From: Eukaryota sp. GEM-RC1 | Taxonomy: Eukaryota | Direction of reading: 5' to 3' | Assembly: GCA_040285855.1 (NCBI GenBank) | Contig: JAUFOQ010000013.1 | Span: 992,001 to 1,056,000, forward strand | Length of the DNA: 64,000 nt | In this document: positions 1-64,000 of the stretch, piece by piece | Position numbering within the stretch: the first letter of the stretch is position 1 | How the letters are laid out: every line of letters starts with the position of its first letter | Position numbers and translations under genes: made by a program | Notes under the pieces: generated by a model | Database searches by the model: none | What the model was told of the DNA's origin: nothing | What the model saw: the letters and a program-made list of their open reading frames with translations, nothing else

Positions 1-400
1 TTCAAGTGTAACGAAAAGTTTCTGAAAAGATAGTTCACTGAGATATTTCTGCTCAGTTTTGCATTTCTTTTTTGCAACAATTTCTTTGGGGTCTCCTTTG
101 CTTCTTTTAAGATTTTTCTGTTCTTTCTGCAGCCTTCGTTTTGCAACAGCATCCAGCGGCAAACCTGTTAACATCAGTTCGGAAAAGTTTCGAGAAATAA
201 AAGACGAAATTGATAATAACTTCTGACTTTTGAAGAAGTGTAGATCTTCTTTTCAAAAGTAAGTGACTGGGAACATCACTGTAAATAAAGCTAATTATGA
301 TTGAATTACTGTCTTCAGATACATTTAGTGATTTAATGTTATTATAATGAACTGAAAGATGTTGGATAACCAAACTAAATGTACAAAATCGACAAAAGAA
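1..400. repeat. Segmental duplicate of 2308-2341 + 3027-3380 (empty-site copy lacking the hAT MITE)
   Basis: Colinear near-identity: ttcaagtgtaacgaaaag...gaaaagatagttcactgag here versus the same sequence split by the insertion at 2342-3018. ORFs 107-373 and 3217-3402 share SVSEDSNSIIIS..SDVPSHLLLK. Confidence 0.9.
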
Positions 401-1155
401 GCACCAAGATTGACTGAACCAACTAAAGCTTCTGTGAGAGCGGCAGTGAGACCACTCTTCTATTATGTCCCAATTGATTGTTCCGAAGATCTACACACGA
501 TCTCATTTCAGATAAGAGTACAAGAAGTTGGATAGAAGGCGCGGAAGTGACTTGTGTTACAGATTAGATTGCAATCAGCAGTTCAAAAAAAGACGATTGA
601 TGTCCAAAAGTATATAAATTTGGTAATTGATCAAAAAATTGAGGAATTTTGACAAAATTTGATGAGCGTTTTCTTTGTTGCCATATTTCGGTAAGGTCAA
701 ATAGAATTGTAGAGTACTCCCACTGTACTACCGTCGCAATACTTACAGGGATGTAAACTTTTACGAAGACATCACCAAAGTAAGGGTTCAATACAGTCTA
801 GGTCGATTATTGCAATTGCAAAAACAATAACCAACATTGAAACAACCGAGAAGTGACCACCGTATTTTATATGAAATCTTTCTTCACTCGCCAATCAATC
901 AAAACAATCAATTATTATTGACGAGTAGAGGGAGATACTACTGGTTTGGTAAATATCTTTTAAACCTCACAGACCGTGGTGTTTCTTTTGAAATCTGCGA
1001 ACTTTTGACATTTGTCCTCAAATTCAAAGAGACCTTTTCATTGGTCATTGATTCATCTCAACGAGTACTGATCGTCTTGATTATTTTCAGTGATTCTATT
1101 CAGTAGAGGAAGGAATTTCCACTACTCAAGAATTTCCGAATTGTTGATACATTTC

Positions 1156-1310
1156 TCAGTCATATCTGTAATTAATCATATTGTTGATGTTGGTCATAGC
1201 GGATTTCTTTAGGTGCATAAGTCCTAATGAGTCAAATGATAGTGTTTGATATTCCGTGTCCTCATCAGTAGGACATAGGAAATGCTTAGGGCAATTTGCC
1301 ATAGGCAATT
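1156..1310 (-). pseudogene. Remnant of a Ty3/gypsy pol (RNaseH-integrase linker) related to the element at 40.7-46.9 kb
   Basis: Peptide CPTDEDTEYQTLS is identical to the pol ORF at ~42390-42425; ~35 bp nucleotide match gtttgatattccgt(g/a)tcctcatcagtagg(a/g)cat. Confidence 0.6.
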
Positions 1311-2341
1311 TGAATTTCACCTTTCTTTTTGCAAGTAATTTGTGGACACTGTTGTGGCCAAAGACATGGCCATTCGTAGATCTCGAAACTGTATCTAGAG
1401 TCTTTATATTAATACTAGTACCGTTGTTTGAAAAATAATCTCGCTTCAGAATTGCGAATGTTTTCTGCAACGTCAATCAATTGTCCCCTGAACCAACCCT
1501 CACTTGGATTAATCACACTGGATAAACCATCAAAGTATATCACCAACTGCTGACCATTGGTGTCATGTTCTAATTTTTCATGGACGTATTTTCCAATCAC
1601 ATCATTGAAAATGACAGGAATTCTAATCTTGCATGTGCCATTAAAACTCAGCGAAATATTTCTATTCAAGCCCACTAGGTATCGTCGTCCTCTTTGAGAA
1701 ATTAATCTACCGTAAATTCGTCGCCATACAGCATCCTTTCTTTTCATTATACAGAAAACTTTTTGTTTAGGTGAAAAAATCCTTCCCCTCATTGACTTCC
1801 ATTGAAGGCCACGGGATCTGTCTTATTGCCTGTGAAAAAGTTACCTTTTTCTATCATAATGCTTTCCACCACACGTAGTAATAACATTTGCTTAGACATA
1901 TTCAGTTTGTCAAAACCAAAATCTTGAAAACTAAATAATACTTAAAACTTTGATCCATTCCCTTCTCTTCAGCAGGAATCCCAGACAGTGTAAGCTGAAA
2001 TCTCGAGTTGTCGTACAAATTCAGATGTGCTGTCATCCTACAATCTTCACCGATTGCTGTCATGGACGTCCCTCAATAATAGCCATCTCCAGCTCTTCCC
2101 ACATAAACATACAGTCGTGTCCCACAAGTTGGTACAGTCAGTTTGTGCCAGGATTCATTGGAGTCATCAATGTCACAATTTTTGACTGTAGTAATGAATT
2201 TCATTGATGCTTCCAGCTCTTCAGTGCACCAGAATTTCAGCTAATAGATCTAGATGTTTTTCGATAAATTTCCGTGTAGCAGTAATGTAGAATTTTGGAT
2301 TGAAATTTTCAAGTGTAACGAAAAGTTTTTGAAAAGATAGT

Positions 2342-3018
2342 TAGGTCTGTTAGTGGATGGATGTATGTGGATGTGGATGAAAAACTTGAGATCCACGTGG
2401 ATGGTGGATTTACGAAAACTCATCCACCATCCATCCACCGTCATCGATGGATGACTGTATAGATTTCTTGAAAAAATGGTTTAACGGTAATACAGTTCTT
2501 TATCTATGGTTTGATATAAACAGTAGAACTAAATCTACTTAAACAGTGGTTGAAGTTTGGGCAGATACTCCAAATGGACAGTTGCCATCTCTAAGTTCAA
2601 AAAACTCACAAGTCTAAGACGTTTTTTTGTTGTATGACGGAGAAGAAGGTGAAGGAGAACTGTTGTCATCGTCATCATCAATGCTAATCATAGTTGGGCA
2701 AACAGTGGACTAAAACAGGAATGCAATACGGTGGTGCTTTCTTTCTAAGAAAAGTATTTTAGTACCTGTCAAAATCGTTGTATGTTCAACTATGATACAC
2801 AACGGATGCACTGAAGTACGATAATGAAGAGAGCCTTAAAACATTCAATAGAATGTAAGTGTAGTTAACATATTGTTTACGAATTTTAATAGTGGATGCA
2901 TCCATGGATGATGTTTGGAATCCACCATCCACATGGATCCCAAGTTTTCTATCCATTATAGATGGATGGTGGATGAAAGTGAATGTGGTGGATGGATGTT
3001 CATCCATTAACAGCCCTA
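2342..3018. mobile_element. Non-autonomous hAT element (MITE) with GGATG/CATCC subterminal repeats
   Basis: TIRs TAGGTCTGTTAGTGGATG / CATCCATTAACAGCCCTA; 8-bp TSD aagatagt/acgatagt (7/8); empty site at window positions ~27-34. Confidence 0.9.
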
Positions 3019-3422
3019 ACGATAGTTCACTGAGATAATCTGGTCCAGTTTTACATTTCTTTTTGCAACAATTTCTTTGGGGTCCTTTGCTTCTTTTAAG
3101 ATTGTTCTGTTCTTTCTGCAGCCTTTGTTTTGCAACAGCATCCAGCGATATCAGTTCGGAAAAGTTTCGAGAAATAAAAGACGAAATTAATAATTACTTC
3201 TGACTTTTGAAGAAGTTCAGATCTTCTTCATTTTCAAAAGCAAGTGGCTGGGAACATCACTGTTAATTAAGCTAATTATGATTGAATTACTGTCTTCAGA
3301 TACACTTAGTGATTTAATTTTATCATAATGAAATGAAAGATTTTGGATAACCAAACTAAATGTAGCAAAATCGTCAAAAGATCGCTTCATATTGTTCAGC
3401 ACAATGCACTACTACAATGTAG

Positions 3423-4054
3423 CAGCGATGTGAAAACAACATTGCTCCAATATCTATTTCCGCTCTTTGAGGTGGAGAAATATTTATTGTTACACCGGTT
3501 AATTATTTCAATATTTCAATATTGTCAATAAACTTCGAGTTGTTCATTTCGTTGTTTTGCATCACCGTTTGGACTTCCAAAACCAGGTTTGTTGTCTTAT
3601 GTGTTTAAGAGTTGTTTTATCGGTAATGCTTTCTAGTGGTTGTATTGTCATAATGGCTATCATTTGAGCTTAGTTCGAGTCTTTATTGACGTACAATGTA
3701 AATCCTTTGCTCTGAAGTGATTTTCTCTCAAGTTCTCCAGTATTGAAATGCAAATAATGATGAAAGAAAATCGTCTTTTTTTCAGGTTGAAGCTACTGTA
3801 AGACAATCATGAGCACTAGACAATTCGAAGATGTAGACAATTGTGTTGAGATTGTTTCGGATACTTCTGATGATGATGAATAATAGAATATGTGGGTTTT
3901 TTGTAATAAATACAGAATATGATTCATATTGTTGCAATATTGAAATACTGCAATATTGGTTGAAGAATTGCAATATTTATTGGCACTATTTCAGAATTGC
4001 AATTTGTGGCTAAACTATGTGTATATTTATTGCAATATTGTTTTCCCACCCCTA
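3423..4054 (+). mobile_element. Non-autonomous hAT element, decayed copy of the family at 15342-16177
   Basis: Perfect 8-bp TSD CAATGTAG (3415-3422, 4055-4062); degenerate left TIR CAGCGATGTGAAAACAACATTGC; right TIR GCAATATTGTTTTCCCACCCCTA; internally colinear with 15342-16177. Confidence 0.9.
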
Positions 4055-4199
4055 CAATGTAGTAGCAGTTGAATTACGAGAAAATATCTCAAATAGACAC
4101 GTGTCAAACACCGATTATCAAAAATAGACACATTGTTGAATCCTTCCAACTTACTCCTCCTTCATTGATACAGACGAGGAAACTGTTTGAGCACCTATT

Positions 4200-5358
4200 G
4201 TGCGTCAGAAGAACGAAGCTGCAGACAAACTGACTGCTGGATCTCTGTGTGTCAATAAAATGGAGTTACAAGTTGCTCTTAAGCATTATAACTTATTCTG
4301 CGGTGCTAAAACAAAAGTAACTACAAGTAGTGGCGATCGACTGTCGACCACGTGTCTTGGTGCACAATGCTCTTTCTTGAGTTAAAATCTACATCACAAC
4401 GCCCTGGTAGACATACCATGTCTCGTATTGGAGAAGTATCTCTTCAAAGTGAACCAGTTTTCCCCTCATACATGCCACGGATCTCTTTCGACTACCAATC
4501 CAAATGCGTCAAGTTTTCAACAGACCGCATGTCTTTTGTGTTGGTCATATGCGGCAGAACTTTTTATCAAGGTTTCGAAATAAGGATTTGATGCCTCTTC
4601 TTTATGCTATAGCACGAGCAATTAATTCCTCTGAATATGAAGATGTCAGAAATCAATAACTATCAATTTCACCTAATTGTTTAAATTGGCTAGAAGCAAT
4701 TGGAAAGACACATTTCAGTGAAACCTTCTTTGAGGGGAAACGATACAGACATATCACAAGTAATGTTGCCGATTCATTGAACAACTGGTTGAAGAGAGTA
4801 AGAGAAATGCCGCTCATAGAAATGTTAGAAAGCATACGTAGGCAATTGAAAGAATGGTTTGCTGCTCGATCCCAAAAGGCTCAGCAGATGCTCGGTGATG
4901 GAAATAACAAAGGCTTTAACAATGTTTTGCAAAGAATGATGCAATCAATGCATTTAGCCAGAAGATTCACCGTACTGAACAGTAACAATCATCAGTACGA
5001 AGTTATAGGCTTAAATCAATCAATCTTCATAGTTAACTTTGGAGAAAGGAGCTGATCATGTAAACGATGGCAAATGAACGGCTACCCAGGTCATCACGCA
5101 TTAGCTGTGTTTTTGAAGAAGAAAACGATGCCAACTGAAGGAATTGAGGACATACATTCTCTTCAGAACTATGCATGCACATATGTTGGTATTATTCCGA
5201 TAATGCCTGATAGATCAGAATGGGCAGCAGTGAGAGGATTGGATTGTGTGATTGCCCCCGATCCAAACAATGCTCCTGGTAGACTACGTAAGAAGAGAGG
5301 GGATCGTTTTGCATCAAGCAAGAAAAAGAAGGTTAAGAAGTCTGACATCGACAATTAG
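4200..5358 (+). pseudogene. Mutator/MULE transposase remnant with SWIM zinc finger
   Basis: RYRHITSNVADSLNNWLK..REMPLIEMLESIR motif; SWIM-like RS*SCKRWQMNGYPGHHALAV with an in-frame stop; basic C-terminal PGRLRKKR; internal deletion and frameshifts. Confidence 0.8.
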
Positions 5359-5800
5359 CTAGCTGAGTTTGAGCCAGAGGAGAACCATGACAACTTGATA
5401 GAACCCAGAGATTTGTTCCTTGACGTATCTCAGAGTTGATGACGTGAGAGATGTTGTGGAGGGAATGGAAGAAGAATAAGCTCTTTCCATTACAATACTA
5501 ATGGAGTTTTCGAAGAAGGAGAAACCAAAGACACGAAGTGTAGAAGAATGATTGAGGTTGATCACGAGATTCAGTTATTGTTGAAGTTTGAGCTTTCTTA
5601 GTTAAAGACATCATTTTGATGGCAACATGAAGATCGAACCATATAGCAGCGTATACAACAGCAAAACCTCCTTCCGCAATTCTTTCTCCAAGAACGATCT
5701 GTTTGGAAGAAATGTTGAGGGCAGAGATCGCCATTATCAACTTCACACATTCAAGAACACAGACTTTTGTGAAAAGAAGAAAGAAAGAGTTAGAAGCCAC
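5359..5800 (-). pseudogene. Protein kinase (TKL-like) N-lobe fragment
   Basis: ERIAEGGFAVVYAAIW...VAIKM (subdomains I-II) followed by LRVFGFS...SIVMERA (IV-V); no catalytic loop; frameshifted. Confidence 0.75.
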
Positions 5801-7987
5801 GGCGTTTTAGTATGGCTTAATCATCTTGTAGAAGGGGTTGGCATGTGCCAATGATTTCCTGAGGAATGAGTCAAGAAGACGATCTGTTTGTTGACGTATT
5901 GATGAATCACTAGGAGAGTCTGGATGAGTCTGTCATAGTCCACAAGAATCTCCTTAAATTTTGACCTAACACCTTAAGAAGGTTTACCTTGTTGTTGACC
6001 GCTCTGCATAGTTCGACATTGGACACAACAAAAACAAGAATGTCGTATTCAAGCAAAATGTATTGATGACCATACATGTTCTCTCAATATCAAACATCTA
6101 ACAGTTCCCTTGATATAGCCCTCTTCTCTTTCTCTTACATTTAACGTATCGTTTATTCTCTGTTCTTAACGTGTTGAAAGCACTGTCTCCTTTGTGGTCT
6201 CCAGTTTCCTGAGGAGATGAGATGACACTCTTCCCTGAGTGAGTTGGTCGGAGCATTTCGCACGTATTCCCATGACATCAAAGTTCCCTTCGATCATATC
6301 TTTCTCCAAAACCCGATTGTAGAAGGTGGATTCGATGATGTAAACGCTTCTAAATGTTGTACTCTCTCTCTGCCGGTGCTGTCACTTCTACTCTGACAAG
6401 GAAGGAACATCTCCAACTTCTCCCTATTTAATTTTCATGTTCCTTCCGAACCTCCCTCCATTCTGCTTGATATTTGCATCACTATCATTGACAATCTTGA
6501 TTTTGCTCTGGGAAGAAAGCTTCTCTCCTCCCCCTTTCAAAAAATTCTGTCAACAAACACCATCTTAGACTCGCTCCAACAATACACCGCGTACAGAAGT
6601 GTCTTTATCTAAACCTTCTTTTCCTGGTCACTTCAATTCATTCACTTTCCTTCTAGTTAATTACCATGTCACAGTTGCTGATTGTGATTATTATAAGAAC
6701 ATTCCTACTTTAATTCTTTGAGCCCTTTCAACGAGTTTTCCTTGTCTTGTAGTGTGGTTAAATTCCTGGTCCACATACTGATCTTTATTCTCATTGCCCA
6801 GTTGAATATCAGCAACTAACTAAAAGACATGCTTCTGCTGTTCAATAATTGGTGAACCAAAGGTTTAAGTAAACCTTCACCTTTTGACGAGTCAATAACT
6901 GAATCTTTCCAAAACTCAATTTTGATTTGTCCTACATCAATGGTTTTTTTAAAACTGTAAATTGGTGAACTTTTAAAATTGTCATTAGTTTAGCATCTTA
7001 CCAATTTGTTCAAGATCATTACTCACTATGATTATTCCAGAAATTGATGATTTCAGTTACAAAATCAGGACTTGTATGATCTTATTCTACGGTAAATATT
7101 TTTTATCTAAGATTTTCAATTTGAACTTCCTAATTCTTATTATTTTGAAATTCAACTAGTGTGCTTCTAAATTCCACGTCTTGCTACCACTTTTATCTGC
7201 AGTTCTGACGGTGTCACTTCTAAGTTAAGTTACAAATCTCAATCAAAACTATTTGTAAGAATGTAACTTAACCATTACATTAAGCTGAGTCATTTGGAAC
7301 TTAGATCCAGACTTTTAATGAATCACGAACTTATTAAGGTCAATCTGAGGGAAATTTGGACTAAGTTTCACAGTCATAATGATTCAACTTTTATGTCTAT
7401 TTCGACACCAGTTTAACTGTCACTATAATCAGTCTTGGTATCATTTCAGTTGTATTTTTACCAAGCTGTTATACCACAGGAAGTTTAATTAGGCGGGTTT
7501 TACTCTCATTCTGTCTGTGCCAATTTGACACGTGTCAATTGTTGACGTGATCAATCTTTTGTATATGCTTAATTATAATTGTATTCTGAACACAGAGTTG
7601 TAATGTACAATTATCGTCAACGCTATTCTTAGCTTGTTAATTAATTGCAACAGTTTTGAAAACTCATACAAGGAGTTCTCCAACATTAGAAGTGTTAAAG
7701 AATGTAATGGTAAGTCAAAATATTCTTCAATCAGATACTTGTGCTCTTGGTCCAGGTCTACCGTGTATTTGTTCCAAAATGACTTAAAATCACAATCATT
7801 TCAGCACAACTGTGCTCTTCTGTTAATTTTATAGGAGTTGAAGTTTCTTTTGTTCTGTTGGTTTTTGATTTGAACATGTTTTCTTGTACGTTGTTTATTT
7901 GGTTCAATGTGTTCTTGTAATTCTATTCAGTGGAGGAAGGAATTTTCGCTACTCAGAATTTCAATGATTTTTGAATTTGTTTGCTTG

Positions 7988-8274
7988 CTACAAATCTTTT
8001 AATTCAGGATATTTTGATATTATTTCTTCATTCATCTTTTGAATATATAATTCTATAGGATATACTTTTTTTCATAGTCTTCAAACATTTTATGATAATC
8101 TTTATATTGATTATGATATTCTTTTGATTTTATATAATTCTTATCATTTTTAAGTTTATTTTTAATTTTATTTTCTAATACATCTTTATCTTTAACTAAA
8201 CTATTATAATATTTACTTATTGCTTCTGATTTCATTACATATTCGTTAGCATCTTTATGTAATTGATTAGACAT
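7988..8274 (-). CDS. Small K/N/Y-rich hypothetical protein (virus-like AT-rich island), one probable frameshift near 8065
   Basis: MSNQLHKDANEY... ORF in extremely AT-rich sequence; preceded by TAAAAAAATGATTTTTTAT. Confidence 0.55.
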
Positions 8275-8289
8275 TTTAAATATAAATAC

Positions 8290-8308
8290 ATAAAAAATCA
8301 TTTTTTTA
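8290..8308 (-). promoter_or_regulatory. Putative viral-type early promoter motif TAAAAAAATGATTTTTTAT
   Basis: 15 nt upstream of ATG 8274; near-identical to the motifs at 8811-8829 and 8899-8917. Confidence 0.55.
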
Positions 8309-8385
8309 CCTTATATATTTTTTAAAAAATCAAAAAAAAATTTGGTTTATTTTTAATAAGTAATAATTTATAGAATAATCTACAA

Positions 8386-8794
8386 TTAAATACTCATATA
8401 ATCGCTCATGGCATTCGTCAATCTTTTAATATTTACGAATGCCTTCCGATTACCCTTATTATCATTGCCTCGATTGAGGCGTTTTTCCTGCGCCCGATTC
8501 GCAAAATTTTTCGACCTCTCTGAAATGAGAGGGAAAGTTGTATGCGAAAACAAGGGAACATGGGTACTCCCATAAGAAAGGGGAGACCGGGGTAGCACAA
8601 AATCAGGAGCAGGCGGAAGAGCTGGAAGAGGGACGGGGGGGGAGGGCTGGAGCAGACACAGGAAATGCCGAGGGCACCCCCATGTTGGGAGGCTGTATGG
8701 GCTGACCTTCTGCAATTACTTGGTGAAAACACCAAGTGATAGTAGTGCCGGTAGAACTGATTCTTACTGTTTTTACTACAGTGAAACTAGACAT
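8386..8794 (-). CDS. Proline-rich hypothetical protein (~135 aa, frameshift in the G-run near 8640)
   Basis: ORFs 8603-8794 (MSSFTVVKTV...PALPP) and 8386-8715 (...PLPALPPAP...MSDYMSI) join at a homopolymer; preceded by the shared motif. Confidence 0.5.
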
Positions 8795-8809
8795 GAGAGA
8801 TTATGTATT

Positions 8810-8918
8810 TATAAAAATTCATTTTTTTAAAGCTATTCAATTTTTAAATGTCAATCATTTTTCTACCTAAATAATTAAAACTTAAAAGAATATATTTTTA
8901 AAAAAATGAATTTTTATA
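8810..8918. promoter_or_regulatory. Divergent promoter: perfect 22-bp inverted repeat TTTAAAAAAATGAATTTTTATA
   Basis: 8810-8831 is the exact reverse complement of 8897-8918; each copy lies ~11-16 nt upstream of an outward-facing ATG (8794 minus, 8930 plus); an extra AAAAATTGA occurs on the minus strand at ~8837-8845. Confidence 0.6.
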
Positions 8919-8940
8919 CAAAATATAAAATGTTTAATTA

Positions 8941-9928
8941 CAGTCTACCCTCCCAATATGACCAGGTGTCGGACCAGTCTTATTGGGAGGGTGGACTTAT
9001 TCGGAGTATTTGGTTTTTATAGAATGAACAGCGATCGTCGATCGTTTATATCAAATAAAACAACAAGCTAAGACAACCGTGCGTCTATTGAAGGGAGAAT
9101 TGGAGCTGGATCTACCACCAGTTAGGTGAACAGATGCTTGGGGAAGAACAAGGAGACATTGTGACAATTTTGATGAATATGAACTACTACAGAGAGTTTG
9201 ACCACTGCTTTCAGCTTTTATCAACAGATAACAAATATAGAGAGAAAGTGTAAAGGCTAAGATCACAAAAGCAATGATCTTGTACAGGATTTCAGATCGC
9301 GATAAAAGGAAGGCAATAACTTTCAAAGCGCCCATCTAGAGAGAAGATGAATTGCTATGACTCACAGCAAGCGGATGAGCGTTATTTGGAGGAAAAAGTG
9401 TTCACCAACATTCAAATAGGAGAGAACTATGAACGTACGAGTGCACAATAGAATTTCTGGTGATTGTGATGAAGGAGGAATGCTGAAAAGGCGTTACTTA
9501 GGGGAAGTGACTGTTTTTGAGAGAGCTTCTCCCTCAACACAATTTTCCTCCACAGACAAGACCAAAACATTGTTTGACATGATCTAGAGTGGTTCGGGGG
9601 GATGGAGATTATAGGGAATAAGATCTGACCAGAACACATGAGATTGTCTTAGCCAAGTGATAATTAACAACACGTGAGCCATCAAAGATGTTGTAGTAAT
9701 AGGATATCGATATGTGAAGTCAAAAATGTGAGTTTTGTTATGAAAACCATCAAAAACATGATCGAAAGAGATCACAATAATGTTGACACCGAAGATACGA
9801 AAAAGGAAACATGTTTATTTGGAGTAAGGGAATCGGATAAGGGAAGACAAAAAGTCGGACATTGAAAATTTGGTCATAATGGGAGGGTGGACTTATTTGG
9901 AGGGTGGACATATTGGGAGGGTAGACTG
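8941..9928. mobile_element. Tc1/mariner superfamily (pogo/Tigger-like) non-autonomous element
   Basis: 20-bp perfect TIR CAGTCTACCCTCCCAATATG; TA dinucleotide on both sides (8939-8940, 9929-9930); internal GGAGGGTGGAC repeats near both ends. Confidence 0.92.
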
Positions 9929-10418
9929 TACGTATATCTAAGTGGAGGAGGAGAAGAAGAACATTATAAATTTTATAATTATTTGAAAAATGAAAATAGA
10001 ATAACTAATGTGAAATTATTACATTTAGAATCATTTGAAATATGTGATTTGATATTAACATTTGAATCTAATGATGTTAGTCTTGAATTTTATAAAAATT
10101 TAAAATTTGATGAACATTATGAACATTATGAATTATATATTTTATTTTGTTCAAAAGATGAATATGGTATATATCAAAAAATGGTTTGGAAAATAATGAT
10201 TATAAAAATCAAAAGAGAAATTCTTTAAAATACCATATACTTATGATGAATATAAAGAATATTTATATTTCTTGGAAATAAAAAATGAAATGAATGATGT
10301 AGGGATTCTTTCCTATCCACAATCTTATAAGCATGCTTGTTGATCACACTCGTTTTGTCAGTGTGATCACAATCACAAATTGTGATCACAAATACTGTGT
10401 ATTGGGAAAAATAAAGTT

Positions 10419-10981
10419 TTTTTTGTGATTTTTAAAGTTTATTATAAATGTAATAGATCAAACAACTTAAATTTGATGTCATTAAAACAACACCCGTCGC
10501 TATCAAACCTTACAACAGCTTTGTCCTCATAAAAGGCACTCACTGCTAATAAAGCTTTGGAGATGATTAGGGGAACTGTTTTAAAAACAATAAAAACGAT
10601 CCGATTCAACCATAACGTATGATCAAAACGTTTGTTCATCCTATTTTTTACGATTTTTCCGAAATCGTTTAAAAAATTCAATGCACTTTTTCCTAAACGT
10701 CCGTAAATTGAAACGGCAAAGGGCATAATTCGTACTCAACATGTTTTACATGTTTTAAAGCCATCAATGGTTTTATGTACTTATCCTGTTTGACCTGTTC
10801 AGAAATGTCTAAAGGAGAAGTTTCAGATGAAGCGTTCTTTAAAGATGTCTTTTTACAAACATCAACCGACATTACATCAACAACAAACAATCTGTCTGAA
10901 GAAGAAGGGACAACAACATCTGCTCTCCGTTTACCAAAAAATTGGTTCTGTTTTTCGACATTACAATTATTACTTGGTTCT
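10419..10981 (-). mobile_element. 5'-truncated non-LTR retrotransposon (RLE endonuclease domain + 3' end), copy A
   Basis: LEP...RRADVVV...VVDVMSV...EQVKQDKY...PFAVSIYGRLG restriction-like endonuclease; A-rich tail; flanking direct repeat AAAATAAAGTT (10408-10418, 10982-10992). Confidence 0.85.
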
Positions 10982-10997
10982 AAAATAAAGTTGATAA

Positions 10998-11237
10998 TTT
11001 TTTTTTGATTTTTTTAAAGTTTATTATAAATATTATAGATGAAACAACTAAAATGTGATGTCATTAAAACAACACCCGTCGCTATCAAACCTTACAACAG
11101 CTTTGTCCTCATAAAAGGCACTCACTGCTAATAAAGCTTTGGAGATGATTAGGGGAACTGTTTTAAAAACAGTAAAAACGATCCGATTCAACCATAAAGT
11201 ATGATCAAAACGTTTGTTCATCCTATTTTTTACGATT
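10998..11237 (-). mobile_element. Shorter 5'-truncated copy B of the same RLE retrotransposon
   Basis: Near-identical to 10425-10656; T-run (A tail on the minus strand); imperfect flanking repeat aaagttgataat / agagttggtaat. Confidence 0.8.
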
Positions 11238-11290
11238 TAGAGTTGGTAATAGTGTATTATAATATTTATACATATCGAAATTACATAACC

Positions 11291-11825
11291 CTACAGCTTC
11301 CTTTTGCGAACACGATCTATTTCACTGTCCTGAGACCAATCTACCTCAATGTGCTCCTCCATATCTGCTTCTTCGATCACAAAAGATTCTCCAATATCCT
11401 TTTTATCATCGTCATCGTCATCTGTGATGTCGTCAAAAACACCTCTCAAATTAACATTTGCTACAACATCCATTGTATCTGCCGGTTGTTATTCTTCTGC
11501 CAACAACACTAAAGACCCTCATTTCCACAACCAAAAGAACATCCCCCACTCTAGATTTGGTCTTAAGTATTTAGTTGAGAACACCAAGATTCAAATTTTT
11601 GGTTCCTTGTTTTAGAAGAGAAGTATTAAAATGAATAATCATCATATCATCCAAATGATCGTTGGTCAATTTCAACCTTCTTATGGGCACCTGGAAGTCA
11701 AATGAAGACCAATTCCTTTCTGTTGTAGATGCTGAACCAGTATGACCTGTAATTCTTTGAGCTAATTGACTCAACTGTGGATAAAGCTGTTTACCAACAG
11801 AGTACCACCATTGATTGACAGCCAA
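11291..11825 (-). pseudogene. hAT transposase C-terminal dimerisation domain and acidic tail
   Basis: WWYSVGKQLYPQLSQLAQRI...SASTTERNWSSF...RRLKL...DDMMIIHFN. Confidence 0.85.
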
Positions 11826-12290
11826 ATTAATGACTTCAAAAGTAGTAAGTGTTGTGGTAAAATCTTTTGTTTAATATAATATTGTTTGATAACTTTTAGC
11901 ACCCTTGACATTGAAAGTCTTCTTTACTTGATGTGTTTTTACGAACTTTAACGAGCTGGTGAAGCGGATTGTCCTTATTACAATCAGATTGGAAAAAAGG
12001 AAGTAATGACATTGTGGGGAAAGGTAAATGTAGTTTTCGAGCACCAGATTAGACTCTTAACGGGTGCTCTAAACTTTAGAGTGTTGTTGAACAATTAAAA
12101 CTGGTCTAGGTTTATCACATACATGTATTATATTAATGACTTCACTTCAGAATGGATCACATTTGAATCACAAATGATGTGATCACGAAAAAAGGCCAGT
12201 GTGATCACATGTGTTTGTGATCCACAAGTATGCTTATAAGTATTGTTTATTTACTTGTTTTAATGATTTTATAAATAGTAATACTTAAAG

Positions 12291-13908
12291 ATTTATTTGC
12301 AACAATAAATTAATACATACTAATTCAGAAAATGAAAGAAGTTAAATTCTCCACATCAACACGAGAATTGTCCCTATATAACTTCGAATAAATGGAACAT
12401 AAATACTTGGGAATGCTTCTATAAAGAGCGAACATAATTCGATTAATCCATACAGCGCTATTGAACACCTTGCCATTAGAACGACATAAAAGACTAAAAT
12501 CACTGAAAAACTTTAAACCGGTCGGACCAATATTACCAAAAATTGAAATGGCAAATGGAACAAATGAAAACTTAGAATATAGATTTTCATTAAGCTTCTG
12601 CAAAGCATCCGCATAGTTTGAACACTTTTGTTGTTTAGCCTTTTCCAGATGACCATTCGAATCATTTATTCTGGAGTCTTGGTAGACTTTTGCAAACGGG
12701 TCAACTGTAGTAAAATCAACCACAACTTGAGATGAATCCAGGAAAGGAGCAATTAAGTCACCACGCCAAGAATCAAACACGTTATTGTCACTATAATGTT
12801 TCAGAAGAGGTTCAATTTTACAACTATAATTGTAGGATTTGAACATTTCATAAGTAACGTCACGAACAGCGTTATGTAGAACAGATCGAAATTGCAAAAA
12901 TTTCTTGCAACTAACAACATGACGAAAGGTGGCTGTAGATCGGTTATCGCAAACACAGATTGAATTATTTAGCAAACCACTAGGGAATAAACCTAAACGA
13001 AGACGCATATGTTGCTTCCAAGCATCATTGTTCAAATGTAAACCAAAAGGTCTAGGTTGTTGAGTGATAAAGCTAGAACATTGTTGAATGTCACATAAAA
13101 AAGCTGCAAAGACGGGATTATCAATCTTAGTCACACTAAGTCTTTTACTGAAATCCAAGTCTTCCAACTCAAGTAATGTAGGATTCTGTAACTTAACTAC
13201 AGCCAGAAGTAGAAATTCAATTGACCGATCAGGAATAGATGAAACACTTTTCGGGAAACTTTTGGTCCAAACGTCAATAGGCAAACCTTGAACTAAGTCC
13301 TCCAAAGAGTTCAATAAAGCGTAAGAGCCGTCTACAACTGAATCGAAAATATTTTCGAACCGAAGCTTACTCTCAAAAAGAAAGTTTTTCATACCACCAA
13401 CGAAAGCACTTTTACATAAATACTCAGCTCTTGAATAACTAACACCACCAAATTTTGAACTGCAAAAGGCATGATAAGGAATTTTGGAACTATTGATTTC
13501 AACCAAATTCCCTAAAAATTAAGTTCTCAAAGAGTTGAACTCACGAGCAAAACCAAGAGAAAGCTCAGGTGGTAAAGATCTAAGAAGATGATTGATTTTC
13601 GATCCAAAACACACCGAAAGTACTGGAAAAGCCAAGTGGTTATCGATCTTGAGATCTTGTATAGTCTGCAATTGAACTTTGATTTTCTGAAGATAATTCT
13701 TGAGCACACTCTCAATCTGCAAAGGATCGCCAAAATAGGAACCCAAAAAGCGAACAGCTTCAGTGATATAGTCCACAAACTGGATAGATTGCTCACCATA
13801 CATAAGTTCCGCAAACCGCTTACCAATAAGAAAACATTTAGGTAGTTTGATTTCTAAACCAATTGATTGAGATATACTTACAAAATATTTTAAACCATTC
13901 TTAAGAGA
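12291..13908 (-). mobile_element. 5'-truncated non-LTR retrotransposon, RT C-terminal part + Zn knuckle + RLE (CRE/SLACS-like architecture)
   Basis: IGLEIKLPKC and RFLGSYFG (late RT motifs), KFGGV, CVC..H...C, RGDLI..VVDFT..K..K..PFAISIFGNIG; truncated just downstream of where YxDD should be; TSD ACTTAAAG at 12283-12290 and 13909-13916. Confidence 0.88.
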
Positions 13909-15341
13909 ACTTAAAGGTAATTTAATTATAATTAATTGGATTAATTCCATGAGAATTAATAAATTCTAGCCACTGACTGGTGTTTTCATTCGTAATGCAT
14001 AATTCACCACTTTTCTGAGTTTTCTCACACCTTTTCACACACATAAAACCTCTATATTACTACCTTTGAAAATCTTTTGATGACCTCTATACATACTTCA
14101 GCATCTTTTACACTTCAGTAGATGATGTTGGTTACACTTTCAGCATCTTTTTTGTATCATGAACATGTTATATCTTTGCTTAGGCTCCAACTTCGACTCT
14201 GTGATAGAATTTGAACAACAACTAGGCAATCTCCACGAAATGAAAGACTTTCTTGTTCGACAAGTTAATTGTTGATCTCTCTGTGCTATCGGGTAGTGAC
14301 TATTTGGAATGATAAACTCTGACAATCAATAGATCTTCTTACATAACTAGACACCAACATTAACTGATTATCACAGTGTGACTGACTTCACAATTTGGGC
14401 CAGATCAGAGAAGAAACTAAGCATAAGGACAACACTAAGATGTAGATCGATGCATGTCTAAACAATGAGTCTGACATCTGAAAAGTGTGGTTATGTTGCA
14501 TTGATGTGATAATGACTGCTCTGCAACTTCTACGACCTATGAGATGTGTCACTGCCTTATCTTTGAACCCCTTTCTTTCCCGTTTTACTGTGGAGATAAC
14601 TTCCGCAATCGAATAACAAATATTCCAGCTGGAAGATGCTATGCTTTTGAACAACTAGTATTGGTTGTCTGACAACAATAAATATTTTTATATTGGAGAA
14701 CAATTAAATATATATTTAAATTATTGTGAAGCTTAAGTACGGGTGCTAAGTGATGTATATGGAACACTTTACCTCCACCAACCATCGACGTAACACATAT
14801 CTAGTTTATGGTCACAAAGAAGAGATGTATAAAAATATATTCTATATCTATTCTTCATCCGTGTTAACACTTCCTGAATTAGCGTAGGAATTGTTTCAGC
14901 TGCTAGATATTAGGCTGCACTTCCTGAAGCACTTCGTAATGTGACAATGCAAAAGTTTGGACATTAAGAGTTCACAGAAGAGGGTACTCATCAATAGAGA
15001 ATCTTCCTGTAAATTAAAATTAAGTGAGTTTTAGTTAATTTGTATCAGGATAAGTCGCCAATTAGTGACATTTTGCTGAAAATATATTTCAGAAAATCTG
15101 AACGCAATAATTTGCAATTATTGCAATAAATATAATTTTCTCTTTCGTACCCATAAATATTGTAAATGTTTGTAGGAGCACAACAAATGTTTATGACCTA
15201 TAAATATTTAAATATTAAATAAAAATATTTTCTTCCAATAACTGACTTACATCAATTTTCGTCGGCATACTACTGTAGTGTGCTAGTGTAAGTCATGTAT
15301 TGGTGAAAGTGTCACCAATTAACTTTTTATGGAACAAAAAC

Positions 15342-16177
15342 CAGGGGTGGGAAAACAATATTGCTCTTCCAACATTGCAATAAATATTGCTCCAATATTT
15401 ATTGCCGCTCTTTGAGGTGGAACAATATTTATTGTTACACCGGTTAATTATTGCAATTATTGCAATATTGGTCAATATACTTCGAATTGTTCTTTTCCTT
15501 GTTTTGCATCACTATTTGGACTTCCAAAACCATTTTTGTTGTCTTATGTGTTTAAATATAGTGAGAGTTGCTTTATCGTTGATGATTTCTAGTTGGTGTA
15601 TTGTCATAATGTCTGTCATTTGAGCTCAGTTCGACTTTTTAACTAAAAGTACAATGTAAATTCTTTCCCTCACACTTCTGATTCTACATTGCCATAATTA
15701 CTTCTAATGACGAAGTCCAAAGAAACAGAGTCTAGGTACATTGATTTAAACTGTATTCCTTCTACCTCTTACATATGTGAACGACTGTTCAGTAAGTTAA
15801 AGAGAGTGATCAATTGCCACAGATTTTCTCTTAAGCCTTCGAGTCTTGAAATGCAAATAATGATGAAGGAGAACAGTGACTTTTGGGATGAAACTACTTT
15901 ATGACATATCATGACCAGTACAAAATACAAATTCGAAGATGTAGATAATGGTATTGAGATTATTTCGGATATTTCTGATGATGAGGAACAATAGAATATG
16001 TGAGTTTTTTGTAATAAATACATACATATATAATATGATTCATATTGTTGCATTATTGCATTATTGCAATATTGGTCCAATAATTGCAATATTTATTGGC
16101 ACTATTTCAGAATTGCAATATTTATTTTGTGGCTAAACAATATTTATATTTATTGCAATATTGTTTTCCCACCCCTG
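15342..16177 (+). mobile_element. Non-autonomous hAT element retaining a dimerisation-domain fragment
   Basis: Perfect 23-bp TIR CAGGGGTGGGAAAACAATATTGC; perfect TSD ACAAAAAC; ORF 15707-15904 IPSTSYICERLFS...RFSLKPSSLEMQIMMKEN; ATTGCAAT subterminal repeats. Confidence 0.95.
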
Positions 16178-16527
16178 ACAAAAACAGTAAGAAAAAGACA
16201 AAAACTAGAACTGAATAACATTAAAGCAACATTCATTGCCATTAAAACTCACATCAACTTTTTCCTCATAGAAAATACTGAGAGCTAAAAGATCTTTTGA
16301 AATCATAATAGGAATTGTTTTATATACTGCTAAATCAAGAAAGTAGATAATCTAATACTCTAGTCACGCAAGAATCTGAGTAATTCTATCAACAAACTAA
16401 AAGGCTATGGACAAAGTGAGTACGGTAGCAGATTTTGAAGTAGCAAGTGCAGGCCTGGTAACCACAATACACAATACCGATTTGTTTTATTTTATCTTGC
16501 TGTGGTTTTCATTTCAAATGCATAATC

Positions 16528-18018
16528 CTACACACCATTCTCTCCACAGTTTGGCACATTGTTTGGCTGCACTTTAGGTATTGACGGAGGTGACTGAGAT
16601 GGCATTGTCTGTTTACTTTCAGAAACAATTCTTTGTTTTCGTGTTTGAGGAGTAAGACCTGATTGACTGAGTGGATCTCTGGTCCTGATTTTTTTGGAGA
16701 CACGGATAGGTGTGACAGGAACGGGTTTTAATACTGTAGGTGGTAATGGACTGGCTGGACTGATTTTTGATTTTCGTTTGGCAGGAGTAGCACCAGATGG
16801 CTCTCTTGGTTTGGACTTACGTGACTCAGGATGATCAACAGTCGTTACCGTTGGTGGTACAAAATAATTAATAATAGTCTCTCGAACTGAACCAGCATCA
16901 ATGTCCTTGTTAGCGTTCTGTAATTCATCTTTTACAGCTGAAACTTTAACTATATTGCGATAGTTCAAAGCATGTACAAATATTCTGATATACTCAAGAA
17001 CATAGACTCCACAGTCATTAGGTGTTTGTTTCTGGGTAACAGGTACAATGATAGGCCAATACTCAAGCACACTAAGTGCTGAATTCACTGTTGATAAGAA
17101 CACATTGAAGCTACCAGATGGACATTCTACGTTTTCTTCATCTAGATAAAAATCATTAGTGTCGTAATTTGGATCAATGAACAACCACTTTCTGTGTCGA
17201 CAGTTGATAATCAACAACCCCCAGTGATAACCTCTGGTACCTGTATTATTAATAACAGGAGCAATGAAATATCGGCAATAACCATTATTTGTCAATTGTT
17301 GTATGATAAACTTCGTGAGTAGAACAACATCAAATTGTTGAGTGGTTGTATCCACAGCATTGTGCAACATTAGAATCGGAGAAATAAAGCATTCAACAGG
17401 ATAATTATGTAATTTTAAGAGATACAGACAATACTGATCAATAACTTCATCATCGATCCACTCATCAGGCAACAAAGTCTGTAAGGCTGATTCAGAAATC
17501 GGTCCTGGATTGGACTCAATATCACCATCAGCGGTGAGGTCTTCTTTGAATGGATGACGGGAGGAGAAAACTATACGTAATATGAGACACAAAGCAGAAA
17601 AAGATGATGAAACAACAGAAAGGATCATCTGAGGAATATTACGAGACGAAGTCGAGGGTATGATGGAAAGCACATGAACACAATTCACATGGGCTGTTTC
17701 ACTAGCGGAAACGAAAATAATTCTCCAACATCTCATTATACTACCTTGGTCTTGAGGAGCGTGTGAGGATGAAGTAGTAAGGCGGCAGGTGGAAGAGTAA
17801 CTCCAACATCTCATTATACTACCTTGGTCTTGAGGAGCGTGTGAGGATGAAGTAGTAAGGCGGCAGGCGGAAGAGTAACTCCAACATCTCATTATACTAC
17901 CTTGGTCTTGAGGAGCGTGTGAGGATGAAGTAGTAAGGCGGCAGGCGGAAGAGTAACTCCAACATCTCATTATACTACCTTGGTCTTGAGGAGCGTGTGA
18001 GAGAATTGATGTCGACAT
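16528..18018 (-). CDS. 2A-like StopGo peptide followed by a Ulp1/SENP-family (C48) cysteine protease and a Pro/Ser/Lys-rich tail
   Basis: EDLTADGDIESNPGP; LLPDEWIDDEVIDQY; YHWGLLII (His); FIDP (Asp); QKQTPNDCGVYVL (Gln/Cys). First ATG at 18018, alternative ATG at 17628. Confidence 0.88.
   Translation of the reverse strand: MSTSILSHAPQDQGSIMRCWSYSSACRLTTSSSHAPQDQGSIMRCWSYSSACRLTTSSSHAPQDQGSIMRCWSYSSTCRLTTSSSHAPQDQGSIMRCWRIIFVSASETAHVNCVHVLSIIPSTSSRNIPQMILSVVSSSFSALCLILRIVFSSRHPFKEDLTADGDIESNPGPISESALQTLLPDEWIDDEVIDQYCLYLLKLHNYPVECFISPILMLHNAVDTTTQQFDVVLLTKFIIQQLTNNGYCRYFIAPVINNTGTRGYHWGLLIINCRHRKWLFIDPNYDTNDFYLDEENVECPSGSFNVFLSTVNSALSVLEYWPIIVPVTQKQTPNDCGVYVLEYIRIFVHALNYRNIVKVSAVKDELQNANKDIDAGSVRETIINYFVPPTVTTVDHPESRKSKPREPSGATPAKRKSKISPASPLPPTVLKPVPVTPIRVSKKIRTRDPLSQSGLTPQTRKQRIVSESKQTMPSQSPPSIPKVQPNNVPNCGENGV
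17500..17541 (-). other. 2A-like ribosome skipping motif DLTADGDIESNPG|P
   Basis: Exact match to the D(V/I)ExNPGP consensus with the GD and DLT upstream residues typical of active 2As. Confidence 0.85.
17723..18001. repeat. 78-bp tandem repeat, ~3.6 copies
   Basis: Units start at 17723, 17801, 17879 and 17957, with one substitution; they encode SHAPQDQGSIMRCWSYSSACRLTTSS in frame. Confidence 0.97.
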
Positions 18019-18548
18019 TGAAAGTAAATGATTGTTTGACAAAGATTTCTTCCATCTATAGTAGGATATCTTACAAGTCAGTCACATTTCATATAATTCC
18101 AAACGTAAGAGCTACTAGCTATCTCCTACTTACTAGCTACTAGCTATTCACCCATACCTCCTGACGACTAAGAACTTATGTCCACTTCAGATTTTCTGTT
18201 TCATACAAGTGTCTCATATAGATTCAGGGTTACTCTAGTGTTGACATTAATAAACATAAATCTCTCTACATAAAACTTTATCTCTCATAAGGTGTAAAAG
18301 TAATAACATGTATATTATCTTTTAAAAGCAAACTAGTATGCCTATGTAATTTGTTTGTTGATGTTTTCTATAGTATGTTTTAAAAGTATATGTGATAAGT
18401 TATTTTATATTGTAATTCAACGTATCTATATTCAGATTAAAGCAAAGAGAAGTTATTAATTGATGACCAATGATTTATTCCTACTGCTAGTAGCTACATG
18501 TACATATCCATTGTTATAAAGATTTTATGATCGTATCAATCAATCCAA

Positions 18549-21500
18549 TCAATCTGTAAAAGTTCTGACTTCATCAGGTACATAAATATCATCGCGAAAG
18601 TACTCAATATACTTTTTCGACAAATTCTTAAAGGAAAAAAGATCGTCGTCATGTGCCAAAAGAATCTTCAACTTGTAAACTTTTTCATGCAGAGTTCGAA
18701 GTAGTAGCATGTCAGAGGGAATGTCATATACGATGCACATGAGATTGTTTCCAATGCTACAGTCTGGATTGTTACAGATCATGTTAAATGCTACTTGTGT
18801 GGCTGCAACAAGAAGTGCTTTGCTTTTTTCTTGCAAAAATAACTTGAATGTATTTGTTTTCTGGGGAGTTTTTGCAAGATTGCATAAGGAGAATACGGTA
18901 CATGGTAACTTTTGTTGAAACTGTCTTACGAGATCTCTACCAGTATCAATGTTTCCAACCGTGATAATGATTTTATCTTGTGTGTTCAAATATGTGCCCA
19001 GTAGTTGTTGCAAACTATCCAATTTGAGGTGTGATACAATTAACTGTGATTTTTCCGAGCACGTGGGAATTGATGAAGATATACTTGATGAGGGAGTTGG
19101 ATGAGGGAGTTCTTCGACAGATTCTTCATCATGTGAACCCAATAAATTCACGTAGTCAGAATCCGTGTCATAATTCGGAGCTATCACATCACTTTCAGTT
19201 CTTACTTTTTTTTCTGGTTTAGTCACTTTCATAGCGTCTGATCTTCGTTTGCGGATATCTGGGAGATCTTTGTCTTCAGATATTTCGTCTTCAGAAATTT
19301 CGTGTTGGAAAAAGCCGGCCAATAGTGATTTGGAATGCTTAGAAAAAGTCCAGTCCGGTGGTGGGTTCGTAGATATTTCGGAAGAGAAGGAAGATGCAGT
19401 ATCTGCCCAGCGTAGAGTCACAATACTTCCTGTGTCAACAACACAATAGATTTCGGGCTTTACGAGTGATGGGAAAATTTTAATAAATTTGGAAAACTTC
19501 ACATTAGCAGAGACAAAACGATTATCAGTTTCCAACGTATTCTCTTCAACATGGTGAATACATATTTCTAATCGTTCAGAAACGTATATGATATACTCGG
19601 GGTGGCCAAATAATCCACAAGCATCAATAATGACCTCGTGTGTTCCCGTTCGAAAAATACATTCTGCAGTGGCATTAGTCTGTGTGACAGAAACAATATA
19701 CAAGGAATTATCTCCGATAATAATTTTTTTGTGACTAATATCAGGAATCACTCCAAATTTTTTAAAGTTTACACCATTTGGAGTGGAAATGATGACATCA
19801 TTGAAGTCAACACTGTTTTGGGCATAAAAAATTGATTTAGCAGTCAACAGCAGATGCATATAGAACATCTTAAATTCGATAAAGGTCGAATCAATCACAC
19901 TTTCTGCTTTTGGAAGATCATGTCTTTCAACATATTTACTTGAATCCTTGATTGCTGGAATATGGGTTAAAACACCATCTTTTCACTAATATATACATCT
20001 TTACGCCTGACACTTACACTACTACATTCAGTCATCACTCCAACTTCAGAAGTAAAAAGATTTCAGTACTAAAAATCCGTGTCGCGAAATTTAATACAAT
20101 GACACTACATTGATTTTTAATGGGTAAGAACACCCACATTGAAGAGGGATGAGTTGGAATGGTGCCTTGTACTGCTATTGAACTATAATCAAAATTGGGA
20201 AGATCAATTCGATTCCATAAACAGTCATCACCAACTGTCCATATCAATACTTCTTGAGAAGCTGTCAAAACAATAAGATACAAGCCACATCTAGTAATTA
20301 CTGCATTTTTAATTTCAGATGCACATGATTGTGTAGAAACAGCTGTGAAATTTAATGGATCAAATGGAGTTGATGACAACAAGACATTGGCAAGAGCAGG
20401 CTGAGGTATAGGTGGTTGCTGGACAAATAATGGTTGAAGGTCAGTTGTATCTGTCTGTAATTCCACAGATGAATTCTCAACATGGGATAGGGGTTCAGTT
20501 TCAGAAAAGTAGTATTTTCCTGAGGCAGAGTAGGTACGCATATATTCAATCAGTTCAGTTAAAACATCGCATTTGACACAATTTGGACATTCAACATTGT
20601 TGCAAAATTTAAAGGTATCAACATATTGGTCGATTGAAAACGGCTTGAGACCACCAATGTCATAAGATATGTGCTGTAGATCAATAACTGATCCAGGTTG
20701 TACATTTGTAACAAATGTGAGTTTCTGTTGAAGTATCGCGATCTGTTCAAATAGTAATGATGGAGAGATTCTTAATCTTTCAGCCAGATATAGAATAAAT
20801 CGACATCGATTAAGACAACCAATGACATTGATCAATTGAGATAATACATCTGCATCATAATCATAGTCAAGTTGATCACCGTCAAAATTAAGAATTGCAA
20901 TCTTTTGTTGTTCAATAGATCCCTTCGTAAAATTGAGAAACATTAGTTGGGTGAATAAATTTAATAGTGTAGGCTGAAAGTAGCAACATAATGAGGGGGA
21001 AACTGTTTTTGTGATGACACAAAAACACCAGAGTAATTGTAGCAACAAGAGGCAGGTAAACGAGTGAAAAGTGAATTGTCAAATTTGAAATCAATGCCGT
21101 CTACAGAACCATTCAGTGTAGTACACTTCAAGGGTTTTTGATAATAATCGTTTTCAAACATCGGTACCATATTAAGTTCTAGTTTTCCATTACGATCACA
21201 AACAAGATGTTTATTTAACAAATTGGCAATCTTTTGATTAGTAACACGCTTTTGTTTATCCATATCATGAAGTGGTTTATAATTACCAGAATCCAGACAG
21301 ACCGAACAATGCACGTCATTGATGAACGGCAATATGCGTTTATGAAATTTTGAAGCAACCTCATTTTCGAACATTTTGGCAAAGACGAGAGGTGTTACAG
21401 TGTTGTTGGATTTGTAAAGGGTTAGAAACAAACGCTTTGGATGATCTTTAGGTAGCAAGTGTAAATGAACACTGTTTTTCAGGTATTTTGAAAAACATAG

Positions 21501-22900
21501 AACATCATTCAAATCATTGAGGTCGAGTGGTAGTATATCCTGCATCATTTGTTGAAAGATACATTCAATAGGAACTTCAGTTGGAGATGTGAGGACTGTT
21601 GAACTTCGTGGACTACGGAACAAAATTGTATTGTTAGGATAAGATGAAATAAACAACTGGGTCAATTTTTCTGATTCTGTTAAGTAGCAAAGTTGTTGAT
21701 AGAATCGCTGATTCTGGAAAGCAGACCATTCATTATTATTCTTATCGATAAAAGTACGGTTGAGATTAAAGTTTCGAAATTTGAAGCGATTAGTGAGTAA
21801 CACCTTAACACGATCTGCATTATTAAGCATAGTTTCAAAAATGAATTCCAAGGAGTCAATATGGCCTTTAAATGAATAATGAATCATCGACTTGTTGTTT
21901 CCACTTGATGATCTGATTAATTTTTCTAATTAGTGTATCACAGAAAAACTTGAGAGATTGGATATTTAAAAAGTCCAGAACTTCAACATTGATTGTACCA
22001 GATAGTAATCGGAACAAAAATTTTAACATAACATTTAAATCTGAATATCCATGATCAGCGTCATCAGCAAGATACAATTTCAAAAAGTTCCCAAATTTAG
22101 CAACTTGATTTACACTATCTGTATGAAACTTGAAGTTGAACAATTGTGTATCAAATGCACATAATAGGACCAATCCCGGAATAACTTGTTTTCCAACAAA
22201 ACAATTAAAAACAAAATGAAAATGTTCATGAGAGTCACAAAACAAAATTCCCATTCGACCCAATGGTGTTAGTCCATCTACGATATATTCACTTTCCATG
22301 ATGTTTCGAAGATATAAAGAATGCATTGCTACATCCAAGAGATCATCCTTTGGTGGATCAGGCATTGACTTGATAAAGTTTCGTGGTGTGTTTGAAATCC
22401 TTTTGACTGTTAAAAGAAAATCTTCCAAGGGAGAATTAAGAATTTGGGGCAATTTAGTTTGATGCCTGAATTCGTTGCCGATATATTCAAAGTCAAATAA
22501 TCTGATACATATACCAGGCATGGTTCGACCAACTCTCCCAGCACGTTGAATTGCTGAGGACTTTGAAACATGGTGGAGAATCAATTCCTTTTTATAATTT
22601 GGAATTCTTTCAAGTCCAGTGTCCAAAGCGATCACTGCATTGTCAATTGTGAGGGAAGACTCTGCAATGTTCGTAGAAGCAACTATTTTAAATTCTTTGT
22701 TTTGAGGTTTACTTGTTGCCTTCTGTTGATCATCTCCACTCATGTCAGAATATTACTATTTTTTCCTACTACAGTAGGATCTTCGTTCTCATGATCATTG
22801 TAGTACTCTAGAATCTAGCCTCAAGATAGGTTCTGCTTGATAAACATTGCTTTGCATCCGCTATGTAGGTCAATATTTTTTCCTTTTCATTCAATTCTTA
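18549..22900 (-). CDS. Large (~1400 aa) frameshift-fragmented protein: DEAH-helicase RecA2/HA2, Cys-rich segments, beta-propeller-like region, degenerate DEAD-type C-terminal domain; N-terminal helicase half missing
   Basis: STNIAESSLTID (motif V), QRAGRVGR (motif VI), PDPP..LTPLGR (HA2). Four abutting minus-strand ORFs. C-terminal KLDSLQQLL..KIIITV..LLVAATQVA..IVYDIPSD. Confidence 0.65.
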
Positions 22901-22966
22901 CTCAATATAACGAACATTTGATATGTTACGTGTTTACGAAACACAATGATATGAAACATGTTTTTA

Positions 22967-23614
22967 TTAATAGGAATCTGACCCCTTATCAAAAGGGTTC
23001 TTCATAAAACTAGACCTTTTGACAAGAGAATTAAGAGGAGGAAGTGGGGTCGAAGTGATTTCAGTTGATTCTGACTCTAACTCATTGCTTGAGTTACTTG
23101 ATTCTTCTTCATCATTCAATAATTTTTCTTCTCTAACTGTCTTTGGAGATTTAACTTTCTTCATCTTAGCAAGTCTTGCAGAACATGAAACTTTTTGATG
23201 TTGTTCATGTTCTGCAAGATCAGACAAGTCTATTGCTGAGTCAGTTTGATCTTGAATCAAAACATTATATAAATTTTGAGAGGACAAGGAAGTAGTGGTA
23301 CCATTCTTTTCTTCAAGAATATGAGTTTCTTTGTTAATAAAGAATTCAATGTTTTCCTTAAGATTATCACCAACAACATTTTTAAACCATGTTGTATTGT
23401 TGGTGGACACTGCGATATGAGAAGTACTATCAGCAGCTCGGGTGACTAAGATAAAATCTACATTGATTCCGAGATTGTAAGATGAAGTAGAAGGAGTTGA
23501 TTTTGTCTCAGTAAAAGAAAAGACATTGTATACATCTTGATGTTTAGATGCATACTTCCTCTGATAAGCAGAAAGACGACGTTTCCGAGACAAAACGTTT
23601 GTTGATGAGTTCAT
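22967..23614 (-). CDS. Hypothetical protein
   Basis: Uninterrupted ~215-aa ORF with a basic N-terminal SRKRR and an acidic/Ser-rich C-terminus. Confidence 0.6.
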   Translation of the reverse strand: MNSSTNVLSRKRRLSAYQRKYASKHQDVYNVFSFTETKSTPSTSSYNLGINVDFILVTRAADSTSHIAVSTNNTTWFKNVVGDNLKENIEFFINKETHILEEKNGTTTSLSSQNLYNVLIQDQTDSAIDLSDLAEHEQHQKVSCSARLAKMKKVKSPKTVREEKLLNDEEESSNSSNELESESTEITSTPLPPLNSLVKRSSFMKNPFDKGSDSY

Positions 23615-23657
23615 GCAAATTTTGCCGGTAAACAAATTCTCCTTCATCGGAATCTCA

Positions 23658-24437
23658 ATGTCTTTGAACGAATCTTCTCTTGAAGTGATGTCAAGTCTGT
23701 TAGCACAGTTTCATGAACAATGCAACAGAAGTTTGATAACCTTATGCAATTGTTGTCATTGTACTTCGTTAGGAGATGATTCTGTGACCACTTCTATATC
23801 AACTTCCTTAAAAGATCTTGTGTCAACTCTGTTCTACCCTTCATCAGAAACTTCTAATGTTGAGGAAGTCTTAATCAGAGTATCTCATCTTTGGCAGTTC
23901 ACGCCTCTACTCAACAGTTTTCTCAATTGGTCAGGTTTAATTGATATTCTTCTTCATTGTTGTCTCAATGATGATACTTGTTTGTTTTTGAAGCATTTAC
24001 ATTTGATGATCACTAGTTTTGCTTGTTCAGTTGGTATATTATTTTGTCACAGTTCTCGATCTTCTACAACTTTATTAATTCCTGCTTTCCTCCAAAGTTC
24101 ACTTCATGATGATGGTCATTTAAGATTTGTTTATTTTAAAAAGATTGAGGATAAATTGTTGCTATTACTTGAGGACAATGATTATTGTTTGTCTGTTTCA
24201 AAGTTTGTTTTGATTTTTGTTAACATTGTTTTAGCAAAAGGTAATTGTAATGATTATACTGAAGTTGTCAATTTGTTTAGTTTTATTTTAGAACGAAGTG
24301 ATTTTGTTGACTTGAAACATGTTTTGACTTGGAAAATGTCAGGAAATGATGAGATTGATGTGGATAATTTATGTGATGAATTGTTGCAGTTTAATGATAG
24401 TGTAGTGAAGTATGTTTGTAAGTATTTGTGTAAGTAG
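23658..24437 (+). CDS. Hypothetical Leu-rich helical protein
   Basis: Uninterrupted ~260-aa ORF, divergent from its neighbour. Confidence 0.55.
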   Translation: MSLNESSLEVMSSLLAQFHEQCNRSLITLCNCCHCTSLGDDSVTTSISTSLKDLVSTLFYPSSETSNVEEVLIRVSHLWQFTPLLNSFLNWSGLIDILLHCCLNDDTCLFLKHLHLMITSFACSVGILFCHSSRSSTTLLIPAFLQSSLHDDGHLRFVYFKKIEDKLLLLLEDNDYCLSVSKFVLIFVNIVLAKGNCNDYTEVVNLFSFILERSDFVDLKHVLTWKMSGNDEIDVDNLCDELLQFNDSVVKYVCKYLCK

Positions 24438-24439
24438 AT

Positions 24440-24601
24440 ACATCTTGTATTACACATCTTGTATTACACATCTTGTATTACACATCTTGTATTACACATC
24501 TTGTATTACAAATCTTGTGTTACACATCTTGTAAAACACATTTTGTATTGCAAATCTTGTGTTGCAAATCTTGTGTTACACATTGTAAAACATATCTTGC
24601 A
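24440..24601. repeat. 14-bp minisatellite (TACACATCTTGTAT)n, ~11 copies degenerating rightwards
   Basis: Tandem units directly visible. Confidence 0.95.
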
Positions 24602-24607
24602 ATAGCC

Positions 24608-25798
24608 ATGGACTGCTTCTCAAAGCTGCAAAGCTGTGATGTTGACCAAGTTCCTACCCACACCAAATCAGCTGTGGATCACTTCCTCCATAACAAATCA
24701 CTTCTAACTTCATCAGAAGGCCTTTCTCCCCTACTCCAAGTTATCCACAACTCATCTTCCTCCATATCCCTTCGTGGAATTGATGTCCTATTTAGAATTC
24801 TGCATAGTTTATCTGTTGACCATGTCGATCTGATCTCAGTTCTTCTCCAAGAGTCCAACATTATCCCTGAAATCAGTAATCTTCTAGATTCTTCCGATGT
24901 CCTCTCCAAACTAGCTCTTCTGGAACTCTTTGCTGATGTTCTGGATAATCGTCACATCAGTCTTTGTTTCCTTCATCTCCCTTCCTTTAAAGAGTTGTTA
25001 ACCAAGATACAAGTTCTTGGTACTGAATCAGTTTCGAGTTCTGATTACCAAGATGTATTTCTTTTCAATTCAATTATTTTCTTTATTTCTCATTTATGCC
25101 ACCTTCCGAAAGAGTTACTCAAACCATTTCTGACCCTCATTAGAAAAGCTCAATCAAAAGCTGAAGATACTTTATTGGTGTCTTTAAACGCTATAGGAAA
25201 GCTATTATCCGTGGAAAACTCTCGAACCATTTTACTTGAAGAAAAACCTGCTAGTGCGAGTCTAGCAGTATCACTAATAACCCATTCCCTCACTCCAAGC
25301 TCTCGTCCAGTCTCTGCCCCAACCTCTCTCACAGCAAAGCACGCCATAGCCACCGCTCTAATGTCAGAAGCTCAACATCCAGGACCAATCTCAATCGTTA
25401 CAGCTTTCGAACATGCTTCTCGTAGAATCAACTTACCATATCCAAATGCGGCTTACGAGCAGTGTATGAGAGCAAAGGGAGATGATGATGCTTCACTAGC
25501 TTCGATTAGACTGGTTGAAGGTTTGTGTGGGTTAAAAACTGGACTTCAAGGACTAACACGTGTTGCTGGGTTTATAGAATGGCTAACCAGCAGTGAACCT
25601 CATTTAGCTTCAGATGTTGCTCATGCCAAGTTACAATTACTGAAGAGAGTTAATGATGTGGAAACTGAGTTGAGGAAGAGTGGTCAGGGATTGCTTAGTG
25701 ATGCGACATTGGTAAAGATAAGGGAGAAGTTAATGAGAGGTCCGTTTGGAGGTGCAGGTGAATATGTTGTTGAGGTGGGAGAACACGTTTCGGAATAA
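24608..25798 (+). CDS. PSMD5: 26S proteasome assembly chaperone PSMD5/S5b-like ARM protein
   Basis: DVLSKLALLELF, GFIEWL......D..HAKLQLLK and C-terminal KLMRGPF....VEV resemble PSMD5 conserved segments. Confidence 0.7.
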   Translation: MDCFSKLQSCDVDQVPTHTKSAVDHFLHNKSLLTSSEGLSPLLQVIHNSSSSISLRGIDVLFRILHSLSVDHVDLISVLLQESNIIPEISNLLDSSDVLSKLALLELFADVLDNRHISLCFLHLPSFKELLTKIQVLGTESVSSSDYQDVFLFNSIIFFISHLCHLPKELLKPFLTLIRKAQSKAEDTLLVSLNAIGKLLSVENSRTILLEEKPASASLAVSLITHSLTPSSRPVSAPTSLTAKHAIATALMSEAQHPGPISIVTAFEHASRRINLPYPNAAYEQCMRAKGDDDASLASIRLVEGLCGLKTGLQGLTRVAGFIEWLTSSEPHLASDVAHAKLQLLKRVNDVETELRKSGQGLLSDATLVKIREKLMRGPFGGAGEYVVEVGEHVSE

Positions 25799-25943
25799 AT
25801 TTGCATTTGATTGATCTGATCGCGTGATTTAGTACAATGGGAAGTCATATCATTCATAATAAAGTAAGTCAATCAAAGCCGATCAATAAAAAAAGAAATA
25901 ACAAGCAAGACTAAAAGAACAACAAAAGACCATCAAAGAGCAA

Positions 25944-26476
25944 CTACCGCCAAAAGAGACGTCGTTTTCTAATAGGGATAGGTCCCTTCTTTTGTGCACA
26001 TAGTCTAGCATAAGCCAGCTGTACATTGGAAGGAGATAGAGGAAGTGTTTCCCCAGATTGCTTCTGAATAACCATGGCTTCTTCTATTAACTGACACAAG
26101 TATGTTTTGACTGTAGCGTGAACACAAAAGGCAGTAGCGGATCGAGCTTGTCCAAAGATAAGACGGAGACTCCACTTCACGATACCTTCACATTTAGCAG
26201 ATCGGTAGAGTTTGAATCGTTCGTACTGGTCAGGGTAATGATCTCTGAAGCTGGGTTCAGCCAAGGAGTGAGAAATGGTGTCTAGTAGTCGTAGATAGGG
26301 TTTGCCACCAGTGAAAGGTTCTGAAAGAGGTATGTCTCCAAAGAGTCCAGAATCTAAAGATGGTTCTTCTCTGGTTCATCGAATTGAGCACGAGGAGGAG
26401 TTCTGATTGAAGAAATATCTCCAACAATATCTTCACTTTCAGAAAGAGAGAAATCATCCAAGTTATCTAAAGACAT
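25944..26476 (-). CDS. TAF11: TFIID subunit 11 (histone fold), one frameshift near 26370
   Basis: QYERFKLYR...KTYLCQLIEEA..IQ...GE..PLSPSNVQLAYARL matches the TAFII28 domain; acidic N-terminus from ATG 26476. Confidence 0.82.
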
Positions 26477-26552
26477 CAGCTAATAGCTTATGAACGGTAT
26501 ATGAATAGTGACTTGTTGAGAACCTGGTTTGAGATAAATCTTGTTGAATCAA

Positions 26553-26816
26553 ATGTCCAACCCTCAAGACCGTTTCCATCTCACTTCGCAATTAGAGCAT
26601 CTTCAGGCTCGTCAAACTGACTCGATATCAGCTGATAGTTCCAGACATGATTGGGCTGTTCAAGTACATAGAGACACCCATGCAGCGTTTCTTGGTAACC
26701 GCTCTCTACTTCACTACATTGCACTTGCGGAAGGTCAACATCCTATAAAAGCATACTTTAGTCGTTTGGAATACATGCTGAACCCTTGTGGACCTCGTCC
26801 AACATCAGATCTTTAA
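26553..26816 (+). CDS. SF3B5: Splicing factor 3B subunit 5 (SF3b10)
   Basis: DRF...SQLEHLQ...AD....W....HRD......YIALAE........MLNPCGP. Confidence 0.93.
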   Translation: MSNPQDRFHLTSQLEHLQARQTDSISADSSRHDWAVQVHRDTHAAFLGNRSLLHYIALAEGQHPIKAYFSRLEYMLNPCGPRPTSDL

Positions 26817-26973
26817 CACTTTGTACTCTTATTTTCTTGTATATTTTTGTGTTGGGTCTCGAACCCGTTCGGTTTTTTTGTTTTATTCGTTTTCACTACC
26901 AGTTAACAATGTAGTGAGACTTCTTTATTATCATCTTTTTTCTTAATCTTTCATAAACTCATGTCTCGTTTAA

Positions 26974-27925
26974 ATGTCTGAACACGAACCTCCCTTGAAG
27001 AAAAGGTCTATTTCAACTCATTCCACATACATCACTTTGAATAACATTGTTTTCTATGACAAACAAATAGATGACTTTGAGCTTACCTTAATTGATGTTC
27101 TTGTAGCTCCTATTCGTAAACGAGATGCTGCTAAGATTTCCCAGTTTCTTAACGATAGTTATCCCCTTTCACTGTTTCCATGTCTTAAACGATTCAAATC
27201 AACACCAAACTCTCTCTATGTTCTCATTGGACCTCTCTCTTCATTCACCCATCAATCCCCACTTCCTCAGTTAGAAGACAACCTTCCTACAGAATTATCT
27301 CTTTCTGACCTGTCCCATTGCCTACCTCTTCTCTCTTCCCTCCAACTTGCCTTCCCCTTTTTCTACTGTTAAAGTATCTAATGCTGAGTTTCATACCACA
27401 TCCCAACACGAAGTTCTCAAGGAAACGTGGCCAATGACGTTCAAATCACCACCTGCACCCAATCCAAATTCAATTCTTCCTGGGCTTTTATCAGAATCAG
27501 AAATATTGCAAATTTCCGAGATTTTTGAATCACTTGTTACTTATGCTAGCTCCAAGAATAACTCTGTTGGATTTGTCTATGACCCCACAGCAAAGAAAGT
27601 TGTTGTTCAATCAGAAGAAAGCCCACATCATCCTCTGCATCACGTTTCCATTCGTTTAATTGATCTCTTTACACGTAACATTGCGACTTCGGAGAACTAC
27701 TTTTTATTGAATAATGATGTATTTCTCTATCACGAACCTTGTTGTTTTTGTTGTATGGCCTTAATCCACAGCAGAGTTCGTAGAGTTTGGTTTATCCATC
27801 CTATTGAAAACGGATCAATAACAAAGTTCAAAGTACCATATGCTGGTGTGAATCACAAGATGTTTTGTGCTTCTGTTACTTTAAACAAAGACATTCACTC
27901 AACATCCTGTCAATGTGGTCAATAA
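26974..27925 (+). CDS. ADAT3: tRNA adenosine-34 deaminase non-catalytic subunit, one frameshift near 27350
   Basis: HLKR-like CLKRFK, WPMTF, HPLHH (no catalytic Glu), HEPCCFCCMALIHSRVRRVWF, VNH. Confidence 0.88.
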
Positions 27926-27992
27926 TTCAAAAAACAATAAAAACATTATATATTAAAAACTAGAAATTATAGACAACAATAAACAAGAAAAT

Positions 27993-30900
27993 CTACTTAT
28001 GCACCATCTCCATGGTCTCCAACCACTTCTTCCTATCAGATTCAGTATCAACAGACCTTCTGTTATACATTCTGACTACAGAAGCATCAAATGGAGCATA
28101 AACTATTGTATGTTCAGGGACAATCTCACGACCGTCAATTGTGACCTCAAAGTTAGCTTCAGATAAGAGCTCCAAGAATTTAACTTGTTCTGCAAATGAA
28201 GGTGATTGAAGTTCACAACGAAGGATACACTCAGACCACAAAGAGGCATCGGTATGACGATCATGACGAACTTGTCGTAAATCAACATTGGCAATGAGTG
28301 CAGCTCTTGCAACACGTGCAAGTTGACCGGCAACGTCGTTGATTTTGATTGAACAATGCAGTACTTTCCCCATTGACCTCAATCCAAGAGAATGAGCACG
28401 TTGAAGTGTGGGAAGATCGATATTAGAACCACATAGAATAACACCTACGCTTTCTCCCTTTGATATCTTGACTTTACCAAACAACAGAGCAGCCAAGGCT
28501 AAAGATCCAGCACCTTCAGTTAAAGTTCTAGTGTTTTGGAAGTAGATGGGAAATAGTAGCAATGATTTGATTCTCATCGACTGTTACGATTTCATCAATA
28601 TGAGATTTGATTAAATCAAAACGTGGCTGTTTGACGTTACATCCGTCAGCAACTGTAGTAGCTCCGCTTGTAATATGACGAATCTCTCCGGTAGTAAGCA
28701 AATCCTTAAGAGGAGAAACAGATGTTGCCTGCACTCCTACAATTCTCATCTTTTTTCCATTTCTTCTTGCCCATTCCTTAGCGTAAAGAGCAGTTCCAGA
28801 GATTAAACCTCCACCTCCAATGGAAACAACTAGAGTATCGACTCCTTCAGGATACTGTTCAAAGAAAGAGTGGATTAGAGTTCCCTGACCCTCAATCACT
28901 GATGGTTGATTGAACGGATGGATTAAAAGAGCTCCATGGGGAGAGCTTTATCTAATCGTCTAACAAGCTCCTTGGCGTATTTCATTGATTGTTCAATAGA
29001 GTTACCATACTTGATAATGTTGGCACCAAGAGCACGACAACTTTGAATCTTAGTCTCTGGAGCGTACATTGGAACAACAATTTCAGAGGGAATGCCTAGT
29101 TTAGTACTAATGGAGGCAACACCTTGAGCATGGTTTCCAGCAGAAGCAGCGACTAAACAATCAGGTTTTCCATGTTGTTCTACGTGTCTATAAGCGAAAT
29201 TAGCACTTCCACGTACCTTGAATGATCCTGTTCGTTGGAGATTGTCAAACATTAGATAGATATCAGATCCAAACTGACGGGAATAGTTCCTAGACTTAGA
29301 GACATAAGTAGGATCAATAGCATTAGCTGCTAGTAACTTAGGATATGCGGCCTTGATTGAATCAAAGGTAACATCTTCAATAGGCCTGGGTTCAACACCT
29401 ACTGGTTCTGTTCCAACCTCACCACGCTCCAGAGCTTCAGAAGTCTCTTGTTTAACTCGTTCAATGATCTCCATGATCTCAGCAGAGGAAGTAGTGGTAG
29501 CAGGAGGTACCATTGGAGAGTTCTTACGATTAGGGGGGAGTCCAAAGCTCAATCTGAGAGTTATTCTCAATGACGACGTTGTTTGTAGCAAGTTCATGCA
29601 TGGCCTCTTCAAATTTACCAGGGAGGGTACACATACAATTGATACGAACCATCTGAGTATTGAACTGAGGACCTGATACACCTTGTAGGAACTTAATATC
29701 ATTAACAGTCACACTCTTTTGAGATAGAACTTTCAAAATAGTATCCACCATGACGGCATCCTTGGGAATAATAGCAGTGAAAGTCTTAACATGACCAATC
29801 AACTCAAGAGCTTTCTGTAAACGAATACCAACTCCAAATGGTTCAACTGTACCTCCAGATACTAAAACTGCAGTGTAGGAAGTATCTCCTGATCTAGTGT
29901 GGGGTAAATGAAACAAGCTACTGAGAGCAGCTGCTCCTTTAGAAGAAACATGAGTTTTAATGTAACGAAGGGAGGTAGACCAACCAATCAGACAATCAGT
30001 ATTAGTTTCGACTGGGACAATCGTGGTGACGAGACCTTTTCTAGAGAGACTGTCCATGGAGAGAGTATCGAGTAATGAACCACCATACTTGCCTACTTTG
30101 GAAAGTCGAATGAAACGTGATCGGAGACTTGACAGGAATTCTGTGAATTGAGCTTGAGAACATTGGTCAGGGAAATCAATACATACATTCTCAACTCCAT
30201 CACAAATCGACATTAACACTTCAGTAACTTCACCAGAAGTTAACATGCCATCTTCAGTAGTGTTCCACTTAGAGAACACACGTACAGGCAACACTTCATC
30301 GGTTCTATTCAACAAAAAGTTCTCTTGTACGGGATCCCCAAAAACACATCCAGATTTAGGTGCCTGGATATCAGCAGCAATTACATCACAAGCACGCTCA
30401 GCACACCTGACATAGCAAGCAGCAGCAGCCAAGGAAGTAACAGTGAAGTTAGATCGGCGGACAGGAACGATAAGGGAGGAGATCTCTTGTCCTTGGATTT
30501 CAGCTTGGTGGAAGATTTCGTCAACGACAGTGGCGAGACCAAGGATGGACTTCTGTTTAAGAGATTTACCATCAACAAAGACGGAGTTTGGAGTTCCCAT
30601 GATGTTGGAGATGGTTTGTTTGAGGTCTTCTGGTTCAGCGAACACAATGTTGGCGTTTCCTAAATGATGCTTGATGTTGAAGAGGACAAAGAGATGGTAG
30701 AGGTTGACGTCTGTGGTAGACAAAACAATGGTAGATTTGGCTTGGAAATGCTCAGACAGAAACACGAGTTCTTGGAGATACAGTGAGATCTCGGGGTTTT
30801 GGCAAGGAGAGAAGACGAAGTGGGTGTCGGGGTGATACCGGAGAAGCCTTGCTCAAGAACGGTGGTAATGAGCACAGCAGCAAAACGACGGACAGCCACA

Positions 30901-31196
30901 TCGGCAAATCTTTGGATGTTCTCGAGCTTGATCAAGGCCTTGACACCAGTTTCATGGTCAAGTAGTGGGAAATTACGGAGGGGGGTTTGGTTAAAATGGC
31001 CAGGCATGTGTGAGGCAATCTTTCTTACCGTCTTGACAAAATCGATACGGTCAGTAGCATCACGGACAAGAATGTTTTCCGAAAGGCATTCGAATTGTGC
31101 GAGAACGTCATCGATTTCCTCAGCAGGGACGGATTCACGGCGCACCCTCTTATGAGGATTATTCAAAGAAGAATGTCCAGATGCAAGGGTCTTCAT
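27993..31196 (-). CDS. Tandem threonine dehydratase fusion: degenerate PLP-fold+ACT followed by an intact threonine ammonia-lyase+ACT (four frameshifts)
   Basis: Second unit: NLQRTGSFKVRG, ASAGNHAQGV, GGGGLISG, TVADG, TEGAG, CGSNID, ACT. First unit: TPL...LIKLENIQRFADVAVRR, LVSGG, ACT-like region. Confidence 0.85.
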
Positions 31197-31551
31197 GATT
31201 CTGGAAAGATCAGGACTGAAGTAGGAGATTGATAATGAACAGAATTTCAGAAAGTAACGTGATAGAGGTCAGAATACTGAAGAATTCTGTATCCACTCTA
31301 AGTCTTTATAGTACAGACTGCAATGGCACTGCACAGTTGCTGTAACACCATATGAAAGAGGTTCACAGATAACCTTTCTTCATCCTACAGTAGAGAAAGA
31401 GTGTTTGAGCGGTTCCACATTGACATCAGTCCAAAGAACTCCAAAGTTTGGAGTCCAAACAGTGTCTCACATAACAATACAAAATCAAAAAAGATCATTT
31501 ATTAGAATATATATACAAGGAACAAAACACAAGTGATAAGGAACAGTGATA

Positions 31552-34500
31552 CTACATCAGCAATAAAAGGTGATCAGCCAAAATATTGGAAAATTCAGAA
31601 TTGATCTTGGAAAATGAAACGAGATAAGGTAACAGAACATGGAAATCCTCAGAATCGTGTTGTTTTTGGATTAAATGCACAATATTAGTTTTAACCCCTT
31701 CGGATAGACTAAAAGAAATTCCAAAACAAAAGACAATTTGAGGTATAACCTCAAGTAAACTCTTAGAAAGTTCAAAGTGCAATGATTCAGAAAAGGCATT
31801 CGGTAAACAAGATTCTAAGCGGGACATTAAGATCTGAGTAATATTAACCAATGAATTAACAGAACATCGTTCTCTTGATCCACACTTGAAGGTTAATTTC
31901 AAAAATTTGGATAAATTGAATAATGTAGAATCTCCGGATTTGGTAAAATAAGTAAGAAGTTCAGAGAATGAATACACTATTTGAACTTGATTCAATAATT
32001 CAAAAACAGAGTTCAAGGAGGATAACAACAGTAAAAAGTCAGAGCTCATACAACTTGAGAAAAGTGTTTGACAAACTGAGGAACTCAGAAGAGTATTTGA
32101 AATATCGTGTTCTTGACAAATTTCGAGTTGTAAACAATTTTCGAGAATAGATAATAGATGGGTAACTGTAGAACTATCAAAACTGATTAGGGCTAGAATG
32201 CACGTGATGAAGGAATGTAACGTCTCAATTGATAATTTCTCAATGAAAGTATCAGAGTTATTGAATAAAGAGGAAATGGTAGAATCAGAATAATTGACTC
32301 GGATGTTTTGAGTGATGATAGTCCAGAATGATGAGCTAGAAACAATTTCGTCACGACGATACCCAATCATATGAGAAACGTAATCAAGGTCGAAATCAGA
32401 TTCGATGATTGACAAGAGTTGTGTGGATGATAGTATTGAGGGACAACTCATGGAAATTGACTTTAAAAACTCGAAAACTGACTTGTGGTATGATGGAGCA
32501 TTGACGAATCTCTCAAAAACAATGCTGATAATGGGTTTGAAAACGTGATCATCGGCAGATATTTCCTCAGAAGTGAAAAGGGACAAAAATTTGAAATATT
32601 CTAGAAGAGAATTATCACCAACAAAAGTAGTAAATGTGGTACATTTTTCCAAGAACAAGCGACCTTCTGATTTAGGGAATAAATTTAGCAAAATGCAAAC
32701 TAGATTAACACCGATAACAGAATCTGTTGTGAAAATCTTCTCCAAAAATAGAGAATCTTGCTGTTGAATGAATTGTAGGTCAACTGTTGAAGAAAGACTT
32801 ACATAGAGAAAAACAGTGTAAATAGCAGCTGAAAATGGCATTGACTCATAAGAAGTTTGTAAAAAGTGGTGAAGAGTGGAGTCGAACTCCGGAGTAGCTA
32901 AATGTTTAATTCGATTTAATTGAACACAACATAGAGTCAAAAGAGAATGGCCACTGTCTTCCATAAATGAAGGTAGATTCTCAGAAAGAAGAGAGAAACA
33001 TGTTGAGTAGAATGATGGATGGAGGTCTAGGTCCAGCAGATTGAAAGAATTTAAAAATTGAACAAAGTTGAAAAATATAGAGTTTTCAGTCAGGAATAGA
33101 GACATTTTTGGGCAGAATTCAATTAGAAAATCTCGAGGAAGATGAATTTTCGAAAGTAGGCTCATTATTGGAGCGAAACCATGTGACTTTACCAAACCCA
33201 AAATATTTGAGTTGTTTAAAAATTCAATTGTGAATTGCTGATGACAGTTTAAAACATCACAAAACACACCAATTAAATTGTCACTTAATTGTGGGTGAAA
33301 CATAAGTAAAGAAAAAAAGTTTGAGAAGGATGACGTGAGCAGTTGAGGATTCCAATGTAAGGACAACGAAAAATCACCAAAATTGTTCAGACTTTTGAAA
33401 AATTCAGTAAAAATCTTTGTGAGAGAGTGATTTTGATTCAATAATATTTGATTTTGACCCCCAAAAGAATCAAATGATAAACAAATTGGGAGATAAACTC
33501 TGCCACGGAAGAAGAATCTCTAATATACTCCTGAGAAACAATGAAAAGAAGATTGAACAAAAAGAGTCAATAAAAGTGGAAATATCAAAAGATATCAAAT
33601 CTTGAGTAAACAACATTTGGAACGATTGGATGAAAAATTTCAAAACATTGGAGGAAAACACGGGAGAAATATTGTAGTTATTGTCGAGCAGATGTGAAAA
33701 GAGGGTTATACAAGAACTCAAATCGTTCAATGAATTTCTAACCAAAAAAATCTCAGAAAATTTCAAAAACTCACCAAAATATGATCGGCACAAGAAGTTC
33801 TTGCAGCGGTCACAGCTTTTTACTAGAGTATTTAAAACTCCAATGACAATTCTAGAAGAGCTCAATCCTAAATCTGATAAAAGTAAGGGAAGTTGAGACA
33901 CTGGGAGACAACAATCCTTTGGGTGAAATTCTGATAAGACGTTGAATAGTTCAGAAAAGAAGAGTAATTCTTGTTCTAATTTAGAATTGGGGTTGACTGA
34001 CAGAAGCAATCCTAACTCATTAATCACCCCAATCAAAGCAGAATTGATTGATGTGACAACATCAGATGGCTCAGAAATCTTTGGAATTAGTTTGACCAGT
34101 AAATCTCCAGCTAAACGTGCTCCAATCAAATCAGTTTTAGCATGATTGAGCTGTTCTCGTATGATTGTCAATAGCTGTTTGAAAACGGTAGAAAAGTTGA
34201 AATCTAAATCTGCCAATTTTTTGAATAAAGCTAAAATCTTCTTTCGAAGTAAAGGCTGATAAACAACAGTATCTTGAAGATAACCACCAAAATACGAATT
34301 TTCAATAATTTTGGTTAAAAACTTTGAGTTAACAGCAGGATCAATTGTGGAATTGTTTAGCAGAAACAACGTAGATTCAAGAAGCAAAAGTAAAAGGAAT
34401 TGTTGACGTTTCTGCATTTGATCAGATAACAATGATAAAATACACGAAAGAATTGTTTTGGCCATAGAATTGGTGTATACCAGACCCGCAGTGAATAACC

Positions 34501-37500
34501 ATTCCTTAATAGGAAGGAACAAACTCTCAGACGGGGAAATTGAAAGCATTCCTTTGGAAAGTTTGGTAATGAAAGACTCGGATAAAGCAGATGTATCAAC
34601 TTTAAGAATAATTGTTGCAACATTAATTATTAAAATCAAAGTGGCAGGATCGAAATCAGATAAACTTGAAACATTAAAACTTTTGACAAATGATGTGATA
34701 AAGCTCTGAATTGTTTTTAATTTCTTTGGTGGTTGAACACTTAAAATGTGATGAGATATTACCAGACAAAAAGGTAGACAATCCTTAGAATCAAGACATT
34801 TAGAAGTAATTTCTAAAAGATTTAAATCAAAAGTCGTGGATCCTACTACATGAGAACTAAGCACGTTTAATAGAGACAAAGTAAATCCTGGATTGTTGGA
34901 AACGTCATCAAGACTCATTTTGAAAATTTTAATGAAATTGTCAAAGCCACTGGTATTCTTCATGACCACAAGTAACAATCTTTTGATTCTGAAAACTGAC
35001 ATAAAAATTCAATTCTTCTAAATTCTGACAAAAATGTTAAAATATCTGATGAAATAATAGCTAGTTCAGCTAAACAGTCAAAACAATGAGCAAACGTGTC
35101 CTTTGGAATGGAATACTTTCGAATGAGCTCAAACAACGTGGTGTGGAGCTCATCAGATTGAAACAGTGAAGGGAAATGTTTACTACAATTTTGAAATAAT
35201 ACCAGAAATTTAGATATTAAAACAGGTGACATTTCTGGGAAAGACTGAGTAGTAGCCAAAATCAAATTGTCAACATCAGATTCTTGTAGAAATTTGAATA
35301 TTTTAGGAGAATTCGTGTCTGTCAAGCTAATCAAAATATCAGCACACGTGATAACATCATCGAATTCATGATTGGAATACTCAACAAATAAGTTCTTAAG
35401 TAGTAACTGTGGAATACTAGAGAAAATAAGTGCATGTCCGAAATTACAGTCAACAAATTGTTTAACACAACTTAAAGCACAAGAAACATTACCAGCCAAG
35501 GCGTTATAAAGGAAAGTGAAAACGTTGGGCATAACGGTATACCAAAAGACTGAACAAGAACTGGAAGATACCAAAAATGAAGTTAGAAATTCAATAAATT
35601 CTGTCAGATTTCCACCAAGGGACAAAAACTTTAGGTCAGAGAAAATATTACGGACATTACGGTTACTAACAACGCTATTTAAAGATTCGGCTGATGAATT
35701 ACAAATATTCAGTAAGGAATTTAGCATGACTGGCAGTAGATCTAGACAATGAACAGTTTCAGTTCCTTGAATTTCAGCAAAAACTGAATTAATTAAATCA
35801 TCCACAAAGAGTTCAATTGAGGTGCCTTGTTGGGCAACTAATTTATGAACAGTATCAGCAGTGATGTGGCAGAGGCAATTAATCAAGTCTGGTGACGTTA
35901 CCAACTGAACACAGCTTGACGAGAAGTAATTGATGAGCAAAAGCGAACTTTCCATGAGTTTAACATCATTAGCAGAAAGATTTGAAATAATTAACTGTAT
36001 AATGCTGAGTGATTCTGCTGAATTCTGTTGACTCTTATCATTAAAAAGCTGATTTAAAATATCTGCGGGAGTTTTCGACAGAACTGAAACACATAAACCA
36101 GAGAATTCAAAAGAACTAGGCAGATATCGTGGTAAAACTGTGAAAAGTTGTAGTGAAAGCTCAAGAATTTCAAAGGAAAAAATGGCAGAATTATGCTGTG
36201 AAATAGACATCAAAATATGAAGTAAATGTGGAAAACCTGAAGAAACAACTGATTTGCACAAAGTCACGTCAGCAAAGAACTCAGAAGAGAATTTTGAATT
36301 AACTAAGACTAGATAATGAGACATGACACGTGATAGGATTAATTCTTGATCAACATTGTTTGAAACAAAACATGATGGGTTTGTGAGTGCGAACAAGTAG
36401 ACAATTAAGCTCAGGTGTGACACGTCATCATTTTGACCTATACTTGGAGAAACGGGTGGTGAAACAATTAAAGAACATATACACTCAATGAATTGGGGCA
36501 AACAATCGAGGGAGAACTCAAAATGCTTTTTTAAACCTCAAATTTAAAAATTTGATAAATGAATTCAAACAGTTAAACAACAACTGCTCCTCAACAAAAC
36601 TGTACTTCATAGCTTGGAATGACACCACAAACCCTGCCAACGAATTCTCAATGACACAAATGTGAGAAACGTGGTCCTCAATGGATATTTCATGAGAAAG
36701 AAATTGATAATAAACGTTCAAAAGAGATAAACAAGCTTCGGTTACAAGTTTATCCTGAATGTATGGAAGTGATGTTGTGATTAAATTGATTGAAACAGAA
36801 TAGGAAGGTAATTCAGAATAGATAGAAGAGAAGAAAAACAGCATGTTTTTAACAGTGACCGCTGACGTATTTTCACTAGCAAACAAAGTTTCCGATGCAG
36901 AAACTAAACCAGTTTCCAAAATGACTTTTTGATGAAGATTCAAATCAACAATTATTGTAGAACAATTAAAAAGAAGAGTGGAAAGGGATTCTGAAAGCTC
37001 TTTTAGATTCAAAAGCGCTTGGGATAAACTCAACATCTCCAAAATGATTGATTTTAACTGTTCATTATCAGTATCGTCATTGTCCTCAAAAGGGTCGATA
37101 TTAGATAATAATCTAAACTTTGGTAAGAGGGAAATATTGATTAAGCAATTTAGAATAATTACACTCAATTCAGAATTTTCCTTATGATCACGTAACAGTC
37201 CAATCAAACCCGTCATCAAAACGATCAAATTCCCATCGTCTAAGAACTCTGGACCCTTCTGACTTACAAGATCAGACAAGGAATTAACAGCTGACAACAA
37301 AACATTACATCCCAAAGAGCCATACTTACTCGTATTTTTCATTAAGGAACATATCAACTCAATACTAGAGAAATCAGTAATAGTGTGAACCAAAATATTG
37401 GATGAACTGGACGTCGTTTTGGATGATACGGAGCACAGGAGAAGTAAAGCACTATCAACGCAAACAGGACAACTATTCTTACATAATACTTCATAGCATT

Positions 37501-39882
37501 TCACCAACAGCGTGGTCCAATTGGAGTTAGTGAAATCTATAACCATATCTTCAAGAGATACTATAGAAGAAAAGAATGTGAAAGAAAGAGAACTACTGTG
37601 AGGGCATTCACGAGAAATGGAAGGAGGAAGCTGAAAAGAAGAATCAATAAGGTCAAAACATAGGTCAAAACAAGATGAGATTTGATTGGGTGTTAGTGTA
37701 AGAGGAAGGATAGTCAAGTACTTAAGAAATGACGAAAATGACGAAAAGAAAAAGTCGTTTGCTGAAGATTTGTTTTTAATGAGCAACTCAATTACTTGGT
37801 TAATTTGATGCTGAGATATTGGAACGTTGACAAATAGAAATACACCAAATACAGAACATAGATGAAGTTGTTCCAAATCCAAGAATAGATCTAAAACTGA
37901 GGAAAAATTGTGCCAGGATGTAATATTTAAAAAATTGGCGATGAAATTTTGATTATCATCGCTGGCGGTTGAAATTAGTCCATATAGAGAATCAAATAAG
38001 AGTAGCAAAAGAGTAAGGTTATCAGTAGAAAAATGACGTTTTTCTTGTGCAAAAGCAGAAAGAACTGATCCAATGATGTGATTTTTAACCTTTTCATCCT
38101 GACTCAAGAAAATGAGAGTAAAAATAGCTTTTGTTGAGGCAAAATGTGGTCCTTTTGTTTCAAGTGCTAAAGTGACTAACGCCTGTACAATGGAAAACAT
38201 TGAATATACAGTGAAATTTTGAATTGTTGGGGATTTTTCAATTATCATGTCACAATAGTTTGAAGCAACCACTGGATCAGGAGACAACAATCCACACAAG
38301 ATATTGAAACATTCAAAAGAAAAATGACGATCTGAAACTAGTGCAAAAAATTGGAGACAGTCTGAAATTTTAAAACCGTCAAAATTTGAAATTTGTCTGA
38401 CCAGTGACAAACAAGGTAAAACTGTTGACAATAGCCACTCGGATAAACTTTCTGTTTTTACGAAGGGATTGCCCAAAACGTGTACCTCATTCAAAAGTAA
38501 AGGAATTTTTGAAAATTTGGAAAACGGTAATAAAAGATCCGCAGCAGTTGAAAAGCTATTGGAAATTACCGACAAAAATTTAATATTTGGGATGTTACCT
38601 GAGAATTTGGAAATGCGATTGTAATTCAAATCTAATGATTGTAGATTTGGAAAAGCATTAGTAATCATTGAAAGTGGAAAATTTCCAGAAAACCCACAAT
38701 TATTTAGCGACAACTTAGAAACTAGCGCCAAATGGCTCACAAAAGGGTTAAGCGTACTCAAGAATTTTGAAATATTCTGAAAATTATAAGAATGAACAAA
38801 AATAACTCTAGATTCATTCCCATCAAAAACCTCTGAAAACACCCTATGCAAACGATGACTTGTAGACCGTTTAAGTGACTCTGGTTTGCTGTAAGATGCT
38901 TTTTAGCTGAAATATCAGTCAATTTTCGAACGGAAATATCAAGAACATTGGATTTAAGAAGGAGATCCTTGATGTGATCAGCAGTTGATTGGAAGAAAGG
39001 ATGAGAAAGGGAAGCAATGTGATCACAGAAGGAAGAAAGAAGGGAATCAAAATCTGGAACATCTAATTTTTTAAATTTTGAGTCATTGGAATTTTTCATG
39101 TGGAACAGAAGAGACAACACAATGATGTGAAACCACGGATATTGTTTGCAACACAATTGAAGTGTGGCATTTGACCAGAATTGAAGAGCTTTCGAGTTAT
39201 TATAAGGAGAAATAAATGAAAACTTGCAGATATTTGAAAGTGAGGGCAGAAAATCGGGAAACTTGTTATTCCAGTAAATGAATCGATGATGTGACGATAC
39301 AAGTATTTTTCGGACATAATCAGACGTATTCTGATCAATTAAAAAGAGGAAAGGCTGGTTCGAAGAAGTCACGGGAAGCTGAAACTGGCCATTCTCGACA
39401 GTTAGAAGCCTCAGCATTGAGTACTCTACAGGTCTCGTTGGAGTGGAGGGGGTAGACGTGAAGAAAAGAGAATGTGGGTAGAGTGTGATGTACTTGGATT
39501 TAGATTTGTTCTTGCCACGTTGAAAAGAGCATTCATAGGTACTAAGAGGGAGCAGTGTTTGGGATGATATCTGTTGAGGTGGTGACGATGGAGGTTGTTG
39601 GAGTGAAGCATACTGGGGTGCATACAGTGTAAAAAGAAAGGGATATATGAACGATGATGATGATATGAAGCAAGATAGGTCGATTGCAATTTGGTCATCA
39701 TCTTCTGGAGCTGATTTGAGGGTTTGTTCTAAGAGAGTGAAGAAGGGAGTAGAAGCAAGGTAAGCTGTGCTTTTGCACGATAGAAGTTGTTCAGCTACAG
39801 CCCTTGGAAGGTTCATTGATGATTGCATGAGGAACTGAACCTTCAAATTCGAATCTAGATATGTGGGTATGTCTTTTCTCAA
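31552..39882 (-). CDS. Giant (~2700 aa) protein with a possible PH-like region, a short LRR block and a long ARM/HEAT-like solenoid; split by frameshifts
   Basis: Five abutting/overlapping minus-strand ORFs; LSLNNC, LQSLDLNYNRISK, LSVISNSF, VHVLGNPFV (LRR and cap); Leu/Ser/Phe-rich helical repeats. Confidence 0.7.
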
Positions 39883-40710
39883 ACACCTCTTTAAACACCA
39901 TATACAATGTAATCTGTTAAAATCATTGATTGCTCACCTGCTGGGTTTGGTTAAACTAGTGTTTTTCGCTCAAAGTCCCACCACATTAATGATATTGTTG
40001 CCACATTTTACTTGAATACATTATATTTCGTCCAATATTTTGTGAAAGGAGTTATACATTCCAAAAGTATGTAGGAGTTTTATTAAATGTAATCAATTAG
40101 ATGATATCGATTCTTCTGAATGTGTACAATGGATGTAGGAATCGTCTCAATGCCACATTTACACCTGCAATTAATTATCCAAAAGTAATTCACTTTTGTC
40201 TCGTTCTTAATAATGCTGTTGGTGACGTTACATTTGAAATGTGTTAACCATTTAAAGACTGTAGAAAAACGTAATACATTTTTCCTCAGTTTGTTACGCT
40301 CAATCAAAAGTTGTATTAGACTCATGTGTTATTTCTATGTAAAGTAGTATAGGTGAAATGGCTTCTGAGTTTTTAATTGATTTTGCTGTATATTGGATGT
40401 ATCATTAAGTTCACTAACTCTTATTTTTGATAATATCACTACGGTATACCTACATCTAACAATCACTATAATCAATGGCCAAATTGCCTATTTTGTAATT
40501 CTCACCTATGGTATCCTCAAAATGTCTGCCAAGATAAAGTAGATCATTAGATACGGAAGTCACCATACCTTTAAAGATAGAAAACACAATTCGACTCTTC
40601 CAAAAATCCAAGACCATAAGTGCTAGATTCTTTTTCTTTTACAGTCTTCACAAAGATTTGAAGTACTATTGTTGCAGATTCACCTGAAAATCATCATAAG
40701 TATCATCATG

Positions 40711-40787
40711 TGTTGGGCTTAGTCATATGAATAGAGAAAAGTGAATTTATTAATACAAATAGGTCCTGATGAGTCATGACACTAACA
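40711..40787 (-). repeat. 3' LTR (77 bp)
   Basis: 76/77 identical to 46870-46946; flanked by CATG at 40707-40710; contains AATAAA on the minus strand. Confidence 0.96.
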
Positions 40788-43700
40788 TTACTTCTTCCCC
40801 CCTTTTCGAGGACCTAGTCCTCTTAGCAGGTGGTGTAGTGAGAATGACGGAATTAGGAGTGTTACTAGAGTTTGAGTTACGATTACGACTACTTCTAGGT
40901 TTACTTTTAGGGTTAGCTTTGGGTTTGGCGTGAGGATTTAATTTAATAAAGCTTGAGTACGCTTTGGTGTTCTTAACTAGACTCAGAGGTTCCTCGGTAG
41001 TATCGCCGTCAAACCATACGACAGAACATATGGGCCCTGTAGGTGAATCACGTTGATCAAGGATCTCGATTATGACCATCTCTTCAGAGTCGCATGAAGC
41101 TACTGCCTTGTGGAACTCGTCAGAGGAGGGTTTGTCGGAAAGGTACTTGGTGCATAGATGGATGCTGGAGCGGAAGCGATGTCCGGTGACAAAGTTCTGC
41201 AGTTCAAGTGAGCTTTTGGAAGGGATGTCGATGACGAGGTACGGTCCCTCTTGTTTGCCATGAAGCTTCTTAACTGCTTTGTTACTTCGTAGTACTAAGT
41301 CACCGATAGCGAATAGCGAGGGTGTATTGTCTGTAGTAATAGAAGATTTGATAGATGATTGGGTGGTTTCTGCTTCTTCCCGTTTTTTCAAAATTCTTGT
41401 TAATTTTGATTGGTAATCAGCTAGAAAGGAATCTTCTGAAATCTTGTTCTGAGTGAGACAAGAGATGATTTTACTTGGATCACTACCAGGGTTGGTGTTA
41501 GATCCAAACATCAATTCGTACGGTGTAAAGCCGGTTACTCTACTCTTCGTAGTGTTTACCAGCAGTTGTACTAGTGGGATGTATTTACTCCAGTTGTCAT
41601 AGTCATTAAAGTCTATGAGCATCTTTCGTAAAGCTTGTAGGATGTCTCTGTGTCGACGTTCAACTAAACCGTTGCCAGGAGAGAAACTAGGTATAGATTT
41701 ATTAGTTGTGATGTCAAATTGATTGCAGACGTCATTGAAAACGTGATTAGCAAATTCTTTGCCATTGTCACTGTGAATGAGGTCTGGAATACCGAAGATG
41801 GCGCAAACGTTACACACTAACGAATATGCTGTCTCATGAGCATTCAGTTCCTTTAGTGGGCATAGGATTGTGAATCTGGTGATGGAATCTATGAACACTA
41901 GTAGGTAATTGTTTCCCGATGTGTCAGTAGGAAGTGGTCCTATAGTGTCGACGTTCATCTTTGCAAATGGTTTGTCGGACCATAAATTACCTGAAGATTT
42001 GATAGTTGTTTTGGCAAGGGGGGCTGTCTTTTGACAAGCTGGACATTGCCTGCAGTGAGTTTTCATGTCGTTGATCATGCTGGGCCAGAAGTAGTCACTA
42101 GATTTTAGCCGATCAATGCTATCTTTAGTACTGGGGTGACCTGCATGTGGAAAACCGTGTAAGTGGTTCAAGGTGGTTTTCACCAAGGCACTTGGTATCA
42201 AGATCTTGTTGTTGCTATTCATGTATAGCTGGAACTCTTCATTGAACCAAGTAGACGGGTGTTGGAACAATGGATCGTTATTTTTGATGGCTTCTACTTG
42301 TGTAGAGCGTACTTTCGAAAGCCAAGCGTCGAATAACTTCGATTTGTTGATCAGAGCATCGTCAATCATGTTGATTGATTCTGTTGATAAGGTTTGATAT
42401 TCCGTATCCTCATCAGTAGGGCATCGGCTATCGGTTATAGAGAACAAATGCTCTGGGCAATATGTGGCTATGTGGTTTATAGACTCGGTTGGTGCGTCTT
42501 TGGTAACATTGCGTGACATCATGTCAGCCCAATGGTTGTCTTCGCCACTGGTGTGGACTATAGTGAATAGGTATTCGCTGAGAATAGGGATCCATCGTTT
42601 GACCATCCTGTTCTTCTCGGGTGCTGAGATTAAGTAAGCGAGGTTTTTGTGATCTGTGAAGATCGTTAGTTCCCTGCTGATAAGGTATGATGACAGTTGG
42701 GATTCTGTTAGAATTAGGAGAATGGCGTACAATTCCTTTTGGATTGTGGCCCAGTTCTGTTGAGAGTCAGTGAGTAGTTTGCTGTAGAATGCTAGTGGTT
42801 CTACTTTGCGTTCGTTCAGTGGAGTTCCCTCAGTGAGGGTGCATTCTAGCCAGATGACACCGCCTACGGCGATATCGCTGGCATCTGCGCTGATCAGTAT
42901 GCGTCTGTCTTTGTCTGGTAGACATAGGGGCATGTGATTGATTATCCTCTTTTGATCTCATCAAAATTTGATTGAAGTTGAGGTGTCCAATGAACTGTTC
43001 GTGCTTTGTTCTTTACTAGGGCTATTATGGGAGCTAGTAGGTCAGATGCATCTGCTATGAAATCTTTGATGTAGTTGATAGAGCCGACGAAACTTCGAAC
43101 TTCTTTTATGGTGGTCGGTGTTGGTATATTTACCCGAGCTTCTACACGTTTTGAATCGATTCGACGAGTGTTGTCGATGTATTCGCAACCTAAGATAGTT
43201 ATAGGATGATTCTTTGTAATGAACTTGCACTTGTGTAAGCCAAGGTTGACTCTATAAAGATGAGCTCTCTCAAGAACGAATTTTATTCTAGATGAGAATT
43301 CATCAAAAGTTTTGGCAACTATGATGATGTCATCGATGTAGATGAATACTCCTTCGTGGTCGAAAATATCCATCATTAAGTTTTGAAAGATTGCTGGTAC
43401 GTTCTTCAAGCCAAAAACACGCTCGTTTGAATCGAATGGCTAGGCCATGGATGACTAGAGTTGTCTTGTCGCGTTCGTGATCCGCAGATTCAGTTGCCAA
43501 AATGCTTTTGGCAGGTCGAGAGTGGCTATGTAGTTAGCTTCACTCAGGAATTCCTGTATGTCTGCGATTCTAGGTAGATTCGGTTGTACAGATTTGGTAA
43601 GTTCGTTCACTCCTCCAGTACCACTGAAGTCACCAGTAAGTCTAGGCTTACGATGATCGGGGTAGACCACAAGTACTACCGGGGAGCTGAATTTTCCGTC

Positions 43701-44450
43701 GGGTGTAGTATACTCAGCGTATCCCTAACGTACTAGTTCGTGAAAAGTTTCTTCGGCTATCCTTTGTTTAACTGGATTAAGCCTCCGAGGTTTTCGTTTC
43801 ACCGTGGACTCTTCGTTGTGGAAGTCAATTGTCATCGGTGGACAATCGATGCCATCTTTGTGTGGAACGGAATCGAAGATAACTGAGAACTCATTGAGTA
43901 GGTTCAGTAAACGATTGGTTCTATCATCGTCATCTAATGTGATTAAATAACCGGAATCATAAACAAATTTATTGAAATCTGTATTGTCTATAATTGAAAG
44001 GCTATTGGGCATAGATATGTTGGAGTCGAACTCAGACTCGTCGTTGCTATGAGCTAACATAGTTTGTTGAACCGGGATGATTAGTCCCTGTTCAGTCAGT
44101 AAACCTAACTGCTTCATGAGATCAATACCTAACAAACATTTGTTGGATCCAGGGATGATAGGTAAAGTCTTCGTCACAGATGTTAGGTGTGTCACCTTAC
44201 TGAACTTGAAGGTCAAGATCCCCTGGGCGCTACCCAGTGAGTGAGATCTGACGTTGTTTGCAGATGTGAATGGAACCTTCTTGTTGATGAAAGTCATTGA
44301 ACATCTATCGACCAGGTCTTGTGTGATAACGGACATTGATGCTCCACTGTCCCATAGACCCTGAATCGAAACACCATTGATGGTCAGACTGCAGCTGAGG
44401 AATGGTGGTGGATCCTGGTGATCGGTAATGCTGAATATCGAATTCAGGCT
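40774..44450 (-). CDS. pol: pol: protease, RT, RNase H, integrase, chromodomain (frameshifts and one in-frame TAG at 43725)
   Basis: LWDSGAS; LDLPKAFWQL; FIYIDDII; ADASDIAVGG..KELYAI..TDHKNL..ADMMSR; H..H..CPAC; VDTIGP, SDNGKEF, GLVER; GPY; EILDQR...VVWFDGDTTEEP. Confidence 0.93.
40788..40806 (-). other. Polypurine tract AAAAGGGGGGAAGAAG
   Basis: Immediately upstream of the 3' LTR on the coding strand. Confidence 0.9.
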
Positions 44451-44499
44451 TATAGAGTTCTCACCACTCGAATTACTGATGTTGTGGAGTGGGTTTGCG

Positions 44500-46885
44500 T
44501 ATGGATTATGTGAATCCGACGATGATGTGTTGTTGTGAATATGGTTTATGTGTTGAACGATATACTTATCAGATTTATTGTGTCTACGCGAACTATTACT
44601 ATGACTACGAGAGGGAGGTTTCTTTGCCTCAGATCGTGGAAGGCGTTGGTTCGCGGGAAGTTCACTTCTACGGCAGTCGGAGTGATTGCAGAGATTGATC
44701 TTATGATCAGTGGAATCACAGAAACTGCACTTGTTGGGGTCTTTCTCAGCTGGGTCTCTCTTCTCGGAGCGGTTCCTCTTTTTGAAGGAAGGAGATGGAG
44801 AAGGAGCAAGTCTTTGATCCGAAGATCTAGATTTGTAACCAGCGGTGGTGGAGAAGGATTTCGTGGCTGACCTTTGCATAGCCTTGGGTAGGTCACTCCA
44901 GGAATCCTTGTCACGGTGGACTAGGATCTCAACGTCCTTCTGTTCGCGTTGAACATGTGCAGGGGGAATGTTCCCATCTCTTACACCACGTGTTGTAGTG
45001 TTCGAGTGCAACGGTAAAGAACGTGTGGAGGTCTTTGGAGTCTTTGTACTCTGGCCAGAGGGTCAGGTAAATAGAAGCGATGCCAATATTCGTGAGTAAA
45101 GCTTTGACGATTACTCTTTCTTCGAGGCTCGAGTAAACGTTGGCCTTTGAAGTGCGGATCAGTGTGCTACGGTTCAAGATTTTATCAAAGCGTCTAATGA
45201 AGTCCAACCATCGGTCTTCATGATCTCTAATGTTCCAGGTCATAACGACTTCATTGATTTTGTTCCTCGCTGTAATGTATTCTCGGAACTGTGTCCTGAG
45301 GATAATTTCAATAAAGAGATTGCGGTGATCTTTCGTTGATTTGCCTAGGTAGGACAATTGTTGTTGAACACGGAAATCTATCAAACGGGGAACCCATCGC
45401 GTGTCAGCGTCGCTGGCGGCAATTCGGCCAATGTCAAAGAAGAAAGTAGCTTGACCCAAAGGTTTGTCGGTCGGTTGTTTGTAGTCAGGTTGAGCTAAAC
45501 AAAAGCTCATGTAGTTCCCAATCCAATGAATCATGACGTCGGGGTCGTCGAGAGTTTTCAAGAGAGGAGGAGTGATGGACTTGTTCAGGTCACTGTTCAT
45601 GTCGGTAGGTAGTCGCTCGGTGAACTTCAGGACCGAAAATGGAGTCTGAATGGGGGGAGGGCTATCCGACTGAGCGGGAGTGCGAGGTTGGTCTTCTGGA
45701 GATACGGAGAGGGCTCCTACCTACCCTTTGACGAATGCTGTGGTCAGCATGGTCTCGGGGTCCAAACGGCAGTACAGCAGGGTCTCTGTGCATTAAGTGG
45801 GGAGAAAATCCACTTGTACAATTCTCCGATATTTCACCGGGAATATAGGGAGCGTCTTTGACCAATGGTGGGACAGTGTCCGAGGGATTGTAATTTATCG
45901 CTGGGATGTTGTAAGACGGAACTTCTACATCCGTGTAACTATTGAGGTCGTCTATTTGACTCTCAATATCTTCGACTACTTCTTTTGGAAACGGTGTTTT
46001 CAGCAGATTATAAGCCTGGTGAGTGGATACCAGAGAATTAACACGGTTCTTGTCCATAATAAATCCTAGGAGTTTCCCTTGACCGCTTAGAACAGACGAA
46101 ATCTCTGGGTCGAGATTGATCCGATAGTTGAAATACCTTTGGTAGACTCTTTTCAGCTGTTTAGCTGGTTTGAGGAGAAAACTGTCTTTCTCGTATTCCA
46201 GATAGGTCTCACCATTGAGGCGGGATTGTTCTCTGAGTTCTTGCCATTGCTTGGCGTCGAAATTCTGATACATCCTACGTTCAGCTTCGTGTATTTCTTT
46301 AGCCGAGGAACTCGTGGTTAGCAAACCTGGGAGATTGGGATCTGTTCCAGGCATGACAAATCCTAGTACCGTGGTAGGGGGCTTGGGAGCCATTCTAGGT
46401 TTTTGGGAGTTCGGTGGGATTGGCTTGGGTAGCGGCGAAATTGAGGGGCTGGAAGCAGGGTTTGTCTGAGGTGTGACGGTGACAGGAGACGATTTCTTAC
46501 GAGGAGTATTTCTATTCGCCTTCCCTAAACAGGGAGGGTTTTCGTTCTCGACAGGTGGATTGGTACGCACCGGGGAGTTTACAACCTCGTGAATGGTTTC
46601 CTCTGGAGGATTGTTATCCTCGGGAGAGGAGTTATCAGGAGATTCGGGATCCACGTCGGATTCCACGAAGTCTACCGTGTCATCCCAAGGTTTTCCGTCA
46701 GGTCCCAATTCGGTGTTTGGGGTGGGGTTGTCCTTGGCTGCCAGGTCGGAACTGGACTTTGAGTTCTTGCCTAGGTCGGAACTAGGACTTGGGTTAGAGT
46801 TGCTTTCAGGAGTATAATGCTCCGGTAAACATACACATTGCTGCTCTTTGCAGAGGCCACAATAATTATTGTTGGTCTTAGTCAT
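44500..46885 (-). CDS. gag: Unusually long gag-like region with an N-terminal Cys motif, Pro/Ser-rich segment, capsid-like region and CCHC knuckle
   Basis: ORFs 45662-46999, 44929-45600 and the start of 43725-45011; CSFCDSTDHKINLC knuckle; in-frame ATGs inside the 5' LTR. Confidence 0.75.
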
Positions 46886-46946
46886 ATGAATAGAGAAAAG
46901 TGAATTTATTAATACAAATAGGTCCTGATGAGTCATGACACTAACA
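46870..46946 (-). repeat. 5' LTR (77 bp)
   Basis: Direct repeat of 40711-40787; followed by CATG at 46947-46950. Confidence 0.96.
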
Positions 46947-47146
46947 CATGTTGTATAAGAACTATGGTGAATCGTAGCTGATGTGGGGAATGACGCCATT
47001 GACAGCTTAACGTCTCAGGACACTTTCAGATCAGAAACAAGCGGACATTTTTGACCAATTATGAGAGATGTTGAAATTGTTTCAGTGCCATTTTTATTTT
47101 ATTGAATCACGTCAGAACCACGTTCCTATTATTCGATATTGGTTGA

Positions 47147-50100
47147 ATGAGTAACGCTTCCAACTCAACCACAGGCTTGGCTGCGGATGACGTTACGACA
47201 CGAAAGTCGTGGATAAAAACCTCCCTTTCAGGGGTTTCTTTTCTATACCGTGCATCAAAAACGCACTTCAATTTCTGGTCTTATGTATTGCTACTTGTTC
47301 AAACTATCCAAGTTCTTGGTTTTGTTCTCCGAGAGACCAGTTTTCACCCCATTTTTGATCTCCAATCTGTCCTGAAGTTTCTAAGTCTTCCAATTTACAG
47401 TTCCTGGTTCAATGCTTCACGGGCTGCGGTACTTTTCCCCTTATTTGCTTTCTTGTTGTTATTAACGGGTGCTTTTGTCGTTATTGTTATCTGGAACTCC
47501 TCCAATTCCCACATAAACACCGCGCTCACTATCTCTCTCCGTGTTGTTCTTGAAGTTGTCATCACTATTCTCTACATTCCCTTCATGTCCTTCTTCCTCT
47601 CTTTCATTCCATGTGGACGATCTTTTGAACCCACTGGTATCACTTTCACAGAAGGAGTCTCTACTAACTGCTTCTCCTCTATGTCTCTCTTCTACCGATC
47701 AGTTGGACTACTGGGCTCTGTGATGTTGTTCTGTCTTGCTCTTGCTTGGATCGTCTTCTATGATGACTCACCACTTTCTAAGAGAAGTTTTGCTCGATCT
47801 CATAACCGGTTCTACTTTTGGTATTTGATATCTTTTACTTGTCTTTTGGTGATATTCTTCATTTTCCATTCTAGATTCTGGCTCTTTAGAATTTCCTATT
47901 TGTTGGTCCCCCTCTTTCTCTCTTACAAACTCTACTTCTACTTACCTTTCTACAAAAGAGCGGCAAACTCTCTACAAATGTTGTTGATGGGTATTTGGAT
48001 TGGCACTGCTATTGGATTTATGATCAACTCTCTAATTAATAATCCTTCTAATGAAAAGGTATTTAATTTAATATTATATTTTCCTTTATTTGTCATTTTT
48101 GGCGGGGTTTGGTATGTTATCATGAAGAGACGAATTTTTAAAATCTATACCACTGTATATTCCATTAATGAAGAATTAATTGAAAAAGGTTTAATTGTTG
48201 ATGGTGCTCCGGGCGATGAACTTGATGGTTATGATTTCTCTCAACATTTTGCGAAACTTCCCCAGAGTTTTTACTATTTTGACCTACTATCACGTGCTCT
48301 CCAACCTAAACCTTTGAAAAGTGAGCTTCTTCTAACAGTTAAAGCACTTTATTCCTTTGGAGAACGATTGTTTCCTGAAGATGTCATGTTTCTATGTTTA
48401 AAGTTTTTGTTTGAAATTAACCTGGTTCGAGACCCAATTGCTGCTACAGTTACTCTTAGTACTATTAAAACACTTGACGCTGACTTCAAACCAGACGAAT
48501 CTCTTATGATTTCACGAGGAATTCAACAACTTGAAGCCCTCAGAAGACAACAATCAACTGGTCATGACGTCGACACTTCCTCTTTCCTTCATTTTCAACG
48601 GCAACAACGTCATTTAACTAATCTTCATCGAGATTGTCTTGATGGATTATACGCTTTTGGACTGTACTTACCAAGCCTAAAGTTGACCTATCATTGCTAC
48701 CTTCAATTCTTGCAAAAGTTCACAAGAGTAAACATTCCATTGTTTTAAATTTCACTAAATTACTTCATCAACATGGAGATCAACAATCACTACTTGTTTC
48801 TTATGCTTCTTTTGTTAGAGAAGTTGAATGTGATGAAGAACGTGCTGCTGTACTAGAAGAACAAGCTCAGTTGCTTTCTTCTAGTGACAAGAGTTCAAGT
48901 CAAGGAGCAAGTTCTTACTCAGGATCTGTTACTTTTTCTAAACCTGGAAAGAAAGAAAAAAAGAAGAAGTTTGAAGTTTAATGTGGATTCAATGGCGACA
49001 GCAACTACTCAAGATTCTCAAAAAGTGCTATTTCGGTCCTTAAATTCTCAGTTATTGTTGCTTTAATAATTATGGTAATAATTGCAGCCGCTTCTTATTT
49101 TCTTTCTGCTAATGTTTTGTCTTCTGCTTCACATAGAATTGATCAATTGTACGAACTTACACATGTTCAATCAGTTTCTGAGTTACTTGGATTGACTGCA
49201 GGCCGGGTTTTTTTAAATTTAAATGAACAAAACACTCATAATTTTGCCAATATTTTACTGAAGGAATCTGAACATTTAGCTTTTCATTTGAGAAGACTAA
49301 CTTTATTAGATCCTTTTGATGACGATTACAACGTGCTTCCTTGTCCAAGAACAAACGGCAGATCAATTGAACCTCCTTCTAGTGAATTACAAACAGAAAT
49401 GAGAACTTTACGATTTCCTTTAGTTTTTATTTATAACTTTATTCCTCCTGTTGAAGAGGCTAGAGTTCTATCTGCTTGGACCATTGGACTTGCACAGGCT
49501 TTGGATAGTAGCAGAGCAGGCAAATCTCTTGATTCTGGGAATATTTTAAATTTTCAAAATTTGGCCAGTATTCGAGGAAGTTTGAATGGTTTTTCTAATG
49601 CAATTGATTTTATTTATAATTGGTTAGTATCTGGTTCTGATGAATTTTTCAGTATATCGTTCTTCGTCCAAATTTTGATGAATGTTTTAATTTTACTTGT
49701 CACTTTAATTATTGGATATGTTCTATTTGCCAGATCATTTTCTAAAATTGTCGATGAACGCACAGCCATTTTAAATTTATTTTTGTATATCCCCCAAAAA
49801 GAAATTCAAAGCTTGCTACAAGACCAAAAATTCGATTATATGAGAAAAAAGAAGAAAGTTAAATCCAAGTCAAGTCTTTCCATGACTGCAGTATCTGATG
49901 ACGATTCTGATTTTGATGAGTTGTCTAGGTCTAATTCTTTTGTAGTGGAGAAAGATGTTTTATTTGATGTACAAGAGCCCGACCCTTCTGAAACCAAAAT
50001 AGAAGCACATGTTCCACTTCCAATTTTTGTTAATATTTCAATAATTTGTTTAACTATTCTTGGTTTAATTGTTGGAGGATTTTCAATATATTTTCTGTAT

Positions 50101-52393
50101 GATGTTATAGAGGATAACAACGAGGTTAATTCTTTTCTTCGTCTAGCATTTGACGCAAGAAACACTGCTGCTGACGTTTCACTGATTGACCGTGACGTGT
50201 CAGCTGCTATGCAGTTATTTACTGCATTTGGTGACGATCAATTTTTACTAAATTATTTTGATTTAATTTATTCTGGGAGAAGACAGCGAGCTCTAACAGA
50301 TCTACTTTCCCTTGATTTAACTGAAGATCAATTATTGTCCATTTCTCAAGTTGGAACTTATGCTAATCTATTTAGAAGACTAGAGTTTGTCTCGGGAACA
50401 TTAATTTGCTCTATTTTTGATGTTGATGAGTCTCTTTGTTCGAGATTTAATGATTTTAATTATAACTCTCAATTAGAAACTAACTATTTCAGAGACAAGT
50501 TAGCTCATGACGATGTTGTTTGGTATTCTACTTTAGAAGAAGATCTGGAGAAATCAGTGGATGATCGTTTGAATATTGCTAGAAATTCTTTATTTAATTC
50601 TCGCTGGTTAACTTCGTTTATGTCTCTTCTGTATACTGTTGAAGGTACAGGTATTACCGTGATTAGTTCTCTTTTGATTTAATTAATGACATGTTTATTG
50701 AAGTTGATTCGGACTTTAATATTATTTGGTTAACTGCATTAGTGACCTCTGTTGTGATTTTAATTTTGTTTGTTGTTTCTTTTTTAAATCGTAAAAGTTT
50801 AAGAGTTGGTGGATTTCTGGTTTATGTATTTGCTGTGTTGTTTATTGTCAACATTACCACCGCTGTGTATTTCTCTATCTCAGCTGAATCTGTCTTTACT
50901 GACGACACTTCTCCTCTAGTTTTACAATCTCGAGCTATTTTTGCTTCAGTAGTGGATCTTGAGTGGCAATTCAATTTTGTTAGAAGACGTATTGATCTTT
51001 TAACTTTTGATGACGTTTTTGTCCATTTTGCTCTAGCTCAAAATGCTTATCAAATTTTACTTCAACATATTGTTTCACTACGGTCTGGTGAGTTGGTCTC
51101 TCATCCTGCTTTTGATGACGTTATTGATTCCATTAGCCATCAATTAGATTTGATGGATGAAAGTGTTTCAGATTATGTTGACAGAGTTCGTATAATTTCT
51201 AAATTGGCCACGTATCACCTTCCTGAATATCAATTGTCAACTTTAGTTAATATTACTTGGGATATTGACCATTTACCCTTAAGTGAACGGAATACTTGGA
51301 ATTTGCCTCATGGTTATAGTGTTAGTAATTCAGAAACAGATTTAGAAAACGATGTTGAATATTTAAAAAATGTTTCTAGGGCTATTCTGACTTCCAAATA
51401 TTTTTATTCTTTAACTAGAGATTTAGTTGAATCTTTTGCTGACATTCGTCGTTCTACTACTTATACTTTAATTGAAACAGTTGATGAATTCAATGACCAA
51501 TTCACTTTTGAATTGCAAATTACTGTGTATTTAGTCATTGCTTTACTTATATCTTCAGTAATATTCTGTTTCTATATTATATTCTCTGGACTTAAAGAAA
51601 GGGAAAAAGCGCCACATATCAAACAAAAGATTTCTTTCCCTGCTATGGTTAATTATTCGAAACAGTATATCTTGTCACTTTCAGTTTTATTTATTCTTTT
51701 GTCAATGTTTTATCTTGGTTCACTTATTGGTTTTACCCAGCTCAGACCTTTACCTAGATTAATTCAAGATTATGGTCAAAGATCTGCTTTAATTACAAGA
51801 ACTACCAATGATATTGTTTCTGCATTTATTGAACCTGAACAGCAGTTGTATTATTTAAATAATGCCCAAGTTTCTTATTCTAGTCTTTTAAGACTCCATC
51901 ATTCTTTAGTAGTTAATCATGTTGATGGTGATTCTGAACAGACTAAATTGCTTTTGATAGTAAACTTGATGATAATTCTAGATCTTTCAACAATTTAGAA
52001 GATAATCATGGTCTTCATAATCTTTTAATTAACTTTGTTAATTCTGCTGAGTTGTTATCTATTCAAGATACTTCTCTAGATTATTCAATTTCTAGTCCAG
52101 ATTTGGCCAATCTTTTAGTTGATTATGATACTCTTTCTGAAATGTCTTTAGAGTCTATTGACAACCTTCACAATTACTCAATTAGTAGAGTTTCTTTCTT
52201 TTCAACTTATGTTTTGATCATCTTCATCGCTTTTATTGTAGTTATTTCTATTTCCTACATTTTTGTTTTTCGGAAAATGTTAAAGGATTTACAAGAAGAA
52301 GAATTAATGACTTTAGAGTTTTTAGAAATGATTCCTGAAGATATTCTTTCTCAGGTGGCTGTAATTCGACATTTCTTTGCCACAAAAACTTAA
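47147..52393 (+). CDS. TmcB/TmcC-like multi-pass membrane protein (~1750 aa), copy 1, five homopolymer frameshifts
   Basis: N-terminal multi-TM region with LPFY, a helical region with LLVSYASFVREV, and repeated TM-loop-TM modules ending LFLYIP / FLEMIP; no cyclase or PAS domain recognised. Confidence 0.72.
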
Positions 52394-53668
52394 TTGATTC
52401 TATTTATTTTAGTATGTATTTTATTGGTGCTTATCGTTCCTTCTTATTTAAATCTTGTAAGTCGTACTTTTTTCATACATTTTAAAAAAACATCATGAAT
52501 ACATTCACCATGCACTGTTTCTAATTATCAAGTTGATTTATCGTCAGTTCAAAATTCATGTCAGTTAATCTATTACTAGTAAAAACTAAGTTTGTGCACT
52601 GAGACAAACCCACAACAAAGTACTAAATCAAAATGAAGACTGTGAAAAGAAACTTTCCAATTACGACAAGTAGCTGTCACCAAGCAACTTGTCCAAAATA
52701 GAATCAACACCCATTCATCGTTAGAGCGAAAAACTATCTACTCTTCCAGTACGACTTGTTCAACTTCTTGCCAAATTCTGAAAACACAATTGCTCAAACA
52801 ACTTTAGGAACTGATAGTACAAGAATCACAATTTGCATGTAAAGATAACTCAAAAGTTGAAAGACAATCTTCATGAAATTAAAGCAGCAATTAATTGTCA
52901 GTGCTTTGAGACTTTAGCGTTCTCAGCGTCTTTCAGCAGATATTTAAAGTATTCAAGAAATTGTCCATAGTTGAAGATTTACAACGGTCAACAGTCGTAA
53001 TTAAAAAACAAGAGTCAATATAATCACCACGAGTAGAATAAGGTGATCGGACAGATGAGAAAGTAGAGGATCAACTTTGCCACAGAATCCGTTCTTGAAC
53101 ATTTCCAACCGTGTTTCTCAAAGACTGTTGTTGTCAAAATTGAACGACATTATATGAACTTTGGACAATTCACAACGTGGTGAAGCTAGTATGATGTGCG
53201 TTTTTGCAGATGCACATACTTACTGTTCTGAAATAAACCAAGACTCTGGGTAAATGCACCACATATTCTATTCATTATCTAAATAATAATGAAATTTGAT
53301 ATTTTTGGCGCAACAACTACTAGTATGATTGTGAGTTGTTCCTGTTGGAATGGCTTCTTGACTGAATTATTACGATTTTCATGTTTAGTTGAAAAAACAT
53401 TAGAGGTCTGAAACAGGTGGCTCGTGCTCTGAGTGGTTCAAGGAAAGTGAGTAGTCATTGCAAAATTGAAAAGACTTTTTCCAAAAAGTTCATGGTCTAA
53501 ATCCATTGTTTGCGTTTCTTACAAAAACTCGGTTCTAATTTGTTTGACGGTACACAGATCACCAAACAGTAAATTGATGAATTAGTTTCGCTCAATTATA
53601 AAACGTTTTATCTGTCATTATTTAATGAAGATAGTATACTAGTACTCTCAGTAATTGAAACAGAAACA

Positions 53669-53711
53669 CATCTTGGTGTTGGTTCACATCATGTGAACCA
53701 ACACCAAGGTG
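53669..53711. repeat. Perfect palindrome/hairpin
   Basis: CTTGGTGTTGGTTCACAT-C-ATGTGAACCAACACCAAG: 18-bp arms, extendable to 21 with one G-T pair. Confidence 0.9.
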
Positions 53712-54259
53712 AACCAATTTCACTAATGTTTAAGACTGATTTGCAGTTTTCAGTCAATAGTGTTGTAGAAGATGTGTGTTATCTATCTGCATCAATTCAC
53801 TACACTCTGTTGATTACTCGTCATTTTTTTTGAATGAAGGAAATCGTGTGTAGGGGAGATGCTTCTTGTGACTTTACTGGAGATTTTTCCAAAATACGCA
53901 TCAGTGCAGTAATTTATAGTTCTACTGCGTTTGATATCGTCCAAGTTATAGTATCAACTAATAGGATCATGAACGCCATACTTATATTACTATGGGGCAC
54001 TTTGGTGTTTGGGGGTTGTTCTAGATAATCCCATACCAAAGTGCATAAATTAACAAAGTTAAATCTCTACTATTTACAAGAAGTAATGTCTTGTACAAAG
54101 TGACGTGAATAGCTGGTGAATGTATGGATTGATATTCACAATATTTAACAGAATACACTCTATTCAATAAAGATACGAAAAAGACATGAAACAAAATTAA
54201 ATCTGAATTGTTTCTCCCGTTGTGTGTGGTTAAACTTCATAATTTACTTTTGAATGCAT

Positions 54260-55110
54260 TTGAAAACCTAGATGTCGAAAATCGTTTTAGTGTTACTAAA
54301 ACTATTATTCCCGTCTTGGCTGCTTTCCTAAATGATTTTAAGAATTCTTGTTTGATCTTTCTACACCCATGACTTTTTGGTTTGCATTTGTCTGCTGAGG
54401 CTTGGAAATTAAATATGCGCTTACGTTTGGGTATGTTTCCTGTTGAATTGCTCGACTATTCTGAATGTCTATGTAGCCATCTTCGTGATGCAACATTTAC
54501 CCATGTAATTAATGACTCCAAATTTATTTAATTTCGTTATGATCTTCATAATGCTGTCAGAGATGTTATATTTGAAAAGTTTAGTGCTCTTAAAATTTCA
54601 TACTAAAGTAGAACCTTTGTATACTAATCTGGGTCTTGATTTAATTAGTAATTCTCGTCAGCTGACTTACACGGTCTTTTTATGGATTCCAGTCAAATTG
54701 TCCTTGATGTTATGTTGCAGTATTTGGTCCACGAGCTCACATTGATATTAACTGTTTATCTTCAAAAGGTTTCAACCACTGAGCAACAGCCGAAAAACGT
54801 AAAATTGATTCTGTTCCACAGATGTTGCTAAACTCAATCAAAATTTATATTCAAAATTTGGCTTTGCTCCATTTGCTGTTTCTATTTTCGGTAGTATTGG
54901 TGAAATGGCTTCTCAGTTTTGAACTGTTTGTGGATCTATGTGTATGTCTCAGAATATGAAATTTAACTTATCAATTTAACATAACCGTTTGATTTTTTCT
55001 CTGTTCTGTTCGATGCCTAAGTTTACTACATCAATTATCAAGAAGTTGTATAAGAACTGTGGTATTGTTGACCAGGAATATTCTGTGTCTAGTGTTTCAT
55101 ATCTTTTATT
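54260..55110 (+). pseudogene. Decayed RLE non-LTR retrotransposon fragment
   Basis: AAFLND...FGLHLSAEAWKLNMRLRLGMFP...CLC, HNAVRD, KVEPL, FAPFAVSIFGSIG parallel the ORF at 12325-13506; many stops and indels. Confidence 0.85.
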
Positions 55111-56544
55111 ATGATATGCATATGTGTTTTTGTCCCCTTCATCTATAAACAGTTTTTTTAATAATTTCCAATTTGGTTACTGTAGCTGCTGTTTGATTAT
55201 CTTCTTTTGTGTGGCTCTGGCAATGGCTTAACCATGGGTCTTTTTCTTCATTATAATTAAAAATAGCCGGAGCAACTGTTCAAGAAGTGGAATGTTAGGG
55301 TGATAGCAAAGTCTTTCTTTCTCCAGTCCATAGGAAACTGCTATAACCCCCATCATAACCAATTAGAATCATTGGATCTATCATTTCAACCTGTACTCAT
55401 TGTTAATAAGATAGGATTTAGCTTTGACTAATTAAATATAATACTTGTCATGTGGAGTTGATGGATTTCTAGAACTTTACTTTTAAAAATTGAAATGTTG
55501 AACAAGTGCTGTAAGAAACAGTTCTGTCATCTTTTGGAATAGATGATGTACTGTATTAGTTGGGGTACCAACCCTTTTATACCTCTGCTAGTGATCAATT
55601 CTTCCAGGATTTTGAGGAACTGTGTAAAGTTTAGAAACGTAAGTTTAGAATGTCAGAGGAAAAATCGAATTGTGTTTTCAATTTATCGGAATATGCCTTT
55701 CTATTTCTTTCGATTAGTTGAGAAGCTTTACAAGTGTTGTGTGAAGGTTATCGTTCAAAAACGTAATGCTTTACCAAAGAATGATGAAGTCGTATTGAAT
55801 TATTTCTTATACTGTTTGTTAGTTTTATTAATTCATATTGGTTTAGGAGGGTTATCTTTTGGGTACTGATTATTGTTCGTCTTCCTATTTCTTTTTGTAA
55901 AGCTGAGTACTGCAAAATGAATGTAAATGTTTCAGTCCAAACTACAGTTGGTAATGCAATTGTCACTATATTAAATTCAATTAATTAATTGATTGATCAC
56001 AATGGTGTTCACCACATGTGATATACAGTAGAACGACTAATAAAATCCTTTACAATACTTGGATTTGGATTTGGTCTTACGAGTACAGTCTTTGGTTTAT
56101 GTCCACCACTTGGATTGGACATAAACCGTGAGACTGTAGTTTTCGGTTTTTGTTTTTGTAAGTTCAAATTTTTGTTGCAATGATGCCATTTAATAGCCAA
56201 ATACAGTAAAGCTGCTAGACAACACAACGAATTGAATTACAATGTCAGTGTACTTCACAACTGCTTTGTACTTCTATTTCTATCCTCCACATGTATTGTT
56301 CCGTGTTTTATTTCTGTTCTTAGAATGTCACAAAAAATGTAAAAAGTTACTTAATTCACGACATTTGACCTGTAATCTTTAACTGTTATTTTTTGTATCT
56401 TAATTATAGATTTTGATCAACTAAGAGAAACAATGCAAATATACTCTGAAGTAAGAGTTGAATATATGAGTGAAGAATATAGTATAAACGTACAGATTTA
56501 AATTAAGATATGGATATACAGAAATAAATACTAACTAAAAATAT

Positions 56545-59500
56545 CTAAGTTTTTGTGGCAAAGAAATGTCGAATTACAGCCACCTGAGAAAGAATATCTT
56601 CAGGAATCATTTCTAAAAACTCTAAAGTCATTAATTCCTCTTCTTGTAAATCCTTTAACATTTTCCGAAAAACAAAAATGTAGGAAATAGAAATAACTAC
56701 AATAAAAGCGATGAAGATGATCAAAACATAAGTTGAAAAGAAAGAAACTCTACTAATTGAGTAATTGTGAAGGTTGTCAATAGACTCTAAAGACATTTCA
56801 GAAAGAGTATCATAATCAACTAAAAGATTGGCCAAATCTGGACTAGAATCTGAATAATCTAGAGAAATATCTTGAATAGTAAACAACTCAGCCGAATTAA
56901 CAAAGTTAATTAAAAGATTATGAAGCCCATGATGATCTTGTAAATTGTTGAAAGATTTAGAACTATCATCAAGTTTACTATCAAAAAGTAATTTAGTCTG
57001 TTCAGAATCACCATCAACATGATTAACTACTAAAGAATGATGGAGTCTTAAAAGACTAGAATAAGAAACTTGGGCATTATTAAAATAATACAATTGTTGT
57101 TCAGGTTCAATAAATGCAGAAACAACATCATTGGTAGTTCTTGTAATTAAAGCAGATCTTTGACCATAATCTTGAATCAATCTAGGTAAAGGTCTGAGTT
57201 GAGTAAAACCAATAAGTGAACCAAGATAAAACATTGATAAAAGAGTAAATAAAACTGAAAGTGACAAGATATACTGTTTCGTATAATTAACCATCGCAGG
57301 GAAAGAAATCTTTTGTTTGATATGTGAAGCTTTTGGCTTTTCCTTAAGTCCAGATAAAATAATAAAGAAACAAAAGACCACAAGAGTAATAAGTAAAGCA
57401 ATGACGAAATACACAGCGACATCCATATTAAAAGTGAATTGGTCATTGAATTCATCAACAGTTTCCATTAAAGTATAAGTAGTAGAACGACGAATGTCTG
57501 CAAAAGATTCAACTAAATCTCTAGTTAAAGAATAAAAATATTTGGAAGTCATAATTGCCCTAGAAACATTTTTTAAATATTCAACATCGTTTTCTAAATC
57601 TGCTTCTGAGTTACTAAGACAATAACCATGAGGCAAATTCCAAGTATTCCGTTCATTTAATGGTAATTGGTCAATATCCCAAGTAATATTAACTAAAGTT
57701 GACAATTGATATTCAGGAAGGTGATACGTGGCCAATTTAGAAATAACTAAAACACGTCTCATATAGTCCATTAGTTGATCATCAATCAAATCTAATTGTT
57801 GACTGATTGAATCAACTGCCTCATCTAACGCAGGATGAGAAGTCAAATCTCCAGATTGAAATAATTCAACAAATCCAATCAAATTGTTGAAAGACTGTTC
57901 CCCAACAGCAAAATGATCAAAATTATCAGCAAAAAGCAACAAATCCATTCTTCTTCTTATACTATTAAAGTTCCACTCAATATCAACAACTCTACCAAAA
58001 ACAGCTCGAGATTCGACAACTAAAGGAGAAATGTCATCAACAAAGACAGATTCAGCTGAGACAGAGAAATAAACAGCGGAAGCAATGATGGTCATAAACA
58101 GAACAGCAAATACAAAAACCAAGAATCGTGCAAACCTTAAATTTTTACGATTTAAAAATGAAATAAAAACCATAATTAAAATAGTGGATGACGTCACTAC
58201 TGCAGTTAACCAGACAAGATTAAAGTCAGAAGCTACTTCAACGTAAACGTCGTTAATGTGATCAAAAGAGAAGTTACTATATTTGTAGCGGTTCCTTCAA
58301 GAGTGTTCAGAAGAGAAATAAAAACAGTAGTCCAGCGAGAATTATATAAAGAATTCCTAGCAATATTCAAACGATCGTCCATTGATTTTTCAAGGTCTTC
58401 TTCTAAAGTAGAATACCAAACAACATCGTCATGAGCTAACTTGTCTCTGAAATAGTTAGTTTCTAATTGAGAGTTATAATTAAAATCATTAAATCTCGAG
58501 CAAAGAGACTCGTCAACATCAAAAATAGAGCACATTAAAGTTCCAGAAACAAACTCTAGTCTTCTAAATAGATTAGCATAAGTTCCAACTTGAGAAATGG
58601 ATAATAATTGATCTTCAGTTAAATCAAGGGAAAGTAGATCTGTTAGAGCTCGCTGTCTTCTCCCAGAATAAATCAAATCAAAATAATTTAGTAAAAATTG
58701 ATCGTCACCAAATGCAGTAAATAACTGCATAGCAGCTGACACGTCACGGTCAATCAAAGTCACGTCAGCAGCGGTGTTTCTTGCATCCAGTGCTACATGG
58801 AAAAGGGATTCAACCTCAGTGTTATCTACATTAATATCGAACATGAAATATATTAGGATACCCCCAACAGTGAGACCAAGAATAGTTAAACAAATTATTG
58901 AAATATTAACGAAAATTGGAAGTGGAACATGGGCTTCTATTTTGGTGTCAGAAGGGTCAGTCTCTTGTACATCAAATAAAACATCTTTCTCCACTACAAA
59001 AGAATTAGACCTAGACAACTCATCAAAATCAGAATCGTCATCAGATACTGCAGTCATGGAAAGACTTGACTTGGATTTAACTTTCTTCTTTTTTCTCATA
59101 TAATTGAATTTTTGGTCTTGCAACAATCTTTGAATTTCTTTCTGAGGGATATACAAAAACAAATTTAAAATGGCTGTGCGTTCGTCAATAATTTTAGAAA
59201 ATGATCTGGCAAATAGAACATATCCAATAATTAAAGTGACAAGTAAAATTAAAACATTCATCAAAATTTGGACGAAGAACGATATACTGAAAAAGTCATC
59301 AGAACCAGATACTAACCAGTCATAAATAAAGTCAATTGCATTGGAAAAACCATTCAAACTGCCTCTAATGCTGGCCAAATTTTGAAAATTTAAATCATTT
59401 CCAGAGTCAAGAGATTTCCCAGCACTACTACTATCCAAAGCCTGTGTGAGTCCCAATGTCCAAGCAGAAAGAACTCTAGCTTCTTCAACAGGAGGAATAA

Positions 59501-61796
59501 AGTTATAAACAAAAACTAAAGGAAATCGTAAAGTTCTCATTTCTGTTTGTAATTCACTAGAAGGAGGTTCAATTGATCTGCCGTTTGTTCTTGGACAGGG
59601 AAGCACACTGTAATCATCATCAAAAGGATCTAATAAAGTTAGTCGTCTCAAATGAAAAGCTAAATGTTCAGATTCCTTCATTAAAATTTTGGCAAAATTA
59701 TGAGTGTTTTGTTCATTTAAATTTAAAAAAACACGGCCTGCAGTCAATCCAAGTAACTCAGAAACTGAATGGACATGTGTAAGTTCGTACAATTGATCAA
59801 TTCTATCAGACGCTGAAGACAAAACATTAGCGGAAAGAAAATAAGAAGCGGCAGCAATGATGACCATAATTATTAAAGCAACAATAACTGAGAATTTAAG
59901 GACCGAAATAGCACTTTTTTGAGAATCTTGAGTAGTTGCAGTAGCCATTGAATCCACATTAAACTTCAAACTTCTTCTTTTTTTCTTTCTTTCCGGGTTT
60001 AGAAAAAGTAACAGATCCTGAGTAAGAACTTGCTCCTTGACTTGAACTCTTGTCACTAGAAGAAAGCAATTGAGCTTGTTCTTCTAGTACAGCAGCACGT
60101 TCTTCATCACATTCAACTTCTCTAACAAAAGAAGCATAAGAAACAAGTAGTGATTGTTGATCTCCATGTTGATGAAGTAATTTAGTGAAATTTGATACAA
60201 TTGTTTGCTTACTCTTGTGAACTTTTGCAAGAATTGAAGGTAGCAATGATAGGTCAACTTTAGGCTTGGTAAGTACAGTCCAAAAAGCATACAATCCATC
60301 AAGACAATCACGATGAAGGTTAGTTAAATGACGTTGTTGCCGTTGAAAATGGAGGAAAGAGGATGTGTCGACGTCATGACCAGTTGATTGTTGTCTTCTG
60401 AGGGCTTCAAGCTGTTGAATTCCTCGTGAAATCATGAGAGATTCGTCTGGTTTGAAGTCAGCATCAAGTGTTTTAATAGTACTAAGAGTAACTGTAGCAG
60501 CAATTGGGTCTCGTACCAGGTTAATTTCAAACAAAAACTTTAAACATAGAAACATGACATCTTCAGAAAACAATCGTTCTCCAAAGGAATAAAGTGATTT
60601 AACTGTTAAAATGAGCTCACTTTTCAAAGGTTTAGGCTGGAGAGCACGTGATAGTAGGTCAAAATAGTAAAAACTCTGAGGAATTTTTAAAAAAAGTGGA
60701 GAGAAATCATAACCATCAAGTTCATCGCCCGGAGCACCATCAACAATTAAACCTTTTCAATTAATTCTTCATTAATTGAATATACGGTGGAGAAAATTTT
60801 AAAAATTCGTCTCTTCATGATAACATACCAAACCCCGCCAAAAATAACAAATAAAGGAAAATATAATATTAAATTAAATACCTTTTCATTAGAAGGATTA
60901 TTAATTAAAGAGTTGATGATAAATCCAATAGCAGTTCCAATCCAAATACCCAACAACGACATTTGTAGAGAGTTTGCCGCTCTTTTGTAGAAAGATAAGT
61001 AGAAGTAGAGTTTGTAAGAGAGAAAGAGGGGGACCAACAAATAGGAAACTCTAAAGAGCCAGAATCTAGAATGGAAAATGAAGAAAATCACCAAAAGATA
61101 AGTATAAGACATCAAATACCAAAAGTAGAACCGGTTATGAGATCGAGCAAAACTTCTCTTAGAAAGTGGTGAGTCATCATAGAAGACGATCCAAGCAAGA
61201 GCAAGACAGAACAACATCACAGCGCCCAGTAGTCCGACTGATCGGTAGAAGAGAGACATAGAGGAGAAGCAGTTAGTAGAGACTCCTTCTGTGAAAGTGA
61301 TACCAGTGGGATCGAAAGACCGTCCACATGGAATGAAGGAGAGGAAGAAGGACATGATCGGAATGTAGAGAATAGTGATGACCACTTCAAGAACAACACG
61401 GAGAGAGATTGTGAGCGCAGTGTTTATATGGGAATTGGAGGAGTTCCAATAGCAAACAGCAAAAAACAGAGCTACTAGAAGAATCAGAACAACGAACAGG
61501 GAGAGCAATAGAGCGGGACCTGCAGATCTTGATCCGGAGTTATAGAGTGGAAGAGAGAGGTACTTTAGAACAGGCTGGAGGTTAAATATTTCATGAAAGA
61601 TCGTCTCACGGAGAACAAAGCCTAATATTTGGATAAACTGGACGAACAATAGCAGATAGGACCAGAAATTGTGATGCAGCTTCACAGAGCGATACAAAAA
61701 TGATACCCCGGAAAGAGGAGACTGAATCCATGACTGCAGCCCCTTGGAATCTTCGTTTCCAAAACCTGTTGTCGTGGAATGAGATCCTTGACTCAT
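56545..61796 (-). CDS. TmcB/TmcC-like multi-pass membrane protein, copy 2 (inverted paralog), three homopolymer frameshifts
   Basis: Colinear with 47147-52393 over its whole length; identical C-terminus IRHFFATKT. Confidence 0.72.
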
Positions 61797-62286
61797 TAAA
61801 AGATGATGGGTAAATATATTTTGTTTCCAAGGCAATTTCCTCACATTGTGTTGATCCTCCTCAAGAGTCGATCACAGACAGGAATTGTCATTTGTGCGTT
61901 TTATGAGAGTTATGAAATAGTTGACACGAGTTGTTCACATGCAAACGTTATTGGTTACACTTCGATTATTGCTTAGTCTAATCCCATCTTCTGCTTATTT
62001 GCAGTACACTACTTGGGATCTGCTTAAAAAATGATATTACTGTTTTTTATATTGTGTCCGTATTTGGGTTTGATTAATAAAATCTGCATTGACGCAAAAC
62101 GATTTTCAGAACTGTCAACATTACATAGCAATATAATGTCCAATCCAATAATGCAATCTTCGTTTAGGCTGTAGTCTAATGCAATTACAATGTATTTCAC
62201 AGTATTGATCATAAACCCCGTTTTTTGATAAAATGAATAAACTAATTTAAAGTTCTAGCATAAAACGCAATATGCAGGTGAATAAG

Positions 62287-62581
62287 TTACATTGAACGAC
62301 TACTGTTCTTTAACTTCTCAAAAAAGGCCTTTGCACTACCCTGCTTCAGTTCTTTAGGTTCCTTGGAAACAACTTTTCGACGAGCGGTCCTTTCCTCTGC
62401 AGACACTGGTTCCTTAATCACAGTAACTCTTTCAACAGGCTCACAATCAATGATTTCACGGGCGATTGGTTCAATAAACACCTTTTCCTTCTGCTTCCAA
62501 TGGACCCATGGCATGTTCTTCGTAGTGGTAGTGGATTGTAGGTTCCTGTTCATATTCTTGTTTGTCAGTGTTCTCGGACAT
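62287..62581 (-). CDS. Small charged protein with an EP..ER..I.EPVS motif (frameshift near 62490)
   Basis: MSENTDKQEYEQEP... joins EKVFIEPIAREIIDCEPVERVTVIKEPVSAEERTARR. Confidence 0.55.
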
Positions 62582-62650
62582 TAGTGGAGGAGGGTTAGTA
62601 AAAGAAGATCTCTTGAGATTGAAAAGCTAACTTCGCACATTTCAACATTG

Positions 62651-62947
62651 ATGGATAAATACTGTGTTAAAGAGATAAGAGAATGGAAGGATGAGCCTGA
62701 TGAAGAGGAAATCTCAGAGTTTCGAAGGCGACAACCAGAATCATCTCAGAAAACTGAAGAAGTTGAGACTGGAGTTTGTACCGAGACAGAAAGAATCATC
62801 TATGAACCAGTAATGAAGGAGCGAAAGATTAGTCAACAAATGGAACGATCGGTCTGTATACGAGAGCCAGTTAGTGAAGAAGAGGTGACTGCTGGAAGAG
62901 AAGAATTGCAACTGGAAGAACAGGACGTAGACACAGAGTCTTCATGA
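62651..62947 (+). CDS. Small acidic protein, paralog of the divergent neighbour
   Basis: ERIIYEPVMKERKISQQMERSVCIREPVSEEEVTAGR aligns without gaps to the neighbour. Confidence 0.55.
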   Translation: MDKYCVKEIREWKDEPDEEEISEFRRRQPESSQKTEEVETGVCTETERIIYEPVMKERKISQQMERSVCIREPVSEEEVTAGREELQLEEQDVDTESS

Positions 62948-63463
62948 CACAGATAAAGTTCATGTCAAAAAAGTGTTATAGATACAGCAAATCTCAAGAA
63001 GGAATCTTACATGAAACATATGAGAAGAACACTAAATGGTGTTGTATAGAGGATGATATTGCTGGATTCTGAAAAATCAAATCCGATTGGGCAATTGCTC
63101 CATTCGTCAACTAAGAGTTTTTGTTGACAGTATTTCCTTCTTTGTATGAATGTATCATTCAGTTATCGTATTATTAGAACAATTGGAACACTGAGAGCTC
63201 GAACAAATTCAACATGACAGGTCTTTAAACGGGAAACTTCATTCACTGGAGTTAAGTAGATTACCCCCAATGTGTAAGTTCAGAGTAGAAACGAACAATT
63301 ATGACACATCGGTCGTCATAACGTCATGAGTCTGTCTTGACAAAATTGAATGACCCATCAAATTGTATTGGATCGTTTTTTGCATTCATTTGAGTTTAGG
63401 CAGTAAGCTCTCATGATTAAGTTTTGAATTGATTCTAGAATAATTTAAGGACACTAATTTCCT

Positions 63464-63685
63464 ATGTCTTCCAAATCCAAGAAAAAGCAAGATACGTTGG
63501 ATCTATGTGTTCTTCCTGTCGCCACACTGCGGCGATATCAACAATTCTTTGCTCTCAAATCAAATGTAGGTCGTCGAGAACTTGGTACGATGGTTACACG
63601 ACATTTCAACGCCTTCCCAGTGGAAGAAGGCTCAGCTGTACGGAATTTCATAGAGTATGTTCGTGAACAGGCAGACGAAGATTAG
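63464..63685 (+). CDS. SAP30: Sin3-associated protein SAP30, Sin3-binding domain only
   Basis: LDL..L.V.TLRRY...F.L.......EL...V.RHF...PV.E......FI..V. Confidence 0.87.
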   Translation: MSSKSKKKQDTLDLCVLPVATLRRYQQFFALKSNVGRRELGTMVTRHFNAFPVEEGSAVRNFIEYVREQADED

Positions 63686-64000
63686 TTGCTTTCCACTGTA
63701 CCGTCTGTATCCTTCTTCGAACAACTGTGTTTTGTTATACTTCAACCTACAATTATTTTTGCGTATGTAGATCGTCAATGTGTTCAATCTCTCCTGGTCT
63801 TTCTTATAAACCAGATATCTCTTCAAATGAACCCTCTCCCAAATATCCACCTTGACACAGACCTATCACATCACATCTGTTTTTCTAGAAAGTTCAATCT
63901 GTTGTGTACATGTTCGTCATCTGGAAATCTCATCACTCATAAAATATCTCCTACTTCTACTCGTTTACACTGTTCTTTTCCTGTATATCTTCCCAAGAAT

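Follow-up and report, generated by a model that had tools for sequence, protein, structure and literature searches.

Ulp1-type proteases of the C48 family are found in MULE, CACTA and Zisupton elements, which carry DDE transposases. An N-terminal C48 domain is also carried on the polyproteins of the mobile elements NeSL and Utopia-1_TSP together with RT and RLE domains, in a report whose accessible text mentions neither a 2A peptide nor a Fanzor (PMC4640811). Recoding by 2A (StopGo) peptides is described in reviews as largely viral with sporadic cases in retrotransposons, and the APE non-LTR retrotransposons L1Tc, Ingi and CR1/L2 bear a 2A near the N-terminus of one long ORF (PMC3894237). Fanzor1 nucleases occur in diverse transposons (PMC10530073, PMC3627910, PMC10432273, PMC10711439, PMC11423790), where they are mostly 600–700 amino acids long according to the accessible text, and the accessible main texts of the Fanzor surveys contain no fusion to a protease, peptidase or exonuclease. 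Each part of the putative element considered here is known from one of these systems (Fanzor1 itself, Ulp1 on NeSL/Utopia, and 2A in LINEs), and their combination was not found described. The literature covered, to which Repbase reports and most subscription papers do not belong, yielded no description of a Fanzor with Ulp1 or of a Fanzor with ribosome skipping; Ulp1 is absent from the main text of three 2A surveys, and the accessible text of PMC6338049 and PMC3417536 contains no 2A–protease–Fanzor design.

The ORF under study resides in a 64-kb stretch of DNA from Eukaryota sp. GEM-RC1, referred to in its entirety as the window, within a minus-strand frame at 16528–18081 that is free of stops (517 amino acids from stop to stop). 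A leader peptide of 172 amino acids extends up to the 2A Gly, and the Pro-initiated product would be 324 amino acids long if skipping occurs (Table 1).

Table 1. Features of the 2A-bearing ORF, in positions of the window
Feature	Position	Strand	Basis or remark
ORF of the window copy	16528–18018	-	ATG at 18018, giving 496 aa
Leader tandem array (78-bp unit × 3.6, 99% identical)	17723–18001	-	Repeat detection
Hydrophobic stretch MILSV...RIVF	17566–17628	-	Leader type A only; not conserved in the family
2A/StopGo peptide, class A core with upstream motif 4 (DLTxDG)	17500–17550	-	FKEDLTADGDIESNPGP
C48/clan CE cysteine protease domain, closest to SENP8/NEDP1	16850–17499	-	Pfam, profile, AF2/Foldseek
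Catalytic residues	His 17224–26, Asp 17173–75, Gln 17026–28, Cys 17011–13	-	All in place
S/T/P/K/R-rich linker (60 of 95 residues) with basic clusters	16564–16849	-	Composition
Truncation junction (about 11 unrelated codons, then stop)	16528–16564	-	Similarity to P0037 ends at about 16564–16549

Among longer proteins, five of 678 candidates matched the ORF, all of them Eukaryota sp. GEM-RC1 models, and these five sit in clusters totalling 35 gene models. A phmmer search against 1.84 billion representatives returned 34 matches, three of which were already in the set; the 20 that were looked up included 15 from GEM-RC1, three from TZLM3-RCL and one from TZLM1-RC. GEM-RC1, TZLM3-RCL and TZLM1-RC are presumably isolates of the metamonad genus Skoliomonas. 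The Skoliomonas isolates are the subject of a genome preprint (10.1101/2023.05.03.539051). Six of the 96 proteins in the resulting set were put aside (four virus-like polyproteins, one 3x2A peptide and one distant Ulp1), leaving 90 family proteins, named by a check of all but six, of which 48 span the 2A junction and 42 start downstream of it; as the family queries contained the 2A, 2A-bearing proteins are enriched among the matches. The leader and protease of the window are 84–86% identical to GEM-RC1 models (85% for P0037). The ORF is one member of a family with many dispersed copies and a mobile appearance, which agrees with the mobile-element origin suggested by the first-pass annotation. 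Candidates from scans of viral contigs (five with the protease, 82 with a Fanzor alignment) and of metagenomes (76 with the protease) all failed confirmation. A host SENP8/ULP gene, expected to be single or low copy with a constant N-terminus, was rejected, since 41 of the GEM-type models bear the 2A and the named family models are spread over 11 or more large contigs. Clustering of the 75 locus tags is weak (p 0.04–0.08), and no larger composite element is therefore claimed.

The peptide DLTADGDIESNPGP ends at 17500, directly before the C48 domain, an arrangement already recognised in the first-pass annotation, and it contains the single D[VI]ExNPGP occurrence in the six frames of the window. 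By residue composition, the core would be expected there 3.0e-5 times by chance, and 5e-12 times with DLTxDG added. The skip is predicted between the Gly codon (17503–17505) and the Pro codon (17500–17502). The peptide is assigned to class A motif 4 as the D(V/I)ExNPGP core, DLTxDG, Gly at p11 and Ser at p15 are all present; of the WV(R/K) signature before DLT, the window has FKE, and Phe replaces Trp in GEM-type copies, whereas the Trp of the viral motif is kept in all seven TZLM junctions. DLTxDG and D(I/V)ESNPGP are common to this family and to the motif 4/class A 2A peptides of RNA viruses, as given in the accessible text of PMC12846837 and, for H15A/B, of 10.64898/2026.09.24.754024; unlike viral StopGo, the family 2A resides in a cellular genome, in a probable DNA element, before a protease domain. 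In reticulocyte lysate, a motif 4 representative studied by Li et al. (DLTxDG, Asp at p12, Ser at p15) showed almost 100% StopGo (PMC12846837), and similar W(V/I)RDL...GDVESNPGP peptides reached 89–95% in cells (10.64898/2026.09.24.754024), while in class B peptides the change of Trp to Phe lowers activity about 2.3-fold (PMC12338488). Ribosome skipping at a 2A of the window type is expected with considerable confidence, judging from the motif and its conservation.

Among the 48 junction-spanning proteins, drawn from three Skoliomonas isolates, the 2A core is intact in 43. The five damaged cores are those of P0037 (Thr for Ile/Val), P0048 (frameshift), P0053, P0074 and P0085; P0037 is the closest relative of the window copy. 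The 14-mer is identical to that of the window at 10–14 of 14 residues in 11 of 11 chosen relatives, in ten of which the protease is only 26–38% identical (88% in P0037), and over the 30 residues upstream of the 2A, six positions at most match the window in nine of the 11. Because the core stays intact while proteases diverge and leaders are unrelated, the 2A is in all probability genuine and under selection. Used as sole query, the motif retrieves picorna-like and dsRNA-virus-like polyproteins, and a degenerate 2A pattern led to one metagenome locus (L001, 2631–2671, minus strand) on an RNA-virus-like contig with an RdRp match of E 3.8e-9; its 2A is a DLTMDGDVESNPGP variant with Phe upstream, whose 14 residues are the same as in some GEM-RC1 copies. 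The motif might instead stay unskipped in the host and serve as a conserved linker or as a hub of recombination at the DNA level, as module swaps centre on the 2A sequence and as the supplement of PMC12338488, in which none of five names searched turns up Skoliomonas, contains the identical 14-mer once, unclassified and with no record of its activity. This reading is scarcely probable, since it is precisely the residues of viral StopGo motif 4 that are conserved, over three isolates and RNA viruses.

The repeat-bearing leader noted in the first-pass annotation is borne out by the 78-bp array. Of the six frames of its unit, a single one is open, namely that of the 2A, with one in-frame ATG in each unit, and the unit recurs, as 27 amino acids, in P0024, P0038 and P0043. 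In-frame repeats are present in 25 of the 48 junction proteins and fall by eye into about 10 unrelated types with periods from 23 to more than 50 amino acids, open in-frame repeats being over-represented because gene prediction tends to select for them. Four different protease starts occur with leader A, and two each with leaders B and D; in all, about 10 leader types and about eight protease starts meet at one conserved 14-mer. Most simply, the leader peptide would be disposable, and the 2A would make the product independent of it. The array could possibly represent the promoter or 5′ array of the element. A ribozyme or structured-RNA role for the repeat was rejected, as it has no Rfam match and folds worse than 99 of 100 shuffles (z +2.3).

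The window protease matches Peptidase_C48 with an E value of 1.5e-7, above the Pfam cut-off, and retains the His, Asp, Gln and Cys reported in the first-pass annotation. Profile comparison of the family with the PDB gave 1.7e-18 for SENP8 and 1.2e-16 for Ulp1, a margin of only about 6 bits, and the AF2 model of the window protease (pLDDT 75) has NEDP1/Den1 structures as all of its top six Foldseek matches. The protease is a candidate NEDD8- or SUMO-cleaving enzyme, with SENP8/NEDP1 (1XT9, 2BKQ) as the best match in both sequence profile and structure, and Ulp1 close behind. It differs from SENP8/NEDP1 in its identity of about 16%, in lacking the first 14 residues of SENP8 and in sitting within a multi-copy polyprotein. 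The fold had been placed within about eight codons of the 2A Pro and lies even closer: the SENP8 alignment of the family profile begins about three residues past the Pro, and AF2 confidence in P0033 climbs from 36 to 73–89 at that residue. Nine copies (P0003, P0004, P0012, P0020, P0022, P0024, P0026, P0040 and P0081) carry two protease domains, the second of which is preceded by no 2A and has its catalytic Cys changed to Ser in seven of the nine, which suggests a substrate-binding pseudo-protease. Self-processing at a di-Gly was rejected, as GG is absent from P0001 and P0037 and no such site is common to the subfamilies among 11 proteins.

In relatives, the linker, whose basic clusters could be a nuclear localisation signal, leads into a PolB-type exonuclease domain (PF03104), detected by Pfam in 21 of 35 cluster members at E ≤ 0.05 (best 5e-8). 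Its match in the PDB profile search is weak (1e-3 over 66 residues), and AF2 leaves the region unfolded in P0033 (pLDDT <50), a model with a mean of 43 in which the protease alone is folded. The exonuclease-like domain is probably inactive, because the aligned motif-II Asp is replaced. An origin from a Polinton/Maverick or PolB DNA virus was rejected, as PF03104 alone is present, followed by helical and Fanzor sequence and no polymerase, and no relatives on viral contigs were found.

Beyond the exonuclease-like domain, residues 621–1022 of P0033 are 48% identical to residues 9–427 of P0090, and P0033 also overlaps P0095 (83%). P0090 matches Fanzor1 of Spizellomyces (SpuFz1) with an E value of 6.5e-11 and that of Guillardia with 0.009, and has Mucoromycota and NCLDV (giant-virus) clusters as ESM Atlas neighbours at 0.95–0.96; P0094 matches SpuFz1 (3.5e-9) and PpFz1 (1.5e-4); its RuvC-I Asp and its WNRD align, and its last feature is a CCHC knuckle. 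The relatives show the REC/WED/RuvC-I homology with catalytic Asp that marks Fanzor1, and this region and the C-terminal WNRD align with SpuFz1 (8GKH), PpFz1 (9CF0) and GtFz1 (9CER). The zinc-finger region of P0094 shows one CxxC and WNRD (Cas12f1-like_TNB E 0.0012, below cut-off); its first half, with the first CxxC, was seen in no model, and the region of the RuvC-II Glu is missing from all 13 Fanzor-motif models. As P0033 by itself matches no Fanzor structure at E ≤ 1, its link to Fanzor is transitive, and the link rests on GEM-type models, as distinct from those of the TZLM isolates and of the F-type leader family. A TnpB-like tail proposed for P0061 of TZLM3 found no support.

The fusion was pieced together from overlapping frameshifted gene models; none of them spans the entire polyprotein, parts of which may be bridged by predicted introns. 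The 81 GEM-type models include 41 with the 2A junction, 26 with the exonuclease motif and 13 with the Fanzor motif; 14 combine 2A and exonuclease motif within a single model, seven run from the 2A through to a helical segment common to Fanzor-bearing models, and one, P0033, spans the 2A to the Fanzor REC motif. Given that single spanning model and the fragmentation of the others, the protease and the Fanzor could be neighbouring separate genes that gene prediction fused via false introns, but two subfamilies, about 48% identical, are colinear over the domain junctions, and in four of five tests (the fifth was not significant) the broken end of one model is compatible with the next model read in a different frame, along 14, 14, 8 and 18 residues where shuffles reach 5–7 at most. 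The tail of P0037, the relative that ties the protease type of the window to the fusion, is for instance frame-compatible with P0005 over 8 residues (maximum of 6 in 200 shuffles), and the ends of P0004 and P0005 overlap the start of P0090 in the other frame over 14 residues (shuffle maximum 5). A fitting error mode is, moreover, present in the window, where a large membrane-protein gene occurs in inverted duplication (47147–52406, plus strand; 56532–61871, minus strand) and four of four indels between these two host paralogues are single-base losses in A/T runs; since such losses break reading frames, the breaks in the gene models are plausibly assembly errors. Separate genes are, on this evidence, distinctly improbable, and the relatives are very likely to encode a polyprotein of protease, exonuclease-like domain and Fanzor1 in one frame, an architecture predicted from tiled models. 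The beta-subfamily models P0004, P0005, P0022 and P0024, all four that reach so far, end at one position of the exonuclease domain at which P0090 starts in the other frame. This common end point is likely a shared homopolymer error, and may be a programmed −1 frameshift.

That the window ORF is a fragment went unnoticed in the first-pass annotation. P0037 extends to the exonuclease start, the similarity of the window to P0037 stops just ahead of that start, and tblastn with 13 and with eight family proteins found no exonuclease or Fanzor sequence in the 64-kb window; the window ORF is therefore the 3′-truncated front of a longer element, lying amid transposon debris. No convincing terminal inverted repeats pair the regions upstream and downstream of the ORF in the window. 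A 34-bp pair (13977–14010 and 16500–16533, 76% similar), which may be due to chance, lies close to where the 2A ORF is truncated and where an RT fragment begins. An omega-RNA or Fanzor tail at 16178–16565 was rejected, as 100 of 100 shuffles fold equally well and no protein match was found.

The truncated copy could yield only the leader and a free 324-amino-acid protease–linker product. To this extent, the proposal that a deSUMOylase/deNEDDylase is freed by skipping from a leader anchored in the membrane, so that the products occupy two locations, suits the window copy, whose hydrophobic stretch upstream of the motif is present as described (Kyte-Doolittle 19-mer 2.1) and whose product stops behind the linker. 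However, hydrophobicity exceeds 2 only in leader type A (6 of 43 scored junctions, the remainder scoring 0.66–1.96 and having no sequence in common), the end of the window ORF is a break in homology, and the longer relatives run on into exonuclease and Fanzor sequence with no second NPGP in their polyprotein, where the protease is predicted to be an N-terminal domain. A free protease thus stands for the truncated copy alone, the membrane-targeted leader is not upheld, and the proposal is very improbable for the family.

Transposon remains surround the truncated copy. A hAT-type MITE of 836 bp with a perfect 23-bp TIR and an 8-bp target-site duplication occupies 15342–16177, with a related copy at about 3438–4057, and an LTR retrotransposon with RNase H and integrase (Pfam) occupies 40711–46946 on the minus strand, flanked by 77-bp direct repeats that are 99% identical. 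The minus-strand segment 12325–13965 appears to be a 5′-truncated fragment resembling a non-LTR retrotransposon (RT C-terminus, CCHC and RLE-like motifs); it has no Pfam match and one in-frame stop, and shorter relatives lie at 54211–55078 (plus strand), 10408–11238 and 40134–40241. Such a fragment on the same strand, 2.6 kb downstream, together with the N-terminal Ulp1 domains of NeSL and Utopia-1_TSP (PMC4640811), would allow the window ORF to be the 5′ end of a Ulp1-bearing RLE non-LTR retrotransposon of the NeSL/Utopia type with its RT-RLE half at 12325–13965. Yet no family model contains an RT domain (Pfam, 35 + 31 + 8 proteins), and the DNA in between is unrelated and contains the hAT-type MITE, so this origin is extremely improbable. 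Upstream of the element, five same-strand ORFs at 18549–23710 (minus strand), with a clear Pfam match only at 21868–22752 (Helicase_C), are probably one or two frameshifted genes, and a 14-bp tandem repeat (× 10.3) lies at 24440–24583, just before a PSMD5-like gene.

Taken as a whole, the mechanism in which the window ORF is the truncated front of a multi-copy, likely mobile Fanzor1 element with a 2A polyprotein is considered probable. Its full frame would likely read repeat leader, 2A, one or two Ulp1/SENP8-type proteases, linker, degenerate PolB-type exonuclease, Fanzor1 and CCHC knuckle. Ribosomes probably initiate at an AUG within the tandem array, which differs in sequence and in number of units from one copy to another. 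Skipping of the Gly–Pro bond would then drop the leader and leave the same Pro-initiated protease N-terminus in every copy, a step in which we place high confidence given the conserved motif. The product, estimated at about 1,500–1,600 amino acids (939 + 381 + 115 tiled residues and an assumed gap of 100–150), would be imported into the nucleus and, with a guide RNA from the 3′ end of the element bound to it, cut vacant sites, by analogy with its Fanzor1 homologues. The attached protease might strip NEDD8 or SUMO off host proteins and so counter degradation or silencing of the element, for which we see an even chance. The preferred route of spread, put forward tentatively, would be break-induced recombination, because the tiled polyprotein contains no transposase and leaders and proteases recombine freely at the 2A.

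The same architecture would be retained if the 2A chiefly throttled the nuclease, many ribosomes terminating there and so limiting a genome-cutting enzyme. Such a role has been argued for the 2A of single-ORF LINEs (PMC3894237), the 2A comes early in a long nuclease ORF, a placement shared with L1Tc, and the conservation data are all compatible with it; throttling alone leaves unexplained why the protease fold starts about three residues past the Pro and why unrelated repeat leaders stay in frame, and in the published assay motif 4 acted with almost full efficiency (PMC12846837). Throttling as the chief role is accordingly unlikely, and leader removal by skipping is preferred.

The family resembles Fanzor1 Spu-1 in being multi-copy and in having an ORF without a transposase, as far as the accessible text describes Spu-1 (PMC10432273, PMC11423790, PMC3627910). 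It departs from known Fanzor1 in the 2A, the one or two C48 domains and the exonuclease-like domain that would precede the nuclease, and in its tandem-repeat leaders; it departs from 2A-bearing LINEs in that no family model contains APE or RT, the payload being protease and Fanzor. In a bolder form, which we regard as doubtful, a transposase-free homing Fanzor1 would deliver to guide-specified DNA both a deNEDDylase/deSUMOylase of its own and a proofreading domain that has been disarmed, with a virus-derived 2A that sheds exchangeable promoter-repeat leaders and is the crossover point where leaders and variants of the protease are reshuffled in an arms race with the host.

The role of Fanzors in their native genomes is an open question, and the pairing of a Fanzor1 with a protease for ubiquitin-like modifiers would suggest that RNA-guided cutting is connected with control of host NEDD8/SUMO. 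The predicted fusion would be a natural Fanzor1 scaffold that tolerates large N-terminal fusions, and 2A recoding would be extended to a probable DNA element and to metamonads. With its many leaders and protease starts around a single 14-mer, the family would represent a natural experiment in a culturable free-living protist.
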